Origin: a virus
Length of the DNA stretch: 36,474 nt
Reading direction: 5' to 3' (one strand)
IMG/VR virus record: IMGVR_UViG_3300037310_000190
Span: 1-36,474 of that record
In this document: piece after piece, positions 1 through 36,474 of the stretch
How the letters are laid out: each line of letters opens with the position of its first letter
Numbering within the stretch: position 1 is the stretch's first letter
Translations under genes and position numbers: made by a program
Notes under the pieces: generated by a model
Seen by the model: the letters and a program-made list of their open reading frames with translations, nothing else
Told to the model about the DNA's origin: nothing
The model's database searches: none

Positions 1-127
1 AGGGATGGCATGTCGTCGGACCAGACGTGATCACTGGAGATCGCGGATGGGGAGTCAGCGATGACGACGGCTGCTATCGAGGCACTCCTCGCGTGGACGG
101 CTGGGCGATCGAGGAGTTTGATCGCAT
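1..127. repeat. Terminal overlap copy 1: identical to 36348-36474. Indicates contig circularisation; unique genome length 36347 bp.
   Basis: Base-by-base comparison of both ends shows 127/127 identity. The overlap falls inside an open reading frame. Confidence 0.95.
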
Positions 128-968
128 CGAGTCATTCATACCGTGTTGGCGAAGCGGCGGCGGGGAGTGGTGTACTCTCGACCGCGACGAACTGGAGACA
201 TCTCTAGAGCGAGCGGCCAATGGCGTAGACCACGGGTCCGAGCCCACGTGGGAGGACGTGGAGCGGGGAGATATGGACGACGCGGATGATGCAGTGTACA
301 TCGTCCGAGACGGCGCTGTCGTGCGCCTCGATATCGTCACTGGCGGAGTGGCGTCTGTATTAGACAGCTACACCGACGATGTGCGACACTACGCCACGGC
401 GTGGTCCCACTCTGAGAGTGGTGATGTGTACGAGTCTCGCATGGATGTCATAGACGACATACAGAGCGAGAGCGATACCGGACGCATCTACGCTGACGAG
501 AGCGTAGCGCGTGCGGCGCTAGTAGCGCTGTGCTCAGATACTCATGGCGAGCCTGAGATGTCGCACGGATGCGACGATGAGGGATTTTTCCTCGCGTCGT
601 CGGACGACGAGCGCTATCATCCTACCTCGGATGAGCTAGCCGAGGTGTATCGAAGCGGGTGGTCAGCGATCGCAGACGTAGTCGCTGACGCGCTCGGGAG
701 GCGTGCGGCGCGCGCGCTATTGCGCGAGTGGCAGCGCGAAATGGATGCGATCATATCGGAGCGCGACCCGTTCGTTGGGGTGGATGATTCGGTGGCTGCT
801 GGCAATTGCCGTCAAGGCACCAGCGTATTTCGCGAGCGCATCGAGCGTCATCTGCATCTGCAGTCTGGCTGCATCGGCGCAGTGCGAGCCAGCGTCATAT
901 TGTCTCTGCGCGATGACGCGTACACACGGAGAGCCTGCCGCCAGGCAGCTCGCAGGCTGGCCGAGTAG
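1..968 (+). CDS. 3' part of a junction-spanning gene (36083..36347 joined to 1..968, about 410 aa). Acidic early protein with an Arg-rich C-terminal domain; function unknown.
   Basis: The frame of ORF 27..968 stays open upstream through base 1 and through 36347 back to the ATG at 36083. The product is very D/E-rich, and the 313 aa shown in the ORF track contain no lysine. The antisense ORFs look like GC-rich shadow frames. Confidence 0.8.
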   Translation, partial: GWHVVGPDVITGDRGWGVSDDDGCYRGTPRVDGWAIEEFDRIESFIPCWRSGGGEWCTLDRDELETSLERAANGVDHGSEPTWEDVERGDMDDADDAVYIVRDGAVVRLDIVTGGVASVLDSYTDDVRHYATAWSHSESGDVYESRMDVIDDIQSESDTGRIYADESVARAALVALCSDTHGEPEMSHGCDDEGFFLASSDDERYHPTSDELAEVYRSGWSAIADVVADALGRRAARALLREWQREMDAIISERDPFVGVDDSVAAGNCRQGTSVFRERIERHLHLQSGCIGAVRASVILSLRDDAYTRRACRQAARRLAE

Positions 969-970
969 TT

Positions 971-1069
971 CACTCCGTCGTCGCGTGTGAGCCCGAGCGC
1001 GACGGTGAGGCCGAATCGGGCTCGCTGGGTGCGGGCGTATCGCATTAGACCGCTGGCCAGCGGGGCGCG
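971..1069 (+). repeat. 99-nt structured element, copy A. Its partner is at 35940-36038.
   Basis: About 92/99 positions are identical to copy B. It contains a GC-rich hairpin (978-985 pairs with 998-1005, 12-nt loop) and a 14-bp perfect palindrome, CCGCTGGCCAGCGG, at 1050-1063. It starts directly after a stop codon. Confidence 0.85.
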
Positions 1070-1103
1070 TGGGAATAAATCACATGTAGAGGTGAAAAAA
1101 AAA

Positions 1104-1271
1104 ATGGATAGCTCACAACGGGAGCTATACCTGCTGATCATGGTGAGGCTTTATATGGGATTTATTCCCGATGGGGCAGGTATGGCATTTATCGAGAGGA
1201 TGCGTGCGAGATATGTGTCTGGCACGGCAAGGCTAGACAAAATGGCGAGGAAATTAGTGGGGTCGAGATAA
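1104..1271 (+). CDS. Possible small protein (55 aa), function unknown.
   Basis: ATG is preceded by GAGGTG and an A10 run, and it lies in the only lower-GC gap of this region. There is no recognisable motif, so the coding call is weak. Confidence 0.3.
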   Translation: MDSSQRELYLLIMVRLYMGFIPDGAGMAFIERMRARYVSGTARLDKMARKLVGSR

Positions 1272-1296
1272 TAGAGAAGTTCATTGGGGGTATCGT

Positions 1297-2049
1297 ATGA
1301 ATCTAATTACTAGGAGATCCTTCGCGGGCGCACTATCCAGCATGTTTGCTGGCGCTGGCGTCGCGGCAGAGGTCGTGCATGCACTCACGGAGCGAACGAT
1401 GGCGGGCGACGTCGCCACGCTAGTCAAGTGCATCGACCTGTTTGGCGCGCAGGCTGTAGCAGAGCTCATCATGGAGACGCCGGGTGATGTCGATCCGGCC
1501 GCTATTTTGCGAAAGGCCAACCGCCAACGCAACAAGCGGCGACGACACGAGGCAGCGGCGCGGAGGCGCGAAGCACACGCTGGGACGGAGGTGCTGTATC
1601 GTGGACCGCTGAGAGTAGCGCAGACTATGGACGGACGCGAGGTGCGGTCATCCGTGACCCGCCGTCGCGTGTGGGTGGGAAATACCGATCGAGAGTACGT
1701 CATCCGTGGAATTGGCGTACCGCGAGACGCGCGGAAGGCCATTGTCGACATAAACGTCGAACGCGATGGGTCTATCGTCCGCGATGTAGAGACGGTGGAA
1801 GTACGCAACGTGACCGTTCCGCGGGGGTCCCGCGTGCTGATCGATATGCGGCATGGGATGCGGCATGAGGTGTGGGCGTGCGAGCTGGTGAGGACTCGCG
1901 CTGGCCACGTCCGGCTGCATCTCTGGCAGGGTGCGACGGGACGCACCCTGGATGAAACCACTCCATCGCTCGCAGGTGGCGTAGTGTATGTGACGAGCGA
2001 GACGCGCAGGGTCGGGTTGCTGGGCCTACCTCTCGAGGAGAAATCGTGA
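1297..2049 (+). CDS. Protein with an N-terminal twin-arginine (Tat) signal peptide; mature part unknown and Arg-rich.
   Basis: The N-terminus MNLITRRSFAGALSSMFAGAGVAAEVVHA matches S/T-R-R-x-F, followed by a hydrophobic h-region and a VHA cleavage-like site. GGGGGT lies upstream of the ATG. The opposite-strand ORF 1281-2054 is S/R/T/P-rich shadow. Confidence 0.75.
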   Translation: MNLITRRSFAGALSSMFAGAGVAAEVVHALTERTMAGDVATLVKCIDLFGAQAVAELIMETPGDVDPAAILRKANRQRNKRRRHEAAARRREAHAGTEVLYRGPLRVAQTMDGREVRSSVTRRRVWVGNTDREYVIRGIGVPRDARKAIVDINVERDGSIVRDVETVEVRNVTVPRGSRVLIDMRHGMRHEVWACELVRTRAGHVRLHLWQGATGRTLDETTPSLAGGVVYVTSETRRVGLLGLPLEEKS

Positions 2050-2396
2050 TGCAAATCTCAAAGCGCGCTGATGGGCGCGGGCATTGGCCTAAGGGCAAGC
2101 CGCGCCGCCGTCGCGGCGTCGATGCATCAGCGTTCATCCGTGCCCTGCGGAAGGAGTTCGGCCTGTCGAGACTAGCGGAGGCAGCCGGATGCCACCACTG
2201 CACGGTGCGTCAGTGGATGGAAGGTCGCGACTGGCCTACGCTGGAGCGGCTGGAGACGATAGTTGATCGTCTCTTTCCCGTGGTCCTTCGCAGCGGGTCG
2301 CTGCCGATCAAGGGGTGTGTGTTGTATTTGGGCGTGGGGCAGTACACGCGCCAAAGCAGTAGAGGAGGAGAAGCCGATGGGCGTGGGGACGACTGA
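2046..2396 (+). CDS. Cro/C1 (XRE)-type helix-turn-helix DNA-binding protein.
   Basis: The segment FGLSRLAEAAGCHHCTVRQWMEGRDWPTLERLETIV fits the XRE HTH pattern. The start (GTG 2046 or ATG 2049) overlaps the upstream stop. Confidence 0.7.
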   Translation: MMQISKRADGRGHWPKGKPRRRRGVDASAFIRALRKEFGLSRLAEAAGCHHCTVRQWMEGRDWPTLERLETIVDRLFPVVLRSGSLPIKGCVLYLGVGQYTRQSSRGGEADGRGDD

Positions 2397-2529
2397 AATT
2401 CTAATCGTATGCGGAGTGTTCGTGCTGTTATTTGGCAGCACGCAATTGCCAAAATTAGCCCGATCGATTGGGCAAAGTATCGTGGAACTCCGAAAAGGAA
2501 TTAGTGGTGAGGAGGAAACAAATGACTAA
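2377..2529 (+). CDS. tatA: TatA/TatE-like twin-arginine translocase subunit (50 aa).
   Basis: MGVGTTEILIVCGVFVLLFGSTQLPKLARSIGQSIVELRKG has the TatA layout: short N-terminus, a TM helix with a polar Glu, an FG hinge, then an amphipathic helix of the xxLPxLxRSxGxxxxExxKG type. GAGGAGGAG sits 7 nt upstream of the ATG at 2377. The ORF track starts this frame too early, at 2263. Confidence 0.8.
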   Translation: MGVGTTEILIVCGVFVLLFGSTQLPKLARSIGQSIVELRKGISGEEETND

Positions 2530-2668
2530 CGGCGATGGAGCGCAGATCGGGGCGAGGGAGCATGCATTTGCGATTGCGCAGAGGTGAAGGTGAATAATAA
2601 TTTTAACAAGATATCATCTACTCGCAGCGTGTGATTGGGCCGAGAGTAACGAGCCGCTGCATGGCCGT

Positions 2669-3412
2669 GTGTACCGACAGAACCAGTGGGATTGCGGGAC
2701 CGCGTGTTCATTGCACGGCGCCGCGCATCTGATCGCGACTGGTCATCCTGCCGTCGAAGGGCCAACCTCCGACGACTACAGAGATTTGCCAGATCACGTA
2801 CGCGATGGCGTGCTGTCTGTGCTGTATTCGCCAGGTGGTACGCCCGATTTACTCAGGCGCGTGCTCGATAGACGTATTCGTATTGGCGCGGATGTCGAGC
2901 TGCGCAACGGGGCCAGAATTATTGATGGGGCTGTCATCGGCTCGCGAACATGGATCGGGCCGAGGGTATGTATCGAAGCGGGAGTATGGATTGAAGATGA
3001 ATCGAAGATTGGCGAAGGAGTGCAGATCGGCGAGGCAGCACGTATACGATTGCGCGTACAGCTCACTGCAAGAGTCAATGTTGGAGACAAGGCATTGATC
3101 GGCGACGACGCTTTCGTCGGCGAAGGCGCGCAAATTGGCCAGTGCGCTGTGATTGGCGATGGGGCAGAGATCGGCGCCAGATCAATGATCGGCGTGGGAT
3201 CAATGATCGGCAATGGCGCAGTGATCGGCTACGGATCTGCGATTGGCAATGTGGTATTGATCCGCGCGCGGGCAGTGATCGGCAGGATGGCAAAGGTTGG
3301 CTCGCTGGCAGTGATCGGCAGTGGCGCATTGATCGGCGAGGGAGCAGTGATCGGCGATGGATCGCAGATCGGCGCGGGGGCGATTGTCGGCAAGCGAGAA
3401 AGGGTACGATAG
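2669..3412 (+). CDS. Hexapeptide-repeat (left-handed beta-helix) protein.
   Basis: It carries more than 20 consecutive [LIV]-G-x4 hexapeptides, for example IGDDAFVGEGAQIGQCAVIGDGAEIGARSMIGVGSMIGNGAVIG. There is no in-frame ATG near the 5' end, so the start (GTG 2669 or later) is uncertain. Confidence 0.75.
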   Translation: MYRQNQWDCGTACSLHGAAHLIATGHPAVEGPTSDDYRDLPDHVRDGVLSVLYSPGGTPDLLRRVLDRRIRIGADVELRNGARIIDGAVIGSRTWIGPRVCIEAGVWIEDESKIGEGVQIGEAARIRLRVQLTARVNVGDKALIGDDAFVGEGAQIGQCAVIGDGAEIGARSMIGVGSMIGNGAVIGYGSAIGNVVLIRARAVIGRMAKVGSLAVIGSGALIGEGAVIGDGSQIGAGAIVGKRERVR

Positions 3413-3474
3413 CTGTTATTCGCAAGCTCGCAGACATCGGCGGTGATCTGTGCGAGTGGGACATGGGGATATAA

Positions 3475-4254
3475 ATGACTAATTATCACGAGGACACATC
3501 ATCGGTATCTAGGACTATGCTAAATGTATTTTGTGATAGTCCGAAAATGTATTATCATAATTTCATATCGCGCGACATCCCGCGCCGTGCGTCAACGACT
3601 CGAATGGCCGTGGGGACGGTGGCGCATGCGGTAATCTGCGAGGACAAGTCGCTGGAGGAATTGGTCGCGGAATATCCAGACGACTGTTACACTCAGGCAG
3701 AGATTCCCACATTACATGCAGTGCGCGCTGCTAGATTTCGTGAAGAAAACGCTGGCCGTGTGGTGCTCAAACACACTGAGGCGCAGAAGCTGAGGGAATG
3801 TATCGAGACGATTTTGGGGCACAGTGTGATATTGTCTCTTCGCAGCGCGAAGATAAAAGAGCAGAGATACGACGCCGTCGTGTGCGACGTGAGATGCAGG
3901 GCGAGGCCTGATATAGTGCTAGAGGACGAGCTGGTCGACCTGAAGTTTGGCGAGTGTATCGATCCAGTGTCGTTTGCGCGATTGGCAAAGAACCTGAGAT
4001 ATTGGCTGCAAGACGCGCACTACAGCGCTGTGGTAGGGACACGATCATTTCGATTTATCGCAGTCGAGACAGAGAGACCGTACCGAGTGCAAGAGTATTG
4101 GTATTCGGAAGAATCGCGAGCTGCGGCGCGACGATGGCACGCGAACAAGTTGGCCGAGCTGCGGCGCGCATACGATACTGGTGACTGGTCTGATCGATGG
4201 TGCTCAGAGATAACGGCCTGGATTCCAGAGAGCAATGAAATATGGTTGGGGTAA
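3475..4254 (+). CDS. PD-(D/E)XK (RecB/Cas4-like) exonuclease.
   Basis: The motifs RPDIV...ELVDLKF (D...ExK) and YWLQDAHYSAV (QxxxY) are present. GGGGAT RBS. This is the usual position for a phage recombination exonuclease. Confidence 0.8.
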   Translation: MTNYHEDTSSVSRTMLNVFCDSPKMYYHNFISRDIPRRASTTRMAVGTVAHAVICEDKSLEELVAEYPDDCYTQAEIPTLHAVRAARFREENAGRVVLKHTEAQKLRECIETILGHSVILSLRSAKIKEQRYDAVVCDVRCRARPDIVLEDELVDLKFGECIDPVSFARLAKNLRYWLQDAHYSAVVGTRSFRFIAVETERPYRVQEYWYSEESRAAARRWHANKLAELRRAYDTGDWSDRWCSEITAWIPESNEIWLG

Positions 4255-4257
4255 TTT

Positions 4258-4638
4258 ATGACAGAATTTACAAATCAACAATTTTTGCGCGCTGAAGACA
4301 TGTTGATTGAAGGCGCGTACAAGAGCCGGACTCTAAAAATTGTGGATGTCCTAAGCCTTGTACCGCTTACTCGGCGACTTGAGCCCTACTCAGGATATGC
4401 GCTAGTGTTTGAGAATTGCTGCAAGGTCCTGGGGCTGGGATTGACGAATGAGCAAGTGATAAAAATTGTGGCCGGTGATGCTAGGCCGCAAAAGTGGATC
4501 GGGGTGACCGTGACAATCGAGGTACGTCGAGTGCGTGGGAAACATCGTGGCGAGAGTCAGCCCGCGATTCGAATTATTCCAGTTGCTGGGACTGTTCTGC
4601 GATCGGGTCTTATTCGAGAACTGGGTGAATCCTGGTGA
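4258..4638 (+). CDS. Hypothetical protein (126 aa).
   Basis: The ORF is tightly packed, starting 4 nt after the upstream stop. No motif recognised. Confidence 0.7.
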   Translation: MTEFTNQQFLRAEDMLIEGAYKSRTLKIVDVLSLVPLTRRLEPYSGYALVFENCCKVLGLGLTNEQVIKIVAGDARPQKWIGVTVTIEVRRVRGKHRGESQPAIRIIPVAGTVLRSGLIRELGESW

Positions 4639-4656
4639 CAACGAGGAGGAATAGCC

Positions 4657-5349
4657 ATGAGTCATATCAGTGAGATTAGCGCATTAGCAACACGGGCTAA
4701 CGAATGTGCGGCATTAGCGCAATCGTCTGCTATGTCTGCCGTGGAGCATGCGATCGAAGCGGGACACGCGCTAATCCGCGCGAAGGAACTCTGTGGACAT
4801 GGCAGATGGACGACATGGCTAGAGCAAAATTTTCGCTATAGCGCGCGGACGGCTGCCGCGTTTATGTTGATCGCAAGACAGGGCAATCCACGAGTTCAGT
4901 CGATTCGCGAATGTCTAGCCCAGATTGTGGAATTACCCGCTCAATTGGAGCATATAGAACCCTCCTATGCCGATGACGAATCGGGTGAGGAATGCGAAAA
5001 CTCCAGCAAATTTGATACATCTACCACCACACTGGAGGATTTCGGGACACTCTCAAATCGGAAGCGCGCTTCCGATTTGAGCGGGGTGCCAGATGGACCA
5101 GACGAGGGGCCGGAGAAACTGGCTGCGGCGATCAATGGCGCGGCGACGATATGCGATCGACTGATCGACGTGCTGCAAAAGCTGTCGGAGAAGTCGGGCG
5201 GCGAGTGGATCGACGTGGCGTTTATCGTGGGCGAATTGCGCACGATAAAATCACATATTCGAGGCTCGGTGTATGCGCGAAAATGCTGCGACGCCGGGTG
5301 CAAGAAATGTAGAAAGACAGGATGGATTCCAAAATCAAGGGCGAAGTGA
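4657..5349 (+). CDS. DUF3102-like protein with a C-terminal Cys cluster.
   Basis: The N-terminal segment AIEAGHALIRAKELCGHGRWTTWLEQNFRYSARTAAAFMLIA matches the DUF3102 pattern as I remember it. GAGGAGGA RBS. The C-terminus is CCDAGCKKCRKTG. Confidence 0.7.
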   Translation: MSHISEISALATRANECAALAQSSAMSAVEHAIEAGHALIRAKELCGHGRWTTWLEQNFRYSARTAAAFMLIARQGNPRVQSIRECLAQIVELPAQLEHIEPSYADDESGEECENSSKFDTSTTTLEDFGTLSNRKRASDLSGVPDGPDEGPEKLAAAINGAATICDRLIDVLQKLSEKSGGEWIDVAFIVGELRTIKSHIRGSVYARKCCDAGCKKCRKTGWIPKSRAK

Positions 5350-7160
5350 GAATGAATTTGCTCTGGGAAGACGATATCGAGCTATCGGAAGAAAAGATAG
5401 CTGAGGTAGCAGCGCAGCAGATAGTGATTCGCGACTACCAGCAAGAAGCGGTCGCGAGCGTATTTGATGAGTGGTCCCGGGTGCGATCTACCCTGCTTTG
5501 CTTGCCCACGGGGACGGGCAAAAGTGTATGCTTTTCCGAAATTATGAAGCAATGGAATGGCGAAAGGATGATGCTGATTGCGCACCGAAAAGAGCTAATC
5601 TACCAGGCCGTCGGACATGCTACGCGAGCCGGTCTATCGTGCGGGATCGAGATGGCGCATCGCTACGCCAAGCCGACCGATCGCGTGGTTGTGTCATCGA
5701 TTCAGACGCTGATTTCTAGGTATCGATGCCGAGCCTGTCGCGGTGATGATTGCGAAGTCTGCGGCGGCAGCGGTAAGGTGAAGCGATTCACTCGATTTAA
5801 TCGTGACGAATTTGGCCTCGTCGTCATCGACGAAGGTCATCACGCTACCGCCAAATCCTATCGATCTGTTCTCGCTTGGTTTGATCGGTGTAAGCATCTT
5901 TTGGTCACGGCGACCCCAAAACGAACGGATAAGGTCGGGCTGCATAATGTATGCGACTCGACAGCGTATTCCATGACGCTACGTCAGGCGATTGATCTTG
6001 GTTGGCTGGTCCCTGTCCGGCAAAGATATGTCACCGTGAAAGGACTTGACCTAGAGTCTGTGAGCATCGTGGGAGGTGACCTAGACGATGGCGAACGTGA
6101 GCGGGCGTATCTAGGAGATAGCGACGAACGCGAGGATAGCCTGTTGCATGGTGTCGCGAAACCGTTCCTGGCTGAACTGAAATCAGAGCAAGGTATCATC
6201 TTTGCGTCTGGACAAGAGCACGCGAAAAAGCTCACAGCGGCACTGAATTCTTATCCAGGAGTCTATGCGGCGTGCGTGCTCGACGACACTCTACCAGCAG
6301 ATCGAGAGCGAATTGTAGACGAGTTTCGGCGCGGAACAATTCGCATACTAGTTAATTGCATGGTATTTGCTGAGGGTTTCGATGCGCCGGCAACAAGCGT
6401 GATAGGTAATTGCCGACCGACCAAAAGTCAGACGATTTTGGCACAATTCATCGGTCGCGGTACAAGGCCTCTGCCGGGTGTGGTCGATGGTCCACTGACG
6501 CCCGAAGAACGCAAGCAGGCTATCGCAAATAGCGCGAAGCCACGCTGCCTAGTGCTCGATTTTGTCGGGGCAACGGGTCGGCTGAGGCTGGCCACAACTG
6601 TGGATTTACTTGCGGGCGACGATGTAGATCCGATCGATTTAGAGGAGGCTGTGAGGGTCTCGCGAGAAGAAGGGGATGTAGATCCTGTGGAAGCGCTCGA
6701 GCGCGCGAAAGCTGCGAGAAAAGAGAGAGAGCGCGCGAAAGAAGCAGAGAAATTGCTTGTCACAAAGCGGCGAGCAGCATCTATTGAGTACAGCGCGGAC
6801 GAGGTGGATGACACGGAATTTGAATCATATCATCAAACAATCAGGCGTGATTCAATTACGCGCGGCCAACTAAATCTACTCGTGCGACGCCTTGGCTATA
6901 ATGCGTCGAAGATCAAGCACTTGTCAAAAAAAGCAGCCAGCCGCGAGATCACTAAGGCGCTAGCGATCGCGCGTGGCAAGGCAAAAAAATCATATCAGGA
7001 TAGGTTTCAGACCGCGCAGACGATGGGCGATCTGCATTGCATCGGCGGGCAGATTAAGCGCGCGATCGAGTACGGAGATGTGGTAATGAAGGATGCCGGG
7101 TTGCAGCAACAACTGCGAGAGTCGTTTCGTAAACGCGCGAAAGAATTGAGGGGCTCATGA
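5322..7160 (+). CDS. Superfamily-2 DEAD/DEAH-type helicase with an inserted zinc knuckle.
   Basis: Walker A is LPTGTGKS, motif II VVIDEGHH, motif III TATP and motif VI QFIGRGTR. The insert is CRACRGDDCEVCGGSG. An alternative start is the ATG at 5352, 3 nt after the upstream stop. Confidence 0.9.
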   Translation: MDSKIKGEVRMNLLWEDDIELSEEKIAEVAAQQIVIRDYQQEAVASVFDEWSRVRSTLLCLPTGTGKSVCFSEIMKQWNGERMMLIAHRKELIYQAVGHATRAGLSCGIEMAHRYAKPTDRVVVSSIQTLISRYRCRACRGDDCEVCGGSGKVKRFTRFNRDEFGLVVIDEGHHATAKSYRSVLAWFDRCKHLLVTATPKRTDKVGLHNVCDSTAYSMTLRQAIDLGWLVPVRQRYVTVKGLDLESVSIVGGDLDDGERERAYLGDSDEREDSLLHGVAKPFLAELKSEQGIIFASGQEHAKKLTAALNSYPGVYAACVLDDTLPADRERIVDEFRRGTIRILVNCMVFAEGFDAPATSVIGNCRPTKSQTILAQFIGRGTRPLPGVVDGPLTPEERKQAIANSAKPRCLVLDFVGATGRLRLATTVDLLAGDDVDPIDLEEAVRVSREEGDVDPVEALERAKAARKERERAKEAEKLLVTKRRAASIEYSADEVDDTEFESYHQTIRRDSITRGQLNLLVRRLGYNASKIKHLSKKAASREITKALAIARGKAKKSYQDRFQTAQTMGDLHCIGGQIKRAIEYGDVVMKDAGLQQQLRESFRKRAKELRGS

Positions 7161-7615
7161 GTGTATATGTAAGATGGTTAATTCGAAAAGATCTGCCCAA
7201 TGTGATGGAGATCGAGAACGAGAGCTTTCGGTCACCGCTAGATCGAGAGGACCTTATGCAAGTACTGAAAGGCCGAACGGTGATTGGTATGGTTGCGGCG
7301 GATGAGGAAGAAAACGTCGTTGGATTTATGATCTATGAGCTGAGAACGAGGGGAATATATCTCATAGATGTTGCCGTAGCTAAGGCACATCGACGGCGCG
7401 GCGTGGGTAGAGCGATGATGGACAAGCTCATTGCAAAACTTGACGCGCGAAGGCCGAGACTTTGCGTATCCGTTGACGAATACAGTCTGGATGCGCAGTT
7501 GTTTTTCCGGTCGATGGGCTTTCGGTTTAAGAAAATTTTGCATGGATTTTATGGTGAGTCTGATGCGTATTTGATGGAGGTGGACAGTGAGCGACAGGCG
7601 AATCAAGCTGTTTGA
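7157..7615 (+). CDS. GNAT family N-acetyltransferase (RimI-like), copy 1.
   Basis: Acetyl-CoA motif IDVAVAKAHRRRGVGRAMM. ATGA overlap with the helicase stop. It shares the AQLFFRSMGF motif with the second GNAT at 28861. Confidence 0.85.
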   Translation: MSVYVRWLIRKDLPNVMEIENESFRSPLDREDLMQVLKGRTVIGMVAADEEENVVGFMIYELRTRGIYLIDVAVAKAHRRRGVGRAMMDKLIAKLDARRPRLCVSVDEYSLDAQLFFRSMGFRFKKILHGFYGESDAYLMEVDSERQANQAV

Positions 7616-8042
7616 AACGAGGTTTCGCGCAATGAGTATTCGCGCTGTGTTTAACTGTCGCACGGGCCTAGCTCCTCTGTTTCAGCGACTAGTCAGGCTA
7701 AGCGAGTCGGACGACGAGGGAATCTGTACGTGTTTCACCTGCGGATATCGGAATAATTATGGCGTATTCCACGGCGGGCATTACGTCCCAAGAACCAATC
7801 TTGCCACGATTTTGATGCGAGAAAATTGCCACGCGCAATGTGTACGATGCAATCACTTTCTCGCCGGGAATCTGGGTGCGTATCGAACAGAAATGATCAA
7901 GGCGTATGGCTGGGATCGCGTGAACGAGATCGAGAATCTGCGCCTTCCGCCTAATCACGTGTGGGATTTGCACGAGTTGGCCGCCACCAAGGTCAGGCTT
8001 CTTGAAGATATTAAGATCCAGGAAAAACGGCTAGGGATATGA
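7587..8042 (+). CDS. ninG: NinG/Rap-like recombination protein.
   Basis: CFTCG...GGHYVPR...ENCHAQCVRCNHFLAGNLGAYRTEMIKAYGWDRVNEIE aligns with lambda NinG CISCG...AGHYRT...[37 protein letters not shown]. The start is uncertain (GTG 7587 or ATG 7632). Confidence 0.85.
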   Translation: MSDRRIKLFETRFRAMSIRAVFNCRTGLAPLFQRLVRLSESDDEGICTCFTCGYRNNYGVFHGGHYVPRTNLATILMRENCHAQCVRCNHFLAGNLGAYRTEMIKAYGWDRVNEIENLRLPPNHVWDLHELAATKVRLLEDIKIQEKRLGI

Positions 8043-8066
8043 ATTAGAACACAAAGGGGAGGTCTG

Positions 8067-8249
8067 ATGATTGCTGAATTACCGCTGGTGCTGGAAATTA
8101 TTCGATCGTGTCCGGATGCGGAGATGGACGCATTAGGGAAGCGAATTGCAAGATCGATCGCGCGCGACAAGTGGGATGAGGAATCAATCAATCGTGCGAG
8201 GATAGCGTGGAAGCTGAGACGGGAGAGGTCGAATGACTCGCAAACGTGA
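8067..8249 (+). CDS. Hypothetical small protein (60 aa).
   Basis: GGGGAGG RBS upstream of the ATG. It lies in the early operon. Confidence 0.6.
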   Translation: MIAELPLVLEIIRSCPDAEMDALGKRIARSIARDKWDEESINRARIAWKLRRERSNDSQT

Positions 8250-8577
8250 GCTATCCTTACTGCTGGCAGGCGCGCTACTAGTGAAATCGACGCGCGCTGA
8301 GGTTCTTGCAAAATTGTGCGATGGTCTGGATGATGATCTTGCGCCTATCGTGTCCGCCCTCCGCGCTGGGAGCAGCGAGCCCTATCGAGAATGGCTGAAA
8401 AAGCGTGGCGTACATGTGGGTCAGGATGCGATTTCAGCGATCGCCGAGGCACTTCTTAGCGAGAAGCTCATGGAGAAATTAAACGCACAAATTGGTGAGC
8501 TGAAATTCGCCGGTCTGGTCGAGGACAGGGACACGTTCCGCCAGCGGCTTGAATCGATTTTGGAATCTATAAAATGA
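8233..8577 (+). CDS. Hypothetical protein (114 aa).
   Basis: The ORF overlaps the upstream gene by 17 nt and the product looks helical. No motif recognised. Confidence 0.6.
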   Translation: MTRKRELSLLLAGALLVKSTRAEVLAKLCDGLDDDLAPIVSALRAGSSEPYREWLKKRGVHVGQDAISAIAEALLSEKLMEKLNAQIGELKFAGLVEDRDTFRQRLESILESIK

Positions 8578-8586
8578 CAATTCGTC

Positions 8587-8616
8587 TTGATTACGCCATG
8601 GTATTGACGATATAAT
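8587..8616 (+). promoter_or_regulatory. Putative sigma70-type promoter giving a leaderless mRNA for the 8623 gene.
   Basis: TTGATT (8587-8592), an 18-nt spacer, then TATAAT (8611-8616). The ATG at 8623 lies only 6 nt after the -10 box and has no SD. Confidence 0.5.
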
Positions 8617-8622
8617 GGCAAC

Positions 8623-8841
8623 ATGAAAAACGTCTCTACATCGTTCGTAGCTGAGTATTTCCACGTCTCGCGCAGAACGATTGCGCGCGCGGCAAAGCGC
8701 GCCAAACTGGAAAGAATGGTAGGAAAATCCTTGGTTTTCCTATGGCCTCAGGATCGTGAGGCGTTGAGCAAATTCGTGATCGGTCGCGTGGGTAACCCTA
8801 ACTTTGGAGCGAAGAAGACACAGCACATCAACAGTCACTAG
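8623..8841 (+). CDS. Small HTH DNA-binding protein (72 aa), possible regulator.
   Basis: FVAEYFHVSRRTIARAAKRAKL is a typical HTH segment. It is the last plus-strand gene before the convergent intergenic region. Confidence 0.65.
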   Translation: MKNVSTSFVAEYFHVSRRTIARAAKRAKLERMVGKSLVFLWPQDREALSKFVIGRVGNPNFGAKKTQHINSH

Positions 8842-9113
8842 ACGCATAGCGTCACGACGAAAGGTTACACGATTCCATTCGAATCGTTGCAACGGTTGCA
8901 GTACCTACACCTTGAGCGGGGACAAAGCTGCAACGCCAAATCTGACAGCCAGCGGGAAAGCCGTACGCCAGCGGATCGATCGTAGATCCGAGAAATGTCA
9001 GTGCCGAGGAGCGATTCGATTCGCGATGCAGGGCTTTGTACTGCGGTGGGGGTGGGGGGGGCTGCGCGCAGACGTTCACGATTCCCTGATGCGGTGACGA
9101 TTTGGTTAGCTAG

Positions 9114-9842
9114 TCACGAGTCCCTTTTAGTTGCTTGTATTATCTCTTGGTACGTGCTGACGAAAGAGGATGTCAAATCGTTGATGTCCGCAGCCTCAAA
9201 CCCCTTGGCCTTTTCTTCAATCAGTTGCTCAAATACATTCTTGTAAATTAGATAGACTGCTGCTTGGAAATTACTGTTTTCCAAGAGTAGCGAAAGTGGC
9301 AATATCATATTTTTCTTCGCGTGTTCTTCGCGTTGATCTTCTGGCAGTGAAGCCGTCAGTCGAGACATGTCGCGAGCGTTCAGGAATGACACGACGATAG
9401 TAGTGCATTGTGAAAACGCTTGGTCAGTCGATGTGTCGATCCAAACAGTCATCTTGTTTAGCTCAGGGTTTAGCCAAAACAATGTTCCATCGATTCTCTG
9501 AACACGGCAATGAAGTGTGATGCCACGTTCCTCTGGCTTGAGCAATGTCTCTATGATAGCGCTAATCGCAGCTGCGCCAGCCTGTTTGGTAATCTCTTCG
9601 TCGCCGGTCAGTGAGTTCCAACACTCATCGGAGTTGCGCCAAATGTGCGATTGACTACCAATGGGATGATAGCCCGCGATGAAAACGACCTCTGCCTCAA
9701 TGTGTGGTTCTTTGTGCACGATTACAGGTACGTTCACATAGCGATTATTGGAGTCGAGAAATGGTCGCGATCCTTGCTCGGTATACTTTTCAAGTGCAAT
9801 GTTGATATGAGCCAATACGGCCTTTGCGGTAATTGTGTTCAT
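9114..9842 (-). CDS. Hypothetical protein (242 aa), second gene of the minus-strand cassette.
   Basis: Long ORF in a lower-GC island. ATGA start/stop overlap with the upstream minus-strand gene. No motif recognised. Confidence 0.8.
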   Translation of the reverse strand: MNTITAKAVLAHINIALEKYTEQGSRPFLDSNNRYVNVPVIVHKEPHIEAEVVFIAGYHPIGSQSHIWRNSDECWNSLTGDEEITKQAGAAAISAIIETLLKPEERGITLHCRVQRIDGTLFWLNPELNKMTVWIDTSTDQAFSQCTTIVVSFLNARDMSRLTASLPEDQREEHAKKNMILPLSLLLENSNFQAAVYLIYKNVFEQLIEEKAKGFEAADINDLTSSFVSTYQEIIQATKRDS

Positions 9843-10612
9843 GTGAGGAATCCAAATGTTCGAAGGGTGTCGTAGGCTTTTTGTATCATGTTTTGCTCGG
9901 TAGTAGTATATGTTGCTCCAGCCGTTGCAGCACCGCCAAGTTGCCTGAGCGCGGGTGCCGCGCCAAGGACGCTAAACTTGCCACCATCCGTTGACGTTTC
10001 TGATCGTGTGATTTCTTGCCATAGGCTGAGACCAGAATTGTACACTTCCTCAACAATCGTACCGGCAGCGATGTTCCGATAGCGTACATTGTTTTCAATC
10101 TCAATATCGTTAAACGCTGTTAGCTTTCTTGTGGATTGATGAATTTTCAACAGTGCCTGACCGGAATTGACGTTGCCGATCGCAAACGTATCTCCGTTTG
10201 CATCTCCTAGTCCAAACCAGCTCATTCCTGGGCGACGAATTTGAAACGCGTAAAAGCTTGTCCCGGTAACCTGGGTGTGACCGGAATCGGGCTCTATGTT
10301 GTATCGTCCATAGATGTCAGTGTAGGCGCATGTCTTCAGGCCATTGGCGTTGTACACGTTGAGATAACCAGCGTCGTTTATTTCTACCAGGCTCGAAGCG
10401 ATAAGCTTGCCTGTAGAATCTGAAAATCGAGCGATACGATTGATAATCGATTCGTTTGGTCCACGGACGTATGGCGAAAGATCCGGGCTAGATGCTGTGG
10501 CCGTGGAAAGTTGTCCCGTCTCGTCTACAGTCAGAAACTCTTCTGACGGTGGATAGGTTGCCAGGCCACGAAGTTTTCGTCCGCCGATGATTTTGGATGC
10601 ATTGCTTATCAT
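9839..10612 (-). CDS. Hypothetical protein (257 aa), G/N/T/S-rich and beta-type, first gene of the minus-strand cassette.
   Basis: Long ORF. TATAAT on the minus strand lies 6 nt upstream of its ATG. No catalytic motif recognised. Confidence 0.8.
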   Translation of the reverse strand: MISNASKIIGGRKLRGLATYPPSEEFLTVDETGQLSTATASSPDLSPYVRGPNESIINRIARFSDSTGKLIASSLVEINDAGYLNVYNANGLKTCAYTDIYGRYNIEPDSGHTQVTGTSFYAFQIRRPGMSWFGLGDANGDTFAIGNVNSGQALLKIHQSTRKLTAFNDIEIENNVRYRNIAAGTIVEEVYNSGLSLWQEITRSETSTDGGKFSVLGAAPALRQLGGAATAGATYTTTEQNMIQKAYDTLRTFGFLT

Positions 10613-10618
10613 GTGAGT

Positions 10619-10624
10619 ATTATA
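10619..10624 (-). promoter_or_regulatory. Putative -10 box (TATAAT on the minus strand) for a leaderless minus-strand cassette.
   Basis: The plus-strand ATTATA at 10619-10624 reads TATAAT on the minus strand, 6 nt from the ATG at 10612-10610. There is no clear -35. Confidence 0.4.
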
Positions 10625-10630
10625 GCGTTC

Positions 10631-10651
10631 GAGAATAAAATCGTGTATAAT
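10631..10651 (+). promoter_or_regulatory. Extended -10 promoter element, copy 1 (GAGAATAAAATCGTGTATAAT), upstream of dam.
   Basis: It contains TGnTATAAT (10644-10651). 19/21 positions are identical to 11494-11514. Confidence 0.55.
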
Positions 10652-10678
10652 TGCCTTGTCAATAAAGGAAGCTTATGC

Positions 10679-11473
10679 ATGGCATATAATTGCATCGTTC
10701 GCTGGTTTGGCGGCAAGGCGCGTTTGGCCAAGAAAATCATCCCGATAATCCCTGTATCTCGTTGTTACGTTGAGCCGTTTGGTGGCGCGGCGTCGATACT
10801 GTGCAGCATGGAGCGCCGCGAAGTTGAGGTCTACAACGATTTGGATGACCGCTTGGTGAATTTGTTCCGCGTGCTCCAGGTACCACGGCAGGCTGCGGCG
10901 CTAAAGCGTCGATTGCAAGCTACGCCTTACGCTCGCAGTGAGTTTGCGCGAGCGCTGCAAGAGATTAAGTCGAGTAGCCCTGTTGGAAAAGCGTGGGCCA
11001 TGTTTGTTCTCTACAATTTGGGCTTCAGCGGTAAGGCCGACACCATGGGAGATTGGAGAATTGCAAAGTCAAACAACGTAGCTCGAACATTTGCCAATCG
11101 AGTTGATCGGCTGGATTGGTATGTCGAGCGATTTCGCCATGTGACCATAGACAATCGACCCGCGCTAAAGGTGCTGGATGTATATGACAGTCAAGACACG
11201 GTTTTTTACTGCGATCCTCCGTACATTCCCGAAACACGAAAGAGCGGTGGGTATCGATGCGAGATGGATACAGCGGACCACGAAGATCTAATCAAGAAGC
11301 TGCTAACGGTAAAAGGGCGCGTCGTCCTTTCTGGATATGATAGTCCTCGTTATAGACCACTGGTCAACGCTGGCTGGAAAACTCGTAGATTCGCGACTAG
11401 ATGTATTGCGATGAACAATAAAGTTACTGCGGACAGAAATCGGAAGGAATGCCTGTGGATCTCTCCAGATTGA
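10679..11473 (+). CDS. dam: Dam-family (D12 class) N6-adenine DNA methyltransferase.
   Basis: RWFGGKARL (the KWAGGK-type N-terminal motif), EPFGGAAS (FxGxG) and FYCDPPY (DPPY) are present. AAGGAAG RBS lies before the ATG at 10679. The ORF track starts the frame too early, at 10613. Confidence 0.9.
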   Translation: MAYNCIVRWFGGKARLAKKIIPIIPVSRCYVEPFGGAASILCSMERREVEVYNDLDDRLVNLFRVLQVPRQAAALKRRLQATPYARSEFARALQEIKSSSPVGKAWAMFVLYNLGFSGKADTMGDWRIAKSNNVARTFANRVDRLDWYVERFRHVTIDNRPALKVLDVYDSQDTVFYCDPPYIPETRKSGGYRCEMDTADHEDLIKKLLTVKGRVVLSGYDSPRYRPLVNAGWKTRRFATRCIAMNNKVTADRNRKECLWISPD

Positions 11474-11493
11474 AATCCACAGAATTTGTGTGC

Positions 11494-11514
11494 GAGAAAT
11501 AAATCGTGTATAAT
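11494..11514 (+). promoter_or_regulatory. Extended -10 promoter element, copy 2 (GAGAAATAAATCGTGTATAAT), at the head of the late operon.
   Basis: TGTATAAT at 11507-11514. The ATG at 11523 follows 8 nt later with no SD. This element duplicates 10631-10651. Confidence 0.55.
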
Positions 11515-11522
11515 CTCATCGT

Positions 11523-12374
11523 ATGATACTTGTTTTACATCGTCCCGATCTGTCTGGAGAAGCGTTATCGCTCAAGGTCTGGACACTGAGCGGAAGTCTT
11601 GTCAATGCGAGCGGCGATGCGTTTACTGAAACTCCGGCAAACAGCGGACGATTTGAAGCCAACGTCGCGGAGCCGCTACTTGATATGGAATACCGATGCG
11701 ACATAGAGATAGATAGCGAAGTCGAGGTGTTCGGGCCATTGTTCCCTATGGTCAGCAATGTGATAGGGTACTCGCCGCTTCCGCCTGCCGCGCTAGCTGG
11801 TCCGTACGTCCTCACAATCGCTGTGACAGATATGTCGAATCAAGCGATTGAAGGCGCGTTTGTGCGCGTGTATAGAGCTGGCGAAACGGAAACGAAGACA
11901 ACCAATAGCGGCGGGATCGTGTCGTACACTGTAGTTCCGGCGACGTGGGGTGTAAGTGTCAAGGCGAATGGATATGCGGGAAAAACGGTGATCGTGGCGG
12001 TCTCTGGGGATATGTCAACCACGATCGAGCTAGAGCCTCTGCCTGTCACTCCACCTCCTAGCGCAGATGCAACTGTCGTCACAGTCCAGTTGGTCAGTGG
12101 ATCGCTCGAGTCTGTTGCTGGCGCGAAAGTGCGAGTGCGACCAAAGCGCATAGCCGTCGTTGGTGAAGCCATATCCCTGTCTACGGTGCCAGGCGAAGGA
12201 GTGACAGACGCAAGCGGTCGATGTGACGTGATTGTTCCGAGGCTATCCTCGATTGATAACACGTCTACAATTTGGATAGTAGATGCGCAACTAGGCGGGA
12301 GATTTATTCTTGATCCCACAGAGTTTGAGCTAACTAATGACGCTACTACATACCTTGCGATATTGTTGACATGA
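11523..12374 (+). CDS. Structural-type protein with a carboxypeptidase-regulatory-like beta-sandwich domain.
   Basis: LTIAVTDMSNQAIEGAFVRVYRAGETETKTTNSGGIVSYTVVPATWGVSVKANGYAGKTV fits the CarboxypepD_reg-like pattern. It is the first gene of the late operon. Confidence 0.65.
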   Translation: MILVLHRPDLSGEALSLKVWTLSGSLVNASGDAFTETPANSGRFEANVAEPLLDMEYRCDIEIDSEVEVFGPLFPMVSNVIGYSPLPPAALAGPYVLTIAVTDMSNQAIEGAFVRVYRAGETETKTTNSGGIVSYTVVPATWGVSVKANGYAGKTVIVAVSGDMSTTIELEPLPVTPPPSADATVVTVQLVSGSLESVAGAKVRVRPKRIAVVGEAISLSTVPGEGVTDASGRCDVIVPRLSSIDNTSTIWIVDAQLGGRFILDPTEFELTNDATTYLAILLT

Positions 12375-12646
12375 TTTCACAAATCAATGACATGCGCGAA
12401 ATGGCTCTACAAGCGATGGCGTCAGGCGACTATGTCCGTGCGCTGGACTACGCCGAACGTGCGCAATTTCTCATTGCTACGATGCCGTCAAGAAGCAGTT
12501 TAGATGATGAGGAAATAGAATGGAATGCCGAAGCGGTGGATAAAGTTGTGGTCATGCTAAAGAAAAAAGTAGCAGAGTTGCGCGCGGACTCGGCGGAAAG
12601 TGCGGACGGTATACTATTCTCCTTGCCTGGACGGTTTGTCAGATGA
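12371..12646 (+). CDS. gpW-like head-tail joining protein.
   Basis: It lies immediately upstream of the portal gene. The C-terminus KKKVAELRAD...GILFSLPGRFV resembles lambda gpW LKKYIAELEVQ...GPAGFYV. ATGA overlaps occur at both ends. Confidence 0.5.
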   Translation: MISQINDMREMALQAMASGDYVRALDYAERAQFLIATMPSRSSLDDEEIEWNAEAVDKVVVMLKKKVAELRADSAESADGILFSLPGRFVR

Positions 12647-14076
12647 GCGAGTTGTGCTTTTCTCAAATGATAGGCGTTGATGATATCGTCGAGCGAGCTT
12701 GGGACGATCGCTCGCGATGGCACGTCCGCGCGTTTGAGAGCGCCGAGTACGATCCTCTCACCGCGAGCCGCTGGTCGCGCGTCGTTGGTGAGACCACGAT
12801 CAACGAAGAAATCGAGGCAAGCCAAAGTATTTCCAGGGCCAAAGCTGTTTATGAAGGAAGAAATTCTTCTCTAGTGCGCGGGGTTATTCACTCGCATTCT
12901 ATCGCGGTCGTTGGTGCCGAGGGTCCGACGTTAGATTTGCAGTGTACGATTGATTCGGACGATCATGAGGAATGGTGTATAGCTGCGGAAAAAGTGTGGA
13001 ATGATTTTAGCGGATGCGGGTCAGATATTTATGGAATTTCGAGATGCGAAGCATCAGGTAAATTGCATTTTGCCGATCTGCTCCAGCAATGGATAGGGTT
13101 GCTGTGGACGTGTGGCGAAGCACTAGGGGTAAAGGTCGAGGATCCTGACCGCCCTGCGGATGACCCGATCGGATGGCGGATAATGAATATCAATCCGTCT
13201 CGTTTGTACAGCCCGCCGAATTGGTCGAGAGTAGGAAGACTTGGCGTGCGCACAAATGTGATCGGTCGTCCTACGGGCTATTGGATTGGCGATGGTAATA
13301 GTGGCGGGCGCGAGATTTCGTCCGATAGAATTTATCATTTATTTCTGGAGACGGAGCCCGAGCAGCTGAGGGGAGTGCCGCTTATCAACACGTGTCTGAA
13401 CACGGCGGCGGACATCAGGGATTACGATGCAGAAGTTCTCGCGGCAGCTAGGGCCGCAGCGGCGCTTAGCATGTTCGCGTATACGACCGATCCCGAAGCC
13501 GAATACAAAGAGCCGCCAAAAGACGATCGATCGGTAAGTTATCGACGGGGACAGCTGAACTATCTACGCCCGAAGTGGCAATTGGCAAGCAATCCAGCTA
13601 CTCAGCCTAGCGCGAGCTATCGAGACCATCGTCATGAGAGGATGCCAGAACTCGGTAGACCGGTGTCAATGCCAGGGCTGATCGTGCGGCAGGACGCCAG
13701 CGGGCACAATTATAGCTCAGCGCGATTTGACTACGCGCAGTATTGCTTGGCCATCGAGGTATTCCAGCGGTGGCTAACGCGGCGATGCGTAGAGCGGCTG
13801 CGAAGGGAAGTGACGGCAACGGCGATTCTGTCGGGTGTATTGCCGCGCCAGCCGCCTGGCGTGATTGCCATTTGGACGTGGCCTCAGCCGCAGCCGATCG
13901 ACGAACTAAAGAACGCTGAGGCGGAAGCGATCCAGTTAGACACGGGGACGATTAGCTTTTCGGAAGCGTGCAAGCGTCGAGGGACGACGGCTGAGCGAGT
14001 GGCGCTACAGCGTCGGCGTGACTCTCGATTGCTGAAAAAACATGGTCTAAGGAGTGTAGAACGTGAAGATGAATAG
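12643..14076 (+). CDS. Portal protein, lambda gpB family.
   Basis: It is 477 aa. The C-terminal segment WTWPQPQPIDELKNAEAEAIQLDTGTISFSEACKRRG parallels lambda gpB WIGSGRMAIDGLKEVQEAVMLIEAGLSTYEKECAKRG. The position between the gpW-like gene and the protease fits. Confidence 0.8.
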   Translation: MSELCFSQMIGVDDIVERAWDDRSRWHVRAFESAEYDPLTASRWSRVVGETTINEEIEASQSISRAKAVYEGRNSSLVRGVIHSHSIAVVGAEGPTLDLQCTIDSDDHEEWCIAAEKVWNDFSGCGSDIYGISRCEASGKLHFADLLQQWIGLLWTCGEALGVKVEDPDRPADDPIGWRIMNINPSRLYSPPNWSRVGRLGVRTNVIGRPTGYWIGDGNSGGREISSDRIYHLFLETEPEQLRGVPLINTCLNTAADIRDYDAEVLAAARAAAALSMFAYTTDPEAEYKEPPKDDRSVSYRRGQLNYLRPKWQLASNPATQPSASYRDHRHERMPELGRPVSMPGLIVRQDASGHNYSSARFDYAQYCLAIEVFQRWLTRRCVERLRREVTATAILSGVLPRQPPGVIAIWTWPQPQPIDELKNAEAEAIQLDTGTISFSEACKRRGTTAERVALQRRRDSRLLKKHGLRSVEREDE

Positions 14077-16315
14077 ACGAAAAAGTGATTTAAGCTACAC
14101 GCGGAAAATGTCATTTTCCCCGACCTCGCTGAATGAAGCGGAAGGCACGATTGAGGCTGTAATATGTACAGAATCACCCGTAAGGAAAAGATTTGGATTT
14201 GACGAAATTCTGCTTGTCAGCGGGGCAAGCACGGGAGACCAAGTTCCGTTGCTGTTTGACCACATTCGAAATAGTTCATCAGTCATTGGATCTGCCCGGG
14301 GATTTCACATCGAAAATGATAAGCTAATTTCGCAACTCTGGTTTGACACCGAGTTGGGAAAAGAGGCGGAAAGCGTTTGGCAGCGCGTAAAAAGAAGCCA
14401 TATTCGCAAGTTTTCCATAGGATATACATACTCAGAATCTGACTATGTCACGATTAGCCCACATTCGACCAGGACAATTGTCGGCAAATCATTCACGGCG
14501 TCCGATCGCCCGTTGCGTGTTGTTTTTAAATGGGTCTTGGACGAAGTATCTACGGTGGTGATCCCCGCTGACCACAATGCTCAAGCTCGAAAAAAAGAGG
14601 CTAGACAACGTCAAGAAAAAATGGATAATAAAAGGACGAGGAGACAATCAATGGCAAGAAAATCTGAAACGGTTGCGCAAGAGAGCAATGATCAAGCCAA
14701 GACGTCCGAGCACGGATTGAGGTCACAGGAGCAAGTCGCGGATCATAGATCACATCAAGTCGCGGATCATAGATCACATCAAGTCGCGGATCATAGATCA
14801 CATCAAGTCGCGGATCACAGTAATGATCAAGTCGCGGATCATAGATCACAAGATGTAGAACAAGACGCGCGTAACGGAGCGGCGCGGGAGCGGCGGCGAC
14901 AGCAAGCGATACGCGAGCTAGCCGACCTAGCGGGGCCATGCGTTGCAGAATCTATGATCCGCCAAGCGTGCGATGAGGGCTGGGAAGAATCGCGGGCGCG
15001 GCATGTATTTGCGGGATTAGCTGCAGGATCTCGACGAGAGTCGCCCGGACCCCAAGCGCCGGCGGGACATACTCGCAACGGTTCGCAGCATGTCACGCAA
15101 CGCGCAGTAATGATCGCCCTCGGAATTCGTCACGGTGTGCGATTCGATTCGCCAGTTTTTTGCGAGAGCGGCGTCAGGCAGTCTCTGACGTATGGTAATC
15201 GCGGGGCATGGATTCCGCCTCTTGCTGCCGACCTATCGTCGCGCGGGATTCCCAGCGATGACGCGCTGGCGCGAGAATTCGAGCGCGGCTCGGCGATGGC
15301 ATCTCTGAGCAATCGAGAGCTGACGCGGATGTATCTTGAGGCGGGCGGGCACGAGGCACCATACCATCCCGATGAGCTTGTCCGGTCCGCGCTTTCGACG
15401 AGTGCGGGATTTGAAACGATGCTGTCGGGCGTTACGCACATGCTTGTTCTGCAAGGCTACGGAGACAACGCAACGGATACGCTCGGATGGGTGCATCAGG
15501 AGGAGGTCGGCGACTTCCGGCAGAATGATCGATACCAGTCTGGCGGATTTAGTAATCTGTCCAAGCTCGGAAAAAATGGTCATACGGCCAAGATTTTGAA
15601 CCCCGAAGATCCAATCAAAGAGAGTTACGCTATCGAGCGTTTCGCGGGTCAAGTGATTTTCGACGAGCGATTTATCTATGACAGCGCATCGTTTGGCATG
15701 GCCGAGCAGAGCGCCGAGGAAATCGGTCGACGAGCGCGAGAGATTCCGATTGGGCTTGTCTATTCGCAGTTGCTTTTGAACGGCAACATGTCAGACGGTG
15801 GCGCGTTCTTCAATGCGACGCGCGGCAATTTGTTGTCTCTCGCGTTGACGGGCGCTAATTTGGATTTACTAGCGCAGGCTCTTAGCTCGATGAAGGGGGC
15901 TAATGGAATGCCGACGAATGTTGCCGGAGCGACGTTGCTAACAAGCGGTTCGCTAGGGTATGAGGCCACGAAAATGATCTCTAGCGCCGAGCTGCGAAAT
16001 AGCAGTGGCGAGAGCGGAACGACAAATCCGAATTACGGTCGCTTCGACGTGGTCGTCGAGAGTCGACTAAGCAACGGAGTCGTGAATCCTGACAGCGAGA
16101 CTCTAGTTGCTGCGCGACCGAATCGATGGTACCTGGTTGGTCCGTCGTCGATGCGAGCGTGTGAACTGGGTTGGTTAGTCGGAACCGGTCGGCAACCACG
16201 AGTTCGGCGGACGCCACTTGCCCAAGGCGCTTGGGGTGTTCATCTCGATATAGTAATCGACTGCGGCGCGAAGATGATCTCGCCCCAAGCGATGGCCGCC
16301 AGTGATCAGCCATAA
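14063..16315 (+). CDS. Fusion protein: HK97/S78-type prohead protease, a repeat-containing linker, then a probable major capsid domain.
   Basis: The N-terminus has VPLLFDHIRNSSSVIG and KFSIGYTY, which are S78-like His and Ser contexts. The middle is charged and repetitive. The roughly 400-aa C-terminal part resembles Mu gpT-like capsid proteins from memory. No separate MCP gene is evident elsewhere. Confidence 0.7.
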   Translation: MKMNRRKSDLSYTRKMSFSPTSLNEAEGTIEAVICTESPVRKRFGFDEILLVSGASTGDQVPLLFDHIRNSSSVIGSARGFHIENDKLISQLWFDTELGKEAESVWQRVKRSHIRKFSIGYTYSESDYVTISPHSTRTIVGKSFTASDRPLRVVFKWVLDEVSTVVIPADHNAQARKKEARQRQEKMDNKRTRRQSMARKSETVAQESNDQAKTSEHGLRSQEQVADHRSHQVADHRSHQVADHRSHQVADHSNDQVADHRSQDVEQDARNGAARERRRQQAIRELADLAGPCVAESMIRQACDEGWEESRARHVFAGLAAGSRRESPGPQAPAGHTRNGSQHVTQRAVMIALGIRHGVRFDSPVFCESGVRQSLTYGNRGAWIPPLAADLSSRGIPSDDALAREFERGSAMASLSNRELTRMYLEAGGHEAPYHPDELVRSALSTSAGFETMLSGVTHMLVLQGYGDNATDTLGWVHQEEVGDFRQNDRYQSGGFSNLSKLGKNGHTAKILNPEDPIKESYAIERFAGQVIFDERFIYDSASFGMAEQSAEEIGRRAREIPIGLVYSQLLLNGNMSDGGAFFNATRGNLLSLALTGANLDLLAQALSSMKGANGMPTNVAGATLLTSGSLGYEATKMISSAELRNSSGESGTTNPNYGRFDVVVESRLSNGVVNPDSETLVAARPNRWYLVGPSSMRACELGWLVGTGRQPRVRRTPLAQGAWGVHLDIVIDCGAKMISPQAMAASDQP
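14732..14851 (+). repeat. In-frame 24-bp tandem repeat x5 (CAAGTCGCGGATCATAGATCACAT; peptide QVADHRSH).
   Basis: Three perfect and two variant units were read directly from the sequence, inside the protease-capsid linker. Confidence 0.95.
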
Positions 16316-16578
16316 TGAAGCGGTATAAGATAATCGCACAGGCAACCAGCATCATCGCGGGCGACTGCGTGTCAGCTGGTGATTGCGTGGCGGTAGTCGA
16401 GTCGAATTATCCCGTGCATGACGTGTTGTATTTTTTGCGTTACGCGCGGGTAGTCGAGCAAGAAGACCAGATGCCTAGCGGCAGGTCTGAAGACCAGATG
16501 CCTAGCGGCAGGTCTGAAGACCAGATGCCTAGCGGGAACAGGCCAGAACAAACAGAAAAACCTAAGAGAAGGAGATAA
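16315..16578 (+). CDS. Small repeat-containing protein (87 aa), function unknown.
   Basis: TAATG overlap with the upstream gene. Contains AGDCVS/AGDCVA and EDQMPSGRS repeats. The coding status is moderate. Confidence 0.55.
   Translation: MKRYKIIAQATSIIAGDCVSAGDCVAVVESNYPVHDVLYFLRYARVVEQEDQMPSGRSEDQMPSGRSEDQMPSGNRPEQTEKPKRRR
16462..16535 (+). repeat. In-frame 27-bp tandem repeat, about 2.7 copies (GAAGACCAGATGCCTAGCGGCAGGTCT).
   Basis: Two perfect units plus the 20 identical leading bases of a third, read directly. Confidence 0.95.
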
Positions 16579-16579
16579 A

Positions 16580-16936
16580 ATGGCAAGATCAGCGGCAGCG
16601 GTATTTGTTGGATCGCCGGGGCGATTGGACTACACGGCAGCGGGAACCGAAAAGCCAGGTGACCTTCTGCTACATGCTTCGGGCGTCGTAGGTCTATTCG
16701 ACGGAATGCATACGCCCAAAGCGGGAGAATTGATTTCGATCTGTATTGCCAGCGACATTATCGTCGAGGCTAACGCAGATCCGGCAGCCGTGTTTGCCGC
16801 AGGCGGAACCGCAGACTGGGACGCGTCAGCGCGTCGCATCGAAGCAGCTGGCACCTTTGGAGGTGTCGGAAAAATTCGCATCGCCGCAGCCAAAGCGGCG
16901 AATGAAACAACCGTGAAAATATTGTTGAATCGATGA
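16580..16936 (+). CDS. DUF2190-like head decoration/cement protein.
   Basis: It is 118 aa with a strong AAGGAG RBS. The pattern (PGDLLL..GVVGL...AGELISI...GTADWDAS...GKIRIAA) resembles the DUF2190 family. It lies next to the capsid gene. Confidence 0.55.
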   Translation: MARSAAAVFVGSPGRLDYTAAGTEKPGDLLLHASGVVGLFDGMHTPKAGELISICIASDIIVEANADPAAVFAAGGTADWDASARRIEAAGTFGGVGKIRIAAAKAANETTVKILLNR

Positions 16937-17283
16937 CATACAGCGAATTAGTGAGCTGCATGGCGGAAGAGCATGCAGAATTGTTTGGGCAAGACGTTCA
17001 GATCATATCCAAGGACGGCACGTCTGTTTTAAAAAATGCGATCGTTCACGCTGAGAAGACCCGCCGAAGTCCGAGCGAGCAAGGACTCCGGCTAGTAACG
17101 ACTAGGCGGGTCTTTCTTTCACATGCCGAGTGTCCGAAAAAGCCATTGACAAATTCTATTGTGGTGGTGCAAGGCATGCGCTACTCAATAGAGGCAATTA
17201 GCGCAACGGCGTCAAGATATTGCTTGCACCTAGTGCGCACAGATGTAGCCGAGCTAGCGGGTCGAAAGATACGTCGTGATTAG
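16933..17283 (+). CDS. Probable head-tail connector/adaptor protein.
   Basis: ATGA overlap. Size and position between the head and tail genes fit. No motif recognised. Confidence 0.6.
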   Translation: MTYSELVSCMAEEHAELFGQDVQIISKDGTSVLKNAIVHAEKTRRSPSEQGLRLVTTRRVFLSHAECPKKPLTNSIVVVQGMRYSIEAISATASRYCLHLVRTDVAELAGRKIRRD

Positions 17284-17785
17284 CGGGTGTATATCAGAGT
17301 CTCAAGAAAACTGGCGTCAGTTGCTGGCTAGACTACAGCCGGTGCAGGACTTTTTGGGTGTCACAGATGCAGCTGCGGCGTTAGAGCGAATCTATCACGA
17401 TGCGTTGTTGCCACGCGACAATAACACGTCGCTAACCGAGGAAGATCTAAGAGACTTACGCCCATTCGTGATTGTCGGTACTGGTGATGGCTTCACTCTG
17501 CGAGTAGTGGGAGAAGGAACTCGCGGGACTTATGGCGCTAGCGGCGAATTGTATGCGCTGTTTGAACGAAATATAGTTGATTTTCCTGTCCTCGAAGTAA
17601 TGAACATTCGCAGTGTTTGCGGCGATGTGATGTCCGCGCTGGCAGGATACGCGCCAGGACAGCCGAACGCTGTTGATATTCGACAGATCGTATGCGATCG
17701 ACCGATACTCACTGATGAATCGCAGATTGCGGAGGTCGGAGATGCTATACAGTGTGAAATCCGGGTCGAGTGGGGTCGGCAATGA
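17276..17785 (+). CDS. Probable head closure or tail completion protein.
   Basis: GTG start overlapping the upstream stop. The call is positional only. Confidence 0.6.
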   Translation: MISGCISESQENWRQLLARLQPVQDFLGVTDAAAALERIYHDALLPRDNNTSLTEEDLRDLRPFVIVGTGDGFTLRVVGEGTRGTYGASGELYALFERNIVDFPVLEVMNIRSVCGDVMSALAGYAPGQPNAVDIRQIVCDRPILTDESQIAEVGDAIQCEIRVEWGRQ

Positions 17786-18273
17786 TCAAGTACACATTGC
17801 GCGAGCGCGGCGTTACTCCACGTCGTCTGCAAAAGCAGATGACGGCGGCTAAGCGTGTGGCTTGGAAAAACGCCGGTGACCATTTTCATGAGCAATTTCG
17901 CGACAAACGATTCACGCAGGCACACGGACGAAAAGCCGGTTATGCCCCGAGGAGAGGCGATCTGATATCGCCGACGGCCAAGGGCTGGAGGCGAACGTAT
18001 GTCGGCAAGAAATTTGGAATATATGGACACCGAAGGCCGCTTGAGTTTACTGGCGAAACCAGGCGCAACGTCTCGACGAAGCGCATGGTAGCAACGACGA
18101 AATCAGTTGCGATTAGGTACCCCGGCGCAAGGAAGTTAAACTTTCGTCATCCCAATTCGTTAGTTCGCGCGGCGCAAGAATTCATGAAAGTGCTTCCGGA
18201 TGAAGTGGCGGCTATTGTGCAAACAATCGACCAAACGATCGACAGAGAAATAAACTCGCAGTTTGCAAAGTAG
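17782..18273 (+). CDS. Probable neck/tail terminator protein.
   Basis: The ATG at 17782 forms an ATGA overlap with the upstream stop (the frame opens at 17770). The call is positional only. Confidence 0.6.
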   Translation: MIKYTLRERGVTPRRLQKQMTAAKRVAWKNAGDHFHEQFRDKRFTQAHGRKAGYAPRRGDLISPTAKGWRRTYVGKKFGIYGHRRPLEFTGETRRNVSTKRMVATTKSVAIRYPGARKLNFRHPNSLVRAAQEFMKVLPDEVAAIVQTIDQTIDREINSQFAK

Positions 18274-18310
18274 CCAAAAATAAGTACAATTTCCGTAGGA
18301 GGATGTATTT

Positions 18311-19252
18311 ATGGCTACACTCTGGCAACCATACGCAATCGAAATTGTTGGTGGCGGTGTCATCAGCGTCAAGAAGCAATCGCTGTCTTTGGGGAATGAA
18401 ATTGGTCACGAATCGACGGCTGGCTCTCCGTACGCGCGGACAGTGTTTCAGCGCGGGACCAAGCCCATGATAAAGTTTTCGACAGACGATATACGCCAAG
18501 CGATAAGCGTAATCGGGGCTGAGGGGGCAGCGATCAAGGCAGGAGGAACGTACACCGAGGTCAATCTGTACGAGATATCGCTAGACGAATGTGGGCGCCC
18601 GATCGCTACAGGGGCGGTACATCGAAAAATTAGCTCGCAGTTTGCGTGTGTGTATGTTCGGCAGATGTCCGCGCGAGCGTCCGGCGATGCTGAGCTAGAC
18701 TGCGAGGTATATTGTCTGAGCGAAGACGGAGTGAGCGATCCATTCACGGTCACGAACATAGCGATTGGATCGCTTCCAGCACTTCCGATCGCGGAAGAGC
18801 GATATGCGATTGGGCCGCTGAAGATCGGCGGTCAAACGATTGATCGCCTAAGTAATCTGACCGTAGATTTCGGAGTAAAGCCAGAGCAGATATTGCTGGG
18901 CTCGGCAGTAGCGCCGACATTCATTAGCGTTGATTCTGTACTGCCAATGATCGAGTTTGGCAGTCATGCAGCGGAGTTGTTTTCTTCCTCAGGCATACCG
19001 ATCGGAGGTCTGTCAGGCGATCACGCAAATTCGTCATGTTATTTTCGACAAAGAAAATCTGGAGGAAACGGCTTTTGGGCTGACGAAGATGCGAAGCATA
19101 TTAAGTTTACCATGGATGGCGCGGCGTATCTGGACGAGCCGCACAGCGCGGACAGCAACAAGCCTGTGACAATTAGCGGGAAAATCTACACAAAGAAAGG
19201 CGCAACGTCCAACAACCCCATTGTGCCAACAGTGAATTCGGTAATTACGTGA
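18311..19252 (+). CDS. Probable major tail (tube) protein with an internal domain duplication.
   Basis: AGGAGG RBS. It lies two genes upstream of the tape measure. The two halves share YAI..GG..S.L..G..E..GS..P..PMI(K/E)F. Confidence 0.6.
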   Translation: MATLWQPYAIEIVGGGVISVKKQSLSLGNEIGHESTAGSPYARTVFQRGTKPMIKFSTDDIRQAISVIGAEGAAIKAGGTYTEVNLYEISLDECGRPIATGAVHRKISSQFACVYVRQMSARASGDAELDCEVYCLSEDGVSDPFTVTNIAIGSLPALPIAEERYAIGPLKIGGQTIDRLSNLTVDFGVKPEQILLGSAVAPTFISVDSVLPMIEFGSHAAELFSSSGIPIGGLSGDHANSSCYFRQRKSGGNGFWADEDAKHIKFTMDGAAYLDEPHSADSNKPVTISGKIYTKKGATSNNPIVPTVNSVIT

Positions 19253-19264
19253 GAGATAAGAGGA

Positions 19265-19486
19265 ATGAGCGTATTAACACAAATCATCGTTTCTGTTACT
19301 GGGCTGGGCCAGTTGTTGGCGGAAAAGATAGCAGCAGAATGCAATGAGGAACTCAGTGCTGAAATACAACTGGCATATGAGGCTGGTCTAAGTAATACTG
19401 AGATACTGGGGCTCATTGGTTCTCGACGCAAATTCGATCGCGACAAAAAGGATGCGCAAGAGGACGCGCCAGCAGTAGATGAATGA
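19265..19486 (+). CDS. Small protein (73 aa), possible tail assembly chaperone.
   Basis: AAGAGGA RBS. It lies upstream of the tape measure. No slippery site seen. Confidence 0.6.
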   Translation: MSVLTQIIVSVTGLGQLLAEKIAAECNEELSAEIQLAYEAGLSNTEILGLIGSRRKFDRDKKDAQEDAPAVDE

Positions 19487-20225
19487 TTTTATCTATTTCG
19501 TCCCTGGTCGGTTGGATGGTAATTGGAGCGCGCTAGGTTTAGCATATCTGGCAGATTCACCATGCCCAAGAACCGGGTGTATGGTGCGTGGCCCTGATAG
19601 CTTGCAGGGCACTATCTTTCGCCCGGTGAGCGATCGGCGCGTACAGTTTTCCTGTGATCAAGTCTGGAAAAAGGAGCCACGTGGAAGATTTTACGTTGGC
19701 TTGTGGAACGATGAAAAACCAGGCCCGCACGATCTTCTTAGGTCCGATGCGCGCAGCGGAAACAAACGTGTAAAGCTGCTTGATGGCAACGAATGGGAGA
19801 TCCCCGTTGTCCGCGATTTGCCAAGGGTATTCGAGTTTAGCGAAGGCGAAACATGGGTGTTTGGCGAAGTCGTAAGTAGATATCGCGAGCTTTCCACGAT
19901 CGCCAAGACGGTGGCCCCATTATTGTATCCGGCGGGGTCAACGCCTGAGGAAATTAGGGAAGCAGAAACAATTGCCACTCAGTTTTTTGTTGCCGCGCTA
20001 CAGGCCAACTATCGAATTGGTCCAATGGAAATTTCCATGCTAGGGCTTGTCGATATAGATGCATTTCGTGACATCTTACGCGCTGCCTTAGACTGGGACG
20101 GGTATCTGGCAATAATAAAAAACGAGGAAAGCCGCTCGGCATCAAGCGAGCCGAGTGGCGACTCTGGGTCAAGTCAATCGAGTCCGGAAGAGATTATCGA
20201 TACTATCCCACATTTGGCGAGCTAG
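19479..20225 (+). CDS. Hypothetical protein (248 aa) upstream of the tape measure, with an acidic Ser-rich tail.
   Basis: The ORF overlaps the upstream gene by 8 nt. The call is positional only. Confidence 0.65.
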   Translation: MNDFIYFVPGRLDGNWSALGLAYLADSPCPRTGCMVRGPDSLQGTIFRPVSDRRVQFSCDQVWKKEPRGRFYVGLWNDEKPGPHDLLRSDARSGNKRVKLLDGNEWEIPVVRDLPRVFEFSEGETWVFGEVVSRYRELSTIAKTVAPLLYPAGSTPEEIREAETIATQFFVAALQANYRIGPMEISMLGLVDIDAFRDILRAALDWDGYLAIIKNEESRSASSEPSGDSGSSQSSPEEIIDTIPHLAS

Positions 20226-20248
20226 CGGCGTGGCTGCGGGAGTAAATC

Positions 20249-22507
20249 ATGTCCGTCAAAATCGAATTTACTGGAGACGAGACAGGACTAGTTAGCGCGA
20301 TCAGCAAGGTAGCGCAGGAAAATCAAAAGCTTGAGGCCTCGTTACAGGAGGTAGGAACATCAGGTAACAAGACCATGCAAACTCTGATTAAGGAGTTCGC
20401 ACGGTATGGCGCGGAAGGGAAAAAAATAGCGCAAGCGCTCAAGGATCACTTTGCCGGTGTGGGCAAGCAGTCGATCGGTGAGCTGAAGAATCAAATCACG
20501 AATGCCGACGCGCGGGCAGCAATAGAAGCGGCGACAAACAGCGTCGACACGTACATTGCAAAGCTGCGCGAGATTGGGCCCGAGGGTGGTCGTGTAGCCG
20601 ACCACGTAAAAAAGAAGCTTGAGTCGGCGGGGCAAGGTGGACGAAAGGAAATTAGTGCAATTATTGCTGAGATACATAAAATTGACCCTGCTGCGGCAAA
20701 GGCAGGCGCACGAATCAACAGCATATTTGGCCGAGGGCAAGAGCAGGTTGTCAAGTTTGGAAAGTCTGCCGTAGGGCAAATGGGGTCGATCGCTGCTGGC
20801 GTGGTGAGCATAGGTTCTGCGTTGCAGTTAGTGAATACGCATCTAGAACGAAAGCTACAATTACTTCGCGATGCGCGCGCCGCACAATTGGGGTTAGCTC
20901 CCGCACAGCAACGCGCAACGCTGAACCTCACTGGAGTAGATGAAGCCACGAAGCGTAGAGTTCTCGAGTCTGATATACCGAAAATTGCGACCGAAACAGG
21001 GTTTGCAGATTTGTCAAAATTATCTGATGCGCTTGGTGCTGCGTATTCCAGCAGTGGAGATCTTCCAGCGGCGCTGGATGCTGTTCGCGCTGCGGCAACG
21101 CTGCAAACTCAGAACGCCGAGGCTGTCACGGCTACAGCCGCTGCTGCGCTGGACGTAGCGCGTGCGAGCGGCCTGAGCGACCCACGGCGCAATCTCTCCC
21201 TTGTTCTGGCCGCGGGTTCGTTCTCGCGTGTAGACGATCCGAGAAAGCTGATGGAAACGATCGCTCCTGCAGCGGCCAATGCTGTGTCGACTGTGCCGCA
21301 GCAAGATCGATTGTCCGCGACGCGCGAAGCTATGGCGCTTTTTGGCGCATTTACCAAAGCATCAAACGACACAAGCGGAAACTCTACTAGCAAGGGTGTC
21401 ATCGATATCGCAACGAAACTATCAGCGCTGTTCCGCGACTTGCCTGTAGAGATAGCGAAATCACAAGCAGAGATAGAAAAAACGCGGGCGAAAATTCGTC
21501 GAAGCGGACTCAATCAACGGGAGACACGCGAACGCGCAATGCTAGAGGCTGCACTCGATGAAGACCAGTTAGAGGCCGCGCGAAAATCGAGGGCCGACTT
21601 GCTCGACGCCAAGGCGCGATTGCGTCCAGGTGAATCGTTAGCCAGTGATCAAGTTCGTCAATTGCGAGAGTCGGAGGGGCTGATCAAGTTTGCCGCTAAT
21701 CTTTCTGGTCAAGCGCGAGATAGTGCGCAAGACCGGCTTTCCTCACTGAACGACAAGGCCATGGGATCAGCAGTAACGCGGTTTGAGTTGATGAAATTGG
21801 AATCGCTAGAGCGATTTATCGAAGACTCGAAAGATGTCGGAGACACATCAAGTTTAGGATCGCGAATAAATCTCATTACTCAGCGTCAGGGTCTTCGCGA
21901 TAAGTTGTTTGAAACTGAATTTGGCGAGTCACAACTGAAACAAGCGTTTCAATCGCTCTTCGATGAAGGGTCCTTAGTTCGCAAAGATTACGAGTCCGCG
22001 CGGCGGGGAATCACGGGCGATATAAGCGTGTATCAAGAGCAAGCGGTTGCGGCAACAAGAGGTACATCGCAACTGAAAGTGGCGGATGTGCAAGAACGAA
22101 TTGCCAGCCGTCTTGCTGCGTACGACATGTCGGAGGTGGAGTCAGCGATACGGGCGCAAGTTCAACAAACGCTAGATGACGTGTTACCACGAGCGCGCAG
22201 CGGAGTCTCGGATACAATCAATGAGCTTGTGCTGGACCTAGAGGAAAAGGTAATCGGTCGCGGTTCGACCGCCGAGGACGAGGTAAGACAAGGAATAGAG
22301 ACGATAGAAAATCGAATCGGGAAAATAAACAGCAATCGACTGTTTCGCCCAGAGTTGACCGAAGCTGAAAAACGACAGATTGAACTGTTGACATCCGTTC
22401 GCGATGAGCTGAAAGTGCTAAGGGAGGTAGCGCGAAACACAAAACAAAATCCGTATCAGGAAGCGGCGAAGGCATCACGAAAGGCGTCGGCATCATACGC
22501 AAAATAA
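20249..22507 (+). CDS. Tape measure protein.
   Basis: It is 752 aa, Ala/Leu/Glu/Arg-rich with a helical coiled-coil character. It is the largest gene of the tail module. GGGAG RBS. Confidence 0.75.
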   Translation: MSVKIEFTGDETGLVSAISKVAQENQKLEASLQEVGTSGNKTMQTLIKEFARYGAEGKKIAQALKDHFAGVGKQSIGELKNQITNADARAAIEAATNSVDTYIAKLREIGPEGGRVADHVKKKLESAGQGGRKEISAIIAEIHKIDPAAAKAGARINSIFGRGQEQVVKFGKSAVGQMGSIAAGVVSIGSALQLVNTHLERKLQLLRDARAAQLGLAPAQQRATLNLTGVDEATKRRVLESDIPKIATETGFADLSKLSDALGAAYSSSGDLPAALDAVRAAATLQTQNAEAVTATAAAALDVARASGLSDPRRNLSLVLAAGSFSRVDDPRKLMETIAPAAANAVSTVPQQDRLSATREAMALFGAFTKASNDTSGNSTSKGVIDIATKLSALFRDLPVEIAKSQAEIEKTRAKIRRSGLNQRETRERAMLEAALDEDQLEAARKSRADLLDAKARLRPGESLASDQVRQLRESEGLIKFAANLSGQARDSAQDRLSSLNDKAMGSAVTRFELMKLESLERFIEDSKDVGDTSSLGSRINLITQRQGLRDKLFETEFGESQLKQAFQSLFDEGSLVRKDYESARRGITGDISVYQEQAVAATRGTSQLKVADVQERIASRLAAYDMSEVESAIRAQVQQTLDDVLPRARSGVSDTINELVLDLEEKVIGRGSTAEDEVRQGIETIENRIGKINSNRLFRPELTEAEKRQIELLTSVRDELKVLREVARNTKQNPYQEAAKASRKASASYAK

Positions 22508-22517
22508 ATAGTGAATT

Positions 22518-22937
22518 ATGGCTGAATGCAGGATTGGCGGAATAGAATTTGCGCAGTGGATTGGCGAGAGGCCAAGCGTCGAGCGCGTGGACGTGGTGAT
22601 CACGCGACGACCAGGGATCGAGGGCGTAGGCTCGGCACTGTTGCCCAAGTATGGGCGAGCACAAACGATTGACGCGGTGTCGTTTTGTCAAGTGGCGGAT
22701 CGATTGACACTCGCGGGAGCTATCAGACTGCTGGAGGGAACGTTGGTGGTAGTCGAGTATTCGGGGTTGAATTTTTTTGCTACCCTCGGTGTTCGTCATC
22801 TAGTCCAAAGCGTCGATATCGTGGAAGAGCAAAGCTGTCGGCACGTCACTGGATTGACCTATGCGGGCGTGCCATTTGAGTTCGCGCCAGCGTATAGAAT
22901 GACAGCGAGATTTACCCTCATTCCTGTTGGTGCGTGA
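22518..22937 (+). CDS. Minor/distal tail protein.
   Basis: It lies directly after the tape measure and is 139 aa. Confidence 0.6.
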   Translation: MAECRIGGIEFAQWIGERPSVERVDVVITRRPGIEGVGSALLPKYGRAQTIDAVSFCQVADRLTLAGAIRLLEGTLVVVEYSGLNFFATLGVRHLVQSVDIVEEQSCRHVTGLTYAGVPFEFAPAYRMTARFTLIPVGA

Positions 22938-25076
22938 GTGGATATCGTTTACAACAGCGACGCTACGGCGCTGAACGAATTAGGGCACGTCGTCTATATC
23001 CGAAGACAGTGGGGCGATCCATGGGAGATAGCGCCCGAACTTAGCTGCGAGCAAGCAACGTGGGCGCTAGGATTCGACATTTCTACCGCTACCTTAGTCC
23101 GCGAGTTCGGGCTAATTCGATTGCCAGGCGAGCAAACCCACACGATACGAAATAAAGTAGATTTGACAGGTTTTTTCGTGCTAGTGGAGTATCAGACGCA
23201 TTACGGCAGTCCGTTATTTTGGCTAGGGTTCGTTGAGAGGAGTGATGCAGACTCAGCGGCAGTGAGTAACGGAGTGCTGAGCGGGCTGCAAGTCTATGAG
23301 TGCTTTGGATTAGAGAAGGCGCTCGACCTGGCATATTGTGATACGACAGTGTGGACTGACGGATCGGTGCGGCGCGGAAATGTAGATACAGTCTTCAACC
23401 GCAAGCGTCAGGGAAATAGATCATTAGTCACGGCGACGAATGCCGTGACAGGATTGGAATCGTATGTATTTTCTGGAAGACAAGACGAATCAGCGTATTG
23501 GACCACTCGCGACATTGTCCAATATCTCTTGGCTTGGCATGTACCGCTTAGCTCAACAGGAGTGGCAGCGATTGCCATAGGCGTTGTTAATTTGGCCAAC
23601 GTGTACGCGCTTGATCTAACGCCCGAACTAAACACTGCTGGACGAAGCGTGAGGGATCTTCTCAATGCGTTACTGCATGGTAATAATTTGCTAACGTGGT
23701 ATCTGCGCTACACTGCTCCAGCAAACATCATGACAGGCACGTGGATCATCGATGTGGTGATTGTGTCCCTCGCGCCGGCGGCGATAACGCTACCGAGCGG
23801 CGCAACGCAACCAGGCGCAGCGACGATAATAAATCTAGAAGTCGATGCCGATGTCATGACTGCTACGAGCTTGACCGATATAGGGCTGGAAGTGGCTGAT
23901 CAAATACGAGTGCGCGGAGGGCGAAAATCGTATATTTTCACTGGATATATGTGTGACACGACGGCGACGGCGCCGGAAGCGTCGACAAAATTCCTGGTGT
24001 CTGATTGGTCAGACAGTGATCAAGGAGCGTACATTTCGGCAGCAGTCACCGAGCAGGGATATGCAGATCTGACGCTAGACGAAAAGAAACAGGCAAACGG
24101 ATTCGAGCGAGAAAAGTACCCGAGCGTCTTCGCCGACTATCGCGTGAATTGGCGTTGGGATTGTGTGTCACATGATGACGAGCACGTCTTTGGGACTTTC
24201 GAAGATGAGCCGGTGAAGGTCGTTCCGCAGGAACTTCGCCTATTGCCTGATGTCCCGCTATTTGTCGGCGTGAATTATTCAGGCGAACCACCATTCAACG
24301 AATCGTACCAGCGGCTAGCGCGATTTCCCTATCAGCCGATCAAGCTGTGGTCTTACGCGGTACGGGAGCAACGATTATATGATGCGCGAGGTCTCGCTGC
24401 CAAAAACGCACAAAATGCGGTCGAGGGAGATACACCATTTCCGGAAATTTCTATTTCTACTGACGGCGATAAAATTAGCTTTGTTGTGCGGAATGCGGAA
24501 CAACATACTATCAATAATTTGGCGAGTCAGGGATTGTTGGAAAATCGGCAATCGTTGCACACGCGAAAGATTGCCGCGGCGCAATCTCTGATCACTGTGG
24601 CGGTAAGCGTAGATTCGTGGTGTGAAGGAATCTATCCTGTATCACCACAAGCATATCGCGACGTGCTGCGAGTTCACACGCTGTATGCAGGTGATGCATA
24701 TCAGCATGTCACGCTGACGCCGGGTACGATCCTAGGAGTTCGGCATGACGGCGCACCAGTCACCGCCGAGGGTGGAATAGTGCGTGACGATAGCGGGGCG
24801 CTGCGAGACCTGGCAAGAATAGTGTATGAGTGGATGGCGACGCCGAGAAAAAATTTGGCAGTAAGATCGGCGCGAATCGACGGGCGATGGGTGATTGGCG
24901 CGCTGATCGGTACGACGAAAGAGCACGTATCAACAGTGTCGGTCAATTCGCCGATCGCTAGGATTCAGGTGCAATCGCCGCGCGCGATAAACAGCGAGCC
25001 GATTTCGCCTCAGATGATTGTTTCTACGGCAATGTTTGTTCGTGACTGGCAGCGGGTGCTTGATGAGTTCAGTTGA
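22938..25076 (+). CDS. Large tail tip / host-specificity-type protein.
   Basis: It is 712 aa. The GTG start immediately follows the upstream TGA. The position corresponds to baseplate or central-fibre genes. Confidence 0.65.
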   Translation: MDIVYNSDATALNELGHVVYIRRQWGDPWEIAPELSCEQATWALGFDISTATLVREFGLIRLPGEQTHTIRNKVDLTGFFVLVEYQTHYGSPLFWLGFVERSDADSAAVSNGVLSGLQVYECFGLEKALDLAYCDTTVWTDGSVRRGNVDTVFNRKRQGNRSLVTATNAVTGLESYVFSGRQDESAYWTTRDIVQYLLAWHVPLSSTGVAAIAIGVVNLANVYALDLTPELNTAGRSVRDLLNALLHGNNLLTWYLRYTAPANIMTGTWIIDVVIVSLAPAAITLPSGATQPGAATIINLEVDADVMTATSLTDIGLEVADQIRVRGGRKSYIFTGYMCDTTATAPEASTKFLVSDWSDSDQGAYISAAVTEQGYADLTLDEKKQANGFEREKYPSVFADYRVNWRWDCVSHDDEHVFGTFEDEPVKVVPQELRLLPDVPLFVGVNYSGEPPFNESYQRLARFPYQPIKLWSYAVREQRLYDARGLAAKNAQNAVEGDTPFPEISISTDGDKISFVVRNAEQHTINNLASQGLLENRQSLHTRKIAAAQSLITVAVSVDSWCEGIYPVSPQAYRDVLRVHTLYAGDAYQHVTLTPGTILGVRHDGAPVTAEGGIVRDDSGALRDLARIVYEWMATPRKNLAVRSARIDGRWVIGALIGTTKEHVSTVSVNSPIARIQVQSPRAINSEPISPQMIVSTAMFVRDWQRVLDEFS

Positions 25077-25395
25077 CGATCGACTTACTCGACTTGAGCG
25101 CTCATTATCGGCGATGTCCAAGTCTAAGACCTCGGCCCCGCTAGTGGGATTGTTTCTCGTTCCTTCATCAGGAATTGCCGGTGTGTTTGAAAATGTGGTG
25201 CATAGCGAAGAATGCCTTAGATATACAATACAAATTACCGACGGAGTAGCCAGTATAGTGCCACTGGTCGTCGGCGACGGTCAAGTTGTGGAGCGGGTCT
25301 ATAACGACATGACAGTCGACCTCCAGCCCGGTCATTTGATCAAGGCGATTAGATGCTGTGGGTTGTGGCTCCCCTTTACCGAGGACTGCGGATGA
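25063..25395 (+). CDS. Hypothetical protein (110 aa).
   Basis: ATG at 25063 (the frame opens at 25018). The N-terminal coiled segment is SVDDRLTRLERSL. ATGA overlap with the lipase gene. Confidence 0.6.
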   Translation: MSSVDDRLTRLERSLSAMSKSKTSAPLVGLFLVPSSGIAGVFENVVHSEECLRYTIQITDGVASIVPLVVGDGQVVERVYNDMTVDLQPGHLIKAIRCCGLWLPFTEDCG

Positions 25396-26132
25396 ACAGA
25401 CAAGACGCGCTAAGGATAGCACGAATGATTTATGCGGTATCCAAAAGAGAGGAGGAAGCGTGCGCGTCTGAGATAGGCATGTCAGTAGTCTATCGGCGTG
25501 TACTGAATTTGCGTGCTGCAGTGTTCTCCGATCACGACCAGGTAATCGTTGCGATACCCGGAAGCGATGACTTAGCGGACTGGATTTCGAACTTCGATAG
25601 TCGTTTAGAGCACGTCGTAATTCGCAGGAAAAACATGGTCGCGCATCGTGGCGCAGTGCATAATGCGCTAGCGCTGTATCCGTTCGTCGCGGGATCTGTG
25701 TATCCGTTCGTCGCGAAGCATGAGCAAGATATCATCATTGCGGGGCATAGCGCAGGTGGTCAGATCGCGGAGATCCTGGGGGCCGCGATGTCAGCGACGG
25801 TGTACACCTTCGGCGCGCCGCGTGTGTTTTCTCAGGCGTCGGCGGTCGATCTTGTCGCGACAAAACGATATCGATTTACGAATCAGCGTGATCCGATTCC
25901 CAGTTTGCCATTGCGGAAATTTCGCTGGTTATTTGGTGGGGCATCGTTCGCCCATGCGTCGCCCGAATTACATTTAGAGGGAAATGGTGATATAATAACA
26001 GACAGGAAGGAAAGATCCTTTCTGAATTTGTTTACTAGGTCGTGGTGGGATCTCTGGCGGCGACGGTTGCCGCTAGCCATCCACGATCACCATATGACAA
26101 GCTACATTGAAGCATTGGAGAAAAAGGTATGA
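25392..26132 (+). CDS. Class-3 lipase / alpha-beta hydrolase.
   Basis: The nucleophile elbow is IIIAGHSAGGQIA (GHSxG). NQRDPIPSLP gives the Asp context and HDHHMTSYIEAL the His context, both typical of Lipase_3. No signal peptide. The ORF track frame opens at 25353. Confidence 0.8.
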   Translation: MNRQDALRIARMIYAVSKREEEACASEIGMSVVYRRVLNLRAAVFSDHDQVIVAIPGSDDLADWISNFDSRLEHVVIRRKNMVAHRGAVHNALALYPFVAGSVYPFVAKHEQDIIIAGHSAGGQIAEILGAAMSATVYTFGAPRVFSQASAVDLVATKRYRFTNQRDPIPSLPLRKFRWLFGGASFAHASPELHLEGNGDIITDRKERSFLNLFTRSWWDLWRRRLPLAIHDHHMTSYIEALEKKV

Positions 26133-26365
26133 AGTTGTTAGGATTTGTTGTTGGCTTGGTGATTTGTGTTCAGGCGAGCGCGCAATGCGGGCCTAACGGA
26201 TGCTGCCCTGGCGGTGCGTGTATTCGTTACCCGACCCCGATCCGCAGCTGGCTTTTCGGTCGTTCGGTTTACGTTCCGCCAACGGGTGCCCCTACCGCGC
26301 CACGGTATGCCCCCACGCAGATTGCCCCGATTCCACATTACGAGTTTAGGGTAATCGTAAAATGA
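26129..26365 (+). CDS. Small secreted Cys/Pro-rich peptide (78 aa).
   Basis: The Sec-type signal is MKLLGFVVGLVICVQASA, followed by QCGPNGCCPGGAC (5 Cys in 13 residues). ATGA overlaps occur at both ends. Confidence 0.7.
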   Translation: MKLLGFVVGLVICVQASAQCGPNGCCPGGACIRYPTPIRSWLFGRSVYVPPTGAPTAPRYAPTQIAPIPHYEFRVIVK

Positions 26366-27828
26366 ATCGGTTGCGAATCATATTGCTGCTGTGCTGCTGC
26401 TGGCTAGACTACACTACGGCATTCGCTCAACAGCGACTGCCAAGCACCAACACGTTTTGGCAGTGGTCTCCACCTCGCCCGTACCACGATGCCGCTGTAT
26501 GCGTGAGGGCTGGCAGAAGTGCTGGGTCTGGGTCGATACTTACGGCCAGCAATGACCCGAGGAGAAAGTTCGCGCTAACTAATCACCATGTAATCTCCAG
26601 TGATCGCGGAATTCACTCGCAGGTAATCGTTCAAACTAAGAGCGGGCTGAAAATCCAGGGAAAAGTAACGCACTATTCGAGCGCGGATAACGGATACGAT
26701 CTCGCGCTCATTGATTTAGGGACGAGCCACGCCAATCTAGTCTCCGTTCAAATTTGTACCGCAGATCCACCACTGGGAACGGTCCTAGAGATGGCAGGTT
26801 TTGGCGGGCCAAATTACGGTCGGTTTCGCTCGTTTTTTGCCAAGCGAATAGAACCAGAGTTAGGGGCGATGGCGATCGATGCTCCAACAATCTCAGGTGA
26901 CAGTGGTTCTGGAATTCTCTGGGGAGGGTGTCTGGTGGGGGTCAACTTCGGCGGGCCGAACGCTCAACGACTCGCAGTTAGCAGAAGCAGTGGAAGTATT
27001 CCGCTAGTGTACCCGGCGAGTTCACACGCGAGTCAGCCGACGCTGGCGAGACTGCTTAGCGAGTGGATGCGCGATTTGGGATGTGTTCCGACGTTCGCGA
27101 ATCCCGGGAGCTATGGGCCTGGGGTGCCGAGCGACGACCAGTTCTATCCTCCGCAAGACGGAGGATCCAACATGCCAATCTCATACCAGTGTCCGCCATA
27201 CCGACGGCCACCACCACAGCCGATTTATCAACCACCATCGCAACCGATTCAGCCGAAAGAGTGTATTCCGATTACGTTCGATTACGCGAAGGTGGCTGAT
27301 GCATTGCTAAAAAACTCCGAGTTCATTTCATTGATTTCATCGCAACGCGGTCCAGCAGGTGCTAATGGACCCGCTGGACCCCCAGGGCCTCCAGGTCAAG
27401 TAGACCTCACGATTGTGCAAGGAATGATCCAGAAAGCGATCGCCGAGAGTGGCGTGAGCAACGTTCCTAACATCGACCTTGATCTATTGGCTTCGATTAT
27501 CGCGAACAAACATGCAGATTTATTGCGCGGTCCAAAGGGTGATAAAGGTGATAAGGGTGACACTGGAATAGCAGGACAAGTACCGCCTACGCCTACGGAT
27601 GCAGATTCTCGAATCCTGTATTTCACGTCGCAGGGGTGCAAGGAGTGCATTACGGCGACGGAAAAGATCGAAGCCCTGAAAGCAAAGGGTGCGCCGATCA
27701 CAATAATAACGCTAAGCGAAAAGGATGCGGCAACCAACGGTGTGCCCATGATTTTCGTGCCGAAGACAAATCGCAAGGTCATTGGATTGGCCAATGTCCT
27801 GAGCTATTTGACCCTCGTTACCTGGTAA
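26362..27828 (+). CDS. Secreted multidomain protein: trypsin-like serine protease, Pro-rich linker, two collagen-like G-X-Y runs and a CxxC thioredoxin/glutaredoxin-like C-terminus.
   Basis: The signal peptide is MNRLRIILLLCCCWLDYTTAFA. The catalytic triad contexts are TNHHV, YDLALIDL and GDSGSG. The collagen runs are GPAGANGPAGPPGPPG (27349-27402) and GPKGDKGDKGDTGIAG (27529-27582). The C-terminal segment is YFTSQGCKEC. Confidence 0.8.
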   Translation: MNRLRIILLLCCCWLDYTTAFAQQRLPSTNTFWQWSPPRPYHDAAVCVRAGRSAGSGSILTASNDPRRKFALTNHHVISSDRGIHSQVIVQTKSGLKIQGKVTHYSSADNGYDLALIDLGTSHANLVSVQICTADPPLGTVLEMAGFGGPNYGRFRSFFAKRIEPELGAMAIDAPTISGDSGSGILWGGCLVGVNFGGPNAQRLAVSRSSGSIPLVYPASSHASQPTLARLLSEWMRDLGCVPTFANPGSYGPGVPSDDQFYPPQDGGSNMPISYQCPPYRRPPPQPIYQPPSQPIQPKECIPITFDYAKVADALLKNSEFISLISSQRGPAGANGPAGPPGPPGQVDLTIVQGMIQKAIAESGVSNVPNIDLDLLASIIANKHADLLRGPKGDKGDKGDTGIAGQVPPTPTDADSRILYFTSQGCKECITATEKIEALKAKGAPITIITLSEKDAATNGVPMIFVPKTNRKVIGLANVLSYLTLVTW

Positions 27829-27834
27829 GGAACC

Positions 27835-28077
27835 ATGAACGAATTGATGAACGCCCTCTTGGGCATGGGAGCGCTTTCGAGTCTCCGACATGACGACGCT
27901 GTTGCGCGTCAAGGTGTTATGAACCATCAGACCGGTAGTCATCTGATGGACCTCTCGTTTATCCGTGATGCAACAGAGATGAGCATTCCGGAAAGCTACG
28001 CGGTACAGGGATTGGCGCTAAGCCAACTTCCCGCGCAAGCAGCGGGAATGAACTTGGGATCGCAAACCCCAAAGTAA
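27835..28077 (+). CDS. Hypothetical protein (80 aa).
   Basis: AAGGAA RBS. No motif recognised. Confidence 0.6.
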   Translation: MNELMNALLGMGALSSLRHDDAVARQGVMNHQTGSHLMDLSFIRDATEMSIPESYAVQGLALSQLPAQAAGMNLGSQTPK

Positions 28078-28080
28078 CAG

Positions 28081-28127
28081 CGGGAGCGGCCACAAGCGGA
28101 GCGTCAACGACGTTCGGCCAGCTCCCG
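28081..28127 (+). other. Long imperfect hairpin in an intergenic spacer.
   Basis: CGGGAGCGGCC (28081-28091) pairs with GGCCAGCTCCCG (28116-28127) with one bulge. An inner hairpin GCGTC-AAC-GACGT lies at 28101-28113. No T-run follows. Confidence 0.5.
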
Positions 28128-28152
28128 AAGTAGGCTACGCGGAAAGCCAACA

Positions 28153-28545
28153 ATGGAAGACGACATGTTAGCGGATATTGTGAAAGCGTATGCTGCGGCG
28201 AAAATCCAGCGGCTCCATATTCTTAATCAGAACGGGGCGAATATGGTATATAACCACGGCAGAGATATTGCGAATAAGCTAGGATTAGGCAACCCTCCGC
28301 AAGGAGAGGCCAACCAAAATCTAGGCATCACTCCATTCCCAAATCCGAGTTCACAAAACAACGTTAGCGTGTCGGATTCGTCCACGGCAAGAAGGTCAAG
28401 TCCGCTGGCAACGGCGGCGCTGGTGGTGTCGTCATTGCTTGGCGGTGCTGGGCTTGCAACGATTCTTCCTCTGTACTTTCAAAAACCAGCATCAACAGCA
28501 CCGACGGAGCCAAATTTTGGCGCTGTCGATATCGATGTGAGGTAG
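28153..28545 (+). CDS. Membrane-associated protein (130 aa) with one C-proximal TM helix; possible lysis accessory.
   Basis: Hydrophobic stretch SPLATAALVVSSLLGGAGLATILPLYF. It lies in the region between the tail and terminase genes. Confidence 0.6.
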   Translation: MEDDMLADIVKAYAAAKIQRLHILNQNGANMVYNHGRDIANKLGLGNPPQGEANQNLGITPFPNPSSQNNVSVSDSSTARRSSPLATAALVVSSLLGGAGLATILPLYFQKPASTAPTEPNFGAVDIDVR

Positions 28546-28546
28546 T

Positions 28547-28861
28547 ATGGATTTCGAGGGAAAAGTCGGGGCAGCGCTGGCGGAGCAAATGCGCCAGATA
28601 CAGGAAGAGGGCAACGCCTTTTCGCCCGTCAACGCAAAACTTCAAGAGGCGCAAAACCGACTACTAGAAGGATTCTTGTCACGATCGGAGCCTAGGCCCG
28701 TACATCCACTGGCCGGGAACGAGGATTTCGCCTGGATCGTCAGCCAACTTCAGTCGAATCCTCTTGTGATTCCGTACTTTCGGAAGTACCTGGAAGCAGT
28801 CCTAGTTCAACTAAAAGCGGACATTGAAGCATCACTTGCAAAATCGCTTGGTCAGGTCTGA
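28547..28861 (+). CDS. Hypothetical protein (104 aa).
   Basis: Tightly packed ORF. No motif recognised. Confidence 0.6.
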   Translation: MDFEGKVGAALAEQMRQIQEEGNAFSPVNAKLQEAQNRLLEGFLSRSEPRPVHPLAGNEDFAWIVSQLQSNPLVIPYFRKYLEAVLVQLKADIEASLAKSLGQV

Positions 28862-29292
28862 TGGTAACTACGATGATCATAAGAAAAGCCAGTGTAGCCG
28901 ACCTGCTCGACATGACAAACCTGGAGGCGAGATGTTTTCAGGGGCCATGGGAGATCAATGATTTCTTGGATGCGTTCAAAAAATATCACATGCTCGTTCT
29001 TTGTGACGGCGACGAATTGGTGGGTTATGTAGTATTTGTTCAACGCGGCAAGAAGCTAGAGATCATCAACGTGGCGGTCGCTCCTGAGAGACGGCAGCAA
29101 GGCCTAGGGACAGAGCTTTGTGTTGCTGTGGCGCTGGCAGGACCAACCACGGCATTTATTCCGGAAAATAACCTAGTGGCGCAATTGTTCTTCCGCTCGC
29201 TGGGATTTAGCGCGGTGCAAATACACCGACAAGGAAGCGGCAACGATATCTACGAATTCCGGAATAAGAGACGGAAGCGAGCTGCGGTATGA
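28861..29292 (+). CDS. GNAT family N-acetyltransferase (RimI-like), copy 2.
   Basis: INVAVAPERRQQGLGTEL (the Q/RxxGxG/A motif). AQLFFRSLGF is shared with the GNAT at 7157. TGATG overlap. Confidence 0.8.
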   Translation: MVTTMIIRKASVADLLDMTNLEARCFQGPWEINDFLDAFKKYHMLVLCDGDELVGYVVFVQRGKKLEIINVAVAPERRQQGLGTELCVAVALAGPTTAFIPENNLVAQLFFRSLGFSAVQIHRQGSGNDIYEFRNKRRKRAAV

Positions 29293-29822
29293 GACAAAAA
29301 GCGATATCCGTTGCCGATCTATTCAAAAAGCCAGATAAGGCGTGGATTCTGCTGCGTGGATGGCATGTCATCGATGCAGATACGATTGCGTTCATTTCGC
29401 CTCTGGGGTCACACGATGCAATTGAAACTGTGACCGTGCGCGTGAGAGGGGTGAACGCGCCCGAGATTCGCGGCGTGACAAGCTTAGAGAAGTTTGCCGC
29501 TCAGGCTATCAAGACGGCAGTGGTTCACTGGTTGGATGCCGCCAGCGTCGTCGAATATGAAATTTCCGGCGTGGACAAGTATGGACCGCGTCGATTAGGT
29601 GATGTGTACGCGGACTCGCAGTCGTTACTCCAACTGTTATTGGATTTCGGATGCAAGAAGTATCATGGAGAAAACAAGTTCAACGCTTCGTATACCGATG
29701 CAGAGTTAACTTTGCTCGCGCAGAGGTGTCATACCTATGTTCGGGGAGCACCCGTGCTGAAATCGTATTCACACATTTTTGATCGAATCCATGAGGCTCG
29801 TTCTGACTTTGAAAAGGAATAA
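29289..29822 (+). CDS. Staphylococcal-nuclease (thermonuclease)-like nuclease.
   Basis: VIDADT, VRVRGVNAPE and VDKYGPRRLGDVYAD align with SNase VIDGDT, FRLLLVDTPE and TDKYGRGLAYIYAD. Confidence 0.8.
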   Translation: MRQKAISVADLFKKPDKAWILLRGWHVIDADTIAFISPLGSHDAIETVTVRVRGVNAPEIRGVTSLEKFAAQAIKTAVVHWLDAASVVEYEISGVDKYGPRRLGDVYADSQSLLQLLLDFGCKKYHGENKFNASYTDAELTLLAQRCHTYVRGAPVLKSYSHIFDRIHEARSDFEKE

Positions 29823-29825
29823 CAA

Positions 29826-29999
29826 ATGACAGAGTATACGCTGTATACAGTAGAAGGCTTGCTAACGATTGCCATCACAACCTTAGCAGGACTTGTCACG
29901 TATCTGTGGAAAGAAATTAGAATTTGCGCTGAAGACCGGAAAAAATTATGGGGTGAGCTGGCGTATCTCCGTGGAAAGATTGGCGTTAACGACGATTGA
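29826..29999 (+). CDS. Small single-TM membrane protein (57 aa), not in the supplied ORF track; holin-like candidate.
   Basis: Hand translation gives MTEYTLYTVEGLLTIAITTLAGLVTYLWKEIRICAEDRKKLWGELAYLRGKIGVNDD. The ATG lies 4 nt after the upstream stop, and the TGA overlaps the TTG start of the next gene. Confidence 0.55.
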   Translation: MTEYTLYTVEGLLTIAITTLAGLVTYLWKEIRICAEDRKKLWGELAYLRGKIGVNDD

Positions 30000-30487
30000 A
30001 CAAAGATGACAAAGATCGCTTGGTGAAGAGCCTGAAATCGATTCCAAAGGGAGTCTATTGCGAGATGGCGGGCAAGGCCCACAAGTCGGTGATGGATTGC
30101 CAGCGGAAATATGCGCTCCCAGTGGCAGGGGAAACTGTAGATCTCTATGCCGTGGTACGATGGTTTCACGACCTTCTCGCGAAGCGCGGCGATTGGCTCG
30201 TCATCGACAGCGATGATCTGGAAGCGCTAGAGAAAGAAAAGTTGCGCCTCCAAACAGAGAAGCTGAGGACAGAGTCTGAGCGTCTCAAGATCAGTCTCCG
30301 TGCCGATCAGAAGAGGACCATAGATCGCGAGGAAGTACGTGAAAAGCTGGCGTGGCTGGTGACTGAGCTACGGCAGTGTGGCGTGCTCGTTGGTCGCGCA
30401 AATACCGGTCGCGACGGGCAAGCAATACTCAATGATTTTCTCGATCGCGTGGCTGATGAGCTGCGGCGCGGAGTACTCACAGTGTGA
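29996..30487 (+). CDS. Putative terminase small subunit (Nu1-like).
   Basis: It lies directly upstream of TerL and is translationally coupled to it (GTGA overlap). It has an N-terminal HTH-like segment and then a coiled coil, LEALEKEKLRLQTEKLRTESERLK. The TTG start is uncertain. Confidence 0.55.
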   Translation: MNKDDKDRLVKSLKSIPKGVYCEMAGKAHKSVMDCQRKYALPVAGETVDLYAVVRWFHDLLAKRGDWLVIDSDDLEALEKEKLRLQTEKLRTESERLKISLRADQKRTIDREEVREKLAWLVTELRQCGVLVGRANTGRDGQAILNDFLDRVADELRRGVLTV

Positions 30488-32409
30488 ACGACCTGCTAGC
30501 TGAAGCGATCTCGAATGCAAGGTCGAAACAAGTCCGCTCAATAGTCGATTGGGCCACGCATGAGGTAGTTGTGCCGGACGGAAAATTTCGTGGGCAGCGA
30601 CTACGACTAGATACTCAGCCGGTCGCGCGTCTATGGTTAGAGGCGATCGATTCGGGTCGGTGGACGGAGTGTGTTTATACTGGGCCAAGTCAATCAGGAA
30701 AAACGCTGATTGGCTATGTTGTGCCGCTGCTATACCACACGTGCGAGCTGGCGGAATCGTGCGTGATGGGAGTGCCATTCGGCGATATGGCGGCGAATAA
30801 ATGGCGCATGGATGTACGGCCTGTACTCGCAGCTAGTCCCAATCTGCGTGAGTGTATACCGGCGTATGGTGAAGGGAGCGCAGGTGGCAAGGCAAAAGAC
30901 ATGATCTCGCTAAACAGCGGAGGTGTAATAAAAATCATCAGCGCTGGCGGGGACGATGCGAATAAAGCCGGATTTACCGCGCGCGTCGTGGTCATCACCG
31001 AGGCTGCTAGATTTTCGCATGGATCAGATACCAGCGAAGAGTCGGACCCGTTGCGTCAGCTGCGCGCGAGGCAGCGAGCGTATCCCGACACCGAGCGCAG
31101 AACATATATTGAGGGCACAACTACGATCGAAAGTGAACTGCCGTGGAGACTGCGAGCACAATCGACCCGCTCGAAGATTGTTACTCCATGTCCACATTGC
31201 CGAGGCTGGATTTCGCCAGAGCGAAGCGATCTGCTGGGATGGGACCAAGAGACCGAATCGCAAGCGAGAGCATGTGCTCGGTGGTATTGTCCAGCATGTG
31301 GCCAAGAAATCAGCGACGACCAAAGGCGAGACAGTCTTCAGCGGGCAGTACTGCTGCACGGCGAACAAACAATTGACGGCGAAGGTAATGTGGCAGGTGA
31401 TGCGCCAGATACTAGTCGATTATGGTTTCGCACAAGCGCATGGCACAATTGTTTTTTGGACGCGGGAGATTTGGGAGTCGATGAATGGAGAGCGGCTCAA
31501 ATTCAGGAGAACTCGCCGGAAAGAAGTTCAGCAGACAAAGAGCTTTGTCAATTCGTGTGGTGTACGCCATACGCGCCGCCAAAATTTGAGGCGGATTTAG
31601 ATATCGATCGAGATGTAGTAGGGAGAGAGAGAATGCGGCCAGGGTGGCCGAAAGGTCTTGTTCCGCGCGAGACGGAGGATGTCGCGTTGGCAATCGATTT
31701 GGGAGAAAAGGAGGGATGGTATCTTCTGTTATCGCTATTTGGTGATGGGCGTAAGCACGTGATAGACTACGGGGCGTTCGACGTGCTTAGCCATACGAAA
31801 CCAGTAGAGGACGCGATCAAAGAGGCGCTAGATGAGATGCGGACGCGGTGGGAATCGGGATGGATTTGCGATTCAGTAGAATCAGCAACAAGATCTCCTG
31901 ATGAAATATGGATTGATGCTGGGAACTGGGGCGAGACGGTGAAGCAGTGGGCGAGCGGTAAGGGACGGACGATTGTGGCAGCGTATGGAAGAGGAGAAAC
32001 GCAGCTCGAGCGCTCGCGGTTTGAGCTGCCCAAAAAAACCGGAAGCCATGTTATTGAGGTCGATAAGCGTGGTCGCTATTATTGCTCATTTATTCCAGCG
32101 TCCCGGTGTTACGCAGTGTTTTGGGATGCTGATTTAGGAAAATATGAATCGCAACAAAGCTTGACGCTGCCCCTCAGTGCTCCAGGCGCAACAACGCTGT
32201 TTGCCGGTACGCGGCGAGAGCATGAGCGATTCGCCAGGCACATTTGCAACGAGAAGCTAATCACAGAACACCATGCAATTCGTGGCGAAAAGCAGTACTG
32301 GAAACGAACTGGCGCGAATCACCTGGGCGATTGCCTAGCGATGGCGTGTGTAGCCGTGACACGCGCACAAGCCAGACGAATTCGGGCAATAGGTACGGAA
32401 TGGGACTGA
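30484..32409 (+). CDS. terL: Terminase large subunit, lambda GpA family.
   Basis: Walker A is YTGPSQSGKT. A zinc-ribbon pair, CPHCRGW...YCPACGQ, is typical of GpA-type terminases. It is 641 aa. Confidence 0.85.
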   Translation: MNDLLAEAISNARSKQVRSIVDWATHEVVVPDGKFRGQRLRLDTQPVARLWLEAIDSGRWTECVYTGPSQSGKTLIGYVVPLLYHTCELAESCVMGVPFGDMAANKWRMDVRPVLAASPNLRECIPAYGEGSAGGKAKDMISLNSGGVIKIISAGGDDANKAGFTARVVVITEAARFSHGSDTSEESDPLRQLRARQRAYPDTERRTYIEGTTTIESELPWRLRAQSTRSKIVTPCPHCRGWISPERSDLLGWDQETESQARACARWYCPACGQEISDDQRRDSLQRAVLLHGEQTIDGEGNVAGDAPDTSRLWFRTSAWHNCFLDAGDLGVDEWRAAQIQENSPERSSADKELCQFVWCTPYAPPKFEADLDIDRDVVGRERMRPGWPKGLVPRETEDVALAIDLGEKEGWYLLLSLFGDGRKHVIDYGAFDVLSHTKPVEDAIKEALDEMRTRWESGWICDSVESATRSPDEIWIDAGNWGETVKQWASGKGRTIVAAYGRGETQLERSRFELPKKTGSHVIEVDKRGRYYCSFIPASRCYAVFWDADLGKYESQQSLTLPLSAPGATTLFAGTRREHERFARHICNEKLITEHHAIRGEKQYWKRTGANHLGDCLAMACVAVTRAQARRIRAIGTEWD

Positions 32410-32410
32410 C

Positions 32411-33817
32411 ATGAATCGACATAATCCCGGATGTGGATGCTGTGAGTGCGTGCTCCACGAAAGCCCGCCGTGGGACGGGTGGACGGGCGGCGAAATCGTA
32501 TACGATCGCTACGTTGTGGACGAACCGGGTGCGGCATTCCAGTTGACGGGGCCGACGCAATTTGCGCGGGTGAGAGTGTATATCGAGGTGGAATCGGCGG
32601 ATGTTATTCGGGCAGCGTTGGCGTGCTTTCGAAACGGCGAACCCGCAGGCGGACCATCGCCGTTAATTGCCTTTGGTGCAGACCGAGTCAAGGCGTATGA
32701 CGAAAAATGCAATTTATCTACGATGTGGATTACACAAGCTGAACACGATTTGCTCGGTCCGTGTTGGGCCTACAACACGAGTGCAAGACGACTGACGCCG
32801 GTGGCCGCGCGGTTCTCGCTGCTGGAGATAGAGCAATTCGGGCAACTGGTGCGCGGACGCGTCGTGGTGGCCTGGGAATATGAGCAACTGAAAGACCAGT
32901 CGCATCTAAGCGATTACAACTACCAAGTGGAATGGTCGGATGAGTATGCATCTGCAACAAGCTTTGATGAAATTCGCGTTGCTGTCGAAGGCCAAGTAGT
33001 GATACGGGAGATGATTATCACTGGGCAACTCGATAGCGATGCGTGGGATTCGCAGGCGTCAACCTACATCCCGAACCTGATATGTGCGCGTCAGCAAGTA
33101 GTAAAGGAGTGTGAGCCTAGCGCGCTAGCCTGTTGCTGGGTGCAGCGAGCAAACTATCAACAGACGTTAACGATTTCGTTTGTCGACGGGGTGCAAGATC
33201 ACGTTAGTTCGTTTGGGGCGGGCTATCAGCGAATTGTTGGGCAAATGACTGGCGCGAGCGGCGGAAATGGCACCTATATCAAACAATCGTCGAAGCCAGT
33301 CGACGAAAACGGATGCTATCACGGGTGCTTTGGGACACAGTTAGGGCCAATGATCAAGGAGTGGGAAATAAATGCTAACTGGAAACTTTATTGGTCACAA
33401 TTTCAAGACGGTCCCTGGACGTTGCTAAACGAAATAGACGTGTCAGATATCGCGTACATTCGCGATTTTGGTTGGCGGCTTGGGAATTCGTTAGAGTACA
33501 TGGGAATAGAGTTGTCGTGCCGGAGCTTCGTGAGTTACGGTGTCACGTACACCGGAGGAACGATTGACAACCCGACTGTGACAGTAACCGGCGGATATAT
33601 CACACATAATCCAGTTCAGCCAGCGCATCCAATCTATCGAGATTACAAGTATTATTCGGTCAGCTGGTACTGTCACAGCACGAAGCGTATAGACTTTACT
33701 GTATTAGAGCCACCGAGTAGCGCCGGAGCTGGCACGCCCAACGCCGGAGTCGTAAGCGCCGGATACACGTTGCGCTACCTGGCAGAGCCGAATCCGTTTG
33801 GCGGATCAGTGCCGTGA
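32411..33817 (+). CDS. Hypothetical W/Y-rich beta-type protein (468 aa) with a Cys-cluster N-terminus.
   Basis: It starts MNRHNPGCGCCEC. No motif recognised. It is possibly a virion or fibre protein. Confidence 0.7.
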   Translation: MNRHNPGCGCCECVLHESPPWDGWTGGEIVYDRYVVDEPGAAFQLTGPTQFARVRVYIEVESADVIRAALACFRNGEPAGGPSPLIAFGADRVKAYDEKCNLSTMWITQAEHDLLGPCWAYNTSARRLTPVAARFSLLEIEQFGQLVRGRVVVAWEYEQLKDQSHLSDYNYQVEWSDEYASATSFDEIRVAVEGQVVIREMIITGQLDSDAWDSQASTYIPNLICARQQVVKECEPSALACCWVQRANYQQTLTISFVDGVQDHVSSFGAGYQRIVGQMTGASGGNGTYIKQSSKPVDENGCYHGCFGTQLGPMIKEWEINANWKLYWSQFQDGPWTLLNEIDVSDIAYIRDFGWRLGNSLEYMGIELSCRSFVSYGVTYTGGTIDNPTVTVTGGYITHNPVQPAHPIYRDYKYYSVSWYCHSTKRIDFTVLEPPSSAGAGTPNAGVVSAGYTLRYLAEPNPFGGSVP

Positions 33818-34761
33818 TTCGGTGCGTGAGCTGCGGCGCAAGGTTTGTGAGTAGCGACTTTTCATGTTGCTCCAATCAATCGCTGAAACAAGCGAACGAA
33901 GTTCATCGACCGTCGGGAAAAATAGTCGTTTGTCTCCCCGTCGGCAAAGAAACTCTGATTTATTTGGCCGAGTGTATAGCGTGGCTCAATCGATCACATA
34001 CACCGATTGAGCTATGGATTGTCGGTGATGCATGCGAAGTGCCTAAGATCAGTAGTCGATGGACTACGGAGTTGCGAATAACCAAGGAAAACGTGGGTCC
34101 GTATGCGATCGCCAACGCGGTAGCGAGAGAGTGTGAGGGAGAGTGGCTAGCGATTCAGGACGGAGACGATTTAAGCCTTCCGCATCGATTCGCGGCGAGT
34201 CTATCGGCGGCAGCGGGGTTTGATCATTTGTCTGGCGCAATGGCAAATTTTACAGACTCAGACAGCGCGGCGCTGAAGGCGCGAGTAATAGCATCGCCGC
34301 TGTTGACATCGACGGCGATGCGACAAGTCAACGGGGTGCGGATGATTCGCGTGTCAGTGTTTCGGCAGCTAAAAGGATTTGCGAAGTTGCGCTACAGTGC
34401 GGATAGTGAATTTGATCGTCGATGCGCGGCGGAAGGTGTGAAGACGACATACATAAGGGAGGTTCTGGGTCTTCGCAGGATTCACGAACGGGCGGCAACT
34501 GTCGTCCATCGCTTGCATCGTGACAGAGTCGAGGCGCGTCAAGTGCTGGCCGGGGCCATCGACTCGGCTCCAGTGTTGTATCCTTGGTCATGTGATGCGA
34601 CGACGCAAAACCGATATCGGATTTGCGACGTTTGCGACCACTCTTTGCCCGATAGTTCTGGTCGATGTAAACTGCTAGTAGATCGAGGATATCCAGGCGT
34701 GATTGCACATCCTCGCGGAGCACCTCGCGAGGCGACCAGGTGCCCCATTGGTAAGTGGTGA
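33814..34761 (+). CDS. Family-2 (GT-A fold) glycosyltransferase.
   Basis: IVVCLPVGKE...IELWIVGDAC...NVGPYAIANAVARECEGEWLAIQDGDDLSLPHR fits the GT2 pattern, including the DxD-type QDGDD motif. GTGA overlap. Confidence 0.7.
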   Translation: MIRCVSCGARFVSSDFSCCSNQSLKQANEVHRPSGKIVVCLPVGKETLIYLAECIAWLNRSHTPIELWIVGDACEVPKISSRWTTELRITKENVGPYAIANAVARECEGEWLAIQDGDDLSLPHRFAASLSAAAGFDHLSGAMANFTDSDSAALKARVIASPLLTSTAMRQVNGVRMIRVSVFRQLKGFAKLRYSADSEFDRRCAAEGVKTTYIREVLGLRRIHERAATVVHRLHRDRVEARQVLAGAIDSAPVLYPWSCDATTQNRYRICDVCDHSLPDSSGRCKLLVDRGYPGVIAHPRGAPREATRCPIGKW

Positions 34762-34802
34762 CGAAAAAGAGAAGCGAAAAGCGAGCTGGCCACGGTAGGA
34801 CG

Positions 34803-35180
34803 ATGATGGAAGGTACGAAAGATTCCCGCACAATTGCGGCGGTACGCGTGCAAAGAAAGCGGACCAAGGGATACAGGTTGCCAAGCGACACTGTATCAGT
34901 GTGTCGCCCTGGTAAATTTGGAAATCCGTTCACGATTAAACAATATCGAGATGCAGGTGTATCTGGGACAGATGCAGAACTGGCTGCGCTGGCAGTTGCA
35001 GCGTTTCGGGATTGGTTGTGCGATGGCGAAACAGATGAGGCAAAAGCGGAGATTATCAATAATCTTTCCTCGTTGCGCGGGAAAAATCTAGCATGTTTTT
35101 GTTCGCTCGATTCTCCTTGCCACGCTGACGTATTGCTCGAGTACGCAAACGCGGGAGCACACGCCGCGGGTCCTTCCTAG
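34803..35180 (+). CDS. DUF4326-domain protein.
   Basis: VCRPGKFGNPF...AAFRDWL...LRGKNLACFCSLDSPCHADVLLEYAN matches the DUF4326 signature as I remember it. The frame opens at a GTG at 34755, but the ATG at 34803 has a better RBS (GGTAGGA). Confidence 0.75.
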   Translation: MMEGTKDSRTIAAVRVQRKRTKGYRLPSDTVSVCRPGKFGNPFTIKQYRDAGVSGTDAELAALAVAAFRDWLCDGETDEAKAEIINNLSSLRGKNLACFCSLDSPCHADVLLEYANAGAHAAGPS

Positions 35181-35201
35181 CACCCCCTCCTGCGGGGCGT
35201 A

Positions 35202-35226
35202 GCCCGGACATCGGGCACTTTTTTTT
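35202..35226 (+). terminator. Rho-independent terminator 1 at the end of the late operon.
   Basis: Stem GCCCG, loop GACAT, stem CGGGC, followed by AC and T8. Confidence 0.8.
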
Positions 35227-35232
35227 CGCACG

Positions 35233-35268
35233 CCACCCCCCAAACGGCGGTTTGTGTGGGGTTTTTTT
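35233..35268 (+). terminator. Rho-independent terminator 2 (imperfect stem).
   Basis: CCACCCCCCAAAC...GTTTGTGTGGGG forms a bulged hairpin followed by T7. Confidence 0.6.
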
Positions 35269-35295
35269 GGTGGGTTTGGTGGGTTTGGTGGGTTT
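35269..35295 (+). repeat. Tandem 9-mer GGTGGGTTT x3, with a degenerate fourth unit upstream.
   Basis: Read directly. It lies between the late terminators and the early promoter. Confidence 0.95.
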
Positions 35296-35385
35296 CACCC
35301 GCGGGTCGCGTGAATCAATAACTCTAGTCCTGACAAGCACTTACGTTGATTTCAGAAAAAATCCGAGAATTCTTCGCTCAAGCTA

Positions 35386-35414
35386 TTGACGCGACGGCGA
35401 CGAATTGGTATAAT
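35386..35414 (+). promoter_or_regulatory. Near-consensus sigma70 early promoter.
   Basis: TTGACG (35386-35391), an exactly 17-nt spacer, then TATAAT (35409-35414). All downstream genes are co-oriented. Confidence 0.75.
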
Positions 35415-35440
35415 ATGTGAGTCGTGAGGTGATTCAGGGA

Positions 35441-35464
35441 GTGACTGAGTGACTGAGTGACTGA
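35441..35464 (+). repeat. Tandem 8-mer GTGACTGA x3 in the early leader.
   Basis: Three perfect copies. Three further GTGA words lie just upstream, at 35417-35434. Confidence 0.95.
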
Positions 35465-35485
35465 TCCGAAACAATAGGAAAAAGC

Positions 35486-35728
35486 ATGAACAATTACTAC
35501 ATCCAAAACGTCGCAGGCGGAAACAGGATGCGATTCCGGCTGACACGCCGAGGAATGAGTACAGCCGCCCTCCGGCACGCGATCGAGTGCGGCGCGTGCG
35601 GCGGACCACTATTCAGTGGCGCGGCTGCCGCCGAGGCAGAGGCGGAATACGACGAGATATACGAGCAGTACCTGATGGGCCAGTGCACTCCGCGCGTGGA
35701 GGCAATGTTTACCCGATGTACACAATAG
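35486..35728 (+). CDS. Small early protein, paralog 1 (80 aa).
   Basis: AGGAAA RBS. It shares MS..A..HAI.CG..G..F.G..A.AEA with the next gene. Confidence 0.65.
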   Translation: MNNYYIQNVAGGNRMRFRLTRRGMSTAALRHAIECGACGGPLFSGAAAAEAEAEYDEIYEQYLMGQCTPRVEAMFTRCTQ

Positions 35729-35934
35729 AAAGCTGGTCTGGAGACCGGAAGAAATTTGCGTGGGCGGGGGCAATGAGTATAGACGCCATCTGCCACGCAA
35801 TCGATTGCGGTATGCGCGGGGAGCTGATATTCGGCGGGCCGGATGCGGACGCCGCCGAGGCGGACTTTGTTGGGCGCTGCGTGATGATAGAGCAGTTCAT
35901 GGCGTCCCTGCCCTCCCCTGATGATGAAGAGTAG
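35716..35934 (+). CDS. Small early protein, paralog 2 (72 aa).
   Basis: ATG at 35716, within the frame listed as 35587..35934. It is a paralog of the 35486 product and overlaps that gene by 13 nt. Confidence 0.6.
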   Translation: MYTIESWSGDRKKFAWAGAMSIDAICHAIDCGMRGELIFGGPDADAAEADFVGRCVMIEQFMASLPSPDDEE

Positions 35935-35939
35935 TAGCT

Positions 35940-36038
35940 CACTCCTCCGTCGCGTGTGCCCCCGAGCGCGACGGTGAGGCCGAATCGGGGTCGCTGGGTG
36001 CGGGCGTATCGCACCAGACCGCTGGCCAGCGGGGCGCG
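35940..36038 (+). repeat. 99-nt structured element, copy B. Its partner is at 971-1069.
   Basis: The hairpin pairs 35947-35954 with 35967-35974 (8 bp, 12-nt loop). The 14-bp palindrome CCGCTGGCCAGCGG is at 36019-36032. It starts right after the TAGTAG stops. Confidence 0.85.
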
Positions 36039-36082
36039 CGACGGGTGATCGCGCGGCGAAGCGGCGATGGAGAGTTTGTCGG

Positions 36083-36474
36083 ATGAAGACTATCAAAGAA
36101 CTGATAAGCCGTGGTGATGATGATCTCACACAGTGGCTCGGGCTCGATGTGTCATCAGCGTGGCACGATCTCTCTGATGACGAGAGAGACTGGCTAGTGG
36201 ATGCCGGGATAGTCCGCGAGGTGCGGGCGTCTGTGGTCTGCACCAGTGCTCAGCACTGGTCAGATGACTGGCAGCCCGAGTCGGGGGCTAGTTGGCCTGC
36301 ATACTCACTAGAGATCCGGGCTGACGGGATGGCCCCTTTGACCGTCGAGGGATGGCATGTCGTCGGACCAGACGTGATCACTGGAGATCGCGGATGGGGA
36401 GTCAGCGATGACGACGGCTGCTATCGAGGCACTCCTCGCGTGGACGGCTGGGCGATCGAGGAGTTTGATCGCAT
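36083..36474 (+). CDS. 5' part of the junction-spanning acidic early protein gene (continues at base 1).
   Basis: The ATG at 36083 has GGAGAG 8 nt upstream. The frame stays open to the window end and matches the frame of 27..968 through the 127-bp overlap. Confidence 0.75.
   Translation, partial: MKTIKELISRGDDDLTQWLGLDVSSAWHDLSDDERDWLVDAGIVREVRASVVCTSAQHWSDDWQPESGASWPAYSLEIRADGMAPLTVEGWHVVGPDVITGDRGWGVSDDDGCYRGTPRVDGWAIEEFDR
36348..36474. repeat. Terminal overlap copy 2 (identical to 1-127).
   Basis: 127/127 identity by direct comparison. Confidence 0.95.

Follow-up and report, generated by a model that had tools for sequence, protein, structure and literature searches.

A cluster of three genes near the beginning of a viral genome raises the question of whether a phage can bring along a part of its host's Tat export machinery together with a passenger of its own. 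The sequence-only reading of this locus had placed here a gene for a TatA-like subunit and, upstream of it, a gene for a protein opening with a twin-arginine (RR) signal peptide (the RR gene), with an XRE-type HTH gene between the two. The coordinates and features of all three genes were left unchanged by our analysis (Table 1), and the interpretation that a virus carries a TatA subunit along with a candidate Tat cargo is supported, the element being viral and export remaining an inference.

The window, by which we mean the whole stretch of 36,474 nucleotides analysed, is the complete genome of an uncultured 36-kb phage in the form of a closed circle, positions 1-127 being identical to positions 36348-36474. 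Portal, protease-capsid and terminase genes lie on this closed circle, which identifies the element as viral. No ORF with three or more hydrophobic segments was present in the window, and hence neither a phage TatC nor a phage TatB was found; taken together with the closure of the circle, this rules out both a host flank and a phage TatC. Searches for tRNA genes in the window and for DNA-level matches of the window to deposited phages gave none, and no match to the RR family was obtained in 185,579 species represented by one genome each, so that no prophage copies were seen and no host could be assigned. The portal and TerL proteins are at most 25% identical to those of cultured phages. The best match of TerL is to an Akkermansia phage; for a PVC-group host there is only a weak hint. 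The cassette is surrounded by genes for DNA metabolism and by regulator genes, exonuclease and helicase genes being among them.

Table 1. Position and main characteristics of the features discussed in the text, numbered from the first nucleotide of the window.
Feature	Position	Strand	Characteristics
RR gene	1297..2049	+	ATG at 1297, stop codon at 2047-2049; 250-aa basic product, candidate Tat cargo
Predicted twin-arginine signal peptide (aa 1-29)	1297..1383	+	RR codons at 1312-1317; h-region FAGALSSMFAGAGVAA
RR protein, predicted layout			Signal helix, small helical domain, long Arg-rich helix (residues 67-94), beta-rich domain (residues 98-227)
RR protein, predicted C-terminal part			Low-confidence linker, then VGLLGLPL tail
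XRE-type HTH gene	2049..2396	+	ATG at 2049 (or GTG at 2046), stop codon at 2394-2396; 115 aa from the ATG
Shine-Dalgarno-like sequence GAGGAGGAG	2362..2370	+	Ends 6 nt 5' of the TatA ATG, within the 3' end of the HTH gene
TatA gene	2377..2529	+	ATG at 2377, TAA at 2527-2529; 50-aa TatA/TatE-family product
Lipase gene	25353-26132		Likely lysis region, with small membrane ORFs; far from the cassette
Possible promoter, TTGACG-17-TATAAT with upstream TG	35386..35414	+	+ strand unit crosses the circular junction into the cassette

With regard to the TatA gene, the mechanical ORF list contains it only as the tail of an 88-aa ORF starting at TTG (2263-2529), just as had been remarked when the gene was said to be hidden within a longer frame. 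Homology to TatA starts at residue 39-41 of this ORF, and the 50-aa form was called by JGI on an independent contig of 1471 bp (L010). The 50-aa product matched PF02416 significantly, with E=3.4e-11 and 42.7 bits where the gathering score is 21, over positions 1-47 of the 53 in the profile, and the proposed TatA identity thus passed the profile check. Its best NCBIfam match was TIGR01411 tatAE (E=5.1e-13) with 48.4 bits, which is below the curated cut-off of 53.9, while the tatB model produced only 24.8 bits, far under the tatAE score. The protein aligns without gaps with residues 3-48 of E. coli TatA. A polar E7 is followed by a 12-residue hydrophobic core, ILIVCGVFVLLF, by the hinge F19-G20 (F in 92 and G in all 93 of the closest cellular relatives) and by an amphipathic helix, L24-G41, with K26 near its start and G32 in the centre; the hydrophobic moment of this predicted helix is 0.58, compared to 0.27±0.13 for shuffled versions. 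The acidic tail E45-E46-E47 aligns with D45-D46-E47 of E. coli TatA at an offset of one residue, and all residues that are invariant among the closest cellular TatAs are present. A review counts among the functionally important positions of TatA the Phe-Gly hinge, a positive charge where the amphipathic helix starts, a Gly at its centre and a patch of acidic residues (PMC9527704), and the window TatA has every one of them (hinge, K26, G32 and acidic patch). With reference to Lee et al. 2002, that review also describes the C-terminal region of TatA as dispensable (PMC9527704), and the 50 aa of the phage protein match the size of a minimal functional TatA. The AF2 model consists of a helix from residue 5 to 43 (pLDDT 85) without a break at the hinge, so the L-shape is not shown, and a fold search with this model, uninformative for a single helix, returned TatB as the sole match (E=8.8).

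The closest cellular TatAs are from MAGs of Planctomycetota, Acidimicrobiia, Spirochaetota and Verrucomicrobia. The glutamate in the TM helix and the RSIGQ motif had been taken as reminiscent of the thylakoid and cyanobacterial Tha4 type, a claim that did not hold up, as these features are not specific: E occupies the E7 column in 84 of the 93 closest cellular TatAs. The FK motif reads L38-R39 in the window TatA, and the FK criterion of the TatA family is consequently not met. At the first position of this motif the nine aligned phage copies all have L, I, V or T, and at the second position eight of them have R, the remaining one (L100) having T. Among the 93 related cellular TatAs the first position is F in 81 and L or I in 12, which shows that the deviation is tolerated in cells and does not disqualify the phage protein from membership in the TatA family. 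The change from FK to LR was also considered as the mark of a poison or dominant-negative subunit; it was rejected as not diagnostic, given the 12 cellular TatAs with L or I. Since the window holds no TatC, any role of the phage TatA in translocation, which is itself inferred, would rely on the host.

The N-terminus of the RR protein reads MNLITRRSFAGALSSMFAGAGVAAEVVHA. In the segment T5-R6-R7-S8-F9-A10-G11 the RR pair and the F fit the S/T-R-R-x-F-L-K consensus, while A and G (TRRSFAG) replace the canonical Leu and Lys at +3 and +4. The h-region of the window leader comprises 16 uncharged residues with a mean Kyte-Doolittle value of 1.47; across the RR family the h-regions are 14-23 aa long, rich in Gly and Ala and only moderately hydrophobic (Kyte-Doolittle 1.1-2.0). 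An alignment of 24 close homologues shows that the RR pair is kept, R6 being invariant and R7 present in at least 90%. The leader consensus of the family is MxxRRxFLGxxAAxxAxAGVA, with the motif [ST]-RR-x-F-[LV]-G and with K or R at +4 in several members. More distant members have retained the composition of the h-region and not its sequence, as is expected of a targeting peptide, and signal-less members start exactly where the leader would end, which indicates that the leader is a separable module. We also applied a simple RR rule (RR-x-[FLIVM] together with at least 13 uncharged residues) to all six-frame ORFs of at least 60 aa; among the 180 ORFs of the window only the RR gene and one out-of-frame internal ORF passed. 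This rarity, together with the conservation of R6 and R7, argues that the motif is more than chance.

Tat-signal HMMs were the only profiles that matched the RR family recurrently: TIGR01409 matched 9 of the 24 homologues (best 1.3e-4), formate_TAT 4 and PF10518 likewise 4 (best 1.3e-3). The RR protein of the window itself matched neither TIGR01409 nor PF10518. The earlier assignment of this leader as a Tat signal therefore stands as far as the fit of RR and F, the conservation in the family and the HMM matches of the homologues are concerned, and falls short in that the two profiles miss the window leader. A possible cleavage site is seen at V27-H28-A29. No signal-peptidase site is conserved in the alignment of the 24 homologues, and the leader may be an uncleaved anchor.

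As to the remainder of the RR protein, the AF2 model has a mean pLDDT of 83.6. Searches of Pfam, PHROG, PADLOC and NCBIfam placed the protein in no family, apart from the Tat-signal models matched by its homologues; there was no sequence relative in PDB, and Foldseek gave nothing below E=0.001 in either PDB or BFVD. The only hints were weak and SSB/OB-like, with a probability of 0.66 in PDB and 0.57 in BFVD and one NCBIfam SSB match. A confidently predicted structure without any fold or profile match suggests that the RR protein is a candidate cargo with a new fold. With a pI of about 9-10.9 and an Arg-rich helix, the mature protein is unusually basic for an exported protein. Members of the RR family end in a conserved peptide, GLLGLPL or ELFxIQE, which a disordered linker joins to the rest of the protein, and this tail resembles docking tails of the clamp or SSB type.

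The product of the HTH gene matched HTH_3 (PF01381) with E=9.7e-7 and 29.2 bits against a cut-off of 23. Its gene overlaps both neighbours, as had been noted before, namely the stop codon of the RR gene by 1 nt (4 nt if the GTG start is used) and the start of the TatA gene by 20 nt, and these overlaps suggest translational coupling. The cassette really consists of three genes, of which the HTH gene, described earlier as a link between the other two, is the most constant member and no mere linker. A promoter consensus scan yielded the site given in Table 1, matching at 11 of 12 positions (one site found, 0.4 expected); that it belongs to the cassette is an inference. PADLOC gave no defence match for the RR protein or TatA, and only a weak match of the HTH protein to RmrA (E=0.019). 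The GC content (46% for TatA, 63% for the RR gene and 53% for the genome) was considered as a sign that TatA had been acquired separately. We rejected this reading, as related loci show the same offset almost without exception and it is explained by amino-acid composition.

A survey of related phages bore out the co-occurrence of the two genes: a TatA-like mini-gene adjoins the RR gene on the same strand in 10 of the 13 informative contigs or lineages, usually with its frame overlapping the start of the RR gene by 4-17 nt. A homologue of the HTH gene stands beside the RR gene in all 13 informative lineages. The genes occur in three orders (HTH-TatA-RR, RR-HTH-TatA and RR-TatA-HTH), and the genes flanking the cassette are unrelated between contigs. 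The recurrence of this pairing in related phages, with a constant HTH homologue and differing flanks, is what is new here; our searches of the literature turned up no account of a TatA encoded by a phage alongside its cognate RR cargo. Three lineages have the RR leader and no TatA-like gene in the flanks fetched, which shows that the phage TatA is not obligatory. The one signal-less homologue with a readable context had neither a TatA-like gene nor an HTH gene. The partner belongs to a divergent TatA-like subtype of 42-54 aa, with the hinge F/C-P-x-R-L, in 7 of the 10 cassettes, and tatAE models give all phage TatA-like copies better scores than tatB models do. One protein of 79 aa is a chimera in which a TatA N-terminus is fused to the C-terminus of the RR family. 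Co-diversification of the TatA-like and RR proteins was not significant (Mantel r=0.32, p≈0.09, nine pairs).

IMG/VR contained a single contig with the RR family (L006), and a DNA pattern search for viral relatives based on the C-terminal motif gave 27 chance matches and no RR-family member. An unrelated IMG/VR contig (L098) carries a TatA gene (PF02416, 1.5e-15) followed by ORFs starting with MNMTRREFIK and MKNMNRRDFVK. TatA is nearly absent from 50,697 deposited phage records, with nine matching records, none of which carries phage-gene annotation and two of which are plainly bacterial assemblies; TatA is thus no common accessory gene of phages. None of the 80 cellular loci with the closest TatAs had a neighbour of the RR family. 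The simple RR rule, when used with all alternative starts on the cellular loci, was too permissive and also caught the ELRRRL motif of TatC; as judged by eye, only about 8-9 of the 80 loci had a convincing neighbouring substrate.

The recurrence of the cassette in at least ten related phage lineages suggests that these viruses bring a part of the host's export machinery together with a passenger of their own. The explanation we favour, with a probability of about 0.55, is a virus-borne Tat module that is dedicated to its cargo and works through the TatC of the host. Its foundation is observed, namely the identity of the parts, the viral nature of the element and the inheritance of the genes together; the dependence on host TatC, actual export, the timing early in infection, any hijacking of the host pathway and the action of the cargo are inferred. 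A phage without TatC or TatB of its own would thereby make a minimal TatA-family protein and a protein with a twin-arginine leader from one cassette with an XRE-type regulator. The RR leader would dock on the TatC(B) receptor of the host, where the phage TatA-like protein, after spontaneous insertion, would join or replace host TatA and supply the membrane-weakening assembly. The folded and very basic cargo could then cross the cytoplasmic membrane, or stay anchored by its uncleaved leader, and once outside the cytoplasm it might target the envelope or competitors that arrive there, although what the cargo itself does is unknown.

The identity of the leader and of the TatA-family protein would also fit if the leader engaged host TatBC without productive export and the phage TatA/B-like protein acted as an altered translocon subunit. 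Such jamming or takeover of the Tat pathway we consider unlikely, and so, too, its supposed effects, in which host Tat export (of amidases or respiratory enzymes, for instance) is blocked or re-purposed, or competitors are excluded. It could draw on the deviating FK motif of all phage copies, on the F/C-P-x-R-L hinge of 7 of the 10 cassettes, which is nearer to the G-P-x-R-L of TatB, on a very basic passenger whose Arg-rich helix is atypical of exported proteins, and on the position of the cassette downstream of the strongest promoter-like site of the region, which is consistent with early expression. However, no invariant column of functional cellular TatAs is lost in the window TatA, 12% of those cellular TatAs have L at the F position, the phage proteins favour tatAE over tatB models, and no sequence feature shows the passenger to be untranslocatable.

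It is likewise doubtful that the TatA/B-like peptide and the RR protein constitute a translocation device under viral control, one that does more than borrow the pathway of the host and has the HTH protein as its switch. Such a device can be pictured in two versions. The viral subunit might reprogram host TatC, with the effect that the viral cargo either is served by the translocon or locks it; more radically, the two components might form a minimal system for export or membrane permeabilisation without TatC. In either case, if true, this would be the first time that a virus is seen to take over the Tat pathway, and the device would be a natural minimal system for the mutual recognition of TatA and substrate.

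A phage TatA could also simply top up host TatA as a general booster of capacity, in the style of an auxiliary metabolic gene, with its adjacency to the RR gene reflecting no more than shared early expression. The window TatA is indeed of a near-canonical cellular type, being 55-65% identical to MAG TatAs and thus nearer to these than to the other phage copies (48-56%), and three RR lineages do without a phage TatA. This reading nevertheless appears improbable, since the two genes are adjacent in 10 of 13 lineages despite changing flanks and gene orders, with frames that usually overlap; moreover, most partners belong to the divergent, phage-only subtype and are not recent copies of host genes, and the near-absence of TatA from the 50,697 deposited phage records also speaks against it.

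Equally little can be said for a membrane device independent of Tat, in which the TatA-like peptide would be holin-like or depolarising and the RR N-terminus a membrane anchor or interaction helix. Roles of such a device that need no host TatC, such as the timing of lysis, the exclusion of superinfecting phages or abortive infection, are no more probable. An XRE-type HTH gene beside a gene for a small membrane protein is a common layout of toxin and exclusion modules, and the cassette has this layout. The window TatA, moreover, combines a 12-residue hydrophobic core with a strongly amphipathic helix. TatA weakens membranes through its short TM and amphipathic helix, a topology shared by the holins TpeE and BhlA, for which membrane weakening has been proposed and which have no sequence similarity to TatA (PMC9527704). 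The phage protein is, however, a true sequence homologue of TatA and does not merely share its topology. The leader of its partner fits the Tat consensus specifically (S/T-RR-x-F-L), no defence match was returned by PADLOC, and the likely lysis region lies a long way off.

That the RR protein is a cytoplasmic DNA- or replisome-associated protein with a merely Tat-like N-terminus and a functionally unrelated TatA-like neighbour is very improbable, for although the Arg-rich helix, the basic pI, the weak SSB/OB-like matches, the signal-less homologues, the disordered linker with its conserved C-terminal peptide and the exonuclease and helicase gene neighbours could all be cited in its favour, it leaves the invariant RR, the Tat-signal HMM matches and the recurrent overlapping TatA-like partner unexplained, and none of the fold or profile matches was significant (all E>0.001).

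How TatA assemblies pass their substrate is still debated. The phage cassette represents a natural minimal pair of TatA and substrate, with a TatA-family protein of 42-54 aa and one dedicated cargo in frames that usually overlap, and it could be used to probe whether TatA recognises its passenger and whether a foreign TatA is able to plug into host TatC. For phage biology, protein export would join the host functions brought along by viruses. A viral protein of new fold that is exported or anchored in the membrane is indicated, with competitor exclusion, envelope remodelling or the blocking of host export as possible roles.

Compared with known systems, the window TatA resembles the TpeE/BhlA holins in being small and phage-associated and in having a short TM helix followed by an amphipathic helix, whereas it differs from them as a true TatA homologue that lies outside a lysis cassette. 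The divergent phage subtype is similar to TatB in its Pro hinge followed by x-R-L (LFPRRL, LFPGRL; G-P-Q-R-L in TatB) and in its N-terminal Glu; unlike TatB, the phage copies score higher on tatAE and do not have the long TatB C-terminal region. A Tat component on a viral genome has a parallel in a circular marine virus annotated with TatC (PMC10564846), although that is an unexamined annotation of TatC, whereas here TatA is found with a cognate RR cargo and a regulator and the set is conserved across lineages.

The window TatA has the size of a minimal functional TatA and is like the members of the TatA/TatE family (E. coli TatA and TatE, chloroplast Tha4) in its polar residue and 12-residue TM core, F-G hinge, L-P-K helix start, central Gly and acidic tail. 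In contrast to the cellular members it is phage-encoded without tatC or tatB, has LR in place of FK and scores below the NCBI cut-off for tatAE, and in most related phages the partner is the divergent F-P-x-R-L subtype of 42-54 aa.

Substrate-dedicated Tat operons are also known. In B. subtilis the substrate gene phoD is clustered with its own tat genes (phoD-tatAd-tatCd), and in our analysis operons with a gene for an SRRQFLGL-protein, tatC and tatA were seen in Spirochaetota MAGs. What the viral cassette has in common with these is that the gene for a Tat substrate is grouped, and expressed together, with a TatA-family gene of its own. It differs in having no TatC, so that a host receptor is needed, and in a cargo family that is new; unlike the cellular operons, it also has an HTH regulator as a member and travels from one phage genome to another.

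A TatA-family gene, a gene for a 250-aa protein with a twin-arginine leader (the RR protein) and an XRE-type HTH (HTH_3) gene lie together in the window, a viral genome, and are inherited together in related contigs. The best-supported reading of this cassette is a Tat module dedicated to its own cargo, with export, its reliance on host TatC, its timing and the role of the cargo being inferred. All coordinates of the sequence-only reading were correct when rechecked on the sequence and the ORF list, as was its account of an HTH gene overlapping both neighbours and of a TatA gene hidden in a longer frame; in the mechanical ORF list the latter is visible only as the tail of an 88-aa TTG ORF. The same three genes occur on an independent 1471-bp JGI contig (L010), where the 50-aa form is annotated as TatA. 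The strongest sigma-70-like site of the region lies about 2.3-3.5 kb upstream of the cassette, across the circular junction, a position that is compatible with early expression but does not demonstrate it. A terminator-like hairpin (35202-35216) lies before this site, and part of the -10 region is repeated at 29005-29030.

Coordinates of the cassette and promoter-like site in the window and of the second viral locus, contig L098
Feature	Sequence	Position	Remarks
RR-protein gene	window	1297-2049	ATG at 1297, stop codon at 2047-2049; from sequence and ORF list
HTH gene	window	2049-2396	ATG at 2049; start overlaps stop codon of RR-protein gene
TatA gene	window	2377-2529	ATG at 2377; start 20 nt inside HTH gene
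GAGGAGGAG	window	2362-2370	precedes TatA ATG
Sigma-70-like site	window	35386-35414	TTGACG-17-TATAAT with TG; 11/12 positions; strongest promoter match in region
TatA gene	L098	604-783	PF02416, E=1.5e-15
RR-leader ORF 1	L098	867-1181	starts MNMTRREFIK; textbook TRREFIK leader
RR-leader ORF 2	L098	1178-2074	starts MKNMNRRDFVK; textbook NRRDFVK leader

The 50-aa product matched the TatA-family profile PF02416 significantly (E=3.4e-11, 42.7 bits, cut-off 21), and the TatA features that had been proposed for it are present: a polar Glu followed by a short, 12-residue hydrophobic core, a Phe-Gly hinge and a strongly amphipathic helix with a moment of 0.58 (0.27±0.13 in shuffles). An acidic tail is present as well. 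The top NCBIfam model was TIGR01411 (tatAE; E=5.1e-13, 48.4 bits, under the curated 53.9), with the tatB model scoring far lower. All 70 database relatives carry PF02416, at identities of up to 65%, and every invariant column in an alignment with 27 relatives (L17, F19, G20, P25, K26, L27, A28, R29, S30, G32, E37 and G41) is kept by the window protein, for which alignments with residues 3-48 of E. coli TatA and with chloroplast TatA are likewise gap-free. A specific thylakoid or cyanobacterial flavour, which had also been suggested, was not upheld, because the closest cellular TatAs come from MAGs of Planctomycetota (including Pirellulales), Verrucomicrobia, Acidimicrobiia and Spirochaetota. 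In a review of TatA mechanism, the hinge, a positive charge at the helix start, a central Gly and an 'FK' motif count as functionally important and the C-terminal region as dispensable (PMC9527704); the sole deviation from this list is the FK motif, which reads L38-R39. That this marks a defective subunit was rejected, as L or I occurs there in 12 of 93 TatA ORFs from the 80 closest genome loci. Among the phage TatA-like copies from the window and related contigs, all of which score highest on tatAE models, three are canonical (LLFGSxxLPK), while the other seven represent a divergent subtype, confined to phages, whose hinge reads F/C-P-x-R-L. A rival reading, in which an altered subunit and an RR protein that cannot be exported jam or take over the host translocon, is made plausible by the unusual FK position, the resemblance of the divergent subtype's hinge to that of TatB and a very basic passenger.

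With regard to the putative cargo, no relatives of the RR protein were found in Pfam, PHROG, PADLOC or PDB. A collection of 5.8 billion proteins yielded 24 homologues at E≤1e-3, and a family profile found only 65 among 1.84 billion cluster representatives; the family is rare and is seen on metagenomic contigs. The twin-arginine motif noted earlier is well supported in the family alignment, in which R6 is invariant, R7 is at least 90% conserved and the consensus N-terminus reads MxxRRxFLGxxAAxxAxAGVA. The following uncharged stretch (14-23 residues) is Gly/Ala-rich and only moderately hydrophobic, a pattern of Tat signals and not of Sec signals. Tat-signal models were the only profile families matching several members (TIGR01409 in 9/24, formate_TAT in four, PF10518 in four); the window's own leader fell below them because its divergence (A and G at +3 and +4) is too great. 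When a simple Tat rule was applied across the window, the RR-protein gene was the only real gene to pass. Distant members keep the composition of the leader and not its sequence, and about a quarter of the more distant ones lack it, starting exactly at the following helical domain, which is how a separable targeting peptide would be expected to behave. The AlphaFold model is confident (pLDDT 83.6): the leader helix is followed by a small helical domain, an Arg-rich helix of 28 residues and a beta-rich domain, after which a low-confidence linker precedes the conserved VGLLGLPL (2014-2037). No fold match at E<0.001 was found in PDB or BFVD, where the best matches were weak SSB/OB-folds. The segment after the linker reads GLLGLPL in close members, presumably resembling the QLxLxL clamp-binding hexapeptide, and [DE][DE]L[FY]xIQ[ED]x[LM]E in distant ones. 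A cytoplasmic, DNA-associated protein whose N-terminus is Tat-like by chance could account for the weak OB/SSB hints, the basic character of the helix, the docking-like tail and the signal-less relatives, but it offers no reason for the invariance of RR or for the presence of a TatA partner.

The genomic context was examined for every RR homologue with a fetchable contig, using a six-frame scan in which the HMMs were based on cellular TatAs and on the phage copies. The two genes did co-occur in relatives: of the 13 informative lineages, 10 have a TatA-like mini-gene (42-54 codons) that adjoins the RR gene and shares its strand (window/L010, L011/12, L013/14, L015, L016, L017, L006/L009, L008, L100/101 and L102). 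It lies immediately upstream in eight (L006, L008, L011, L015, L016, L017, L100 and L102), and in the six of these with called coordinates there is an overlap of 4-17 nt between its stop and the RR start; in L013 it lies downstream with a 12-nt gap, and in the window the HTH gene stands between the two. An HTH homologue is adjacent in all 13 lineages, also in the three that lack a TatA-like gene. Since the genes flanking the trio differ between contigs (capsid genes, RadC and MYG1 exonuclease, TnpB, UvrD helicase, CsrA), the trio is a cassette and not a by-product of conserved synteny. No RR-family neighbour was found in 80 control cellular loci with the closest TatAs, and the only signal-less member with readable context (L105) lacks both a TatA-like gene and an HTH. 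Co-diversification of the two proteins was not significant (Mantel r=0.32, p≈0.09), which at this length speaks neither for nor against it. A further trace of the adjacency is P0132, a 79-aa metagenomic protein with a TatA N-terminus (MFGIGTTEILVVGVVVLLLFGSARL) fused to an RR-family C-terminal part (AEVVATVAGRIRLHLW...), probably through a deletion across the gene pair. Two unrelated contigs in which the cassette has the order HTH-TatA-RR carry a TnpB-like (Cas12f1-like_TNB) gene shortly downstream of it (L015 3555-4802, L016 4804-6660). A role of the phage TatA as merely a general booster is disfavoured by its recurrent overlapping adjacency to RR genes and by the near absence of TatA from phage genomes on deposit.

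Scanning IMG/VR with the TatA alignment gave two viral contigs, one of which (L098, IMGVR_UViG_3300009034_000632) has 40% GC and a gene content unrelated to the window. Two RR-leader ORFs, both having 15-16 uncharged residues in a row, directly follow its TatA gene, and next come an HTH_8 gene and then a GTP_EFTU+PAPS_reduct fusion (region 604-2282). These ORFs show no likeness to the RR family beyond the leader, and on such sequence evidence the viral pairing seems to have had more than one origin.

The window is the complete genome of an uncultured tailed phage. Bases 1-127 and 36348-36474 form a direct terminal repeat of 100% identity, which makes the contig a closed circular assembly (36,347 bp) with no flanking host DNA. 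Among its products are a portal protein, a protease-major-capsid fusion and a large terminase, and also a helicase, NinG, a DNA methyltransferase and a PDDEXK protein resembling exonuclease VIII. At the DNA level it shows no similarity to any of 50,697 phage genomes on deposit, and for both portal and terminase the identity to cultured-phage counterparts does not exceed 25%. The fusion gene (14063-16315) contains six tandem copies of a 24-nt unit (14708-14875) encoding a repeated octapeptide, and the gap after it three of a 27-nt unit (16462-16542, GAAGACCAGATGCCTAGCGGCAGGTCT). A 106-nt direct repeat (92% identity; 964-1069 and 35933-36038) joins the junction of the first two plus-strand ORFs with the region just before the circular junction, where the coding strand at 35497-36243 is ambiguous. 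Directly downstream of TatA, 2669-3412 encodes a hexapeptide-repeat (left-handed beta-helix) protein (Hexapep, E=2.7e-26; also phrog_5353, of unknown function), and two acetyltransferase-like paralogues in separate genome parts (7157-7615 and 28861-29292) both match phrog_1249 and phrog_3810. A class-3 lipase/esterase gene, the 78-aa ORF after it, whose N-terminus is signal-like (both within 25353-26365), and a 57-aa single-TM ORF between the HNH endonuclease and terminase genes (29826-29999) may be lysis-related; no endolysin was identified in the window. A Tat-independent, holin-like device is disfavoured by the true homology to TatA, the Tat-specific leader and the distance of the cassette from these likely lysis genes.

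For a cargo-dedicated Tat module, the overlapping frames suggest coupling of the genes, and regulator, TatA-like protein and cargo would be produced together. The TatA-like protein would enter the membrane and supply or supplement the TatA assembly at host TatC(B). No TatC or TatB was found in the phage, nor any window ORF with at least three hydrophobic segments, and leader recognition must therefore rely on a host receptor. The folded basic cargo would then be exported or, since no cleavage site is conserved across the family, might stay anchored via its uncleaved leader.

The pairing had been thought undescribed, and indeed full-text literature searches turned up no account of either a phage-encoded TatA or a phage TatA-cargo pair; the nearest item is a bare TatC annotation in a marine virus figure legend (PMC10564846). 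The pairing is unexpected for the Tat and phage fields alike and is directly testable by standard Tat genetics. Its components are of known kinds (TatA family, Tat signal, XRE HTH), and the novelty lies in their combination as a mobile viral cassette in which, on the best-supported reading, a minimal TatA-family protein is dedicated to a new-fold cargo. Cells also cluster substrate genes with tat genes, as in phoD-tatAd-tatCd of B. subtilis. Another cellular case of such clustering is provided by Spirochaetota MAG operons (L035, L036, L041, L046, L049, L078 and L096), where the gene for a ~600-aa protein with an SRRQFLGL leader precedes tatC and tatA, in that order.

What the first reader, a model, noticed from the sequence alone, without database searches (positions are those of the whole stretch)
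9114..10612. Opposite-strand, leaderless, translationally coupled two-gene cassette of unknown function in a low-GC island
These are the only two minus-strand genes (257 aa and 242 aa, joined by an ATGA overlap). They lie between the early and late units in the lowest-GC part of the genome I sampled (42%). A minus-strand TATAAT lies 6 nt from the first ATG. I recognise no motif in either protein. The first is G/N/T/S-rich and beta-like. The second is a soluble alpha/beta-looking protein.

The layout parallels the lambda immunity region, where the leaderless leftward cI-rexA-rexB operon sits against the flow of the other genes. Such counter-oriented morons frequently encode superinfection-exclusion or defence functions. 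This is my main candidate for an uncharacterised two-component system, although a fibre-plus-chaperone pair is also possible.
Basis: inference. Interest (0 to 1): 0.65.

Follow-up and report, generated by a model that had tools for sequence, protein, structure and literature searches.

The report
Counter-oriented phage fibre-like gene pair
Two real, translationally coupled phage genes lie on the opposite strand; the first ends in a short "cap" otherwise seen only at the very end of tail-fibre proteins of uncultivated phages and the second is a near-orphan, so the pair is more likely an accessory fibre with its helper than a defence system, though no experiment has tested this.

Summary
ORFs 9839-10612 (257 aa, P0001) and 9114-9842 (242 aa, P0004) lie on the minus strand. 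They overlap by ATGA, and a TATAAT sits 6 nt before the first ATG. The window is a complete, novel ~36.3 kb phage genome.

Both genes are real. A diverged relative (L001/L011) keeps the same pair, the same 4-nt overlap and the same neighbours. Non-synonymous differences are about 0.19-0.20 per site while synonymous sites are saturated.

P0001 is not motif-free. Residues 198-257 match (HHalign 99.3%) a cap found at the extreme C-terminus of about 45 long fibre-like proteins. Many of these hit tail-fibre PHROGs and sit in structural operons. The first ~200 residues of P0001 are orphan.

P0004 has one distant homologue among 1.84 billion representatives. That homologue sits directly upstream of a virion-structural gene block.

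Neither protein hits PADLOC, Pfam or PHROGs. Neither has a membrane segment. No integrase or repressor was detected.

Best reading (~0.45): an independently transcribed accessory fibre-like protein plus its cognate assembly helper or cap. The exclusion/defence reading is not excluded (~0.2).

Structure prediction failed for both proteins. Interest is modest.

The parts
9839..10612 (-). Gene 1 (P0001, 257 aa). Soluble, acidic, rich in G/T/A/S and predicted to be beta-rich. Residues 1-197 are orphan; residues 198-257 are the fibre cap.
   Evidence: ORF. Purifying selection against L011. Codon usage. No transmembrane segment. AF2 predicts mostly strands plus one confident C-terminal helix at 237-252.
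9842..10021 (-). C-terminal cap of P0001 (residues 198-257, ...LGAAPALRQLGGAATAGATYTTTEQNMIQKAYDTLRTFGFLT). It is homologous to the extreme C-terminus of long fibre-like phage proteins.
   Evidence: Matches of 50-79% identity. HHalign gives 99.3% probability, E 6e-21, confined to residues 198-257. The cap ends 0-2 residues before the stop in 26 of 26 IMG/VR loci and 6 of 6 genome loci.
9114..9842 (-). Gene 2 (P0004, 242 aa). Soluble, acidic, alpha/beta and a near-orphan.
   Evidence: ORF. The only relatives are P0005/P0022 (70% identity, same pair) and P0021 (29% over 170 aa). Purifying selection. No hits in Pfam, PHROGs, PADLOC or PDB.
9839..9842 (-). ATGA stop/start overlap, indicating translational coupling.
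   Evidence: Seen. Conserved as GTGA in L011.
10619..10624 (-). Consensus -10 hexamer TATAAT, 6 nt upstream of the P0001 ATG. This is a leaderless-type arrangement with no Shine-Dalgarno sequence and no good -35.
10630..10651 (+). 22-nt promoter-like box CGAGAATAAAATCGTGTATAAT in front of the Dam gene (ATG at 10679, preceded by AAGGAAG). It occupies the spacer and -35 region of the minus-strand promoter. A 20/22 identical copy lies at 11493-11514 in front of the late-unit gene at 11523.
8858..9074 (.). Conserved non-coding element directly downstream of the pair, between the two convergent units. It is 81% identical to L011, with cores of 90.5% (8996-9070) and 84.5% (8886-8988), against 67-68% in the genes. 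It contains a C8-A-C5 run on the pair's strand. Its role is unknown; a transcript end or rut-like site, or a DNA site, are possibilities.
   Evidence: The indels are 1, 1 and 16 nt, so it is not coding. No Rfam or tRNA hit. Folding z-scores are -0.5 and -0.3.

Best explanation
The cassette encodes an accessory virion fibre-like (adhesin or receptor-binding type) protein and its cognate helper. P0001 is a short, beta-rich protein. Its last ~60 residues are a conserved cap that, in every other protein where it occurs, closes the C-terminal end of a long phage fibre. By analogy with fibres that trimerise from the C-terminal end, I infer that the cap nucleates or closes trimerisation. P0004 is translated by coupling from the same mRNA in a fixed ratio. 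I infer that it acts on P0001 as an intermolecular chaperone, or as a transient or retained tip cap, like the lineage-specific proteins encoded directly downstream of many fibre genes. The unit is transcribed on its own from a -10-only promoter whose start would fall at or next to the ATG, giving a leaderless mRNA. That promoter lies back-to-back with, and physically overlaps, the promoter box that drives Dam and recurs before the late operon. What is shown: gene reality, coupling, conservation of the pair, cap homology, and the structural context of the relatives. What is inferred: virion incorporation, trimerisation, the chaperone role, and the transcription start.
For: 1. Cap homology. P0001 residues 198-257 match the C-termini of 16 proteins in the 5.8-billion-protein collection (17 including P0001 itself), 26 IMG/VR loci and 6 genome loci. 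HHalign gives 99.3%. The cap is always at the extreme C-terminus.

2. The cap-bearers are fibres. They carry collagen G-X-Y runs, HTHT motifs and QTADLxQWQ repeats. Their PHROG hits are tail fiber, short tail fiber, tail collar fiber, minor tail, tail spike and virion structural protein. Their positions are after Dit/Tal-size genes (L002), after sheath/tube (L007) and between portal and capsid (L006).

3. Gene arrangement. Cap-bearing genes are usually followed closely by a small, variable, family-specific gene: a 107-aa family in 5 distinct contexts, a 93-aa family in 3, and others unique. P0001 to P0004 has the same layout with a 4-nt overlap that is conserved in L011. Chaperones encoded directly downstream of fibre genes are established for T4, Mu and R-pyocins. 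Phage V22 gp27 is a precedent for a chaperone with no homology to known ones (PMC7289586).

4. Context of the P0004 family. Its only distant homologue, P0021, lies co-oriented and immediately upstream of three genes that are colinear with Salmonella phage Arash gp233, gp234 and gp236. Those are virion proteins by mass spectrometry and lie near the PAAR spike gp239.

5. Stability. The pair is kept, under purifying selection, at the same position in a relative whose synonymous sites are saturated. Its codon usage is typical of the phage. It is therefore a stable lineage component, not a recent passenger.

6. Cellular location. Both proteins are soluble and lack membrane segments. There are no defence-family hits.
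Against: - Homology of P0001 to fibres is limited to ~60 residues. With the cap removed nothing is detectable, and the family's shaft repeat is absent.
- P0001 has no recognisable N-terminal tail- or baseplate-docking domain and no similarity to other window proteins.
- The cassette is outside the tail module and is counter-oriented, whereas nearly all cap-bearing relatives are co-oriented with upstream structural genes.
- Its promoter overlaps a box shared with the late-unit promoter, which could mean expression that is anti-correlated with late genes.
- P0004 matches no known tail-fibre assembly family. It is never found next to another cap-bearing gene. In L010 no cap-bearing gene is present on the contig.
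- Both AF2 models are unusable (pLDDT 34 and 45), and fold searches gave nothing significant.
Confidence: 0.45

Rival explanations
1. A non-structural accessory module. The pair is expressed against the flow of the other genes from its own leaderless promoter. It would act inside the infected or carrier cell in superinfection exclusion, defence or counter-defence. One concrete version: P0001 uses the shared fibre cap to co-assemble with, and so poison, the fibres of competing phages that carry the same cap.
For: - The unit is counter-oriented and autonomous, and sits at the early/late junction beside an HTH gene and a conserved non-coding element.
- GC is 5-7 points lower than the genome.
- The promoter physically overlaps the Dam/late-type promoter box, so expression may be mutually exclusive with it.
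- The pair lies outside the tail module, unlike almost all cap-bearing relatives.
- The P0001 body and P0004 are orphans, as is common for accessory genes.
Against: - There are no PADLOC hits.
- There is no membrane component, unlike RexB, Imm, SieA or Cor-type exclusion proteins.
- No integrase, repressor or partition gene was detected, so lysogeny is unsupported.
- The low-GC zone is not specific to the pair, and the pair's codon usage is typical of the phage.
- The pair is conserved in place in the one relative known.
- The only distant homologue of P0004 sits beside structural genes.
Confidence: 0.2
2. The two genes share an mRNA but have unrelated jobs. P0001 is a fibre-like virion or cell-surface-binding protein that folds on its own through its cap. 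P0004 has a separate function, for example an infection-cycle or morphogenesis factor that does not act on P0001.
For: - The P0004 family occurs without any cap-bearing partner in L010.
- Cap-bearing genes elsewhere have many different or no close downstream partners, so the cap does not require a particular helper.
- Some fibres fold without their downstream chaperone (phage A5; PMC10579305).
Against: - The 4-nt overlap is conserved even though the start codon changed from ATG to GTG.
- The pair is co-conserved at about 70% identity for both proteins, with near-identical pN, which fits a functional couple.
- With only two lineages known, this evidence is weak either way.
Confidence: 0.2
3. 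The ORFs are chance antisense reading frames and are not genes.
For: GC skew on the plus strand stays mostly positive across the region.
Against: - There are no competing plus-strand ORFs longer than 83 aa.
- The annotated frames give the best coding score of the six frames.
- pN is far below pS against L011 for both genes.
- Homologues exist in independent samples.
- AT skew reverses over the pair.
Confidence: 0.01

Closest known systems
Tail fibre plus downstream intermolecular chaperone or cap pairs (T4 gp37/gp38 and gp57A, Mu S/U, P2 H/G, lambda Stf/Tfa, R-pyocin fibre/chaperone, Alteromonas phage V22 gp26/gp27 and A5 gp8/gp9)
   Same: A fibre-type protein is followed directly by a ~100-260 aa lineage-specific partner gene, and the two are tightly coupled. 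The partner can lack homology to any known chaperone, as V22 gp27 does (PMC7289586). Folding of such fibres starts at the C-terminal end, which is where P0001 carries its conserved cap.
   Different: P0004 matches no Tfa, gp38 or other chaperone family. P0001 is short and only its last 60 residues resemble fibres. The cassette is a separate, counter-oriented, apparently leaderless unit at the early/late junction rather than part of the tail operon.
Unnamed family of fibre-like proteins of uncultivated phages and prophages (Planctomycetota, Chloroflexota, Armatimonadota MAGs) that end in ...F(L/F)GAxPxxQQTGGAATAGxTYxxTEQxMLQKAYDALRTFGLL
   Same: The same cap sits at the extreme C-terminus.
   Different: The relatives are 300-1700 aa long. 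They have collagen-like runs and QTADLxQWQ repeats, sit in structural operons and are often followed by a conserved 107-aa or 93-aa protein. P0001 has none of these features.
C-terminal folding and trimerisation elements of fibres (T4 fibritin foldon; Peptidase_S74 intramolecular chaperone domains of endosialidase, T5 pb1 and S16 fibres)
   Same: A short C-terminal element is conserved across otherwise unrelated fibres, which is the pattern expected of an assembly element rather than a receptor-binding tip.
   Different: There is no sequence match to S74 or to the foldon. There is no evidence of autoproteolysis. The function of the cap is inferred only.
Lambda immunity-region operon cI-rexA-rexB (leaderless cI mRNA from PRM) and phage morons in general
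   Same: The unit is counter-oriented with its own promoter. The -10 element is placed so that the mRNA would start at the ATG. It sits at a regulatory junction back-to-back with another promoter. GC is lower than the genome average.
   Different: There is no repressor-like first gene and no membrane protein like RexB. There is no homology to known defence proteins and no sign of lysogeny genes. No intrinsic terminator was found in the interval scanned, 8400-11000. The pair is conserved in the only relative.

Membership tests
Cap-bearing phage fibre family (unnamed; defined here) | The conserved ~50-60 aa cap lies at the extreme C-terminus. | tested here: met
   HHalign gives 99.3% probability, E 6e-21, for residues 198-257. 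Identity to relatives is 50-79%. The stop codon follows directly.
Cap-bearing phage fibre family (unnamed; defined here) | A long fibrous shaft is present (collagen-like G-X-Y runs, QTADLxQWQ repeats or PHROG tail-fibre domains). | tested here: not met
   With the cap removed there is no homology (probability 0.1%). The repeat HMM scores 0.8 bits, while shuffled sequences reach 9.8. P0001 has no PHROG hit.
Cap-bearing phage fibre family (unnamed; defined here) | The gene is embedded in, and co-oriented with, a virion-structural operon. | tested here: not met
   The pair is the only minus-strand unit, lying between the HTH and Dam genes. The relatives are co-oriented with their upstream genes in nearly all loci.
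Tail fibre plus intermolecular chaperone pair | The partner gene lies directly downstream of the fibre gene, is co-transcribed, and the pair is co-conserved. | tested here: met
   The ATGA overlap is kept as GTGA in L011. Both proteins are about 67-70% identical to their L011 counterparts, with similar pN.
Tail fibre plus intermolecular chaperone pair | The partner belongs to a recognised tail-fibre assembly or chaperone family. | tested here: not met
   P0004 has no Pfam or PHROG hit and no PDB sequence hit. It has no similarity to any partner downstream of another cap-bearing gene.
Tail fibre plus intermolecular chaperone pair | The partner is needed for fibre trimerisation or binds the fibre tip, and the fibre is part of the virion. 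| not testable with these tools
   This needs co-expression with size-exclusion chromatography, virion proteomics, or a confident multimer model. The monomer models have pLDDT 34 and 45.
Known anti-phage defence or exclusion systems (PADLOC set; Rex-like) | At least one component is homologous to a catalogued defence protein. | tested here: not met
   PADLOC returned no families for either protein at E <= 1.
Known anti-phage defence or exclusion systems (PADLOC set; Rex-like) | A membrane or envelope component is present (RexB, Imm, SieA, Cor or Llp type), and the system is carried by a temperate phage. | tested here: not met
   The maximum 19-residue hydropathy is 0.9-1.0, so there is no transmembrane segment or signal peptide. 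No integrase or repressor was detected by Pfam or PHROGs among 40 ORFs.
Moron (autonomous accessory insert) | It has its own promoter and terminator, atypical composition, and patchy presence among related phages. | tested here: inconclusive
   A consensus -10 is present, but there is no -35 and no intrinsic terminator. GC is 46-49% against 53%, but codon usage is typical of the phage and the low-GC zone is wider than the pair. The only relative known carries the pair at the same place.
Leaderless transcription unit | The -10 element lies about 6-8 nt upstream of the start codon, there is no Shine-Dalgarno sequence, and the transcript starts at the ATG. | tested here: inconclusive
   The geometry is met, and it recurs at two other unit-leading genes (8611/8623 and 11509/11523). 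However, only 12 of 40 genes in this genome have a Shine-Dalgarno-like motif anyway. In L011 the HTH homologue has a Shine-Dalgarno sequence instead. The 5' end of the pair is missing from L001/L011. No transcript data are available.

The most novel reading that the evidence does not exclude
The cassette is not a virion part but a new kind of two-protein inter-phage competition or exclusion module built on a fibre cap. In this reading P0001, helped or regulated by P0004, is made from a leaderless promoter that fires only when the overlapping Dam/late-type promoter is silent. P0001 then uses the widely shared C-terminal cap to co-assemble with, and inactivate, the fibres of superinfecting phages that carry the same cap, or to mask the shared receptor.
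Probability: 0.1. Interest if true: 0.7.

Novelty: new member of a known kind. Interest (0 to 1): 0.3.

Why it matters
If the best reading is right, three things follow.

1. The finding adds a minimal member (257 aa) to a previously unnamed, fairly widespread family of phage fibres from poorly studied hosts (Planctomycetota, Chloroflexota, Armatimonadota). It also defines the family's conserved ~50-residue C-terminal cap, which Pfam and PHROGs do not capture. That could help annotate receptor-binding proteins in metagenomic phages.

2. It gives a candidate new family of fibre helper proteins (P0004 and P0021).

3. It shows a fibre-type gene uncoupled from the late operon and driven by a leaderless, back-to-back promoter. 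This is a small but testable case of how accessory fibres might be regulated separately from the rest of the virion.

If the exclusion reading were right instead, it would be a new mechanism of inter-phage competition. As it stands, this is an ordinary-looking orphan cassette with one informative homology.

Tried and rejected
**Cultured-phage searches**
- Megablast of window 8000-20000 and tblastn of both proteins, and of the relatives P0002 and P0003, against 50,697 cultured phage records found nothing.

**Family libraries**
- Pfam, PHROGs and PADLOC on both proteins gave only sub-threshold noise.

**Protein homology searches**
- The word-indexed search found only the cap relatives for P0001 and only P0005 for P0004.
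- An exhaustive HMMER search with the P0004/P0005 profile over 1.84 billion representatives gave one extra hit, P0021.

**Structure**
- AF2 gave pLDDT 34 for P0004 and 45 for P0001.
- Foldseek against BFVD and PDB gave no hit at E <= 0.001 and TM-scores below 0.25. The non-significant top hits for P0001 happen to be tail fibres, and I give that no weight.
- PDB sequence searches with P0001, the P0004 profile, the cap profile and P0007 found nothing.

**Tests of specific ideas**
- I looked in the window for the 107-aa or 93-aa partner families, or for a second cap-bearing gene. None is present.
- I looked for P0004 relatives next to any other cap-bearing gene. None was found by BLAST, HMM or HHalign.
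- I tested whether P0001 carries the family's QTADLxQWQ shaft repeat. It does not.
- I tested whether homology extends beyond the cap. It does not, despite a suggestive MAFFT column around SWFGLGD.

**Search for more relatives of this phage**
- The portal query found nothing in IMG/VR.
- The Dam query found 80 loci, none syntenic.
- P0021 and the P0004 family were not found in IMG/VR or in the JGI metagenome contigs.
- The conserved-element pattern was not found in IMG/VR, metagenome or genome collections.

**Readings of the conserved intergenic element that I rejected**
- An Rfam family or tRNA-like attP reading was rejected: there are no Rfam or ARAGORN hits and folding z-scores are unremarkable.
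- A coding reading was rejected because of the 1-, 1- and 16-nt indels.
Full report
**What the window is**

The 36,474-nt window carries an exact 127-nt terminal direct repeat. It is therefore a complete circular or terminally redundant genome of about 36.35 kb. It has no nucleotide or protein-level match for the tested region among 50,697 cultured phage records.

Pfam and PHROG scans give this map:
- Recombination and replication genes on the plus strand: a hexapeptide acyltransferase at 2669, a RecE/YqaJ-like exonuclease at 3475, DUF3102 at 4657, a helicase at 5322, a GNAT at 7157, NinG at 7587 and a small HTH protein at 8623.
- The minus-strand pair.
- A D12-class Dam methyltransferase (ATG at 10679).
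- A 283-aa protein with an Ig-like domain at 11523, the portal at 12643 and a protease-capsid fusion at 14063.
- About 12 kb of unannotated late genes, then an esterase at 25353 and a trypsin/collagen-repeat protein with weak tail-fibre hits at 26362.
- An HNH endonuclease at 29289, the large terminase at 30484 and a glycosyltransferase at 33814.

No integrase, repressor or partition gene was detected.

**Check of the observation**

ORFs 9839..10612 (257 aa, P0001) and 9114..9842 (242 aa, P0004) lie on the minus strand and overlap by ATGA. A TATAAT at 10624-10619 lies 6 nt from the ATG. There is no Shine-Dalgarno sequence and no acceptable -35.

The GC figure of 42% holds only for about 9100-9500 (43-44%). 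The genes are 48.8% and 46.1% GC against 53.3% for the genome. The low-GC zone runs from about 8400 to 11600, so it also covers the HTH and Dam genes.

The annotated frames are the best of six by codon usage, with scores typical of the phage's confident genes.

**Both are real genes and a conserved couple**

One diverged relative exists, on contigs L001 and L011 from two independent samples that are identical over the 1,559 nt they share. It carries the C-terminal 141 residues of a P0001 homologue (67% identity) and then a P0004 homologue (70% identity). The overlap is again 4 nt, now GTGA. The neighbours are the same: HTH, the 114-aa protein, NinG and GNAT.

Between the two lineages the synonymous sites are saturated (pS 0.78 and 0.75), while pN is 0.193 and 0.198. 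Both ORFs are therefore under purifying selection.

**Gene 1 (P0001)**

The evidence for the cap is as follows:
- It matches, at 50-79% identity, the C-termini of 16 other proteins in the 5.8-billion-protein collection.
- It matches 26 IMG/VR loci.
- It matches 6 loci in bacterial genomes or MAGs: Chloroflexia, Armatimonadetes, Singulisphaera (twice), Gemmataceae and Anaerolinea.
- In every one of those 32 loci it ends 0-2 residues before the stop codon.

The bearers are 300-1700 aa long, with collagen-like G-X-Y runs, HTHT motifs and repeated QTADLxQWQxSxG units. Scanned against PHROGs, they hit families annotated tail fiber, short tail fiber, tail collar fiber, minor tail, tail spike and virion structural protein. 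Where context is visible they sit in structural operons:
- after Dit and Tal-sized genes (L002);
- after sheath and tube (L007);
- between portal/MuF and the major capsid protein in a Gemmataceae prophage (L006).

They are co-oriented with their upstream genes in nearly all loci.

Profile-profile comparison limits the homology of P0001 to residues 198-257 (99.3% probability, E 6e-21). With the cap removed nothing remains, and an HMM of the shaft repeat does not detect P0001. P0001 is therefore an orphan, G/T/A/S-rich, predicted beta-rich body of ~200 residues closed by a fibre cap.

AF2 is confident only for the terminal helix at 237-252.

A short element that is conserved at the far C-terminus of otherwise unrelated fibres is what one expects of an assembly or trimerisation element, because receptor-binding tips are the variable part. 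That functional reading is my inference. The cap has no Pfam entry and no solved structure.

**Gene 2 (P0004)**

P0004 has no Pfam, PHROG, PADLOC or PDB match. An exhaustive HMMER search of 1.84 billion representatives with the P0004/P0005 profile finds one further protein, P0021 (E 2e-5; 29% identity over 170 residues pairwise, E 1e-14).

The three sequences share no catalytic-looking motif. All are acidic and soluble, with no membrane segment. AF2 failed, with pLDDT 34.

P0021 lies on a 9-kb contig, L010. It is co-oriented with and directly upstream of three genes colinear with Salmonella phage Arash gp233, gp234 and gp236. Those proteins were detected in Arash particles by mass spectrometry and are encoded near its PAAR spike (PMC10585845). 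That preparation also contained many enzymes, so this evidence is moderate. L010 contains no cap-bearing gene.

**How the pair compares with other cap-bearing loci**

Cap-bearing genes are usually followed closely by a small gene, but which one varies. A conserved 107-aa family appears in five distinct contexts, a 93-aa family in three, and the rest are unique. None resembles P0004 by BLAST, HMM or HHalign, and the window has no 107-aa or 93-aa homologue.

The layout 'fibre gene followed by a tightly linked, lineage-specific partner' is that of fibre/chaperone pairs. [quoted passage not shown] Phage V22 gp27 is a functional chaperone with no homology to known ones (PMC7289586). Some such partners may act as transient caps, and some fibres fold without them (PMC10579305).

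**Transcription signals**

TATAAT-N5-9-ATG occurs three times in the genome. By count alone this is not significant (3 against 1.07 expected; 9 of 100 shuffles reach it). However, all three sites coincide with the start of a long ORF that heads a unit: 8611/8623 (HTH; this one also has TTGATT-18-TATAAT), 10624/10612 (P0001) and 11509/11523 (the first late-unit gene). This supports the leaderless reading.

There are caveats. Only 12 of 40 genes have a Shine-Dalgarno-like motif anyway. The HTH homologue in L011 has a Shine-Dalgarno sequence instead.

A 22-nt box, CGAGAAWWAAATCGTGTATAAT, occurs twice at 20/22 identity. One copy is before Dam (10630-10651) and the other is before gene 11523 (11493-11514). 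The first copy occupies the spacer and -35 region of the minus-strand promoter. The two -10 hexamers are 21 bp apart, and the inferred starts are about 46 bp apart. The two promoters can therefore hardly be occupied together. This is the main feature that speaks for regulation separate from, and possibly opposed to, the late genes. It is an inference from geometry only.

**Weighing the readings**

*For an accessory fibre plus helper:* the cap homology, the fibre nature and structural context of all cap-bearers, the coupled partner layout, the structural context of the partner's only distant homologue, stable conservation in the lineage, phage-typical codon usage, and soluble proteins.

*Against it:* the homology covers only 60 residues, no docking domain is recognisable, the cassette sits outside the tail module and is counter-oriented, the promoter geometry is unusual, and the partner belongs to no known chaperone family.

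*For exclusion or defence:* only the architecture. There are no defence homologies, no membrane component and no sign of lysogeny.

My estimates:

| Reading | Probability |
|---|---|
| Fibre plus helper | 0.45 |
| Accessory / exclusion module | 0.2 |
| Co-transcribed but functionally unrelated | 0.2 |
| Other | remainder |

**Novelty and interest**

This is a new, minimal member of a known kind (a fibre-type protein with a coupled partner). It belongs by its cap to an unnamed fibre family of phages of Planctomycetota, Chloroflexota and Armatimonadota. A specialist would not be very surprised.

The useful by-products are the definition of the cap, a candidate helper family, and the conserved non-coding element next door. 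Interest is 0.3.

Noticed in passing
window 8858-9074 (cores 8996-9070 and 8886-8988): A non-coding element between the convergent HTH gene and the pair is 81% identical to L011 (cores 90.5% and 84.5%), while the flanking genes are 67-68% identical with saturated synonymous sites. Indels of 1, 1 and 16 nt exclude coding. It contains a C8-A-C5 / G-rich run at about 9046-9062. There is no Rfam or tRNA hit, no significant fold, and no match in the phage, IMG/VR, metagenome or genome collections. Its function is unknown; a transcript end or rut site, an origin, a packaging site or a regulatory DNA site are possibilities.
   Followed up: partly
window 8611-8625 (+), 10610-10624 (-), 11509-11525 (+): There are three TATAAT-N6-8-ATG arrangements, and each sits exactly at the start of a long ORF that heads a transcription unit. 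This suggests the phage uses leaderless mRNAs for unit-leading genes. In L011 the HTH homologue has a Shine-Dalgarno sequence instead.
   Followed up: partly
window 10630-10651 and 11493-11514 (+): A 22-nt promoter-like box, CGAGAAWWAAATCGTGTATAAT, is duplicated at 20/22 identity before Dam and before the first late-unit gene. An 8-bp perfect inverted repeat (CTGTGGAT...ATCCACAG, 11453-11482) lies between the Dam stop and the second box. Dam therefore looks like a self-contained mini-unit.
   Followed up: partly
window 1-127 and 36348-36474: An exact 127-nt terminal direct repeat marks the contig as a complete circular or terminally redundant genome. The large terminase (30484) is separated from the portal (12643) by the whole early region when the genome is circularised.
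   Followed up: no
L003 3004-3324, L006 11797-12120, L007 11289-11612, L020 6159-6506, L033 5798-6115: A conserved ~107-aa protein family (63-88% identity) lies directly downstream of cap-bearing fibre genes in otherwise unrelated phages. It has only a weak hit to phrog_5084 (unknown function). It is a candidate cognate chaperone or partner of the cap.
   Followed up: partly
L006 10001-11776 (Gemmataceae MAG, JAXMAZ010000028.1): A 591-aa collagen-repeat, cap-bearing fibre and its 107-aa partner sit between the portal/MuF gene and the major capsid gene. That is an unusual place for a tail fibre, so it may be a head fibre or an inserted fibre cassette.
   Followed up: no
window 2669-3412, 7157-7615, 25353-26132, 28861-29292, 33814-34761: The phage carries an unusual load of acyl- and glycosyl-modifying enzymes: a hexapeptide acyltransferase, two GNAT acetyltransferases, an esterase/lipase and a family-2 glycosyltransferase, plus DUF4326 at 34755. 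This may reflect modification of the host surface or of phage DNA.
   Followed up: no
window 14063-16315 and 26362-27828: One 750-aa ORF fuses a prohead protease-like region to the major capsid protein. Separately, a 488-aa late protein combines a trypsin-like peptidase domain with a collagen-like stretch and weak tail-fibre PHROG hits.
   Followed up: no
L010 3860-9033: On a metagenomic contig (SRR11558592), three consecutive genes are colinear with Salmonella phage Arash gp233, gp234 and gp236 at 23-26% identity. This links the 'orphan' phage Arash to uncultivated relatives.
   Followed up: partly

Follow-up and report, generated by a model that had tools for sequence, protein, structure and literature searches.

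A mobile cassette encoding a lipolytic enzyme and an exported, collagen-stalked protease as a possible envelope-disruption module of a phage

Genes and domain architecture at the locus

The window analyzed here is IMG/VR record IMGVR_UViG_3300037310_000190 at its full length of 36,474 nucleotides, a circular, complete phage genome of 36.3 kb with a 127-bp terminal repeat that encodes a portal, a protease-capsid fusion, a tape measure protein, and TerL. From the tail genes to TerS/TerL, the region described below included, the genes lie head to tail on the same strand, and no excess of promoter-like or terminator-like sites was detected along this stretch. The three ORFs to which a first-pass annotation had drawn attention, encoding a lipase, a Cys-containing peptide, and a 488-aa protein, are present, with ATGA junctions at 25392, 26129, and 26362 (Table 1). 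By hydropathy, the signal-like and TM-like segments of the genome all fall within 25.0–30.0 kb except in two proteins, the hexapeptide-repeat protein (2669-3412) and the 712-aa tail protein, in which the hydrophobic stretches are internal. Cleavage sites of signal peptides were assigned by eye and from hydropathy.

Table 1. Coordinates of genes and protein domains in the window
Feature	Position	Strand	Description
110-aa ORF	25063..25395	+	Upstream of lipase; cassette membership uncertain
Class-3 lipase, 246 aa	25392..26132	+	Pfam Lipase_3; triad S120 (GHSAGG), D167, H233
Secreted Cys/Pro-rich peptide, 78 aa	26129..26365	+	Signal ~aa 1-18, ends ASA/Q
488-aa protein, whole	26362-27828	+	Signal peptide, Trypsin_2, collagen, thioredoxin-fold
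Signal peptide of 488-aa protein	26362..26427	+	MNRLRIILLLCCCWLDYTTAFA/QQ; hydrophobic, ends AFA/QQ
Trypsin-fold (HtrA-like) serine protease domain	26479..27081	+	aa ~40-240; H76, D113, S181
Pro-rich disordered linker	27148..27255	+	aa 263-298; pLDDT <50
Stalk	27349..27579	+	Two runs of five G-X-Y triplets flanking a helical segment
Collagen-like G-X-Y runs	27349-27399, 27529-27579	+	aa 330-346 and aa 390-406; from sequence
C-terminal thioredoxin/glutaredoxin-fold domain	27610..27828	+	72 aa; CKEC aa 426-429; AlphaFold/Foldseek
80-aa protein	27835..28077	+	No TM, no signal; very strongly conserved
130-aa protein	28153..28545	+	Single C-terminal TM aa ~84-109 (hydropathy); conserved tail ending GAVDIDV
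104-aa protein	28547..28861	+	Soluble, helical; conserved cassette member
SNase-like endonuclease, 177 aa	29289..29822	+	phrog_452 endonuclease, 6e-11; no signal peptide
57-aa protein	29826..29999	+	N-terminal TM aa 6-27 (hydropathy); short charged helix

The architecture that had been claimed for the 488-aa protein, a signal, a trypsin-like triad, a linker, two collagen runs, and a CxxC-containing thioredoxin-fold domain, is supported in every part. The protease domain matches Pfam Trypsin_2 with 33.2 bits (cut-off 27.6), is predicted by AlphaFold with pLDDT >90, and retrieves DegQ, DegS, DegP, and Rv3671c in Foldseek with E values of about 1e-10 to 1e-9. Its triad is conserved across homologues; within the family G179, S181, and G182 are invariant, and D113 and D180 are found in at least 90% of sequences. 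The family comprises 318 representative clusters, most with a signal peptide; a signal-like N terminus is seen in 131 of the 149 members that start with Met, a GDSG-type motif is kept in 130 of 159, and the Pro-rich linker occurs throughout. In the stalk, G336 and G339 are invariant and G342 is present in at least 90% of family sequences. The Pfam Collagen match is sub-threshold here (18.1 vs 27.2) and above threshold in the relatives P0245 and L015, and at least four collagen triplets are found in 122 of 159 family members.

For the C-terminal domain, AlphaFold predicts a β-α-β-α-β-β-α fold with pLDDT of 84-90, and thioredoxin, glutaredoxin, or PDI structures account for 49 of the top 50 PDB matches in Foldseek (probability about 0.99, TM 0.45-0.58); sequence matches to Glutaredoxin and DUF1223 are weak and below Pfam thresholds. 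A conserved VP occupies the cis-Pro position, and C18, C21, V53, and P54 are invariant in alignment A4. The CxxC motif is absent from the domain in P0189, P0199, L014, L015, and L020. Because it has been lost in several relatives, redox chemistry cannot be the general role of this domain.

The lipase matches Pfam Lipase_3 (53.6 bits vs a cut-off of 22, E 2.8e-14) and PHROG 21992 (phrog_21992, esterase/lipase; 2.5e-19). In agreement with its earlier description as a signal-less enzyme with an intact GHSAG elbow and Asp/His contexts, the triad residues are invariant among the seven sequences of alignment A3 (26-57% identity), and hydropathy analysis (maximum 1.19) reveals neither an N-terminal hydrophobic segment nor a signal peptide. 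The catalytic residues of both the lipase and the protease are thus conserved in relatives, so the first-pass proposal does not fail on their non-conservation. The start of the lipase is ambiguous, with the JGI start 11 codons downstream giving a protein of 235 aa (P0020). The 110-aa ORF overlaps the gene for the 712-aa tail-region protein, as well as the lipase start by ATGA; its one hydrophobic segment (aa 24-42) is borderline, and no family match in Pfam, PHROGs, or NCBIfam and no counterpart in related loci was seen.

The mature part of the 78-aa peptide begins QCGPNGCCPGGAC, followed by a YPTPIRSWLFG motif and a Pro-rich tail; the peptide contains 11 Pro and no lipobox. The Sec-type signal and Pro-rich tail proposed for it hold, but the five Cys in 13 residues do not: four lie in QCGPNGCCPGGAC and the fifth is in the signal peptide. 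A homologue is found in L006/L007 (40% identity, 2e-8) and a weak, diverged one in L013, and the peptide is absent from L002, L004, L010, and L012. Judged by this distribution, the peptide is an accessory that the cassette can lack, and an obligate role as substrate or partner of the protease, as once suggested, is therefore unlikely.

A conserved cassette with exchangeable enzymes

The trio is not the conserved unit, which also takes in the downstream 80-aa, 130-aa, and 104-aa genes. In about 20 uncultured phage contigs a lipolytic enzyme is followed by an exported protease and then by genes of ~80, ~130 (C-terminal TM), and 104 aa, often together with a nuclease and a TM/coiled-coil protein. 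In L002, L004, L010, and L012 the lipase gene lies directly 5′ of the protease gene, and in L006/L007 it is again upstream, with two small ORFs in between; this linkage was seen in six of the eight contexts checked, and some cassettes (L003, L011) have no lipase.

The 80-aa protein is 93% identical to its L004 and L010 copies, 63-80% identical to those in L014-L020, and 69% identical to the copy in L013, where the protease is a metalloprotease. The 130-aa protein shares 50% identity with L004 and L010 and 33% with L013 (1e-19), with equivalents in L014, L015, and L020; it is a candidate membrane tether, regulator, or holin-like component. The 104-aa protein is 52% identical in L004 and 25% in L013 (2e-10), and has equivalents in L010, L014, L015, and L020. 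In blastp the 177-aa nuclease retrieves those of L004 (1e-6) and L012 (1.6e-4), and Pfam SNase gives weak or faint matches on the L006 and L012 nuclease genes; the nuclease gene sits just 5′ of the lipase in L002, L004, L006, and L012, with one small ORF between in L002. The 57-aa protein, a candidate holin-like or i-spanin-like protein, is possibly the counterpart of the TM/coiled-coil proteins that close other cassettes; analogous ORFs occur in L002, L004, L010, L011, L012, L013, and L014, with only marginal sequence similarity to it.

Each enzyme class is subject to non-orthologous replacement. The protease is of the Trypsin_2 type in most loci and Peptidase_MA_2 elsewhere, the latter carrying the same stalk and thioredoxin-like tip. 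The lipolytic enzyme is Lipase_3 in this genome, L002, L004, L006, L010, and L012, another α/β-hydrolase in L013 and L018, and a PLA2-like gene in L014 and L015, and the nuclease is SNase-like in most loci and Endonuclease_NS in L013. The type of protease C-terminal domain tracks the family of the downstream small protein in 15 of 15 loci: thioredoxin-like C termini pair with the 80-aa family in 11/11, and an alternative C terminus with a second small-protein family in 4/4. Viewed from the 80-aa gene, the ORF on its 5′ side ends in a thioredoxin-like domain in all 11 loci with upstream sequence.

The position of the cassette varies, following the tail genes here, TerL in L014/L015, and the portal gene in L013, and it adjoins an integrase in L006 and lies among recombination genes in L002. 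Its orientation is always that of the late genes, to which it is translationally coupled in this genome. Laminin_G tail-fiber-like genes are found close to it in L004 and L014, a setting that is also compatible with a role in adsorption.

Probable host and search for canonical lysis genes

The named relatives of TerL (41-48% identity) all belong to Planctomycetota (Aureliella, Rhodopirellula, Novipirellula, Crateriforma, and a Planctomycetaceae MAG), and on these TerL relatives only the host is probably a Planctomycete. A related Aureliella prophage region likewise encodes a Trypsin_2 protein that has a signal peptide and stretches rich in Cys and Pro. The sole named carrier of a homologue of the 488-aa protease, however, is a Woeseia (gammaproteobacterial) MAG contig, which counts against a role in Planctomycete lysis. 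The envelope of Planctomyces is reported to consist of Pro/Cys-rich protein stabilized by disulfides (PMC3035269); together with the TerL relatives, this makes the unusual-envelope host of the first-pass annotation likely.

In line with the earlier failure to recognize a muramidase, amidase, CHAP protein, or spanin, no endolysin, holin, or spanin was found genome-wide with Pfam (E ≤ 0.01), PHROGs (E ≤ 0.001), or NCBIfam, or by phmmer against the PDB for the unassigned ORFs within 17276-33817. Because the ~28 unassigned ORFs were covered by sequence-profile methods only, these may include a cryptic muramidase or structurally cryptic endolysin. Planctomycetes do have peptidoglycan, and it is lysozyme-sensitive (PMC4432640, PMC4432595), so an endolysin-free exit needs explaining and cannot be assumed, and a cassette that lacks a muralytic enzyme is incomplete for lysis unless the wall is cut otherwise. 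Possible means are a cryptic muramidase, cleavage of peptide stems by the protease, and host autolysins.

Possible roles and comparison with known systems

We tentatively favor, at somewhat short of even chances, a reading in which a mobile cassette, larger than the trio and expressed late, disrupts the envelope (lysis) of a host that is most likely a Planctomycete, with the trio as its enzymatic half. The 488-aa protein would be exported by Sec before lysis and would probably form a trimer, as suggested by its HtrA-like domain (HtrA proteases are trimers) and collagen-type stalk. The thioredoxin-fold domain would serve for docking or targeting, with the co-evolving 80-aa protein and the 130-aa protein, which has a short tail after its TM, holding or regulating it. 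The CxxC retained in this subfamily could also exchange disulfides with the Cys/Pro-rich envelope proteins that disulfides stabilize, a step that is weakened by the loss of CxxC in several relatives. A holin-like or release trigger may be supplied by the small TM proteins of 130 and 57 aa, after which the protease would digest envelope proteins or tethers, the signal-less lipase would reach and degrade membrane lipid, in function like LysB, and the nuclease would clear released DNA.

The stalk and exchangeable C-terminal domain, of which two alternatives exist, resemble receptor-binding fibers, and the signal peptide takes the protein to the envelope. The protein could accordingly be a fiber-like, trimeric exoenzyme that destroys receptors, excludes superinfection, or primes neighbors, its swappable domain binding the phage receptor, crateriform fibers, or an S-layer-like coat whose surface proteins it trims. 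Such trimming would make the infected cell refractory to superinfection and keep progeny from being lost on debris; after release, neighboring cells could be stripped, with the lipase and nuclease as helpers. Tail genes border the cassette here, as do Laminin_G tail-fiber-like genes in L004 and L014, and the PHROG tail-fiber matches of the 488-aa protein come from its collagen part only. We regard this as unlikely, since it explains neither why the protease gene is so closely linked to small TM proteins and to genes for a nuclease and a cytoplasmic lipolytic enzyme nor why the linked enzymes undergo non-orthologous replacement, and it leaves the phage without any recognizable lysis genes. Moreover, the C-terminal domain co-varies with phage-encoded neighbors, which points to a partner within the cassette rather than a host receptor. 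Proximity to the tail genes also invites a virion-associated role in which the particle carries the lipase and protease, internally or on its surface, and uses them to breach the envelope as it infects, and tail-associated lysins and lipases occur in other phages. This is highly improbable: nearly all relatives of the protease and the peptide have a Sec signal of the cleavable type, and proteins sent to the periplasm would be difficult to build into virions that assemble in the cytoplasm. In L002, L006, and L013 the cassette also lies away from tail genes.

That mobility, with positions as varied as beside an integrase (L006) and among recombination genes (L002), would in turn suit accessory, moron-type enzymes, the true lysis genes being unrecognized ORFs elsewhere; many ORFs remain without assignment. 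Three enzyme classes together look "digestive", and the nuclease, lipase, and exported protease could break down host or periplasmic macromolecules for reuse as building blocks while infection proceeds, or provide lysogens with a secreted hydrolase. We consider this quite unlikely, as the cassette keeps its late-gene orientation and coupling, no separate promoter or terminator signal was found at it, and simple nutritional enzymes would not need the TM proteins and co-evolving small partners of the core. The other auxiliary enzymes of this phage (two GNATs, a GT2, and the hexapeptide-repeat protein) also lack an export signal. If the lysis reading is right, the cassette may be a new phage route for breaking an unusual bacterial envelope.

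Mycobacteriophage LysB is a mycolylarabinogalactan esterase, and the lipase is its functional analogue as a signal-less lipolytic enzyme in a putative lysis region that would attack an outer lipid layer in place of a spanin. The lipase was rejected as a LysB homologue, being a Lipase_3 family member with no match to LysB PHROG or Pfam families; in addition, a Planctomycete host has no mycolic acids, and relatives swap the lipase for another α/β-hydrolase or a PLA2-like gene. The small protein with N-terminal TM and coiled coil and the secreted Pro-rich Cys peptide recall the i-spanin/o-spanin pair Rz/Rz1 of lambda, but the two share no sequence similarity with it, the peptide has no lipobox and occurs in about three cassettes, and the genes are neither embedded nor overlapping. 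The pseudomurein endoisopeptidases PeiP and PeiW of methanogen phages provide a precedent for a protease as endolysin, and likewise for a peptidase-type lysin fitted to a host wall other than standard murein. They are, however, cysteine (transglutaminase-like) enzymes of archaeal viruses to which no similarity was detected here, and the present host has murein.

The HtrA proteases, which are periplasmic, trimeric, and regulated by a C-terminal peptide-binding domain, provide the best structural matches to the protease domain (DegP, DegQ, DegS), although sequence identity is about 20% and the NCBIfam degP_htrA match is weak. The 488-aa protein differs from them in being phage-encoded and in lacking a PDZ domain, whose place is taken by the Pro-rich linker, the collagen-like stalk, and the thioredoxin-fold domain or, in some relatives, the alternative small one. 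The Sec-exported and SAR endolysins (Lys44 of Oenococcus phage fOg44, P1 Lyz, and Mu gp22) share no detectable homology with it and are comparable in that an N-terminal export signal brings the lytic enzyme to the envelope ahead of lysis. Activation of P1 Lyz involves disulfide isomerization, a precedent for a cysteine-based switch. As in our proposal, endolysins of this group stay restrained until released by the action of small membrane proteins of the phage, and the endolysin Mu gp22 acts with a releasin (PMC9239132). In place of the muramidase, amidase, or transglycosylase of those systems, the enzyme here is a trypsin-fold protease with a collagen stalk and a thioredoxin-fold tip.

The stalked protease and its coupled neighbours

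The lipase, cysteine-rich peptide, and protease genes named in the first-pass annotation proved to be genuine and translationally coupled, with an ATGA overlap at every junction and products of 246, 78, and 488 residues. The end of a 110-aa ORF upstream overlaps the lipase start codon, and the JGI gene call places an alternative lipase start 11 codons downstream.

Positions of features in the window and in the contigs compared with it
Feature	Position	Strand	Remarks
Terminal direct repeat	1-127 and 36348-36474		127 bp, exact
Hexapeptide-repeat (LbH) protein	2669-3412
GNAT acetyltransferase	7157-7615
Gene pair	9114-10612	-	242 and 257 aa, no family match
Portal	12643-14076
Protease-capsid fusion	14063-16315		tandem HRSHQVAD repeats, ~4-5 copies
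Small ORF, next after the fusion	16315-16578		EDQMPSGRS three times
Lipase_3 gene	25392-26132	+	246 aa, PF01764
78-aa peptide gene	26129-26365	+	hydrophobic signal, ASA-Q end
CPxGxC-type motif	26183-26221
488-aa protein gene	26362-27828	+	signal-like N terminus (AFA-QQ), Trypsin_2, Pro linker, G-X-Y runs, 72-aa tip
80-aa protein gene	27835-28077
130-aa protein gene	28153-28545
104-aa protein gene	28547-28861
GNAT acetyltransferase	28861-29292		inside the cassette region
SNase-like nuclease	29289-29822
TerL	30484-32409
Cys-rich protein, GT2, DUF4326 protein	32411-35180		468 aa, 15 Cys, N-terminal CGCCEC (Cys-rich protein); 14 Cys (GT2)
4,242-aa protein	L002:1-5758		ResIII, AAA_34, Helicase_C_4, LPD38
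Papain-like (C1) cysteine peptidase	L004:102-743		directly upstream of cassette
Papain-like (C1) cysteine peptidase	L014:5933-6604		directly upstream of cassette; weak Pfam C1
413-aa Aureliella helgolandensis protein	L008:1135-2376	-	prophage-adjacent
CxYHDY-type small protein	L014:9039-9305		closes cassette without Lipase_3
CxYHDY-type small protein	L015:7002-7328		closes cassette without Lipase_3
CxYHDY-type small protein	L020:2386-2784		closes cassette without Lipase_3

The lipase matches Pfam Lipase_3 at 53.6 bits (cut-off 22; E = 2.8e-14) and has phrog_21992, an esterase/lipase, as its sole PHROG match (2.5e-19). In an alignment of seven sequences sharing 26–57% identity, G118, H119, S120, and G122 of the GHSAGG elbow are invariant, as are D167 and H233, and the N terminus is free of any hydrophobic segment. 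The initial description of a class-3 lipase with an intact elbow, Asp and His contexts, and no signal peptide is thereby borne out, and lipolytic activity is predicted. The 78-aa peptide continues after its signal with QCGPNGCCPGGAC and a Pro-rich tail; this 13-mer holds four cysteines, not the five originally counted. The peptide is present only in the window, in contigs L006/L007, and, in diverged form, in L013.

The 488-aa protein scores just over the Pfam Trypsin_2 cut-off (33.2 versus 27.6 bits). Its protease domain was modelled by AlphaFold with pLDDT >90, and the best Foldseek matches are DegQ, DegS, and DegP (E ~1e-10 to 1e-9). The triad residues are conserved in relatives, H76 within TNHHV, D113 in at least 90%, and S181 without exception. 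Profile, chymotrypsin fold, and H/D/S triad together identify a PA-clan serine protease (Trypsin_2, S1C/HtrA-like). Strict membership of the HtrA family fails, as Pfam detects no PDZ domain in the protein; where HtrA has PDZ, the C terminus consists instead of a collagen-like stalk and a thioredoxin fold.

The stalk comprises two runs of five G-X-Y triplets, with G336 and G339 invariant and G342 kept in at least 90% of sequences. It reaches 18.1 bits against Pfam Collagen (PF01391; cut-off 27.2), a threshold that is exceeded in relatives (36.7 bits in family member P0245 and 31.7 bits in L015). The C-terminal 72-aa domain adopts a β-α-β-α-β-β-α arrangement (DSSP on two confident AlphaFold models), and Foldseek against the PDB places thioredoxin, glutaredoxin, or PDI in 49 of the 50 highest ranks (probability ~0.99, TM 0.45–0.58, E 2e-3 to 1e-2). 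By sequence profile the domain stays below the Pfam thresholds (DUF1223, 20.2 versus 30.7 bits; Glutaredoxin, 14.5 versus 22.9 bits), and a PDB profile search gave only E >0.3. The CxxC at the start of helix 1 (CKEC, residues 426–429) and the cis-Pro loop of the thioredoxin superfamily are both present, and C18, C21, V53, and P54 of the tip are invariant in a six-member subfamily, which may be redox-active. CxxC is absent from the tip in P0189, P0199, L014, L015, and L020.

The Trypsin_2 match, the Foldseek results, and residue conservation agree with the architecture first proposed, namely a protease with a complete triad, a Pro-rich linker, two G-X-Y runs, and a CxxC tip. The trypsin-like reading withstood profile and structure searches, the thioredoxin-like reading structure searches, and the catalytic residues of protease and lipase alike (S120, D167, and H233 in the latter) are kept in relatives. 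No library family covers the full 488-aa architecture; matches in BFVD extend over the protease domain alone, and a search of the PDB with the full protease was uninformative. A defence-system reading was considered and rejected: PADLOC returned a weak LmuA-protease-like match (E = 6.5e-7) limited to residues 43–160, the N-terminal part of the protease domain, and no matches for the neighbouring genes scanned. A role in head maturation, prompted by the position of the cassette near TerL and portal in L013–L015, was ruled out because the window encodes an S78 protease-capsid fusion separately and the Trypsin_2 protein has an export signal as well as the stalk and the thioredoxin-like tip.

A word-indexed search returned 19 protease homologues and an exhaustive search 318 representative clusters, all metagenomic. 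In a census of 159 members, a signal-like N terminus is found in 131 of the 149 sequences that start with Met, a GDSG-type motif in 130/159, at least four collagen triplets in 122/159, and a thioredoxin-like C terminus in 38/159, 33 of these with CxxC. Near-identity and protein searches with the protease and the window against ~50,000 isolated phage genomes yielded no relatives, nor did motif scans of GTDB genomes and IMG/VR built on the protease alignment yield matches. A short CPxGxC-type motif occurs in 71 of the 159 members (e.g., P0218, P0189, P0268, and P0253) as well as in the window; it follows either the signal peptide directly or the protease domain, or else belongs to the separate peptide. 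The chromosome of Aureliella helgolandensis encodes a 413-aa protein with a signal peptide, Trypsin_2, and the Cys/Pro-rich stretches CPPGTVCPSPG and DPDCPPCPPCPDCKPDCPP, which resembles the window protease only weakly and is thus possibly a separate instance of this theme.

Composition and gene swapping of the cassette

The three genes had been taken as a unit. The genes themselves stand, but the unit is larger, a conserved cassette that includes the genes for the 80-, 130-, and 104-aa proteins. These three recur downstream in L004, L010, L013, L014, L015, L018, and L020; L017 is L018-like at the protease and 80-aa genes, the only ones compared. The shorter contigs L016 and L019 hold a protease C terminus and the 80-aa gene, and L021 a partial 80-aa gene only. 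The protease gene is preceded by a Lipase_3 gene in the window, L002, L004, L006/L007, L010, and L012, but not in L003 or L011. An SNase-like nuclease gene precedes the lipase in L002, L004, L006, and L012 and is also present in the window, and a gene for a small TM/coiled-coil protein usually closes the cassette. In L002, a 59.9-kb contig, the 4,242-aa protein is encoded ~3 kb upstream of the cassette.

Individual slots are filled by non-orthologous enzymes. In P0174, P0238, and P0265 the stalk and thioredoxin-like tip are fused to a zinc metalloprotease (Peptidase_MA_2, HExxH), and this version occupies the cassette in L013 and L018, where the lipolytic slot holds a different α/β-hydrolase; the L013 nuclease is Endonuclease_NS. 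L014 and L015 have no Lipase_3 and instead carry a small PLA2-like gene after the 104-aa homologue. The L014 copy matches prokaryotic phospholipase A2 (PF09056) at E = 1.7e-5, under the gathering score, and the L015 copy, with no Pfam match, is called from its CRYHDYHY motif only. The corresponding small protein of L020 (VVHDFLY, no Cys) may resemble DUF1353. The papain-like peptidase of L004 has no Pfam match at E ≤0.05 and was identified solely by its Cys, GGHAY, and NSWG motifs.

The 80-aa protein has no signal, TM segment, or family, and its conservation greatly exceeds that of the adjacent proteins. It is 93% identical between the window and L004/L010, though the proteases share only ~36% (BLASTP), and identity is still 69% in L013, which has a protease of a different catalytic class. 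It was not found in GTDB genomes. Its conservation may reflect a conserved host target or recent exchange. At all 11 loci with upstream sequence, the 80-aa family lies immediately downstream of a thioredoxin-like protease C terminus, while at 4/4 loci an alternative ~45-aa C terminus is followed immediately by a second small-protein family. This strict co-variation leads us to predict a protein–protein latch, and it indicates, at the level of gene context, a physical partnership between the protease C-terminal domain and the neighbouring proteins. Together with the swapping, it also indicates selection for a function set of protease, lipolytic enzyme, nuclease, and membrane proteins.

Lysis genes, genome, and host

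The claim that no muramidase, amidase, CHAP, or spanin is recognisable was upheld. No ORF matched a muramidase, amidase, CHAP, M15/M23, holin, or spanin domain in Pfam (E ≤0.01) or PHROGs (E ≤0.001), NCBIfam gave no lysis-gene match for any unassigned ORF, and a phmmer search of the concatenated unassigned ORFs at 17276–33817 against the PDB found no endolysin. Canonical endolysin domains (muramidase, transglycosylase, amidase, CHAP, and M15/M23) are thus absent from the genome at the sequence-profile level, and the hypothetical genes yielded no cryptic endolysin in these screens.

Apart from internal stretches in the hexapeptide-repeat protein and a 712-aa tail protein, all signal-like and TM-like segments lie at 25.0–30.0 kb. 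They occur in the peptide and the protease, in the 130-aa protein (TM 84–109), in a 57-aa protein (TM 6–27) whose gene sits just before TerS, and, at borderline strength, in the 110-aa ORF. The 130- and 57-aa proteins are holin candidates with putative membrane activity; neither PHROGs nor NCBIfam gave a holin family match. A two-component spanin is not recognisable, since the peptide lacks a lipobox and the 57-aa ORF consists of a TM segment and a short helix only, and PHROGs gave no spanin match. An o-spanin reading of the peptide, whose signal ends ASA-Q, was ruled out by the missing lipobox and by the rarity of the peptide. The contig of the closest full TerL relative, L022, lacks both the cassette and an endolysin over ±10 kb and so does not discriminate. 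Searches of a paper library found no description of the lysis genes of any Planctomycete phage and nothing relevant on phage Lipase_3 in lysis or on trypsin-like endolysins.

The terminal direct repeat identifies the window as a complete circular genome of ~36.3 kb. Recognised genes include a lambda-type portal, the S78 protease-capsid fusion, a tape measure protein, gpA-type TerL, a helicase, Dam methylase, NinG, two GNATs, and a GT2 glycosyltransferase. Genes at ~16.3–35.2 kb are densely packed on the + strand, and no excess of promoter-like or terminator-like sites over chance was seen there. TerL and portal are separated, across the circular junction, by ~17 kb of replication and accessory genes, which is unusual for a phage with a lambda-type portal and gpA terminase. 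Convincing minus-strand genes are limited to a single pair, located where GC is lowest and AT skew is negative, a composition that suggests an acquired island or moron.

TerL and capsid share at most 35% identity, mostly 24–27%, with those of isolated phages, which are very distant relatives only. Among 433 TerL homologues, all that bear organism names are from Planctomycetota: Aureliella helgolandensis (48% identity, on an 8.4-Mb chromosome), Rhodopirellula maiorica, Novipirellula caenicola, Crateriforma conspicua, and a Planctomycetaceae MAG. Judged from TerL alone, the host is therefore likely a Planctomycete. Planctomycete cells are hard to break, and the composition of their envelope has been debated for decades. 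Genetic tools for the group have been published (PMC5394234). The SDS-resistant envelope of Planctomyces is reported to consist of Pro- and Cys-rich protein that disulfides stabilise (PMC3035269), in light of which a protease would be a sensible lytic tool. Peptidoglycan is also present in Planctomycetes and is lysozyme-sensitive (PMC4432640, PMC4432595).

Proposed envelope disruption and its alternatives

Every functional statement here is inferred from sequence, predicted structure, and synteny. The best-supported reading, which we hold tentatively and at somewhat short of an even chance, is that the genes form a late-expressed envelope-disruption (lysis) cassette. The protease, probably trimeric given its HtrA-like fold and collagen-like stalk, would be exported ahead of lysis, and the 80- and 130-aa proteins would hold or target it via its C-terminal domain. 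Small TM proteins would supply the trigger, and the signal-less lipase and the nuclease would come into play after breach of the cytoplasmic membrane. The CxxC of the window's subfamily could engage envelope disulfides.

The annotation had suggested a non-canonical exit or entry system for a host with an unusual envelope. The host component is supported by TerL, and exit by lysis is what we infer; virion-borne entry enzymes are quite improbable, as the export signals argue against them. The cassette could instead encode a receptor-destroying or exclusion exoenzyme, which we consider unlikely, or a degradative moron unconnected with lysis, which appears a little less likely again. Within the lysis reading, a complete endolysin-free model would have phages of Planctomycetes, and possibly of other hosts, lyse cells without a peptidoglycan hydrolase, combining a pre-exported trimeric stalked protease, its tip latched to a phage membrane protein, with a cytoplasmic lipolytic enzyme and new small proteins in place of holin, endolysin, and spanin; in the CxxC subfamily the tip would attack the disulfide-stabilised Cys/Pro envelope by thiol-disulfide exchange. 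The lysozyme-sensitive peptidoglycan counts against this full version, and it is doubtful.

The cassette is best regarded as a candidate phage envelope-attack or lysis module, with a reasonable chance of being a distinct lysis strategy. It provides concrete candidate genes for the breach of the Planctomycete envelope by phages, and that it stays conserved through several rebuildings, with non-orthologous enzymes in the protease, lipolytic, and nuclease slots, suggests a functional requirement unlike the holin-endolysin-spanin scheme. The stalked protease with a thioredoxin-fold tip is an unannotated family of at least 300 sequence clusters. If the lysis reading is true, it would be a new class of phage lytic enzyme and a source of tools for lysing and dissecting Planctomycete cells; should a cryptic muramidase turn up instead, the cassette would remain novel as an accessory module directed at envelope layers other than murein, a role comparable to that of LysB.

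With respect to known systems, the resemblance to spanins is superficial. The analogy to LysB is functional only, that of a lipolytic helper, and the window lipase (Lipase_3/phrog_21992) has no homology to the LysB family. With HtrA proteases the 488-aa protein shares the fold and a presumed way of working, but it lacks their PDZ domain and is not one of them. A similar way of working is presumed for PeiP and PeiW, whose peptidase activity lyses walls of a non-standard kind, although the cassette does not belong with them. Nor is it a member of the Sec/SAR endolysin systems, with which it would share export before lysis and control by a membrane protein.
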